Shown here: positions 1 through 25,581 of the stretch, one piece after another
Layout: each line of letters starts with the position of its first letter
Numbering within the stretch: position 1 is the stretch's first letter
Origin: a virus
Taxonomy: Duplodnaviria; Caudoviricetes
IMG/VR virus record: IMGVR_UViG_3300047288_000038
Coordinates: 1 to 25,581 of that record
Strand: one strand, 5' to 3'
Length of the DNA stretch: 25,581 bases
Position numbers and translations under genes: made by a program
The notes under the pieces: model-generated
What the model was told of the DNA's origin: nothing
Database searches by the model: none
Seen by the model: the letters and a program-made list of their open reading frames with translations, nothing else

Positions 1-342
1 GCCAAGGTAGATGCAAAAGAAGCTAAGAAGCTCGAGCGCGAAGCTGCAAAGGCTGAAAAGGAACAAGCTAAGGCTGACGCTAAAGCTGCAAAAGAAGCAA
101 ACCGCCAGCCCGAGCAGAACGGTATTCGTCGTCCGGGCCCTGACGGTCTGTGCGGCCAAGTGTGGGGGATTGCCGACACCCTGTCCGCGCAACTGGGTCA
201 AGCTGTGCCTATTGCCAACCTGATTGAAGCTGGCGTCGCCGCTGGTCTCAACCCGAGCAACATCCGCACCGAATACGCTCGCTGGAAGAAATTCCATGGC
301 CTGAGCGGCCGGATTACGTTGCCGGAAGCTGCGTCAGAATAA
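1..342 (+). CDS. 5'-truncated hypothetical phage protein; Ala/Lys/Glu-rich region plus small C-terminal helical, possibly DNA-binding, domain
   Basis: Frame +1 is open from base 1 (AKVDAKEAKKLEREAAKAEKEQAKADAKAAKEANRQPEQNGIRRPGPDGLCGQVWGIAD...) to TAA at 340-342. The track ORF 160..342 is only its tail. Confidence 0.75.
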   Translation, partial: AKVDAKEAKKLEREAAKAEKEQAKADAKAAKEANRQPEQNGIRRPGPDGLCGQVWGIADTLSAQLGQAVPIANLIEAGVAAGLNPSNIRTEYARWKKFHGLSGRITLPEAASE

Positions 343-364
343 CTTTGCGTTAAACTGTTGCACC

Positions 365-390
365 GCCCGCTCTGTTTCCACGGAGCGGGC
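365..390 (+). promoter_or_regulatory. GC-rich stem-loop in the leader upstream of queE
   Basis: GCCCGCTCTG (365-374) pairs with CGGAGCGGGC (381-390), 10 bp with one G-U. No U-tract follows. Confidence 0.5.
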
Positions 391-432
391 ACCCTTACCT
401 CCCAGGCTTTGCCTGTAACCTATGGGATTAAA

Positions 433-1149
433 ATGAATATCCAACCGATTGAAAAGCGTCGCGAAAGCGACGGAACTTCCTTACAAGTTCATTCCGTCTT
501 TAATACAATTCAAGGCGAAGGTCCATTCACTGGACGTGCGGCGGTCTTTATCCGCCTCGCTGGTTGTAATCTACAATGCCCAGCGTGTGACACGGATTAC
601 ACGACCGACCGTTGGGACTCTACACCATTCACACTAACGCAGATGGCGCAAGAAATGCGACCTGCTCCCTCGCTTGTGGTCATCACAGGCGGGGAACCAT
701 TCCGCCAGAATATCTACCCGCTTGTGAATTCGCTTATCGAAGCGGGTTACACGGTACAGATCGAAACGAATGGAACACTTCCGCCACCTGACGGCCTTGT
801 GGAACTTTGCGCGACGAATACATCGATTCCGAATAAGTGCTTCATTGTGTGCAGCCCTAAAGCAGGTCGAGTGAATACTATTACCGCGACGCTCGCTTGT
901 GCTTACAAATACGTCATGGCGCATGACAGCGTGGCAGCTGATGGGCTTCCTTTGCTTGCACTTGACCACAGTGCGTCACCGCATGTTGCCCGCCCTCCGG
1001 AATGCTTTAGCGGTCCGATCTATCTGCAACCTTGCGACGACAAAGATGTTGTCGTTAATCAAGAGAACTTGAAAGCGTGCGTCAGATCTGTTATGTCACA
1101 CAATTACGTTCTTCAGTTGCAAGTTCATAAAATTATTGACATGGAGTGA
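433..1149 (+). CDS. queE: 7-carboxy-7-deazaguanine synthase (radical SAM)
   Basis: F.TIQGEGPFTG, IRLAGCNLQCPACDT (CxxxCxxC), ITGGEP, IETNG and LQLQVHK motifs. ATG at 433 is preferred over the track start at 358. Confidence 0.95.
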   Translation: MNIQPIEKRRESDGTSLQVHSVFNTIQGEGPFTGRAAVFIRLAGCNLQCPACDTDYTTDRWDSTPFTLTQMAQEMRPAPSLVVITGGEPFRQNIYPLVNSLIEAGYTVQIETNGTLPPPDGLVELCATNTSIPNKCFIVCSPKAGRVNTITATLACAYKYVMAHDSVAADGLPLLALDHSASPHVARPPECFSGPIYLQPCDDKDVVVNQENLKACVRSVMSHNYVLQLQVHKIIDME

Positions 1150-1151
1150 TT

Positions 1152-2528
1152 ATGTGTTCGATTGTCGGCGCACTGGTGCAGCGCATAGATACGCACCAAA
1201 AGGTTCAAGCTGTTAATGACATCCTAGAACATATCTGGCAAGCCAGTCACGAGCGAGGTCGCGATGGACGTGGGTTTGTCATTAACTCCAGTGCGGAGAG
1301 CGATCTGCAAGCATACAAAGACGTGACGCGAAGCAACGGGCGAGCGATGCAGGCGCCTGCTTTGCATAGAGTGTGTCGCTCTGCGACCATTGTCGGAAAC
1401 CTTCGAGCTGAACCGACTACTGAATTCGTTCGTGAAAAGCGTTTGTCTGATCAGCAGCCCTACACGTCCGGAAATTGGTCTATTGCCCATAACGGCACTA
1501 TTGCCAACGACCGCGAACTTCGTACGCAAGATCTTCCCACAGGTATTGACAGCGCAGCAATCGCGGAGCAGTTGGCGTCTGCTAATGGTACGCTGGGCGA
1601 CTTTGTAGAAGTTATCCATAAGCTCAAGGGTAGCTATGCAATCTTGGCAACCCATACAGGGCACACGGACAAACTGTTCGTCGCTGCAAACTATCGCCCA
1701 ATCTGGTACATCGACACGCCTTATGGTGTCTTCTTTGCAAGCTCGCGTGATTACCTTCCGCAGGAATATCCGTCGCGCATGTTAAAGCCCTACACAGCGG
1801 CACTATTCGATATGAATGGTCTGCGTAAAGAAGTGACCTTGTATCGAGATAATGTACAGGGCGAACGTGCGCTGGTCGTGTGCAGCGGTGGCCTGGACAG
1901 CGTGGTCAGTGCGGCTTACGCACAGCGGGAACTCGGCTTGGATATCCACCTGATTCACTTTCTGTACGGTAGCCGCGCAGAAGGTCCTGAGGTGAAAGCA
2001 ATACAAGCGGTCGCGGAGTACCTTGGTGCGGAATTGTCACTGTTTAACCTGCCTGTCTATTCGAAAGGTGATTCACCATTGCTGGATCCCGATAGTAAAG
2101 TGGCGGGAGGAGAAGCTGGTGCAGAGTTCGCTCACGAATGGGTTCCTGCCCGGAACCTGCTGCTCCTGTCCGTTGCAACTGCATTCGCAGAGGCGCGAGG
2201 CATTGACACCATCGTTCTTGGAAACAACCTTGAAGAAGCTGGTGCATACCCTGACAACGAACCGGAGTTCATTGCCCGCTTCAATGATTTGCTTCCCTTC
2301 GCTGTTGGTGATGGAAAGCGAATGCGGGTTATTATGCCCGTAGGCAACCTTATGAAGCATGAGATTGTCGAACTTGGGAACCGCATTGGCGCCCCTATGC
2401 ACTTGACTTGGAGCTGCTATCGCGCCGGTGAATTGCATTGTGGAACCTGCGGCCCGTGCTTCATGAGACGTAAAGCGTTTGAAATTAACAACATTCCCGA
2501 AGTCATTTCTTATAAGGACGAACAATGA
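1152..2528 (+). CDS. queC: Glutamine amidotransferase (class II)-QueC fusion (Gat-QueC)
   Basis: Starts M-C-S-I (Ntn catalytic Cys) at ATG 1152 after GGAG. GATase motifs ERGRDG and HNGTIAN are followed by QueC motifs SGGLDS, VPARN, YPD, TWSCY and CGTCGPC. Confidence 0.93.
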   Translation: MCSIVGALVQRIDTHQKVQAVNDILEHIWQASHERGRDGRGFVINSSAESDLQAYKDVTRSNGRAMQAPALHRVCRSATIVGNLRAEPTTEFVREKRLSDQQPYTSGNWSIAHNGTIANDRELRTQDLPTGIDSAAIAEQLASANGTLGDFVEVIHKLKGSYAILATHTGHTDKLFVAANYRPIWYIDTPYGVFFASSRDYLPQEYPSRMLKPYTAALFDMNGLRKEVTLYRDNVQGERALVVCSGGLDSVVSAAYAQRELGLDIHLIHFLYGSRAEGPEVKAIQAVAEYLGAELSLFNLPVYSKGDSPLLDPDSKVAGGEAGAEFAHEWVPARNLLLLSVATAFAEARGIDTIVLGNNLEEAGAYPDNEPEFIARFNDLLPFAVGDGKRMRVIMPVGNLMKHEIVELGNRIGAPMHLTWSCYRAGELHCGTCGPCFMRRKAFEINNIPEVISYKDEQ

Positions 2529-2968
2529 AACGAATTACAGCAGAACGATATCACGATATCAGCACGGGCCACCGCGTCGTAGGCCATGAAAACAAGTGCC
2601 GTCACCTTCACGGTCACAACTACCGAATTCACTTTGTTTGTGAAGCTGACGAACTGGATACAGTGGGGCGCGTCATTGACTTCGGTGTGATCAAAGAAAA
2701 GCTGTGCATGTGGGTTGAGAACTATTGGGATCACAAGTTCCTGGCATGGGAGCGTGATCCTGTAATGACGCTCGCATGTGACCACATGGAGCACGACGAA
2801 TTCTTTAATGCGTCCGTCGTATTTGTACCGTTTAATCCGACTGCTGAAAACATGGCTCAACACCTTGTGGAAGTAATTGGCCCGCAACAACTCGCTGACA
2901 CTGGTGTGACGCTGGTGTCTGTCCGTATCGAAGAGACTGCTAAGTGCAGCGCATCATTTCACGCTTAA
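2525..2968 (+). CDS. queD: 6-carboxy-5,6,7,8-tetrahydropterin synthase
   Basis: GHR...KCRHLHGHNY, VIDFG, DHKFL, PTAEN and EET motifs. ATGA overlap with gat-queC. Confidence 0.95.
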   Translation: MKRITAERYHDISTGHRVVGHENKCRHLHGHNYRIHFVCEADELDTVGRVIDFGVIKEKLCMWVENYWDHKFLAWERDPVMTLACDHMEHDEFFNASVVFVPFNPTAENMAQHLVEVIGPQQLADTGVTLVSVRIEETAKCSASFHA

Positions 2969-2978
2969 GGAGCAAAAC

Positions 2979-3890
2979 ATGCAAACAAAATTGACTCACG
3001 ACCGAATTGGCGCACTGGTGGCACAAACCTCTGAAGCGATTCGCCAATACGCACATGGCGGCACAGTGCCGATCGCGGCCCTTACGGCCTACGCTGTGCC
3101 ACGCGGGGGCATTCCCGTAGCGTATGCGCTGCAAGGCGTGCTCGGTTTCCAGCTTACCGACGATCCTGCCGACGCCGATTTCTTTATTGATGATCTTATT
3201 GACAGCGGTTCGACCTGCGAACGCTACTGCGACGAGCATCCGGGAAAACCTTTCTTTGCTCTAATTGACAAGCGCATTGACAGCGAGTTCAAAGATTTGT
3301 GGATTGTGTTTCCTTGGGAAGTAACGGACAGTGGCAAGGACGAATCCGCAACGGATGCGATCGTTCGTCTGTTGCAATTTGTGGGTGAAGATGCAGATCG
3401 CGAAGGTCTGCAAGAAACTCCCGCTCGTGTGGTCAAAGCGTGGCGCCATTGGTGCAGTGGGTACGGTAAGGACGCCGGTTCGTTGCTCAAAGTGTTCGAA
3501 GATGGTGCAGAGCGTTATGATCAGATGGTTCTGGTAAAAGACATTCCAATCTATTCCCATTGCGAACACCACTTGGCAGCAATCATTGGCACTGCATCCA
3601 TCGCTTACATCCCTGACGGTAAGATTGTAGGCTTGTCAAAGCTGTCACGCCTTGCTGATATGTTTGCGCGACGTCTGCAAGTGCAGGAACGACTCACGGA
3701 TCAGATTGCTGACGCACTGGTAGAACACCTCCAGCCTTTGGGCGTCGGCGTGCTAATTAAAGCGCGTCATCTCTGCATGGAATCGCGAGGTATCTGCCAG
3801 CAGGGGCATCATACAGTGACCACAGCTCTTCGAGGCGCCATCAAAGACGAAGCTCAAACTAGAGCTGAGTTTTTACGTCTTGCGGACTGA
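2979..3890 (+). CDS. folE: GTP cyclohydrolase I with N-terminal type I phosphoribosyltransferase-like domain
   Basis: C-terminal FolE motifs REGLQETPARV, SHCEHH, VGLSKLSR, RRLQVQERLT and HLCMESRG. The N-terminal ~114 aa carry VPRGG, FFIDDLIDSGST (PRPP loop) and WIVFPWE. AAGGAG RBS. Confidence 0.92.
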   Translation: MQTKLTHDRIGALVAQTSEAIRQYAHGGTVPIAALTAYAVPRGGIPVAYALQGVLGFQLTDDPADADFFIDDLIDSGSTCERYCDEHPGKPFFALIDKRIDSEFKDLWIVFPWEVTDSGKDESATDAIVRLLQFVGEDADREGLQETPARVVKAWRHWCSGYGKDAGSLLKVFEDGAERYDQMVLVKDIPIYSHCEHHLAAIIGTASIAYIPDGKIVGLSKLSRLADMFARRLQVQERLTDQIADALVEHLQPLGVGVLIKARHLCMESRGICQQGHHTVTTALRGAIKDEAQTRAEFLRLAD

Positions 3891-3908
3891 ATTAACGCCC
3901 GTTAAAAT
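3880..3908 (+). promoter_or_regulatory. Putative sigma70 promoter for dpdA-clamp-pol, overlapped by a palindrome
   Basis: TTGCGG (3880-3885), 17 nt, TAAAAT (3903-3908). Inverted repeat TTAACG-CC-CGTTAA at 3892-3905. Confidence 0.5.
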
Positions 3909-3917
3909 GTAGCAAGC

Positions 3918-3942
3918 GCAGGGCCTACGCGGCCCTGCTTTT
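3918..3942 (+). terminator. Intrinsic terminator-like hairpin between folE and dpdA
   Basis: GCAGGGCC-TACGC-GGCCCTGC followed by TTTT. Confidence 0.6.
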
Positions 3943-3957
3943 GTGACTGGAGGTTCT

Positions 3958-4881
3958 ATGAACATTTTTATGGCGGCGGTATATACGAACTCCTATATGC
4001 AGGGTCAGAACCGTTATCTTAAATTGAACGATCGTGAAAAAGATATCGTTCATAATATCCCGCATATCCTGGAGTCATACCACTACATCGGATCACAGCG
4101 TTATCTTGACCAGATGCGAGCCGACAATGCACAGGTCTTTCTTGACTCCGGTGCGTTCTCTGCTTACACGCTCGGAGTTGAAATTGACTTGCCAACATAT
4201 TGTGACTATATCAAGCGCAACATGGATCTTTGGCGTGTAGAAGACGGGGTCGTGATGGCGTCCGTGCTTGACGGTATTGGTGATCCGCTTAAGACATACC
4301 AGAACCAGCTCCACATGGAGCAGCTTGGCGCAAAGCCACTTCCCTGTTTTCATGCAGGCGAAGACGAACGATATCTGGAGTATTACGTCCAAAATTACGA
4401 ATATATCACGCTTGGCGGCATGGTGGGCAGCTCTACGAAGCAGCTTTGCATATGGCTTGACCGCATGTGGGAGCGTTACCTTACCGATGGCAGCGGACGC
4501 CCGCGCCTGAAGGTGCATGGATTCGGTATTACCGCCATTCCAATCATGGAGCGTTATCCATGGTATAGCGTGGATTCGTCCTCCTGGATTCAGTCTGCTG
4601 CATTCGGTAGCATCATCACCCCAGACTGGGGGCCGTTATCCGTATCAGAAAAGTCACCGTCCAGGCACGACGCTGGACAGCACGCAACGACGCTCACAGC
4701 TATCGAGCAGGACTACGTCTTGCAGATGCTGGAGAAGCAGGGTTTCACATATGAGCGTCTGAGTAGTGTGTATGAGTCCCGAGCAGCCTATAATCTGTGG
4801 GCGTTCGGTGTTATCAACGAAATGATGAACGCTCAGAACAACTATGAGCAATTCACTCACCAAGTCCAGGAGCTCTTCTAA
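3958..4881 (+). CDS. dpdA: DpdA-like DNA 7-deazaguanine transglycosylase (TGT fold)
   Basis: FLDSGAFS, PCFH, LGGMV, VHGFG and SVDSSSW motifs, located next to the preQ0 synthesis genes. ATG 3958 follows GGAGG. Confidence 0.8.
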   Translation: MNIFMAAVYTNSYMQGQNRYLKLNDREKDIVHNIPHILESYHYIGSQRYLDQMRADNAQVFLDSGAFSAYTLGVEIDLPTYCDYIKRNMDLWRVEDGVVMASVLDGIGDPLKTYQNQLHMEQLGAKPLPCFHAGEDERYLEYYVQNYEYITLGGMVGSSTKQLCIWLDRMWERYLTDGSGRPRLKVHGFGITAIPIMERYPWYSVDSSSWIQSAAFGSIITPDWGPLSVSEKSPSRHDAGQHATTLTAIEQDYVLQMLEKQGFTYERLSSVYESRAAYNLWAFGVINEMMNAQNNYEQFTHQVQELF

Positions 4882-5840
4882 TGCTTGCAGAATTAAAGTT
4901 TGTGCAGGGTGCAGTCGCTAAAAAAGATTTCATCCCATCGCTGTCCCACTTTGTAATCGAGAACGGAACAGTCCGTGGATATAACGGTATGCTGGCACTT
5001 TGCACGCCCATTCCGTTTGACATTGAATGCAAACCCAAGGCTGAACCGCTTGTCAAAGCGATCAGCAACTGCACAGAGACCGTTCAACTTGCACTAACGG
5101 CAGCAGGGCGCCTATCGATTAAGAGCGGTAAGTTCAAGGCTTTTGTGGATTGCCATCCGGACGAAAGCACGCCACACGTTCAGCCTGAAGGCGAGCATGT
5201 GGTCATAGATGGCGCTGCAATGCTGCAGGCCTTAAAGGTCGTCTATCCGTTTATTGGTGACGATGCTTCCCGTCCATGGTCGAATGGTGTGTTGCTGTTG
5301 GGGCAAAGTGCATTCGCGACCAATAACATCACGCTCGTTGAATACTGGACTGGGTCTAGCGTTCCAAAACCGTTAAACATACCAAGAGCAGCGATTAAGG
5401 AATTACTTCGCATTGACGAAGCTCCTGAAGCTGTGCAGATGACCGAGACGTCTATCACTTTCCATTTCACAAAGGGGCGCTGGCTTCGAACGCAACTGTT
5501 CGCAACACAGTGGCCTGATCTGACAAAGGTGTTGGGGCGGGATAGTGACCCGCAACCATTGGACGATCGATTGTTCGAAGCACTTAAGACATTGAAACCA
5601 TTCACTGATAAAGCTGGTCGCATCATTTTTAGAGGCGCTGGTAAAATAGCAACCCATGACGATGAAACCGAAGGGGCTGGCTATGAAATTGACGGGTTTG
5701 ACCACACTGGCGTCTATCAGATTGATATGCTGAATCTTCTTAACGGTAACGCAAAGTCTATCGACTGGTCTGCTTACCCGTCGCCTTGTATGTTCTTTGG
5801 TGACCGTTTGCGTGGCGCCATTATCGGGATGAAGCAGTAA
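4881..5840 (+). CDS. DNA polymerase sliding clamp (beta-subunit-like) protein
   Basis: 319 aa. Beta-clamp-like segments include AVAKKDFIPSLSHF, IGDDASRPWSNGV, AFATN and QWPDL. TAATG overlaps with both neighbours, and it lies directly before the polymerase. Confidence 0.7.
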   Translation: MLAELKFVQGAVAKKDFIPSLSHFVIENGTVRGYNGMLALCTPIPFDIECKPKAEPLVKAISNCTETVQLALTAAGRLSIKSGKFKAFVDCHPDESTPHVQPEGEHVVIDGAAMLQALKVVYPFIGDDASRPWSNGVLLLGQSAFATNNITLVEYWTGSSVPKPLNIPRAAIKELLRIDEAPEAVQMTETSITFHFTKGRWLRTQLFATQWPDLTKVLGRDSDPQPLDDRLFEALKTLKPFTDKAGRIIFRGAGKIATHDDETEGAGYEIDGFDHTGVYQIDMLNLLNGNAKSIDWSAYPSPCMFFGDRLRGAIIGMKQ

Positions 5841-7873
5841 TGTCACGAGCGGATATCTGCGGGTTTTTCTGGGACGATACACCACCGCCAAAGCCCCCAA
5901 AGGCCGAGAAGCCCAAGCGCACGCCGCCGGAGCGCACTTGGGAGCGTCCAGACTACCTTCCCGGCCTAAACGATGCTTTAGCGTTCCGCGTTCCGCAGTT
6001 TGAAGACTGGGAGCTTGCGATCGCTGCTGCAAAGCGCGAACGGTTCGTGTTCGACATCGAGTGCTATTGCAACTATTTCTTGATCGCTTTCACTTCGCTT
6101 GCAAGCGGAAAGGTTATCTATTTCGAGCGCACAGCGAACCATGATTTCAACCGCGACAAGTTGCAATGGATTGTCAATACGTTCTGCCTTGTGAGCTTTA
6201 ACGGTATCGAATACGATATACCAATTCTATCCATGGCTTTAGCTGGTAAGTCTAACGCACAGCTAAAAGCAGCAACGAATGAAATTATTGCAAACGGAAC
6301 GCGCCCGTCCGATGTGCTTCGCACTTACAAAGTAAAGGCGCTAAAGCCCAACCACATTGACCTGATTGAAGTTGCACCGCTTCGCGCCAGTCTTAAGATC
6401 TATGGCGGACGCTTGCACGCTCCAAGAATGCAGGATTTACCGTTCCACCCTGAGACAACTTTGTCCCCTGAGCAGATGGCGATCGTTCGCTGGTATTGCG
6501 TCAATGACTTAACGAATACCGCTATTCTTCACGAATCGCTTAAAGAGCAGGTTGAGCTTCGCGAGTCCATGGGTAAAGAATACAAGATGGATCTTCGTAG
6601 TAAGTCCGACGCGCAGATTGCTGAAGCTGTTATTGCGGAGGAGATTGAACGCTTGAACGGAGTGCGTTCGCAGCGGCCAGTCATTGAACCTGGAACCCGT
6701 TACAAATACAAGATTCCGCACTTTATCAAGTACCAATCCCCTCTCATGAATTGGGCGCTGGATGTTGTTCGGAACGCCAACTTTATTGTTAGCGAAGACG
6801 GTAACGTGGGGATGCCCGAAGAGCTCAAGGCGCTACGCTTGCAGCTTGCGAACGGGGTCTATCGCATGGGCATTGGCGGTCTGCACAGCTCGGAGCAGTG
6901 TGCCGCGCATTACGCTGACGCCAATACACTGCTCATTGACCGTGACGTGACGTCTTATTACCCGTATATCATTCTGAATCAGGGTCTTTACCCGCAACAC
7001 TTGGGCCCCAACTTCTTGAAGGTCTATCGCACGCTTGTCGATAGGCGTATTGCAGCAAAGCACGCGGGAAACAAAGTCATCGCAGACTCGCTTAAGATTA
7101 CGATTAACGGGTCATTCGGCAAGCTCGGAAGTAGATATTCCGTTCTGTACGCTCCCGACCTACTAATCCAGACAACGGTGACGGGTCAGTTATCTTTGCT
7201 GATGCTAATTGAGCGCCTGGAGCTGGTAGGCATACCTGTGGTCAGCGCAAACACGGATGGCATCGTTATCAAGTGCCCCACAGCACGCCAAGCGGAATGT
7301 GATGCGATTGTGAAGCAGTGGGAGACCGATACGGGTTTTGAAACGGAAGACACGCAGTACCTCGCAGTCTTTAGTCGAGACGTGAATAATTACATTGCAG
7401 TAAAGAAAAAGTTTGACAAAGAAACAAAGCAGTGGCTCTACAAGCCGGACGGGTGCAAGACTAAGGGTGCCTATGCAAACCCAGAGAAGCCTTCCGACCG
7501 ATTGCACAAGAATCCAACGAACCAAATCTGCGTCGATGCGGTCATTGCATTGCTGACGCATGGAACGCCTGTAATGACCACAGTACGCTCTTGCACCGAT
7601 ATCCGGAAGTTCGTGTCCGTTCGTACTGTAAAAGGTGGCGCAGTTAAAGACGGTCAGTTCCTGGGCAAGTCTATCCGCTGGTACTATGCAGCAGGCGAAG
7701 ACGGTGAAATTGTGTATGCTGACAGCGGGAACAAGGTTCCGCGTTCTGAAGGTGCAAAGCCGCTGATGGACTTGCCTGCAGAATTTCCGCAAGACGTGAA
7801 TTATGAATGGTACGAGCGCGAAGCCGAGCGGATGCTAGTTGATATCGGTTATATGGAAAAACCGTCGAACTAA
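5840..7873 (+). CDS. Family B DNA polymerase with 3'-5' exonuclease
   Basis: Exonuclease motifs FDIECY, SFNGIEYD and YCVND. Polymerase motifs DRDVTSYYP, KITINGSFGKLG and SANTDGI. Confidence 0.9.
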   Translation: MSRADICGFFWDDTPPPKPPKAEKPKRTPPERTWERPDYLPGLNDALAFRVPQFEDWELAIAAAKRERFVFDIECYCNYFLIAFTSLASGKVIYFERTANHDFNRDKLQWIVNTFCLVSFNGIEYDIPILSMALAGKSNAQLKAATNEIIANGTRPSDVLRTYKVKALKPNHIDLIEVAPLRASLKIYGGRLHAPRMQDLPFHPETTLSPEQMAIVRWYCVNDLTNTAILHESLKEQVELRESMGKEYKMDLRSKSDAQIAEAVIAEEIERLNGVRSQRPVIEPGTRYKYKIPHFIKYQSPLMNWALDVVRNANFIVSEDGNVGMPEELKALRLQLANGVYRMGIGGLHSSEQCAAHYADANTLLIDRDVTSYYPYIILNQGLYPQHLGPNFLKVYRTLVDRRIAAKHAGNKVIADSLKITINGSFGKLGSRYSVLYAPDLLIQTTVTGQLSLLMLIERLELVGIPVVSANTDGIVIKCPTARQAECDAIVKQWETDTGFETEDTQYLAVFSRDVNNYIAVKKKFDKETKQWLYKPDGCKTKGAYANPEKPSDRLHKNPTNQICVDAVIALLTHGTPVMTTVRSCTDIRKFVSVRTVKGGAVKDGQFLGKSIRWYYAAGEDGEIVYADSGNKVPRSEGAKPLMDLPAEFPQDVNYEWYEREAERMLVDIGYMEKPSN

Positions 7874-7881
7874 AGATTTCT

Positions 7882-7909
7882 TTGCATAGTTCTAGATTTG
7901 TCCTATACT
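7882..7909 (+). promoter_or_regulatory. Putative sigma70 promoter
   Basis: TTGCAT (7882-7887), 16 nt, TATACT (7904-7909), in an AT-rich gap after the polymerase gene. Confidence 0.55.
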
Positions 7910-7939
7910 GCAAACACATCCAACACAAAGGAGATTGAC

Positions 7940-8203
7940 ATGGGTGACATGGCAGACACGATGAACGCATTGAAAGCGTATCACAAAGAGAAACGGGAAG
8001 CGAAGGCTGAGGTGAATATCGGTAAGCTGGAACGCATGGGAATTCCAGCAAGCGAACAGTCCAAGAATGTGTTCCGCATTGACACCGAGCATGGAGCGGT
8101 GATGTATTACCCGCCTAGCAACAAGTGGCAACACCGCGGCAAAGTGCATCGCGGTGACGTGCAAGCCTTTAAGGGCTGGCTCCAGAATAACAGTTACCTC
8201 TAA
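7940..8203 (+). CDS. Small basic hypothetical protein (87 aa)
   Basis: AAGGAG RBS precedes ATG 7940 (MGDMADTMNALK...). The track TTG start at 7898 lies inside the promoter. Confidence 0.75.
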   Translation: MGDMADTMNALKAYHKEKREAKAEVNIGKLERMGIPASEQSKNVFRIDTEHGAVMYYPPSNKWQHRGKVHRGDVQAFKGWLQNNSYL

Positions 8204-8211
8204 GGACTAAC

Positions 8212-8424
8212 ATGAAACGCACTAGCACACTGAAAGATCACTTCTACGTTATCTGTGCAATCCTGGCAGGTCTTATTCTGTTTGGAATTGTAGGCGGAAT
8301 GGATGCTGAAGACGAACAGGCGCAGCTCGAGCATTATTGCGAGATGGTGAAGCTCAACAAAAAAGACCCATCTGCGGGCTGGCCGGATTACGACGGCATC
8401 TATAAGACAGCTTGCAACAAGTAA
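8212..8424 (+). CDS. Small membrane-anchored hypothetical protein
   Basis: AAGGA RBS. One hydrophobic segment (FYVICAILAGLILFGIVGG) is followed by a soluble part with two Cys. Confidence 0.75.
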   Translation: MKRTSTLKDHFYVICAILAGLILFGIVGGMDAEDEQAQLEHYCEMVKLNKKDPSAGWPDYDGIYKTACNK

Positions 8425-8460
8425 AAAGGGCGGTCACGCATGTCCAGGGACGTGACCGCC
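8422..8460 (-). terminator. Intrinsic terminator at the convergence of the two gene blocks
   Basis: 10-bp stem GGCGGTCACG (8429-8438)/CGTGACCGCC (8451-8460), followed on the - strand by CTTTTT. Confidence 0.65.
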
Positions 8461-8488
8461 AAACCGCGGAGGAGACGGCCGCGGGGCG

Positions 8489-9025
8489 TTATTTCTTGTT
8501 GAGGCTAAACTTGTCGAGTGATCGGAAGCCGAGGTAAGCAGCAGCGGGAGCGATAAGAACCATAGCCAAGTCCCATGACGCACCATGTCCGAAGACGTTT
8601 GTTGCTTTAAGGCCTTCGAAGACGATCACATACGCCATCGTGGCGTACCAGCTTTGACGTGCCATCATTGGGCGCGTGTGACGGACGTATTCATCGACCG
8701 CGGTATCACCGCCGCGAATGGTTTGTTGCTGCTCAGTGTGTGCAGCTTGTTCGTCCTTAAGGCGCATTTCTTCCATGACGCGAATGTGCTCGCGAATGCT
8801 CGCTTCTTCTTGCACCGAAAGTTCTTTAAGGCGAATCATGGTAGCTGGATCTTGCTGCAAGGCGGCTAGGGCCTTCGCGGGGTCTGTGGTGCCAGTAGCA
8901 CTACCCACAAGCGCAACGCCGGCAGCAACGGCCCCAGGCACGTTCCCAGTCAGCAAACTGCCAACTAATGCAGCTCCCGTCCCCGCATTGTTCTTAAGCC
9001 AACTGCCTACGTCTGTCCAATTCAT
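8489..9025 (-). CDS. Putative holin (3TM-type)
   Basis: ATG 9025 overlaps the endolysin stop (ATGA) after AAGGAG. It has a hydrophobic Gly/Ala N-terminus, a coiled segment, an RP motif, two C-terminal TM segments and a YLGFRSLDK tail. Confidence 0.65.
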   Translation of the reverse strand: MNWTDVGSWLKNNAGTGAALVGSLLTGNVPGAVAAGVALVGSATGTTDPAKALAALQQDPATMIRLKELSVQEEASIREHIRVMEEMRLKDEQAAHTEQQQTIRGGDTAVDEYVRHTRPMMARQSWYATMAYVIVFEGLKATNVFGHGASWDLAMVLIAPAAAYLGFRSLDKFSLNKK

Positions 9026-9405
9026 GCTGGATACTCCTTGTGAGGTAATTGCCAATGAGGGCCGTCCTTGAACTTTTTCCAATCACCGCCCCATTCAACG
9101 GGAATGCTTAGTTCAGCAGAAGCTGCCTTCATAGCGTCCGCGATCTTAAAGTACAAAGGCCAATCCCAGCGAACCTTCCCGCCAACCAGTGCGCCCAGAT
9201 CCACAGCGTGACCAGTAAGGTGTCGGCTGTTCATTGTGGTCGTTGCACCAGCCTTAAGGAGCTCGGCCTGACGTTCCTTCGTGCGAATACCTTCTAACAC
9301 TGTGAAATCAATTTCACTAAGTTGGATCGCACGCTCAACGACCTTAACAAGATCCGAATGAACTTGTTGCAATCGTAGAATGGAAGTCGGGCCGAGTTTG
9401 AACAT
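9022..9405 (-). CDS. Endolysin, M15 family (L-Ala-D-Glu peptidase type)
   Basis: EGIRT..RQ, SRHLTGHAVD, WGGDW and DGPHWQL zinc-peptidase motifs. Confidence 0.9.
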   Translation of the reverse strand: MFKLGPTSILRLQQVHSDLVKVVERAIQLSEIDFTVLEGIRTKERQAELLKAGATTTMNSRHLTGHAVDLGALVGGKVRWDWPLYFKIADAMKAASAELSIPVEWGGDWKKFKDGPHWQLPHKEYPA

Positions 9406-9656
9406 TATTTATCTGCTTTACGGTCTATTTTGTCTTCGATTTTGTCTAGCTTCGCGAAGAGTGCTTTAATGTTATCTTGCAACTCTTCTTTCCGAACATA
9501 GTCACCAGCGACAAGAACTTCGAGTTCACCAACCTTCTGAACTAAGGTCTGGTCAGCTTTTTGCAAGTCTTTCACAGCTTGCCAGACAGCGTTAAGAAGA
9601 AATCCAATTAGGGCGCCGAAGCCCCCTAGCAACCAGTTAATGATGGTTTGATCCAT
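9405..9656 (-). CDS. Small single-TM coiled-coil protein of the lysis module (holin/antiholin-like)
   Basis: N-terminal TM (IINWLLGGFGALIGFLLNAVW) and a charged coiled-coil C-terminus. TAATG overlap with the endolysin. Confidence 0.6.
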   Translation of the reverse strand: MDQTIINWLLGGFGALIGFLLNAVWQAVKDLQKADQTLVQKVGELEVLVAGDYVRKEELQDNIKALFAKLDKIEDKIDRKADK

Positions 9657-9670
9657 TTCTTACGCCTTTC

Positions 9671-10150
9671 TTACAGTTTTGCAGCTTCGACAAACAAATT
9701 GTCGATCTGTTCTTCCGTAAGTGGCAAAGCGGAAGCGATGGATTTAACGAGTGGTGAATAACGCTGAACGTCTTGTGCATACTCCCATTCAATACGAGCA
9801 GCTTCGCCCTCTGTGCCAGGCATTGCAGCGACAGCGTCTGTAACCACAGTGAGCAACCCTGCATTCAATAGCGCAAGGCGTGCCTGGCGCATACTAACGG
9901 TCTGCGGGCCTTCCGGAGGGGGTGCAACGTATTCGGGAAGCTCCGGAGCCACTGCGTCGGGAAAGTTCTTAGCGGTGAAACCGAATCTCTTCACAACACT
10001 TTCGTCTTTGACAGCTTTCCAGACCTTAGCTTCGTCATCTTTTTCCAGACGGTAAAGCGTGCCTTCCAGGGTCTTCATAAAAGCATCATGTTCCGGAGTA
10101 CCCTCTAGGGCATCCAAATCTTCGCGGGTGTTAATTACAACTGACACCAT
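9671..10150 (-). CDS. Two-domain protein; C-terminal part resembles tail-fibre-associated/assembly proteins
   Basis: An N-terminal INTREDLDAL...RFGFT segment, a Pro-rich linker, then SMRQARLAL...IEWEYA...SPLV...LTEEQIDNLF. Overlaps the RT 3' end by 20 nt. Confidence 0.65.
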   Translation of the reverse strand: MVSVVINTREDLDALEGTPEHDAFMKTLEGTLYRLEKDDEAKVWKAVKDESVVKRFGFTAKNFPDAVAPELPEYVAPPPEGPQTVSMRQARLALLNAGLLTVVTDAVAAMPGTEGEAARIEWEYAQDVQRYSPLVKSIASALPLTEEQIDNLFVEAAKL

Positions 10151-11117
10151 ATCGGTTCTCCATCCAATTAAAAAGGTTATTCGAATCTGCCCACTGTACG
10201 TGACCAGACCATGCAGCTAGAAACTTTTGCAGCGACTCTGAATCATCTCGTGTAATATACCTTTGAATCTTTCTTTTTGCACGGATGACGGAATCTTTCC
10301 TCAGTAGTTTGTGAGTGGGCCAAATACGGTATCCAAGGAAGTTAATACCTTGACTGATTGGGCTTACTTGCCACTTACTGATTCGCATACCCAGTTCGTT
10401 AAACGAGAATTCCTGTATGCGATTAAATATACGGTGAAGCTGCTCAGGATCGTCTCCTAGAATAACAACGTCGTCCATATACCGCGCCCAATGACGCTGG
10501 CCCAACTCAAAGTGAATAAGCCTATCCACCGCGCCACCATACACGTTAGCGAATAGTTGGCTGGTAAGACTACCGATAGGCAAACCCTTTCCGGTCTGCG
10601 GAATTATCTCACGCAGAATGTTCAGCGTACCCTGACAGCTAATCTTGCGATCGATCATTCGGTGGAGAACGCTGTGGTCAATGCTTGGAAAAAACTTACT
10701 GAAATCGGTCTTAAGAAAATACTTGCAGCCTGTGCTTCTTAAGCTGGCTTGAATATGTTTGACGCCTGCGTGTGTTCCTTTACCTGTTCGACAAGCAAAC
10801 GTATAAGGCATCAAAGTCTTTTCGAATATGGGTGCGACCACATTGCATGTCGCGTGCTGAACTAATCTGTCTTTGAAATCAAGTGCAGAAATAAGTCGTT
10901 CCTTAGGTTCGAAGATTGTGAATTGGCGGTATTCGCCAATCTTGTATCTTCCCTCCTGGAGTTCTTTCTGTACTTCCAACAAATTAGCTTCGGCGTATTC
11001 TTTGAATTCCAGAAAGCCGAATGTCCCACGCTTACCCTTTGACGTCTTGGTGTAGGCGTCCCGTAAGTTGTCTATGACCACAATCTGGTCGATTAAGTTT
11101 CTATGTTTCTTTGCCAT
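10131..11117 (-). CDS. brt: DGR reverse transcriptase (328 aa)
   Basis: Start MAKKHRNLIDQI at ATG 11117. Motifs FKDRLVQHA, KTDFSKFFPSI, GLPIGSLTSQLFAN (DGR-typical SQ), RYMDD and INFLGY. The track's 535-aa ORF includes 207 upstream codons spanning the spacer, TR and avd. Confidence 0.96.
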   Translation of the reverse strand: MAKKHRNLIDQIVVIDNLRDAYTKTSKGKRGTFGFLEFKEYAEANLLEVQKELQEGRYKIGEYRQFTIFEPKERLISALDFKDRLVQHATCNVVAPIFEKTLMPYTFACRTGKGTHAGVKHIQASLRSTGCKYFLKTDFSKFFPSIDHSVLHRMIDRKISCQGTLNILREIIPQTGKGLPIGSLTSQLFANVYGGAVDRLIHFELGQRHWARYMDDVVILGDDPEQLHRIFNRIQEFSFNELGMRISKWQVSPISQGINFLGYRIWPTHKLLRKDSVIRAKRKIQRYITRDDSESLQKFLAAWSGHVQWADSNNLFNWMENRYGVSCN

Positions 11118-11277
11118 AAAGAAGTTGGCAGCGCCTTTCGATATTTCACTACTCTGCGCTCTACCAAACCGTGTAGAGTGTTTCCCGAAGGAGGACAGAA
11201 CCGGCTGACCACACATTAAATGGTCTGCTCGCAAAGCCTTAGCGTTTGCGAAGCGATAACATTGTGCAGACACAGCA
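11118..11277 (-). ncRNA. IMH* and structured TR-RT spacer of the DGR template RNA
   Basis: 160 nt between TR and the RT start. Hairpins: TCGCAAA/TTTGCGA (11229-11251), TCC-TTCG-GGA on the - strand (11183-11192) and CTCTAC/GTAGAG. Confidence 0.6.
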
Positions 11278-11386
11278 GCCGCGGGCGCCGATGTTGTTGT
11301 TCGAATTCCAAGGATAATTGTTCCAATTCGAGCATCGCGAACCAGAGTTCGACCCGTTGTTCCAGTTGCCCCCAAAGAGCGCAGCA
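11278..11386 (-). repeat. DGR template repeat (TR)
   Basis: 109-nt near-copy of 11800-11908 (offset 522) beginning right after the avd stop. In the VR frame it reads AALFGGNWNNGSNSGSRCSNWNNYPWNSNNNIGARG (11 AAY codons). Confidence 0.97.
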
Positions 11387-11764
11387 TTATTTCCCGGCCT
11401 GCCCTTTGCGTCGCCTTGTCTTTATCCAACTGACCAACGGCTGTCCCACTTCGGCGACCTGCAATTGAGCGGTCTGAAGCTGGTGTGGCGTCATGCAGTG
11501 TATCGAGACAAGGAAGCGCATCCAAAACCGTAGATTCGACAGAGCCGCTTCTACGGAATAGATTTCTGAAACCCGTTTCGACTTGCCAGCCTGATGCAAT
11601 ACCTCGGGAATGCCGAGTAAGCAGGTCAGGAACATATCTCGAGCGATTCCGTGTTTCCGCGGAATGGATTGTGCAATCGGATAAAGGTAAGCGATGACTC
11701 GCTCGTACTTTTCCAGGATTAGCATCTGCTCGAAACATTTAACGGCGTCCGAAACGGGTTCCAT
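11387..11764 (-). CDS. avd: DGR accessory variability determinant (four-helix bundle)
   Basis: 125 aa, basic, lying between target and TR. The sequence MEP...QMLILEKYERVIAYLYPIAQSIPRKHG...LRFWMRFL...EVG...SWI...KGQAGK matches my recollection of BPP-1 Avd. Confidence 0.93.
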   Translation of the reverse strand: MEPVSDAVKCFEQMLILEKYERVIAYLYPIAQSIPRKHGIARDMFLTCLLGIPEVLHQAGKSKRVSEIYSVEAALSNLRFWMRFLVSIHCMTPHQLQTAQLQVAEVGQPLVSWIKTRRRKGQAGK

Positions 11765-11772
11765 TATTTAGA

Positions 11773-13095
11773 TTACTCAAATTTCAGGTGGTCACATACG
11801 CCGCGGGCGCCGACGTCGCTGCCCGAATACCAAGGATAACTGGCCCAAAGCGAGCACCGCGAACCAGAGGACGACCCGTCGCCCCAGAGGCCCCCAAAGA
11901 CCGCAGCAACTAGAGCGATATCGCTGTAGAGATAAAGCGAACCGCGCCCACCGGATACAGCACGCCAGTTCCAAGGTGTAGAAGCCCCGTCTTGGCGGTA
12001 GCTAAACTCATCTCCCCAAGTCCAAAGAACGCCAGTCGCTTGGATAACGCCCCAGCGGGACGTGTAGGCAGCGTTCAGAATTGTGCTGACCTGATCTGTA
12101 CCGACAGAAGACGCTTCAGTAGAGCCATATGCAAGAGCAGAGAATTCGCTATATGTCGGAAGACGTTTGCCATGCGATTTCAGCACTTCAGCAGCTTCCC
12201 ACCAGTTCATAGAAGCATAAGCGTTCGTTCCTGTACCGCCAAACTTCGTCGGAATCTTAGGAGGGCTAGAACCGTCAGCCATTGTGACGTTATATTTTGA
12301 CGTCCCGTTAGTCAAGTGATCAACGCCTGTGAAATAAATGTCAGCCCAGAACCCACCTGCTACCAGCGTCATTCCGCGTGGATCAATTGAAGCTGGACGG
12401 AACTTAAGATCCCAGAAGCTGTATTCGTTAATCTGCGGAGTAGTGTTGCCACCAGTTTGAGCGGCAGCGTTACCGCCCGGGGCGTAGTGGAATCCACCAA
12501 TTTTGCGCCAGTTACCAGCGCCTGGAGGTGATGTAAAGTTTGCACTCGCTTGGATCGTTGCGTCGTCTTTTACCCAGACCGCATAATCGGTTCCGTTTGT
12601 AAGTGCAGGCATCGTGATCGCGGTCACAGTAGTGTATTCCACCGTCTTACCAGCGACGTCAATCTTACACGCTTTAATGGAAGCGGTTCCGTTGCCTGTC
12701 TTTGTAAAAAGAACAGTTTCTGGATCCACTTTATAAAACAGACCGAACTTACCCATCAAGTCAGCGTACTGCTTAGTCGCAGCGCCAAGAGCGAGTGTAG
12801 GGTCTGCGCTTAGAATCAGCGGACCTGTCATTGTGTCGCCTGCGATATCCACTTTGCCGTCGCCTACAAAAGAACTCAGCAAAGCAAGCGTCAAGCTCTT
12901 GTCTTCCGTACCTTGGCGGGTAAGAAGCAAGTCGGTTCCGCTTGTGGTAGAAGCTGCGACAAGATCTGCCAGCGTTACCTTAGTGGCGCCCAGTTTGGAC
13001 GTGATGGTGGCTTCGTTACCAGCAAGCGAAAGGATTGCAGCTTGCTGATCGAGCAGCTGGCGAACCAGTACTTCTTCTGTTGCAGTTAATGACAT
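11773..13095 (-). CDS. mtd: DGR target: tail fibre/receptor-binding protein with Mtd-like C-type-lectin-fold C-terminus
   Basis: VR encodes its last residues (...GARGVCDHLKFE). Mtd-like segments include GGFHYAPG, INEYSFWDLKFRP, FWADIY and HGKRLP. The N-terminal region has the fibre motif GDTMTG...AATKQYAD. Confidence 0.92.
   Translation of the reverse strand: MSLTATEEVLVRQLLDQQAAILSLAGNEATITSKLGATKVTLADLVAASTTSGTDLLLTRQGTEDKSLTLALLSSFVGDGKVDIAGDTMTGPLILSADPTLALGAATKQYADLMGKFGLFYKVDPETVLFTKTGNGTASIKACKIDVAGKTVEYTTVTAITMPALTNGTDYAVWVKDDATIQASANFTSPPGAGNWRKIGGFHYAPGGNAAAQTGGNTTPQINEYSFWDLKFRPASIDPRGMTLVAGGFWADIYFTGVDHLTNGTSKYNVTMADGSSPPKIPTKFGGTGTNAYASMNWWEAAEVLKSHGKRLPTYSEFSALAYGSTEASSVGTDQVSTILNAAYTSRWGVIQATGVLWTWGDEFSYRQDGASTPWNWRAVSGGRGSLYLYSDIALVAAVFGGLWGDGSSSGSRCSLWASYPWYSGSDVGARGVCDHLKFE
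11776..11812 (-). promoter_or_regulatory. G/C element and IMH (initiation of mutagenic homing) at the VR 3' end
   Basis: A 14-nt G/C-only run CGGCGCCCGCGGCG (11812-11799) is followed by TATGTGACCACCTGAAATTTGAG. This diverges from the TR counterpart TGCTGTGTCTGCACAATG. Confidence 0.8.
11800..11908 (-). repeat. DGR variable repeat (VR)
   Basis: Ungapped alignment to TR with 20 mismatches, 19 at TR adenines. Encodes AAVFGGLWGDGSSSGSRCSLWASYPWYSGSDVGARG. Confidence 0.97.
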
Positions 13096-13097
13096 GA

Positions 13098-13541
13098 TTA
13101 CAGTTCTCCAAATTGACGTGAGGTTGCCATAATGACCACATTGGCTCCGCCGCTTACGGGCTGATTACCGCCAACGGTTGCAGTGCCAAGGGTAAGTGTT
13201 GCACTGCTGATCACTTTCAGCGTATGCACGACACCAGCCGCTCCCTTGTACCCAATAGCGACAAGGTACTTATTAGGATCAGCACGATCAAACGCTTCCA
13301 GGCGGATGACGCTTTCTGGTGTAGTAAAAAGACCGACGCCATTTGCATCGGATACTTTGTCGCGGTTGAACAGACGGAACACCTTTTGGAAAAGCCAGTT
13401 CAACCACTGGGCTGGTAAAGGTTGCCCGCGAGCCCCTGCTGTCTCAGGTATAAAACCCGACGTCATTACAGCGTCTGGGGGTTGCCCTACGTTCTGCTGA
13501 CCGTCAGGATAACCGACGTACTGTTCCGCAAACTGAATCAT
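13098..13541 (-). CDS. Putative tail-fibre proximal/adaptor protein
   Basis: The GFIP...QPLPAQWLNWLF segment resembles myophage fibre N-termini. It lies between the baseplate genes and the DGR target. Confidence 0.55.
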   Translation of the reverse strand: MIQFAEQYVGYPDGQQNVGQPPDAVMTSGFIPETAGARGQPLPAQWLNWLFQKVFRLFNRDKVSDANGVGLFTTPESVIRLEAFDRADPNKYLVAIGYKGAAGVVHTLKVISSATLTLGTATVGGNQPVSGGANVVIMATSRQFGEL

Positions 13542-14266
13542 TGAAAGACCCCTGTCAAATTGTCATGGCCGATTGTGGTCAAAGTGTTTGGATTATACAC
13601 AGCGAGCGTCGGACCACCGACGTCTAAATAACCAATCCCGACATCAAGCTCTGCTGGAACAACTCCGCCGAATGTGGATGCACCAGTTGCAATCGCAGAA
13701 GACGTCACTTGGATATCACTACCGTCAGCGGTCAGATAATCCTGTGCATCATTAACGAATAACTCTCCCGGAGCTGGTTCGCGTGAAAAACGGAATGGCT
13801 TATCGGCAAAAGAAACCGCGACAGGAATGTCACTAATTGCAGCGGGTGACAAGTCCTGCATCGCAAGTTGAATCTTTTCATCTACAAAGAAACCGTTCGT
13901 GAAAAGAAGTGTAGTGGCGGGGTACGCTTCCAGGTACTGACAGTCGGTTGGATCGGTCAGGAACTTGAGCCCGCGTATCAGATTCGTTGGCGTCCCCTTA
14001 GAGATATTGACAAACACACGGAACTTAATGGCGGTCCGATATGCGTCATCTGTACGCCCTTGACGAGCTTCGCCGACAATGTATCCGCAGCCGTCAAGCT
14101 GCTTTCCAATAGCAGTATCAATCCAGCGATCGGAAATTAAGCTGTCTGCATTGTCTTCCAGCGTAGTGAGCGGCCCAACGATTGCAGCCATTAGGGCTTT
14201 AATCTTGGGAGAGTTCTCGAATTGACCAGTTAGTCGAGAAACTGCAAGGGTTGCATAATCGAACAT
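13538..14266 (-). CDS. Baseplate protein (DUF2612-like)
   Basis: QFENSPK...IDTAIGKQLDGCGYIVG...DDAYR..IK pattern, following baseplate J. Confidence 0.75.
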   Translation of the reverse strand: MFDYATLAVSRLTGQFENSPKIKALMAAIVGPLTTLEDNADSLISDRWIDTAIGKQLDGCGYIVGEARQGRTDDAYRTAIKFRVFVNISKGTPTNLIRGLKFLTDPTDCQYLEAYPATTLLFTNGFFVDEKIQLAMQDLSPAAISDIPVAVSFADKPFRFSREPAPGELFVNDAQDYLTADGSDIQVTSSAIATGASTFGGVVPAELDVGIGYLDVGGPTLAVYNPNTLTTIGHDNLTGVFQ

Positions 14267-14268
14267 CT

Positions 14269-15696
14269 TTACACCCCGACCACAGTGATTCGCGCTTCGT
14301 CAAACAAAGCAAGCTCCGCACGCGCCACCGATACGTTCAATGTGCTATAAGAAGGCGTGTCCGAGATAAGATTAGTCATTGCAGCTTCCACCGTAATGGA
14401 ACCGATTCCGCTTGTTGCGGAATAGATCGGGCCGTAGAAACGCTGAGTGATAATGTCTTCACCGATGCCAATAGTATCGGCAAACGCTATGACAGCAGTC
14501 TTAATCGCTTGCACGACTTCGGTCGTAAGAACTTCTTCGGGGTTTAGCGTGTTCACACTAACGCGAATCCATGCAAACTTGTCAGCAGGACGCGAAAACT
14601 TACAAATCTGAATATCGCCGTTCTCGTCCAGAACTTGAATACTTGTATTGCCGTAAGTTTCAATTCCAGCGGGTTTAACTTCGAACAACTTATCAGCGAC
14701 CGCTTGATTTGAACCGCCGTCAATTACTGCTTCAAATGAATGCGGAGGAAGATTAAAAGAGTCGATTACGTTTGTTCGGTTTTCATAGATGGAACAATAA
14801 ACAACAGAATCCACTTCTGCAAGCATACGAGAACGAATTGCCTGTGCTGTTGCAGCTCCAGTCACGCGAACGCTGTTGGAGTGTCGGTTGCGAAGTTCTT
14901 CGTCTGTTTCAACAAAACGTCCAGTGGCGCCAGCAACAAGGTTATTCACTTCGTCCCACCCGACAACGGAACTATCCATGCGGGTCAAAGCGTTTGCAGG
15001 CAGTGCATAAGCGCCATTATCCAGGGCGGTAAAAACGACAGGCGTTCCAAGTGTGGTAATGGCGAGCTTGCTATCCACACTGAGCGTGAAGTCGCTATAT
15101 AAATCCGCAGAGCGAAGACGCAACTTACCGCCTTCCGCAGTTGCAAGGAAGTTATTCGCGTCGAATAGTGGCGCCAACCCTGCTGCAATTTCTTCAGCAG
15201 TAGCACTAGCGTCGGACGTATATACAACACTCACACCGTTCGCGATCACTTGATACGTCGCAAGGTTTGTGACCGTATGGGCTTCGATAATTACATCACC
15301 GGAACTTGAGCGACTGATAACGCTGTCTGCCGTGGTGACATATTGTCGATTATCCAGCGAGCGTGCAAGCGCACCAGCGGGGATCAACGTGCTTTCAGTA
15401 CCGTAGCACATAGCGACCACAGTTGTCGGCGTAGCGCCCAGGCGCTCTAGCCCTACAAACGACACCGCGCCGTCTAGCGAAGTACCTTCCGCAGTTGCGG
15501 GATACATGCTGTCATAAGTGTTCTGCAGAGCTTCGTAGGTATCGTCCAGCGCAGCGGAAAAGATACCAATGATTTGACCGACCACAGCATCCGCGTTCGT
15601 ATTGACAGGGCCAAGCGCATCAGTGAAGCGTTTGTCGTAGTCGGTTTTGATTTCGTTTAAGCGGGGACGTTCGAACCCCTGTACGGTTAAGCTCAT
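14269..15696 (-). CDS. Baseplate J-like wedge protein
   Basis: PATAEGTSLD, GRFVETDEELR, LPPHS and KPAGI motifs. Confidence 0.88.
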   Translation of the reverse strand: MSLTVQGFERPRLNEIKTDYDKRFTDALGPVNTNADAVVGQIIGIFSAALDDTYEALQNTYDSMYPATAEGTSLDGAVSFVGLERLGATPTTVVAMCYGTESTLIPAGALARSLDNRQYVTTADSVISRSSSGDVIIEAHTVTNLATYQVIANGVSVVYTSDASATAEEIAAGLAPLFDANNFLATAEGGKLRLRSADLYSDFTLSVDSKLAITTLGTPVVFTALDNGAYALPANALTRMDSSVVGWDEVNNLVAGATGRFVETDEELRNRHSNSVRVTGAATAQAIRSRMLAEVDSVVYCSIYENRTNVIDSFNLPPHSFEAVIDGGSNQAVADKLFEVKPAGIETYGNTSIQVLDENGDIQICKFSRPADKFAWIRVSVNTLNPEEVLTTEVVQAIKTAVIAFADTIGIGEDIITQRFYGPIYSATSGIGSITVEAAMTNLISDTPSYSTLNVSVARAELALFDEARITVVGV

Positions 15697-16040
15697 GCGG
15701 ATACCTCGATGACCCCGTAGGGCGTGTCTGCTGTAAATTCAACGGAAAGTTTCCGCGTTGAATTGCTGAATGTGTAATCGAAAGACAATATCTGGCGAAC
15801 GCCTTGAACTTCTAGAATGCTTTTGCGTAGCGCAGCAAGAGCGCCAGATAGAGTTAATTGCTTGCCTAGGATCTGCTGAAGGTAAGGGGTTCCGAATTCG
15901 GTATCAAGGAACCACTCACCCCGCCAGAGCTTTAGTTTGATGAGTAATTGTTGGCGCACCTGTTCAGCAGCATCCACCAGCTTCAGATCTAGCGAACTGG
16001 TGTCAAGGTCGTGGGATGTTGTGAGCGCGATATCAAGCAT
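15693..16040 (-). CDS. Baseplate wedge/sheath initiator (gp25-like)
   Basis: LKLWRGEWFLDTEFGTPY, ILEVQGV and TPYG motifs, between spike and J. Confidence 0.8.
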   Translation of the reverse strand: MLDIALTTSHDLDTSSLDLKLVDAAEQVRQQLLIKLKLWRGEWFLDTEFGTPYLQQILGKQLTLSGALAALRKSILEVQGVRQILSFDYTFSNSTRKLSVEFTADTPYGVIEVSA

Positions 16041-16047
16041 GTCGAGG

Positions 16048-16077
16048 ATGATAACATTTCCAATCTAAGTCCATCAA
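16048..16077 (-). promoter_or_regulatory. Putative promoter giving a leaderless transcript
   Basis: TTGATG, 18 nt, TATCAT with extended-10 TG. Only 7 nt separate it from ATG 16040, and no SD is present. Confidence 0.4.
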
Positions 16078-16087
16078 GTTATAGGCG

Positions 16088-16777
16088 TCAAACAGGAGCT
16101 CCCGTATTACCGCCACCAGGCTGCACACCGCTATGAACGTGAGTATGAAGCGTCTTGCCATTGCTGGTAAGGTTTCCACTACTGTGATTGATGTTTCCAG
16201 TAATTGCGGTTCCGTTACCGCCACCAGTGCCCGCCATACCGTCTTTATAAGTCAGCAGGCCATCTGTGGTCAGCGTTCCTGTGTTTTGTGTGCTCGGCGT
16301 GTTAATAGTCGTTCCGCCAGGAGCGTTAATTTTAAGTTCTCCGCCTGCTGTAAGGCGTATGTAAGCAGGGCCGAAGAACATAGTCATGTCGGCATTGTTC
16401 CCGCTATCACCCTGACCTGCGTTTCCAAGGTCGCACATTACAGCGTAAGCATCTTGTAAGTCAAACATGCGCCGATCGTCTGTGCCATCGACTGCCTGTT
16501 GCGAAAATACAAGCAGGCATTTATCACCCGCTTTTACAGGACCTTTGACACCAGCAGAACCACCTGCAAACGAAGGCCAGCAGACACGCACATTCGGAAT
16601 GATAGGGTAATCCAGGACGTCACCATCTGCGAATCGTTTCTTAGGTGTCGGGGCCACACGAGCAAGCCCGTTCGCATAAGAAACAATCGTCGCGGGAAGT
16701 GCTGTATTGACGTCAAGCAGTTGGGACCGAATAAGGCCCATGAGTGCTTCGACTGGATTGTTTGATGTTTCGGACAT
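16088..16777 (-). CDS. Baseplate central spike (Gp138-like N-terminus)
   Basis: OB-fold N-terminus (TALPA, PVKAGDKCLLVF, RRMFDLQDA), a Gly/Thr-rich beta region and a C-terminal HTHVHSGV metal-binding tip. Confidence 0.85.
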   Translation of the reverse strand: MSETSNNPVEALMGLIRSQLLDVNTALPATIVSYANGLARVAPTPKKRFADGDVLDYPIIPNVRVCWPSFAGGSAGVKGPVKAGDKCLLVFSQQAVDGTDDRRMFDLQDAYAVMCDLGNAGQGDSGNNADMTMFFGPAYIRLTAGGELKINAPGGTTINTPSTQNTGTLTTDGLLTYKDGMAGTGGGNGTAITGNINHSSGNLTSNGKTLHTHVHSGVQPGGGNTGAPV

Positions 16778-17700
16778 TATTTTACATACCTTAAAGTCAA
16801 TTCACTGTGCCATTCGTTGCCATGAGTGTCACCGCTATGCGTAAGCTCTTCAATACGAAAGAACTCACCGTCAATTCCAGCTGACTTCACTTGCACATAA
16901 CCGCCGGGCTCTAGCAAAGGCTGCAACAAGCTCTTGACCTTATAACCCAGGACCTTCAGCATCTGTTGGACTTCACCATCTTTGTCGCGCTCAGTAGTTT
17001 TCCGAACGCCAGGTTGTTTTTCCGTAATGCCTTCTTTAGCCGCTGCCTTTTCGGTCATTGTTTTGGACTCGCCCATAGGGGAACCGATAAGCCCAGTGTC
17101 AGGTGACAGCAGATAGGCCTTTTGCTTAAATACGCCACCCTTCTTAATGATCTGGATCTCTCGGTTCTGTATGCTCCACTCTAGACCTCCGTTCTCGCAC
17201 ACCTTGTCCATAGCATCGCGCACACGCCCAACGAATGCAAAGCCTGCGGGATACTGTTTCTTGGCAATATCCGTTGGCAACGGACGCACAGGAAGACCGA
17301 ACTTCTTACTGATGGCGGTCACGACTTGCTGAACCGTTGCGCCCTTAGCAAAGGACAATGAAATCTTGGCGTCACGGAACTCCATGAACCCGTCTTGCAT
17401 TTCTAGCTCGGTGACCCAGTCAGGGCCTTCCCGAACGGTAAGAGTGCGAGTGATGTTTCCACTAAAGATAGTCTGGGCGCCAATGTCTTCGCTGTAACCC
17501 GCTTTCAGCACCATCACATTTCCAATCACTTCAATAAGCGAACGGGTTGCAGGCGCAGCATTCCAGATCTTCACTGTGCATTTATTCGGGGACTTTGTTG
17601 CACCCTTTTGGATGCTAAACGAAAAGCGAAGGTTGGACAGTTCTTTACTGTCACCCCCTTCTTTACCAATAACCAGCGACGCGACACGGTTAAACAACAT
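16777..17700 (-). CDS. Baseplate hub protein
   Basis: LKAGY, IFSG, WSIQN, LLSPDTGLIGSP and HSGDTHGNEW pattern, plus synteny. Confidence 0.78.
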   Translation of the reverse strand: MLFNRVASLVIGKEGGDSKELSNLRFSFSIQKGATKSPNKCTVKIWNAAPATRSLIEVIGNVMVLKAGYSEDIGAQTIFSGNITRTLTVREGPDWVTELEMQDGFMEFRDAKISLSFAKGATVQQVVTAISKKFGLPVRPLPTDIAKKQYPAGFAFVGRVRDAMDKVCENGGLEWSIQNREIQIIKKGGVFKQKAYLLSPDTGLIGSPMGESKTMTEKAAAKEGITEKQPGVRKTTERDKDGEVQQMLKVLGYKVKSLLQPLLEPGGYVQVKSAGIDGEFFRIEELTHSGDTHGNEWHSELTLRYVK

Positions 17701-17703
17701 GGC

Positions 17704-18138
17704 TTATTGATCCCAAAGTGTGGAACCAGTGTCCCAAGTGGAAAGACCGCTATCCCATACCGTACCGATGACAGCTTCACCAATCTGCTGACGTACAGGT
17801 TGAGCAGTGACCACAGCATCCGCTTCGTAATAGTACAGCCCGAAGGTCACGCCAAGGTCGCTATATCCGGGGCGTGCGGAAGAACCCTTTTCCTGGATAA
17901 AATACAGATCACCGAAAGGAAGAAGTTCGTTCTTAAAGCGTCCGATTAGCGGATAGTTCTTTACCATTTTCACATTCGTGAGCAAGGGTGACTCGTTTGC
18001 CTCCATAATGGAAAGCGTAAAGTAACCGAATCGCTCGTTCCAAAGGACGCGCAGGATATAAGGGTTTCCATCCAGCTCTACGCTGACAAGCTGATCCGTT
18101 GTTTCCGGTTGCAGTGGGATCTTTTGAATGAGCGACAT
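17704..18138 (-). CDS. Small baseplate/virion protein
   Basis: VELDG.PY.LRVLWNER pattern and synteny. The C-terminus has WD-spaced repeats (WDSGLSTWDTGSTLWDQ). Confidence 0.65.
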   Translation of the reverse strand: MSLIQKIPLQPETTDQLVSVELDGNPYILRVLWNERFGYFTLSIMEANESPLLTNVKMVKNYPLIGRFKNELLPFGDLYFIQEKGSSARPGYSDLGVTFGLYYYEADAVVTAQPVRQQIGEAVIGTVWDSGLSTWDTGSTLWDQ

Positions 18139-18743
18139 TATTTTAGAATCCTTGCTAGTGTGCTGGAAGGCTTCTGAACTGTTTCAGGCTGCTTCTTGCC
18201 TGCGTCCTTAGTTGGTTCAGTTTTCTTACCAGTGCTGGCATCGCCCTTGGCATCTTTCTTAGGGTTAATACCATCAGGGACATCCACCATCATCGTCGCG
18301 ACCTTGCGAATGTGAATAAACTCCGCATTGAATTCCAATGCTTCGCCCACACCAGCTGAACGCGGGATTGTCACGTTTGTCAAAACCATGTCGTCATAGA
18401 TACGATGCTTCGTATAGACCGTCATCGGTTCTTTAAGCTTCAGCAATTCGTGCAACAGATCGAAAGTGGTTTGTGTTCGGTTGCCTGTGCGCCCAAAATT
18501 AAGAATCCCGTTAATGGATTGGCTTAAAGTGAGCGGGCTATCAGTCACAAAACCTTTAATCGTCAGTTGATCCGCTTGGTCGATAATGTGGTCAGTTACA
18601 GGAGCACCAATTTCAACGGGGTTGCTAGTTGCCTCAGCGGACCATTCGTGCGCCTCTTCCAGAACCGCATCAAGTTCAATGTTTCCGAACATATTGCCGA
18701 ACGATGTCTGCAAACTGTTCCCGCCAAAGAAAAGTCCAATCAT
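18138..18743 (-). CDS. Tail tube initiator/Dit-like protein
   Basis: LDAVLEEAH...TSNPVEIGAPVTDH and YDDMVL motifs, directly after the tape measure gene. Confidence 0.75.
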   Translation of the reverse strand: MIGLFFGGNSLQTSFGNMFGNIELDAVLEEAHEWSAEATSNPVEIGAPVTDHIIDQADQLTIKGFVTDSPLTLSQSINGILNFGRTGNRTQTTFDLLHELLKLKEPMTVYTKHRIYDDMVLTNVTIPRSAGVGEALEFNAEFIHIRKVATMMVDVPDGINPKKDAKGDASTGKKTEPTKDAGKKQPETVQKPSSTLARILK

Positions 18744-18752
18744 GTTTCGTCC

Positions 18753-20432
18753 TTAAGGCGCATAGACCGCAAGATCGCGGGCAAGTTTATCATTAGCACC
18801 ATTCGCGAACGACTGCTGTGCAGCAGTTTGCAGGAACTTAGCTTGCTCGGCAGTAGTTCCAGGAGGAACGGTGACTGTCACGTTTGTATTGCTTTGCACA
18901 TTCGGGCGCCCTGCCCCCATAGCGGACGGCGCCATTTGCGCCGGTGTAACGGTATTGGCAGGGGTAACGCCAGGGCCTGCAGCGCCCGCAGTCGCCCCAC
19001 CAACACCGAAAAGCGAACCCGCTTTCGTGAGTAAGTCAGCGACCCACTTGCCCAGCTCGGTGAATTTGTCCCCAAACCAAGAAAACAATCCAGCGAACCA
19101 GTCTTTAACCGTCTGCCAGTTTGCAATGAGCAAAGCGCCGGCAGCGATAAGCGCACCGATTGCGATGACAATAAGTCCAATCGGATTTAGCGCCATGACT
19201 GCATTAAGTGCGAACGCAACGACAATGAGCCCTCGCTTAACTGCTGCCACTGCAATGATCGCGGCCTCGTAGGCTTGCAGAGCGAGCGTGTATCCAATGA
19301 CAGCAGCTTTCCAGACTGCAAACATACCGACCACAGCTCCAATCGCAGTCGCTACGCCGAGAACTGTGTATTTAACGTCTTCCCAGTTGCCAATGAATGC
19401 ACCAATAACAGAATCACCGCCCTGGATCCACACATACAAGTCTTCCAGCACCAGCGTGATTGCTGTAATGATAGCGACGATCTTAAGGAACGGGAGCATT
19501 GCAGCAAGACCAGCGAGTCGGAACGCTGAAAGGATTGCGAGTGCTTTAGCGCCGAATGCAACACCGATCATCATGCTAATGAAGCGAAGCATGTTTGCCC
19601 AGCCCCCAAAAGAATCCACAAGACTTTCAATGCCCGCTTCAATCTTATCGAACACCGTAAGAATGGCATTCGCAATCGTACCGATAAAGTTCGAGTCGCG
19701 GTTCATCTTGTCGATCATACGCGCAAAGCGGTTCCCGACGACAGTCATTGCACGACCGACAGTCATTGGCATCTGCTTAAACTTTTCACCGAAGTAATCC
19801 GACATCTGTCGGGTCGCTTCAATAACTGCTTTCGCTGTAAGTTTGCCGTCAGCTGCCATCTTCTTAAGCTGCTCACGAGGGATCTTCATGACCTCTGACA
19901 GCTTGTCAAGATACTGGGGAGCTGCTTCTGCCATGGAACGGAATTCGTCACCTTGCAAAACACCTGAAGCCAATGCTTGCGAGAATTGCGTCATTACTGC
20001 TGACGCTTCTTGCGCACTTGCACCGCCCACGACAAGGGCTTGCGAAATGGTGTCCGTGATCCCTAACAGGTCTTCTTGAGTTGTGATGTAGTCTTTGGCA
20101 GCGTTGCCGACTTTCGTATAGAGTGAAGCATAGGCGTTAATCTTTACACCTGACGCACTTGCACGACGCGCAACTTCGTCGAACGCGTCACCAGCTTCAC
20201 CCACAGTCTGCGGGAGCATACCAATCCGGGAGCGGATGCTTTGCATCTCGTCCCCGATGGTAATGATTGTCCGCACCGTTGCAAAGCTGGCCACAGCAGC
20301 GGCGATATTCCGAAATGCAGTCGCGGCTTCCTCAGCTCGGTCTTTTACACGCTGCACACCTTTCTCAGCGTTGTTGAGCTGAGTCTGGTTGAGCGAAAAG
20401 CCTAGTCGAGTTATAAGTTCGCGGACAATCAA
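18753..20432 (-). CDS. Tape measure protein
   Basis: TTG start after GAGGTG. Tape-measure domain QFSQALASGVLQGDEFRSMAE, with hydrophobic Ala-rich repeats (NPIGLIV, NWQTVK). Confidence 0.9.
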   Translation of the reverse strand: MIVRELITRLGFSLNQTQLNNAEKGVQRVKDRAEEAATAFRNIAAAVASFATVRTIITIGDEMQSIRSRIGMLPQTVGEAGDAFDEVARRASASGVKINAYASLYTKVGNAAKDYITTQEDLLGITDTISQALVVGGASAQEASAVMTQFSQALASGVLQGDEFRSMAEAAPQYLDKLSEVMKIPREQLKKMAADGKLTAKAVIEATRQMSDYFGEKFKQMPMTVGRAMTVVGNRFARMIDKMNRDSNFIGTIANAILTVFDKIEAGIESLVDSFGGWANMLRFISMMIGVAFGAKALAILSAFRLAGLAAMLPFLKIVAIITAITLVLEDLYVWIQGGDSVIGAFIGNWEDVKYTVLGVATAIGAVVGMFAVWKAAVIGYTLALQAYEAAIIAVAAVKRGLIVVAFALNAVMALNPIGLIVIAIGALIAAGALLIANWQTVKDWFAGLFSWFGDKFTELGKWVADLLTKAGSLFGVGGATAGAAGPGVTPANTVTPAQMAPSAMGAGRPNVQSNTNVTVTVPPGTTAEQAKFLQTAAQQSFANGANDKLARDLAVYAP

Positions 20433-20436
20433 TTCA

Positions 20437-20697
20437 TCACCTCTGTGTCTTTGCTGCTTCGTACTGGGACGCTTCTATGTCTGTTTGCATGTCCAACAAT
20501 GCGTTGAGCGACTGCAAGTCTTCCACCGTAGCAGTTCCATCCTTTACCTCTCTGAGCGTCACTTTCCCTGCAAGGATAGGACGCCAGATCCACAGCTCGT
20601 CGCTTACTTCGTCGGCGAGCTTTCCAGGGACACTTGGCCCGTCTTCGCGCCTTCGATCAGACCGCCAAAGCGGTCCATCATGGATGCGAAAAAAGGG
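20437..20697 (-). CDS. Post-frameshift (-1) portion of the tail assembly chaperone (G-T fusion), missed by the ORF track
   Basis: The -1 frame is open from the slippery CCCCTTTTTTC (20698-20688) to TGA 20439-20437. It reads ...ELWIWRPILAGKVTLREVKDGTATVEDLQSLNALLDMQTDIEASQYEAAKTQR. Confidence 0.78.
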   Translation of the reverse strand, partial: PFFRIHDGPLWRSDRRREDGPSVPGKLADEVSDELWIWRPILAGKVTLREVKDGTATVEDLQSLNALLDMQTDIEASQYEAAKTQR

Positions 20698-21068
20698 GCA
20701 AACTGATACCTCGCGACTTCAAAGATCAACTGGTAAAGGTCGAACAGGTTTTCGGTCGTAAAGCACTGATCAATATCGGTCCCGGATTTAATAAACTTCT
20801 TGTTCTCTACACTGAACACCTTTGACTCGGCAAACAACGGAAGAACGATATTGTCCATCACGGACTCGTCCAAGTTCTCCGAAAGCACTTTTGCAGCTTG
20901 TTCGACATCCATATCCATAAGACCTTTGCCCTTGCCCGCGGTGGCAATAGTGCCGATGATAGGCACAGCAATCTTCTGGATTCGCATCAGCAGCTTATTG
21001 GCTGCAAACGCATTCATGCGAACGCAAGTGTATTCACGTTGGCCGATGATAAAGGTTTCTTGTTGCAT
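20604..21068 (-). CDS. Tail assembly chaperone
   Basis: Lies between tube and tape measure genes, with a GAGGA RBS and a slippery site near the 3' end. Confidence 0.8.
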   Translation of the reverse strand: MQQETFIIGQREYTCVRMNAFAANKLLMRIQKIAVPIIGTIATAGKGKGLMDMDVEQAAKVLSENLDESVMDNIVLPLFAESKVFSVENKKFIKSGTDIDQCFTTENLFDLYQLIFEVARYQFAPFFASMMDRFGGLIEGAKTGQVSLESSPTK

Positions 21069-21106
21069 GTCAGTTCCTCGAGTGTGGTCAATGCGGTGAG
21101 TATAGC

Positions 21107-21132
21107 AAAACGGGGCCTTGTGGGCCCCGTTT
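21107..21132 (-). terminator. Intrinsic terminator after the tail tube gene
   Basis: AAACGGGGCC/GGCCCCGTTT stem with a 5-nt loop, ending in TTTT on the - strand. Confidence 0.7.
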
Positions 21133-21145
21133 CACTTCCCTCAAC

Positions 21146-21586
21146 TTAGTTGCCACCACCGTGGAAGATCTTAAGATCTGCTGCGCTAAACACCCAGACA
21201 CGTTCGCCAACTTCTTTACCGAACGTGGCTTCGGGTAGGGTCTTGATCCAGCACTGCGTGGCAGCAGCTAAAGAGCGACCGGAACCATCGAGCACACCGA
21301 TCGGAATAACGATCAGTCCGTCATTGGTAAGATCGTCCGCTGCAAGCAATGCAGACAACAAGTCATTCGCACTGCTGGTCTGCAAGAGCTTGAACTCGAA
21401 TTCGCCCATCTTATTGGCGTTACGAGCTCGAGCAACACCGCCATCAGTACCGACGCGAGTGAAGTACATGTCCTCAGCACGTCGAGCAATGATAGAGTCA
21501 CCGTCACTAAAACCTGACAGGATGACGCCACCGACCGTGACGATCACCTGCGAGGGATCATAGGAACCTGTCAAAATAGCACTCAT
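21146..21586 (-). CDS. Tail tube protein (DUF3277-like)
   Basis: SYDP, SGFSDG, VGTDG, LLQTSSANDLLS and FGKE...RVW pattern, following the sheath gene. Confidence 0.82.
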   Translation of the reverse strand: MSAILTGSYDPSQVIVTVGGVILSGFSDGDSIIARRAEDMYFTRVGTDGGVARARNANKMGEFEFKLLQTSSANDLLSALLAADDLTNDGLIVIPIGVLDGSGRSLAAATQCWIKTLPEATFGKEVGERVWVFSAADLKIFHGGGN

Positions 21587-21596
21587 TCATTTCTCC

Positions 21597-22925
21597 TTAG
21601 AGTTCGTATGCCAAGGCGCCAGTGATTTCCACGACGTGGATCGCACCAGCAAGGCGGGCTGTAAAGCCAAGCGACAAGACACGGGATGCCTTAATGCTTG
21701 GCGCCAGTTCCACAGAGCGCGGATAGGTGATAACGAAACCTGGAACGGTCTGGTCGTTTGCGTCCAGTTCGTCCGGTGCAATACCGCCCACGTTCTGGCC
21801 CTCTTGCAACGACTTCCGAAGGTTAGTCACACAGAGCTGAATGCCTTGGTCTGTATATGGAACCTTGTCACGGTTGATCATCATCTGGGTCATATTGACC
21901 TGGATGGTGTCTTTCAACCAGTCGCGGAAGCGAATAACGTCAATCCATTCGCCTGCGGAAACTTTGCCAGGGTTCGTCAGTGCAATGCTGCTCTGATAGA
22001 ACTCAAACGTATTACCGCCCTTATTGACCACAGTTTGTTTCTGCGTACTGGTCAGCGGTGACGGGGTCACGCTTGCCAGTTGCTTCAGCGCCCAAGTTTC
22101 ACCGCCCGGCTTGATCGTGAATACACGACCGGCCCAAGCTGCGTCAGGGTACTCGGTAGCTGCGTTCGTATGGAACAGAACTGCTGTGCGATAATAACGG
22201 GTGTTTTTCAGCGTGCTGATCAAGTCAGTCGTGACGGACGGGTTAAGAACGTCAGCTTCATTGGTAGCAGTGATGAAGAGCTTGTCATTCGCCTCAGTCC
22301 ATTCGGCAGCGTCCAGCTGAGTGTCTTTAACACGCTCAGTCAGAACAAGGCCATACCATGCAGAATCCTCATCCAGGATCGCATCAAGGTCGTCAGCAAC
22401 TGCAGAAGCAGCAGCCAGCGGAGTGATTGCGCCCCATTGCAGGTGGCTCACCAGTTCCACAGAACCGACAGTGCTAATCCAAGCGATTTCCAACGTGTCG
22501 CCTGCTACCGTAGCAGTGATCACTTCGTCGGTGTCGCCTGTAACGGCAGCAGCCAGGCCGGTAACGATCTCAGTTTTGGTGGGCGTACCGTCAGCCGTGT
22601 AGCTGTACGATTCACCATTAACTTTGAACGAGTAGGTACCCAATGCAATCAGGTCAGCAACCTCAATCACTGCCTTAAGCACAGCACGACGGCCCACCTT
22701 AACCTGACGCGGACGCGGGATCTGGCCGAAGCAATCGGACAGAGCGGTCAGCAATGCAGGGGGAAGATCGTCCTCGGATGCTGCGTTATAGCTGGTATAA
22801 ACGCGAACACGCTCAGAGAAGGTCATCAGCGGCGCGACGATCATCGGAGTACCGAAGTCGCCTCGCGTGACACCAGTCGTCTGGAGCGCGATTTGTACTG
22901 AAACAATATCGTCAAGGGATGCCAT
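21597..22925 (-). CDS. Contractile tail sheath protein (DUF3383-like)
   Basis: PGGETWALKQL, GEWIDVIRFRDWL, KVPYTDQG and LAGAIH motifs. Confidence 0.9.
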   Translation of the reverse strand: MASLDDIVSVQIALQTTGVTRGDFGTPMIVAPLMTFSERVRVYTSYNAASEDDLPPALLTALSDCFGQIPRPRQVKVGRRAVLKAVIEVADLIALGTYSFKVNGESYSYTADGTPTKTEIVTGLAAAVTGDTDEVITATVAGDTLEIAWISTVGSVELVSHLQWGAITPLAAASAVADDLDAILDEDSAWYGLVLTERVKDTQLDAAEWTEANDKLFITATNEADVLNPSVTTDLISTLKNTRYYRTAVLFHTNAATEYPDAAWAGRVFTIKPGGETWALKQLASVTPSPLTSTQKQTVVNKGGNTFEFYQSSIALTNPGKVSAGEWIDVIRFRDWLKDTIQVNMTQMMINRDKVPYTDQGIQLCVTNLRKSLQEGQNVGGIAPDELDANDQTVPGFVITYPRSVELAPSIKASRVLSLGFTARLAGAIHVVEITGALAYEL

Positions 22926-22955
22926 TGAAAAACTCCTTATGTCAAATCAAGCCCA

Positions 22956-23495
22956 CTATAACACAGTGGTGATAACTTCCGCCAGATCCGGATTCACTTC
23001 ATCAAACTCAGGAGTCTGATTCGTGACGTAATTTGTCGTCGTTTCCACCGTCTCGATCACGCCGACACGGTCAAGAAGCTCCGTACCAAAGCGAACGAAC
23101 AGATCCACACTGGCGCGGGGTTCCAGTTGCGAATTATCTAGCTTGTATGGAACATTGAGCACGTTGCCAATGTCATACAGTGCAATCTTTTGAAGTTGCC
23201 AAGTTTCCAGAACTGTGGTGCGCGACAAGTTGTCACGCAAGTCTGCACAAGCAACATCGGAGTCAGGCCCAAAGCGTTGCACCTGTACCGTGATTTCACG
23301 CACACCGCTCACAAGCTGGTCGCCGTCGGTAGTTACCCCTTGGCTGTAAGTTGCGTCGCCTATTGCCCGCTGTGCGGAAAGGCGGATCGTCCAATATGGA
23401 AGCGGGGGACGCGGCGAATTCTGATCAGCGAAGATCAGTGTCTCGGCGCCGATAAGCGCCTTGACTAAAGTGTAGAGCGATGCCTTAACGGTCAT
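22956..23495 (-). CDS. Tail terminator/neck protein
   Basis: Position immediately upstream of the sheath gene, with an ADQNSPRPPLPY motif. Confidence 0.65.
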   Translation of the reverse strand: MTVKASLYTLVKALIGAETLIFADQNSPRPPLPYWTIRLSAQRAIGDATYSQGVTTDGDQLVSGVREITVQVQRFGPDSDVACADLRDNLSRTTVLETWQLQKIALYDIGNVLNVPYKLDNSQLEPRASVDLFVRFGTELLDRVGVIETVETTTNYVTNQTPEFDEVNPDLAEVITTVL

Positions 23496-23680
23496 TTCTT
23501 AAGAGCAGGAAGCTTCTTAGCCCAGGCCGCGCCTTCCTTGCGACCCTTGCTGATGTTAATGGCGGTCACTTGTGCAACTGCCTTTTCACGACCTGCGGCG
23601 CCCGTGTAGCAAGTACCACCTTCGGACGACTTAAAACCTTTGGCGCCATTCAGCGTGCATTCAACGACTTTAGCGGGCAT
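23492..23680 (-). CDS. Small basic hypothetical protein (62 aa)
   Basis: Fills the gap with a GGAG RBS and an ATGA overlap with the next gene. Lys/Gly-rich with two Cys. Confidence 0.65.
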   Translation of the reverse strand: MPAKVVECTLNGAKGFKSSEGGTCYTGAAGREKAVAQVTAINISKGRKEGAAWAKKLPALKK

Positions 23681-23681
23681 T

Positions 23682-24272
23682 TTAATCTCCGAGATATTTC
23701 ATAATGCGAATATACCAGCCATTGACTTTGACGGTACAATTTCCATCTGACCACAAGCGGAACTCGCCAGGGTTAGTCTTTACAGGTAGCGAACCGATAT
23801 AGAACGGGATGTTCGCTAGGATGTTGTGAGCGCCAGCTGCCTTAAACGTCATTTCGTTCGTTGGGAGCGAGAAAGCAATCGCGTCACCAATAGCAAGCGC
23901 CAGCTCACTTTTCACAACTTGGTTCGCGCCAGTAGTCGTCACAACAATGTCAGCGCGGAATTCAAGCATCGTCTTGACAGGCAATTCCGTCAGCACAAGC
24001 TGGTTCGTTACCGCGTTCCAAAGGTTCGTTACACCTTCGGGCATTGCATTGGTGACGCTATACGGGCCCAGCTTGTTGTTCGTCAGCTTTGTCCAGGTAC
24101 TAGCAACGACGTTAATAGGCGTCACAGCCGTTGCGGAGTCGTTGTAATCAACGAAACCGATTTGTCGTTGCAAGGATTCAATTTCTGCTTTAGCTGCTGC
24201 GAAGTTTGCACGCACGCCAGCGGTCGTTGCATTGCCTAGCGGCGGTACTGCCACGTTGATATCGCTTGCCAT
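23682..24272 (-). CDS. Hypothetical virion protein (short helical N-terminus plus beta-rich domain)
   Basis: 196-aa ORF tightly packed in the neck module. Confidence 0.65.
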   Translation of the reverse strand: MASDINVAVPPLGNATTAGVRANFAAAKAEIESLQRQIGFVDYNDSATAVTPINVVASTWTKLTNNKLGPYSVTNAMPEGVTNLWNAVTNQLVLTELPVKTMLEFRADIVVTTTGANQVVKSELALAIGDAIAFSLPTNEMTFKAAGAHNILANIPFYIGSLPVKTNPGEFRLWSDGNCTVKVNGWYIRIMKYLGD

Positions 24273-24659
24273 TTAGGGCCTCTTTAATGCGCCGGATGTC
24301 CAATCGGAATCCGTTGTGAATTTGAATACCTTTGCGCCGATGTATTTGTAGTGACTAATCACTGCGGACTGGTTTGCAAAGATGCTGACTAATTCGTAAC
24401 CGTAACCCTCATGGGCAATGATGTCAGGTTGCACACCTTCGCCATCAGCGGTCACTTTTAAGCGGTCCGCCGTGTAGAACTTAACAAAGTCCGACAGATG
24501 ACGACCTTCTGGGAGCGACTGCATATCCTGTCCCATGACCACAGGTTGCGCCGATGCCATTGTGGTCAGTGTAGATCGTGCGCCAGCAGACCAGTTCCCG
24601 TTCAAGTATGATCCAACTGCTTCACGCAGTACGGTCTTCAGTTTGCGGAAGCTGCTCAT
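24273..24659 (-). CDS. Head closure/head-tail joining protein
   Basis: GSYLNGNW, QP...LPEG, YT...L and HYKY pattern, plus synteny. Confidence 0.7.
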   Translation of the reverse strand: MSSFRKLKTVLREAVGSYLNGNWSAGARSTLTTMASAQPVVMGQDMQSLPEGRHLSDFVKFYTADRLKVTADGEGVQPDIIAHEGYGYELVSIFANQSAVISHYKYIGAKVFKFTTDSDWTSGALKRP

Positions 24660-25111
24660 GCGCGTCTCCCGCGGATGCTGATCTGCACAGCGTTCGCCAT
24701 TGCACCGCTATCGACAAGCGTCTTAGTGGAACCCTTCTTAGCGCGAACAGTGCTTTCAGCAAGACGGGGAAGAATGTTCCGCCCCGTAATTGTGTTCTTA
24801 ATTCGATCTGCGTGCTTCTGCCCAATCACAGTCAGTGCAGCGTTTGCAGTTTTGCGACCTTGCACCATCTGATCGCCTTGGCGCTGAAAATCGGTGTTAA
24901 TTGCTTCGACGTTTTCATCGAATGACATTGCCATGAACGGACGCGACGGAACTTCATCTGTTCCGAATTCGTTATAGGACGCATATTCAGCGATGCTAGT
25001 CCCTTCGTTCTGAGACCCTTCCAGGATACCGACAGCGACTTCCAGGCCTTTAGCTCGTTCGAGTTCTCGAACGATTCCTTTCCAGCCACGGTCGATATCT
25101 CGGACGGCCAT
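24656..25111 (-). CDS. Neck/tail completion protein (HK97 gp10-like)
   Basis: NEFGT, PSRPFM and LAEST..AKKGS.KTLVDSG motifs. The likely start is ATG 25111 (TAATG overlap), not 25150. Confidence 0.78.
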   Translation of the reverse strand: MAVRDIDRGWKGIVRELERAKGLEVAVGILEGSQNEGTSIAEYASYNEFGTDEVPSRPFMAMSFDENVEAINTDFQRQGDQMVQGRKTANAALTVIGQKHADRIKNTITGRNILPRLAESTVRAKKGSTKTLVDSGAMANAVQISIRGRRA

Positions 25112-25476
25112 TATACTTCTACCCGAGTCATGATTGCTGCGCCAAAACAAGCCTTTGTGATGTCAAGGTACTGCTGACCGTAGGAAGTCTGGCCGAGATA
25201 GGTGTCACCACCTTTCACGCCGCCATAACTACGTTGCAGATCCCCTTCTTTCTCGCTTGTAACGGCCCCCAGGGCCGCGGCGCCACCTTGGCCCGAGCGT
25301 GTGCTAAGAGACAGCATGTGCGCCGCGTACAGCGCCCGCGCCATTGCCGCACGCTCTGCGTCCAAGCAACCAGCATTCACAAGGTTTCCCGCCATCGTGA
25401 GCCATTGATTCACCGTTGCGTCATTGGCGCTGGCAAACTCTGGCGCCAAAAGGCGGAAATACTCGAGCTCGGTCAT
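25111..25476 (-). CDS. Head-tail adaptor (DUF4054-like)
   Basis: FRLLAPEF, LYAAHML, VTSEKEGDLQRSY and TSYGQQY pattern. Confidence 0.8.
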   Translation of the reverse strand: MTELEYFRLLAPEFASANDATVNQWLTMAGNLVNAGCLDAERAAMARALYAAHMLSLSTRSGQGGAAALGAVTSEKEGDLQRSYGGVKGGDTYLGQTSYGQQYLDITKACFGAAIMTRVEV

Positions 25477-25581
25477 TACTCAGCAGCCGGAGCAGTTGCA
25501 GCAGCTTCCGCCGGAGCAGCAGCAGCAGGGGCAGCGGGTGCGCCAGGCTTCTGTGCAGCAGGTTTCGCAGCCGGTGCGGGT
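25476..25581 (-). CDS. 3' end of an upstream gene with Ala/Pro-rich low-complexity tail
   Basis: Reads PAPAAKPAAQKPGAPAAPAAAAPAEAAATAPAAE then TAA (25478-25476), which overlaps the next ATG. Confidence 0.65.
   Translation of the reverse strand, partial: PAPAAKPAAQKPGAPAAPAAAAPAEAAATAPAAE

Follow-up and report, generated by a model that had tools for sequence, protein, structure and literature searches.

Does a phage that hypermodifies its DNA and hypermutates its receptor gain from having both systems? This question is raised by the 25,581-nt stretch of viral DNA analysed here (the window), in which a DGR lies 2.3 kb from deazaguanine, clamp and PolB genes, and for which a pairing of host-range scanning with broad anti-restriction had been proposed. 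The reading that we favour, and consider probable as a whole, is that of a likely virulent myophage whose 9g-type cluster is intact (predicted product dG+) and which likely acquired its BPP-1-type fibre tip and DGR by a swap; this DGR diversifies in the wild, lacks the hairpin after its variable repeat and likely operates independently of DNA modification.

The phage, its deazaguanine cluster and its lifestyle

The window is the entire record, whose CheckV completeness is 39%; it covers about half of the 47-48 kb found in complete relatives, and ~22 kb of the phage lie outside. The gene content described originally (deazaguanine cluster, clamp, PolB, RT, TR, avd and a fibre with VR) was recovered in full, here and in the second list below:

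433..1149 (+), queE, radical-SAM CDG synthase (phrog_2076, E 2e-56; CxxxCxxC at residue 45)
1152..2528 (+), gat-queC fusion (PF06508, 1e-52, plus GATase_6/7; N-terminal Cys, SGGLDS)
2525..2968 (+), queD (PF01242, 1e-24; phrog_2389)
2979..3890 (+), folE with N-terminal phosphoribosyltransferase (PRTase)-like domain (FolE above NCBIfam cut-offs; phrog_8995, E 7e-5, residues 68-115)
3958..4881 (+), dpdA, DNA deazaguanine transglycosylase (phrog_887, 2e-95)
4881..5840 (+), sliding clamp (phrog_947)
5840..7873 (+), family-B DNA polymerase, PolB (phrog_1252; PolB motifs)
8489..9656 (-), lysis region: probable holin-like gene, M15 endolysin, 83-aa gene (PF13539)
13098..25476 (-), baseplate, tape measure, tube, contractile sheath and neck genes (profile matches)

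Sheath and baseplate genes identify a contractile-tailed phage, as had been claimed, and the holin label is a probable one based on gene position. A promoter scan delivered 4 candidates against 4.5 expected.

All members of the 9g-type pathway set (FolE, QueD, QueE, Gat-QueC and DpdA) are intact and conserved, and purifying selection acts on the que/dpdA genes (dN/dS 0.02-0.11 overall, 0.02-0.04 for dpdA). DpdA is 78% identical to that of NP1/PaMx25, 76% to MiCath, 69% to CAjan and 67.5% to 9g. The gat-queC fusion predicts G+ instead of preQ0, and the cluster, being of the 9g/Nipunavirus type, is predicted to replace part of the guanines by dG+. Gat-QueC is present in Nipunavirus (PMC8310023), Gat-QueC and DpdA of 9g yielded dG+ in E. 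coli (PMC6884629), and the targets of related DpdA enzymes are GA or GA/GGC (PMC10484667). Four-base palindromes gave no clue to modification, with values of 0.53 (CCGG) and 1.03 (GATC) in the window against 0.75 and 0.88 in the relative G007.

With 9g and Nipunavirus (NP1, PaMx25; Queuovirinae) the window phage shares these five enzymes, DpdA at 67.5-78%. However, it differs from them in its contractile tail, its fibre DGR and the ~48-kb genomes of its relatives: a deazaguanine cluster with close DpdA was found as in Queuovirinae, whereas instead of the siphovirus tail and 56-63 kb of the listed members there is a sheath gene, with relatives of 47-48 kb that carry terminal repeats. The Pseudomonas putida phage MiCath is a virulent myovirus without integrase that encodes a Cas4 exonuclease besides its deazaguanine cluster, and its DNA is restriction-resistant (PMC10710427). 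Its DpdA is 76% and its sheath 38% identical to those of the window; it is absent among the RT matches listed, and its description names an endosialidase (PMC10710427).

The window had been said to hold neither integrase nor repressor. Indeed, none was found among its 35 annotated ORFs, and PF00589 has no match in it. The check was extended beyond the window through relatives: PF00589 integrases were found in none of 11 dpdA-lineage records, a resolvase in none of five records and an S24 repressor in none of four, and two circular relatives (47-48 kb, terminal repeats) lack integrase, resolvase and CI. Therefore the phage is likely virulent, a conclusion drawn for this partial record from complete relatives. 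No close sheath relative occurs in 185,579 bacterial and archaeal genomes. G007 carries one weak excisionase-like HTH (E 9e-6), and the head-tail module is also present in one provirus-classed record and in another in which RecET accompanies a repressor-like gene. That a likely virulent phage bears a well-supported DGR contrasts with a survey that reported DGRs from temperate phages only, with enrichment there (PMC6199706); among BPP-1-like DGR carriers, 6 of 10 have an integrase. DGRs are likewise known from crAss-like and Bacuni phages without demonstrated lysogeny (PMC8143477), but those have Bacteroidota hosts and, unlike the window, distant RTs (crAss-like 32-37%).

The retroelement: components, arrival and activity in nature

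The cassette and its target comprise the following features:

9671..10150 (-), 159-aa gene accompanying the cassette (45% over 59 aa to the post-RT gene in locus L027)
10131..11117 (-), DGR reverse transcriptase, RT (66.5% to BPP-1 Brt; PDB 8UB7, E 7.5e-156; GLPIGSLTSQ, YMDD)
11118..11261 (-), spacer RNA, Sp (13 nt identical to BPP-1 Sp50-62)
11262..11386 (-), template repeat, TR, with IMH* (aligned TR ~11278-11386)
11387..11764 (-), avd (NF033474, 90.1 bits, cut-off 80; PF22296)
11765..11772 (-), 8-nt fibre-avd spacer without hairpin
11776..11908 (-), variable repeat, VR (11800-11908), G/C run at its end, then IMH-like tail
11773..13095 (-), Mtd-like tail fibre (residues 119-439 match Mtd 1YU0, E 1e-112)

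The original prediction of a complete DGR on the tail fibre thus holds for RT, Sp, TR, avd, VR and Mtd, which are all intact, and fails for the hairpin downstream of VR, which is absent. As expected for a BPP-1-type DGR, the window has the RT motifs, Avd, the adenine-specific TR/VR pair, a C-type-lectin Mtd with C-terminal VR, the G/C run, distinct IMH and IMH*, and a spacer RNA with a priming adenine. TR and VR differ at 20 of 109 nt, and 19 of these mismatches fall on the 25 TR adenines (hypergeometric p 4e-15), which lie mostly in AAC/AAT codons and allow ~2e15 peptide variants. Position 11206 corresponds to Sp A56, where cDNA of BPP-1 is primed according to the accessible part of PMC6182149. 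With the BPP-1 DGR (mtd-avd-TR-brt) the window shares gene order, Sp priming adenine, G/C run and IMH/IMH*, at identities of 66.5% (RT), ~63% (Avd) and ~59% (Mtd body). In contrast to BPP-1, no GRNA hairpin follows VR, Mtd has the N-terminus of a myophage fibre attached to it, and the phage is apparently virulent with its own PolB and predicted dG+. The N-terminus of the 159-aa gene resembles the BPP-1 gene after brt, a position that is occupied by bbp4.

The borders of the cassette suggest how it arrived. Window DNA is mostly 73-81% identical to three relatives (G001, G002 and G007) in blastn, with no match at ~9657-12894: the alignment to G007 stops at 9656, the right end of the lysis region, and resumes at ~12895, and G007 carries an ordinary fibre and a chaperone in between. 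The fibre itself joins the N-terminus of the lineage (~70-95 aa) to an Mtd body whose tip is a C-type lectin, and all 18 distinct records that reach it match the N-terminus only (residues 1 to 69-95) and carry another tip. Fibre tip and DGR likely entered as one 3.2-kb module swap (~9657-12894), judged from these alignments. Its nearest fetched relative is ~67% identical in DNA, no close copy was seen, and the fibre 3'-end DNA pattern had no match in viral or metagenome contigs.

Five metagenome runs were compared with the window, out of the 20 holding at least 23% of its words. VR alleles that differ from the window and are adenine-templated occur in contigs from four other studies, and RT, Sp, TR and avd are intact in strains 1.5-3.5% apart from four studies; no gap is listed within the RT gene in the contigs of runs X3, X4 and X8. 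Of the 20 listed differences between X3 and window VR, 19 fall on TR adenines (the X3 TR, outside the listed pieces, was taken as equal to the window TR, and the mismatch counts of X4 and X6 fit), as do 9 of 9 in X8 and all 14 non-TR letters listed within the repeat. In X6, the assembly falls apart at VR into five short contigs of depth 4-10, against 26-29 for the flanking contigs, and several VR alleles coexist. Run X1, from which the window itself may come, was left out of this evidence, as two comparisons of the same record disagree (four VR differences versus none). Contigs give alleles but no rates; nevertheless, the DGR is active in wild populations. The original prediction presumed that both systems are active: both gene sets are intact and the DGR has adenine-templated VR alleles across studies, dG+ itself being predicted.

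The missing hairpin and the route into the variable repeat

It had been asked how retrohoming would act on an IMH that may contain modified guanines. This concern looks weak, since the DGR template is RNA, the cDNA is built from ordinary dNTPs and the Watson-Crick face is preserved in 7-deazaguanine; the DGR likely works independently of the modification. The missing hairpin is the sharper anomaly. A hairpin follows VR in 95 of 96 complete related DGRs, the window being the only exception: its 8-nt fibre-avd spacer, plus one base, is the same in X3, X4, X6 and X8, and the GRNA-loop GC-rich hairpin of BPP-1-type DGRs is absent. Two substitutes were judged unconvincing, a hairpin at 11690-11703 in avd (5-bp stem, GTCA loop, no sense-strand GRNA loop; outside the 4-34 bp range, PMC3240598) and a weak stem at 11747-11759 that has no GRNA loop on the sense strand either. 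Disrupting the BPP-1 hairpin lowers switching more than 1000-fold, and its loop sequence matters (PMC3240598). However, such GRNA-loop hairpins after VR are not universal (34% of DGRs; PMC5758913), and both residual homing without hairpin and lagging-strand annealing are published for BPP-1 (PMC3240598; PMC12875486).

In the favoured reading, RT-Avd would prime at the spacer adenine and copy TR with errors at adenines, and the cDNA would then pair via IMH with single-stranded VR template at phage replication forks. Such a hairpin-free route is likely slower; large lytic populations and selection on the receptor-binding tip could keep it productive. The route of DGR cDNA into VR is still open (PMC12875486), and the window would offer a natural system in which to study how mutated copies enter VR: it has a hairpin-less yet diversifying DGR, 66% identical in RT to the model, for which a comparison in the E. 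coli reporter already in use is feasible. A bolder proposition, that a BPP-1-class DGR in a virulent guanine-hypermodified phage retrohomes efficiently without hairpin, via Sak4/SSB/PolB at forks or with a GA-loop hairpin made useless by dG+, strikes us as doubtful. If true, this would be a recombineering-coupled DGR of natural origin and would give direct access to the cDNA-integration step.

One might speculate that a Sak4-type annealing protein, SSB, a Cas4-like exonuclease and PolB insert the cDNA efficiently and render the hairpin dispensable, which we regard as unlikely. Sak4 is present in four of four backbone relatives, absent from a 42,493-nt BPP-1-like record and found in none of 20 DGR-relative records, and the coexisting alleles of X6 would fit as well. 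Moreover, the engineered DGRec (BPP-1 RT with RecT) integrates cDNA without the natural target signal, the IMH not being needed according to the accessible part of 10.1101/2025.03.24.644984; in contrast, the window system is natural and keeps its IMH, and the role of Sak4 is putative. Sak4 lies outside the window, is deduced from relatives and concerns one lineage only. Of 10 large DGR-relative records, four have RecT (ERF family 0 of 10), and all four retain the hairpin; therefore an annealing protein alone does not cause hairpin loss.

Alternatively, the DGR might be decaying, with hairpin loss as a first step to deletion and the alleles as rare residual events that were slowly fixed. Orphan Mtd genes (without RT, avd and TR) lack the hairpin in 11 of 14 cases, versus 1 of 96 complete DGRs, and in X4 the RT 3' end runs directly into the avd start or the spacer in two short contigs of high depth (RT-TR-avd deleted), which have short sides and probably stem from other relatives. 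The intact cassettes across four studies and the coexisting X6 alleles argue against decay, to which we give a small chance.

That DGR and dG+ form a selected pair for host jumps, combining a new receptor with restriction immunity, appears quite improbable. Both are intact, an independent study also has them on the same genome, and 9g DNA resists ~71% of over 200 type II enzymes according to the accessible part of PMC5567051. However, the DGR was seen only in the window phage, with the dG+ cluster common to its relatives: RT was found in none of 25 dpdA records and none of 45 other sheath-relative records, DpdA in none of the 50 DGR-relative records searched of 80 RT-relatives (positive control 3/3) and in none of 26 further sheath relatives, mostly fragments. 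Since most relatives are fragments, these absence counts are lower bounds. The screen for DGR RT with dpdA/que genes, proposed originally, returned the window alone among 185 RT loci with fetched DNA, and the cultured phages (156 RT and 235 DpdA records) share no accession by eye among the matches listed. The operons are convergent with no shared regulation seen, BPP-1 switches between surface phases of one host, and restriction survival is a generic benefit of dG+. Consequently, the paired strategy was not borne out. The combination had been thought uncharacterised; no published description of DGR plus deazaguanine was found, and this is the only such pairing in the records searched here.

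Of low probability is also a direct effect of dG+, which at GA/GGC might disable a GRNA-loop hairpin that was then lost after cassette entry, or a target opened by DpdA base exchange. The sole hairpin-less DGR of 96 is the sole one on a dpdA genome, the GA or GA/GGC targets of related DpdA enzymes meet a commonest loop of GAAA (47 of 79 related DGRs), and loop sequence matters in BPP-1. Yet this is a single coincidence, GA/GGC may not be the motif of Gat-QueC-type phages such as 9g, modification comes after replication, and a need for G N7 in the loop is an assumption.

Finally, the partial record, the enrichment of DGRs in temperate phages and the integrases of BPP-1-like carriers could suggest an assembly chimera or a temperate-phage part, which is extremely improbable: the two circular relatives lack integrase, resolvase and CI, and a chimera across 7.9-10 kb is ruled out by single contigs of X3 (3800-11157, dpdA through RT, independent study) and X4 (7243-11365) that bridge the junction, and by the order PolB-lysis-fibre-baseplate kept in 8 of 25 dpdA-bearing loci. 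The habitats of the phage are freshwater and wastewater.

Gene content of the window

The window is a linear virus record of 25,581 nt, and its gene calls bear out the coordinates and distances of the original prediction.

Features of the window
433-7873, + strand: queE, gat-queC, queD, folE (with an N-terminal PRTase-like domain), dpdA, sliding clamp and family-B polymerase, from annotation searches
minus strand: genes for neck, contractile sheath, tube, tape measure and baseplate, followed by fibre, avd, TR, spacer, RT, one gene of 159 aa and the lysis genes
minus strand: tail fibre, 440 aa

Catalytic motifs were found in the + strand cluster genes, and all five cluster genes have dN/dS values of 0.02-0.11 against two relatives. 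DpdA identity is 78% with NP1/PaMx25, 76% with MiCath, 69% with CAjan and 67.5% with 9g. Since dG+, a modified guanine, is made when Gat-QueC replaces QueC, in E. coli as well as in 9g itself (PMC6884629), the DNA of the window phage is predicted, by analogy, to carry dG+. A virulent myovirus with a deazaguanine cluster and restriction-resistant DNA is already on record in MiCath (PMC10710427), and the modification half of the window is of a known kind. The N-terminus of FolE (2979-3330) forms a phosphoribosyltransferase-like domain (phrog_8995, E 7e-5) that close relatives retain.

The components of the diversity-generating retroelement (DGR) are of the type found in Bordetella phage BPP-1. 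The RT is 66.5% identical to Brt, Avd scores above its NCBIfam cut-off, Mtd structures match fibre residues 119-439, and the spacer shares 13 identical nt around the adenine from which BPP-1 cDNA is primed (PMC6182149). The template (TR) and variable (VR) repeats are mismatched at 20 of 109 positions, with 19 of the 20 lying at TR adenines (p 4e-15). The RT gene (10131-11117) has 44% G+C, compared with about 51% elsewhere.

Origin of the pairing and lifestyle

The related records G001, G002 (circular, 47.8 kb) and G007 (circular, 47.2 kb) mostly share 73-81% DNA identity with the window, while none of the three has a DNA match at about 9657-12894. At the cassette position, G007 carries an ordinary 328-aa fibre with a chaperone, and in the 18 records that reach the fibre, similarity is confined to its first 69-95 residues. 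The original prediction took the DGR and modified G as a coupled strategy of tropism switching and anti-restriction. This is not supported by the relatives of either module: RT was found in 0/25 dpdA records and 0/45 other sheath records, and DpdA in none of the 50 records searched out of 80 RT-relative records (8 of the 50 at least 90% complete; positive control 3/3 recovered). Among 185 RT loci, que/dpdA genes occurred in the fetched DNA of the window only. Consequently, the pairing is rare, likely recent, and not a conserved system.

Literature searches returned, among the matches listed, no paper describing the combination. In the EC151 paper, DGR appears only within a reference title; an RT review ties que genes to G2L RTs of defence islands, not to DGRs; and a cold-seep paper has both gene types among its viruses, in the accessible text not placed on one genome. 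The window is a new variant assembled from two known parts.

Lifestyle was judged from relatives, with about 22 kb of the window phage genome unseen. A PHROG scan of 149/154 ORFs in G007 regions mostly without window homologues revealed primase, helicase, ligase, thymidylate synthase, dCMP deaminase, MazG, Sak4, SSB, a Cas4-like exonuclease, RusA and head genes, one weak excisionase-like HTH, and no integrase or repressor. PF00589 was found in 0/11 dpdA-lineage records versus 6/10 DGR carriers, and three DGR carriers at least 93% complete likewise lack it. Resolvase was absent from five of five relatives and S24 repressor from four of four, and 185,579 prokaryote genomes held no close sheath relative. 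On the other side, besides the unseen 22 kb, the head-tail module turns up as well in a record classed as provirus and in another that has RecET and a repressor-like gene. Overall, the window phage is likely virulent. One survey placed 92/92 phage DGRs in temperate phages (PMC6199706), but lysogeny could not be demonstrated for Bacuni phages (PMC8143477). A virulent phage with a DGR is uncommon, not unique.

The endolysin (9022-9405) is 92% identical in G007 and 41% in G001, with no match in G002; from sequence, lysis genes are swapped within the lineage. Loci L329-L333 (records G098, G103) share the head-tail module (sheath 73-81%) on RecET-type early regions with no DpdA or PolB match. In L019 and L076, hairpin-type DGR relatives lie beside small genes resembling those of the window and a PolB that is only distantly similar (38-42%), with no DpdA in these fragments; they are possibly further self-replicating phages with a DGR.

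The missing hairpin and a proposed mechanism

In BPP-1, a hairpin with an 8-bp GC stem and a GAAA loop directly follows VR, and its disruption lowers tropism switching more than 1000-fold, leaving a small residue (PMC3240598). In contrast, the window DGR has none there: 8 AT-rich bases lie between the fibre stop and the start of avd. Of 290 loci, 46 lacked the fibre end, 5 lay at contig ends and 91 were duplicates; without them, 148 ends remained, including 96 complete DGRs. A perfect stem is present in 79 of the 96 and a one-mismatch stem in 7, while in 9 the stem has tandem G·A pairs and the loop is GNNA; the sole one without hairpin (1/96) is the window. However, across DGRs of all classes, such repeats were reported in only 34% of 372 (PMC5758913), and in E. 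coli the stem-loop is 'not strictly required' (PMC12875486). Since inverted-repeat finders would miss tandem G·A elements, published hairpin counts may be too low. The GCGAGC-GNNA-GCGAGC type, which counts as a hairpin when tandem G·A pairs are permitted but not otherwise, follows the fibre stop in L052, L057, L145, L179, L197, L215, L219 and L251. Hairpin loss can go along with decay, as 11/14 orphan Mtd genes lack the hairpin. Orphan Mtd-like fibres with DGR machinery absent downstream include L132, L138, L150, L161 and L174.

Most likely, the DGR and DNA-modification modules would work independently of each other. As in 9g and iggy, DpdA would swap G for G+ once replication is done, and RT-Avd would copy RNA using ordinary dNTPs. 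The Watson-Crick face is kept in 7-deazaguanine. Given ordinary-dNTP cDNA and this intact face, modified guanines in the IMH, the G/C-rich target signal after VR, should not block annealing, on general chemical grounds, which weakens the question initially raised about them. As in the proposal made for BPP-1 (PMC12875486), the cDNA would likely anneal at the fork to the VR template in its single-stranded state, here likely by a slower hairpin-free route. Alternatively, Sak4, expected in the window phage from its relatives, may perform the annealing: it occurs in 4/4 backbone relatives versus 0/20 DGR relatives, and in engineered DGRec RecT removes the IMH need (bioRxiv 2025.03.24.644984); however, 4/10 DGR relatives have RecT and retain the hairpin. 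It may also be that dG+ at GA disables the GAAA loop: related DpdA enzymes act on GA or GA/GGC (PMC10484667), but this reading has a single coincidence as its basis.

Linkage and diversification in public runs

At least 23% of sampled words are present in 20 public runs from 13 studies, and five of these runs (X1, X3, X4, X6, X8) were covered by contig comparison. X1 may be the run from which the window itself derives. A single X3 contig runs from dpdA to RT with 212 differences over 7,358 nt, one X4 contig reaches from PolB to TR, and the cassette is present in X3, X4, X6 and X8, that is, in four studies. Against the window, the X3 VR has 22 differences; 19 of the 20 listed are at TR adenines, and the remaining one reverts to the TR letter. 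In X8, 9/30 VR positions differ, 9/9 at TR adenines, as are all 14 non-TR letters listed within the repeat (two X6 differences upstream of it were excluded from this count). The X6 flanks have a depth of 26-29, while VR is broken into five short contigs of depth 4-10, and depth sums at 11814 and 11816 tell three alleles apart. X1 was excluded from activity evidence, as two comparisons of the same record disagree (four VR differences versus none). DGR and cluster are real and linked, and the DGR is active. X3, X4, X6 and X8 have a hairpin-less spacer in common, one base longer than that of the window; by parsimony, their VR alleles would be younger than the hairpin loss. That a DGR without hairpin still diversifies in a likely virulent and likely dG+ phage is an oddity open to testing.

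The Mtd scaffold upstream of VR (11850-12670) has 56/559 differences in X4 and 71/832 in X8, parts of VR included, and RT-avd is less diverged (26/1,748 in X8). This suggests selection or recombination reaching beyond VR. In X4, two short high-depth contigs (window 10173-11766) lead from the RT 3' end into either the spacer or the start of avd, as in relatives with RT-TR-avd deleted and the fibre end retained, the sides of these junctions being short. In the holin-like gene (8669-8762), 28 differences, most of them codon-spaced, are listed for the X1 contig, the pattern of a recombinant patch.

Follow-up and report, generated by a model that had tools for sequence, protein, structure and literature searches.

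The closest described relatives of the protein domain studied here are the purine phosphoribosyltransferases (PRTs) of the Gpt/XGPRT type from E. coli (b0238, 1a95) and Yersinia (6kp5), together with archaeal and Helicobacter purine PRTs (1vdm, 4z1o, 7kl6), with which it shares a common fold at Z 11.4-12.1. In Gpt, residues D92, K115, W134, E136 and D140 are those that we take to form the 6-oxopurine pocket. The PRT fold is also found in non-catalytic, regulatory proteins such as PyrR and PurR. [quoted passage not shown]

The second system against which the locus has to be set is the modification of phage DNA with 7-deazaguanines. In E. coli, phage 9g's DpdA together with its Gat-QueC is enough to place dG+ in DNA (PMC6884629). 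Three phage groups, those of phiST, immuto_2-6A and Campylobacter CP220, are reported to be fully substituted, while the activity of DpdA3 could not be shown in E. coli (PMC10516641). No description of a PRT domain on FolE was found in the literature searched, including the available portions of the text of PMC6884629 and PMC10516641 (with supplements), PMC10484667 and PMC7472734, and a published table names the fused PRT-FolE proteins of dG+ phages plain FolE. In GenBank, stand-alone copies of the domain are already annotated as PRTs, and the annotation of one copy also names queuosine.

A 7-deazaguanine modification cluster with a fused FolE

The window, by which we mean the whole stretch of 25,581 nucleotides analysed (IMG/VR record IMGVR_UViG_3300047288_000038), is a linear virus record that represents about 39% of a genome. 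Its plus strand encodes a QueE-like radical SAM protein (358..1149), Gat-QueC (1146..2528) and QueD (2525..2968), all recognised by profile matches, followed by a PRT-FolE fusion of 303 aa (2979..3890) with AAGGAG upstream of its ATG, a DpdA-type DNA transglycosylase (3943..4881; phrog_887, E 4e-96), a sliding-clamp-like processivity factor (4881..5840; profile matches) and a phage DNA polymerase (5840..7873; phrog_1252). With folE, queD, queE, gat-queC and dpdA together, the window holds the gene set of a 9g-type dG+ cluster, and the order queE, gat-queC, queD, folE, dpdA, clamp, polymerase is common to the window and to NP1, 9g, PaMx25 and Quinobequin P09 (Queuovirinae). The NP1 homolog of the window's DpdA is entered as DpdA in the supplement of PMC6884629, where the DNA of Quinobequin P09 is recorded as partially substituted with dG+. 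NP1, PaMx25 and Quinobequin P09 also have the PRT-FolE fusion, about 71% identical to that of the window (71% for P09), whereas FolE of 9g has 204 aa and is without the PRT domain.

The FolE half (3339..3890, plus strand) is an intact GTP cyclohydrolase I by profile, fold and alignment. It scores 229 bits with PF01227 and 210 bits with TIGR00063 (cut-off 181.6), adopts the T-fold in the model as judged by structure search, and retains all eight core residues scored against E. coli FolE (C195, H197, H198, K221, E237, H264, C266 and R270), presumably the zinc and catalytic residues. Among its homologs, some PRT-FolE fusions of about 580 aa are interrupted in the FolE half by an intein that contains an HNH endonuclease (P0141, P0186; L132, L382), and a subgroup of about 340-350 aa (P0124, P0152, P0162, P0195, P0224; L028, L030, L034, L036, L037, L039) has about 40 additional residues after the PRT domain and a more divergent FolE.

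A Gpt-like PRT domain that has lost loop II

Residues 1-114 of the fusion (2979..3320, plus strand) are a Gpt (XGPRT)-like type I PRT domain without loop II, as found by profile, structure and alignment. A preliminary description of the DNA had seen three PRT motifs ahead of FolE, VPRGG, FFIDDLIDSGST and WIVFPWE, and all three are there. The loop I motif PRGG within VPRGG (P41-G44; 3099..3110) aligns with Gpt S36-G39, the PRPP-binding loop FFIDDLIDSGST (D71-T79; 3189..3215) with D88-T96, so that D75 corresponds to D92, K98 (3270..3272) with K115, and the purine-pocket motif WIVFPWE (W108-E114; 3300..3320) with W134-D140, all on the plus strand. The gap between RGG and DD, estimated earlier at about 27 aa, comes to 26 residues between G44 and D71. 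The same description had given about 50 for E. coli Gpt and suspected that the catalytic loop was deleted; indeed, the offset from R to the first D is 29 in the domain and 51 in Gpt (NC_000913.3), so the domain is without 22 residues that take in loop II. A second deletion, which the preliminary description did not mention, removes 9 residues before the purine motif (D-to-W offset 37 versus 46 in Gpt). Compared with Gpt, the domain keeps the RGG loop, the DDxxD[ST]GxT loop, the equivalents of K115 and W134 and the PW plus acid motif, may by prediction form a similar dimer, and differs in the two deletions and the fusion to FolE; in the pocket, D75, K98, W108 and E114 are kept, while E136 is replaced by V110 and Q137 by F.

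A search of the fusion protein against Pfam gives no match for the PRT domain, and the Gpt model NF006613 reaches 15 bits against a curated cut-off of 138; the match of the single sequence to phrog_8995 is likewise weak (E 1e-4). Kinship with Gpt emerges from further comparisons: all six PDB sequence matches at E<=10 are XGPRT, and a 67-row profile of the domain finds XGPRT at E 2e-11. AlphaFold modelled the fusion with a pLDDT of 91.5, and in this model the domain superimposes on XGPRT 6kp5 with Z 12.1 and rmsd 2.3 Å over 111 aligned residues (wide VIA search). Among PRTs 6kp5 ranks first, with four others less than 1 Z unit behind. The PRT fold and the relationship to Gpt proposed from the motifs are therefore borne out by both profile and structure. 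Because loop II is missing and the family score lies below its cut-off, we do not class the domain as Gpt itself. Foldseek with the full fusion model returned FolE matches only. A single-sequence fold of the domain (pLDDT 45) was set aside.

A two-copy model of residues 1-165 obtained a dimer score of 0.59 (best control 0.00), with at least 88% of contacts agreeing between runs and a partner pLDDT of at least 76; among solved pairs 20 of 30 attain the mark used, among single chains 1 of 23. In the predicted interface, helix 44-55 and P112-W113 pack against the partner's PRGG loop. The models thus predict a Gpt-like dimer of PRT domains sitting on the FolE scaffold, and the dimer score may itself stem from resemblance to solved Gpt. 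PyrR has the fold in common with the domain (1w30, Z 9.4) and uses it for ligand binding. In contrast to PyrR and PurR, however, the domain has a purine-type pocket closest to that of Gpt, shows no nucleic-acid-binding part, and is retained without a functional partner domain, as described below.

The domain in other viruses

A search with the region returned 351 proteins, with FolE present in 119 of the best 120, and a search of 50%-identity representatives returned 490. Among the best 150 of these representatives, 61 run into FolE, 48 end in a tail of 30-70 aa that resembles the first FolE helix, 30 have a tail shorter than 30 aa and 11 are of other form. Genomic contexts of the proteins of about 150 aa that consist of PRT plus helical tail were covered for L255, L284 and L317 only; two alignment-seeded viral scans gave nearly only fusions, and some of these short proteins may be assembly errors, which L024/P0121 resembles. 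Conservation was scored in the best 120 and the best 150, both chosen without reference to a motif. D71 is conserved in 120/120 and 150/150; for D75 the figures are 119/120 and 141/150, for K98 they are 120/120 and 126/150; the R-to-D offset is 29-34 in 117/120 and 23-40 in 128/150, the remainder being unparsed. The DD and PWE motifs were the selection pattern of a genome scan and were therefore left out of the conservation evidence. That motif-only scan, which covered 12 of 64 parts of IMG/VR, yielded at least 120 loci (98 with the fusion, 16 that did not score as fused, 3 cut short and 3 unparsed).

The co-occurrence with dpdA that had been suggested as a check is nearly complete: counting only distinct viral fusions flanked on either side by 4 kb or more, dpdA adjoins 62 of 63, queE is found with 62 and queC with 49. 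Cultured phages present a sparser picture, with 406 records matching the whole protein and only 34 the N-terminal domain. In phages MiCath and BA3 the cluster is there but the PRT domain is absent, and their FolEs are nested among fused ones, grouping with the window protein and NP1 (SH-aLRT 95 in a quick tree of 68 FolE rows), a placement that suggests loss of the domain. Since such close relatives lack it, the PRT domain is dispensable. The profile phrog_8995, which detects the fused form weakly, found no Gpt-type PRT in MiCath or in three phages that modify their DNA only in part (9g, CAjan and Rosebush), while the control F379 matched; FolE genes as short as those of 9g, Rosebush and MiCath have no room for the domain.

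Stand-alone PRTs of deazaguanine phages

Flavobacterium phage immuto_2-6A encodes a PRT of 131 aa (gp211, offset 29) directly upstream of folE. Of 80 loci related to it, 78 have an offset of 29-35 and 71 contain folE, which may stand on either side; 50 have dpdA3, 41 a MazG-like gene and 19 a kinase. A Gpt-type PRT is encoded by each of the three groups reported to be fully substituted, with those of phiST and the Campylobacter Firehammerviruses located away from folE. The stand-alone proteins of phrog_8995 (immuto gp211, phiST CGPG_00045, Campylobacter F379_164 and Brevundimonas MaInes) resemble the window domain in their Gpt-type motifs and in keeping company with deazaguanine genes; they differ from it in being unfused and mostly accompanied by DpdA3. 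F379_164 is labelled 'purine phosphoribosyltransferase / queuosine biosynthesis protein' in GenBank. Unlike the window domain, the PRTs of phiST (offset 53) and MaInes (offset 59) have a full loop, and loss of the loop is thus not tied to full substitution, as phiST demonstrates.

Stand-alone Gpt-type PRTs also adjoin folE or queE in Brevundimonas phage MaInes (L245), Pseudomonas jumbo phage MIJ3 (L246) and Synechococcus phage BUCT-ZZ01 (L248), which are candidates for G substitution; in MaInes the row reads polymerase, RNR, dNMP kinase, folE, PRT.

Bacterial carriers with a decayed FolE

Applied to GTDB genomes, the motif scan found 83 loci, of which 46 are titled Dehalococcoidia or Tepidiformaceae; no que or dpdA gene was found within 5 kb of these 46. 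At ten loci examined by Pfam scan, with imperfect ORF picking, those neighbours that could be named are cellular genes of ordinary kinds and one YhhQ-family transporter. This YhhQ/Vut_1-family gene (L253:3854-4621) stands head-to-head with the PRT-FolE gene of one Dehalococcoidia genome.

The FolE half of 44 Dehalococcoidia fusions has decayed, with K221 kept in 0/44, H197 and S220 each in 5/44, H264 in 6/44 and R270 in 12/44, while the same positions are kept in 141-142 of 142 viral proteins. The PRT half of these fusions has PRGG, which was not part of the selection, in 44/44 and K or R at position 98 in 44/44. Across the series L253-L330 the three zinc ligands of the fused FolE are kept and the GTP-binding residues lost. 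The decayed half may be a dead scaffold or may have acquired a new function, and in two Dehalococcoidia loci (L255, L284) it is reduced to a FolE-like tail of 41 aa. Between the domains, dN is higher in FolE than in PRT in 166 of 168 Dehalococcoidia pairs as against 5 of 72 viral pairs, pairs being non-independent; only this reversal was used, given that the absolute dN/dS values of Dehalococcoidia (0.57, 0.68) are probably inflated by high GC. In the tree, which has long branches and calls for caution, eight Dehalococcoidia representatives form one clade nested among viral fusions.

The five carrier genomes tested all have a separate, higher-scoring folE, and none has hpt or xpt over the cut-off or a match to phage-type dpdA (the positive control matched); in two carrier genomes neither tgt nor queC was found. 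In a class-wide sample of 151 genomes, an hpt-like match is present in 106 and absent from 45; the eight genomes that carry the PRT domain are all without such a match (hand count), as are 37 genomes that also lack the domain. A Fisher test of this exclusion (1.3e-4) takes no account of shared ancestry and was not used as evidence, and the pattern may reflect a single event because the carriers are one clade of metagenome assemblies. Seven new profile matches turned up in the sample, of which one is cut at a contig end and six lie on contigs that, judged by length, had already been found by the motif scan, so decayed copies were not missed by that scan in the sample. Outside this class, three Peribacteria/Peregrinibacteria genomes (L263:4749-5720, L293:4785-5738 and L300) have the fusion with an intact FolE and with PKSG in place of PRGG. 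In the two of these loci that were scanned, the fusion adjoins folK, DHFR or thyA; no hpt or dpdA match was found in the three genomes.

Discussion

The PRT domain described here is an overlooked component of 7-deazaguanine DNA modification, hidden in genes annotated as plain FolE, among them those of culturable phages with measured dG+. We propose, with a probability of roughly 60%, that it is a Gpt-like PRT predicted to convert free guanine and PRPP to GMP despite the missing loop II; both the catalysis and the substrate are what we infer, and to that same degree guanine salvage is favoured over a sensor for FolE and over a preQ0-activating enzyme. Guanine recycling is likely because some bacteria keep the PRT while the attached FolE decays and hpt is not found in their genomes. 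The near-invariant PRPP and purine residues, the linkage to dpdA and the Gpt-type PRTs of all three groups reported to be fully substituted point the same way.

In the phage, DpdA would expel guanine from DNA and the PRT domain would clear it, returning GMP to the GTP pool that feeds the attached FolE. For a genome of 58 kb in which one G in four is replaced, and a burst size of 100, we calculate that some 7 x 10^5 guanines would be released, near 1 mM in a 1-fL cell, at a cost of as many GTP. For the human transglycosylase the constants for guanine and queuine are similar, and 7-deazaguanines are not salvaged by HPRT (PMC8136771). Free guanine can thus compete in the exchange, so a guanine sink would pull the transglycosylase reaction forward, and the benefit would be the removal of a competing base with the refund of one GTP per swap. 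A low turnover would be expected, that is, a slow guanine PRT. Direct channelling is not envisaged because host kinases are needed to turn GMP into GTP. On this proposal the PRT domain is an accessory booster and no obligatory step of the pathway. Of the three roles considered in the preliminary description, the recycling of guanine fits best; its restriction to guanine released by DpdA has to be given up, since the domain persists in bacterial genomes without a dpdA match.

The main objection to guanine salvage is the loop itself. According to a second-hand account, T. cruzi HPRT lacking 7 residues of loop II loses 380- to 840-fold in kcat (PMC9536471), and here the whole arm is missing. The replacement of Gpt E136 by V110 also counts against it. 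Furthermore, many hosts can be expected to own guanine salvage, and the clusters of MiCath and BA3 do without the domain.

The best-placed alternative, which we nevertheless consider unlikely, is that the domain is non-catalytic and binds PRPP, GMP/GTP or (p)ppGpp, thereby tuning FolE or soaking up alarmone. The deletion of loop II would fit this role: HPRT of B. subtilis from which loop II has been removed in part binds pppGpp like the wild type (PMC6783271), so the conservation of the motifs also fits binding alone. A PRT-fold protein with bound ppGpp, 5vog, matches the model at Z 11.5, the unfused gene still stays beside folE in either order, and the Peribacteria/Peregrinibacteria fusions combine an intact FolE with folate and thymidylate genes at both loci scanned. 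However, the domain is retained where its own FolE has lost GTP-binding and catalytic residues, and also where only the short helical tail is left, as in L255 and L284 and in about a third of the best 150 representatives. The gating of FolE in its earlier form is weakened by these cases, in which the partner is inactive or absent; action in trans on another FolE would be compatible with the decayed fusions.

Somewhat less probable still is an activating enzyme that would convert CDG, ADG, preQ0 or a derivative to the ribonucleotide and so open a pre-replicative route to modified dGTP. Among cultured phages, matches to Gpt-type PRTs are all but confined to genomes that have deazaguanine genes, the three fully substituted groups among them, and the neighbourhood of unfused copies often includes a MazG-like gene, a nucleotide kinase, or RNR with dNMP kinase. 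The failure to demonstrate DpdA3 activity would also agree with such a route, and loss of the loop might, speculatively, leave space for a 7-substituent. In contrast, D75 and the pocket residues are alike in clusters with Gat-QueC, QueC, QueC plus QueF or no QueC (63 fusions) and in Dehalococcoidia, and the pocket is thus independent of the end product of the cluster. Neither a MazG-like gene nor a nucleotide kinase was found within at least 4 kb of the 63 fusions with profiles built from the immuto genes only; for the window, which is a fraction of its genome, helper genes may lie elsewhere. Moreover, the close relative Quinobequin P09 is only partly substituted, and the domain persists in two genomes without a tgt, queC or dpdA match. 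A pre-replicative reading suits the DpdA3 phages better than the window, because 9g DpdA and Gat-QueC sufficed for dG+ in E. coli. Taken together, these points weaken the conversion of preQ0 to a nucleotide as first suggested.

A changed chemistry, in which the open site would break down GMP, PRPP or stray deazaguanine ribonucleotides by hydrolysis or pyrophosphorolysis in preference to salvage, is very improbable; loop II has been proposed as a water shield of the transition state that prevents PRPP hydrolysis (PMC9536471), but the wasting of PRPP or GMP is hard to reconcile with retention on hpt-less bacterial chromosomes. That the domain is a relic carried along, or has a structural role and no other at the N-terminus, as its absence from close relatives might hint, is hardly credible in view of a median dN/dS of 0.24 (72 viral pairs) and ligand residues that are near-invariant over 150 clusters at 50% identity.

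If guanine salvage is accepted, a wider and more tentative picture, which we would sooner bet against than for, can be drawn: a type I PRT family that works without a loop thought universal for catalysis could have arisen as a guanine sink for phage base-swapping and may be needed for complete replacement of G, and a Dehalococcoidia lineage could have taken it over, on a dead FolE scaffold, to be the lineage's sole enzyme of 6-oxopurine salvage. In a bolder form of this picture, the open site would take 7-deazaguanines and supply the missing step to fully substituted genomes. The domain may explain why DpdA3 failed in E. coli and what drives heavy substitution. A PRT without loop II is in any case a natural test of the need for this loop in PRT catalysis, and the Dehalococcoidia genes make complementation simple.

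Other features of the window

Further downstream, the minus strand of the window holds a diversity-generating retroelement (DGR; 10131-13095). It comprises the reverse transcriptase (10131-11738), Avd (11387-11764), an Rfam Phage_DGR RNA (11124-11254), the template repeat (11271-11386) and the variable repeat (11793-11908), the last within an Mtd-like tail fibre; between the repeats, 19 of 23 mismatches fall at template adenines. Tail genes on the same strand (14269-22925) resemble, by our impression of their translations, the baseplate and sheath of a contractile tail, and this contractile-looking tail would differ from that of the siphovirus relatives with the same modification module.
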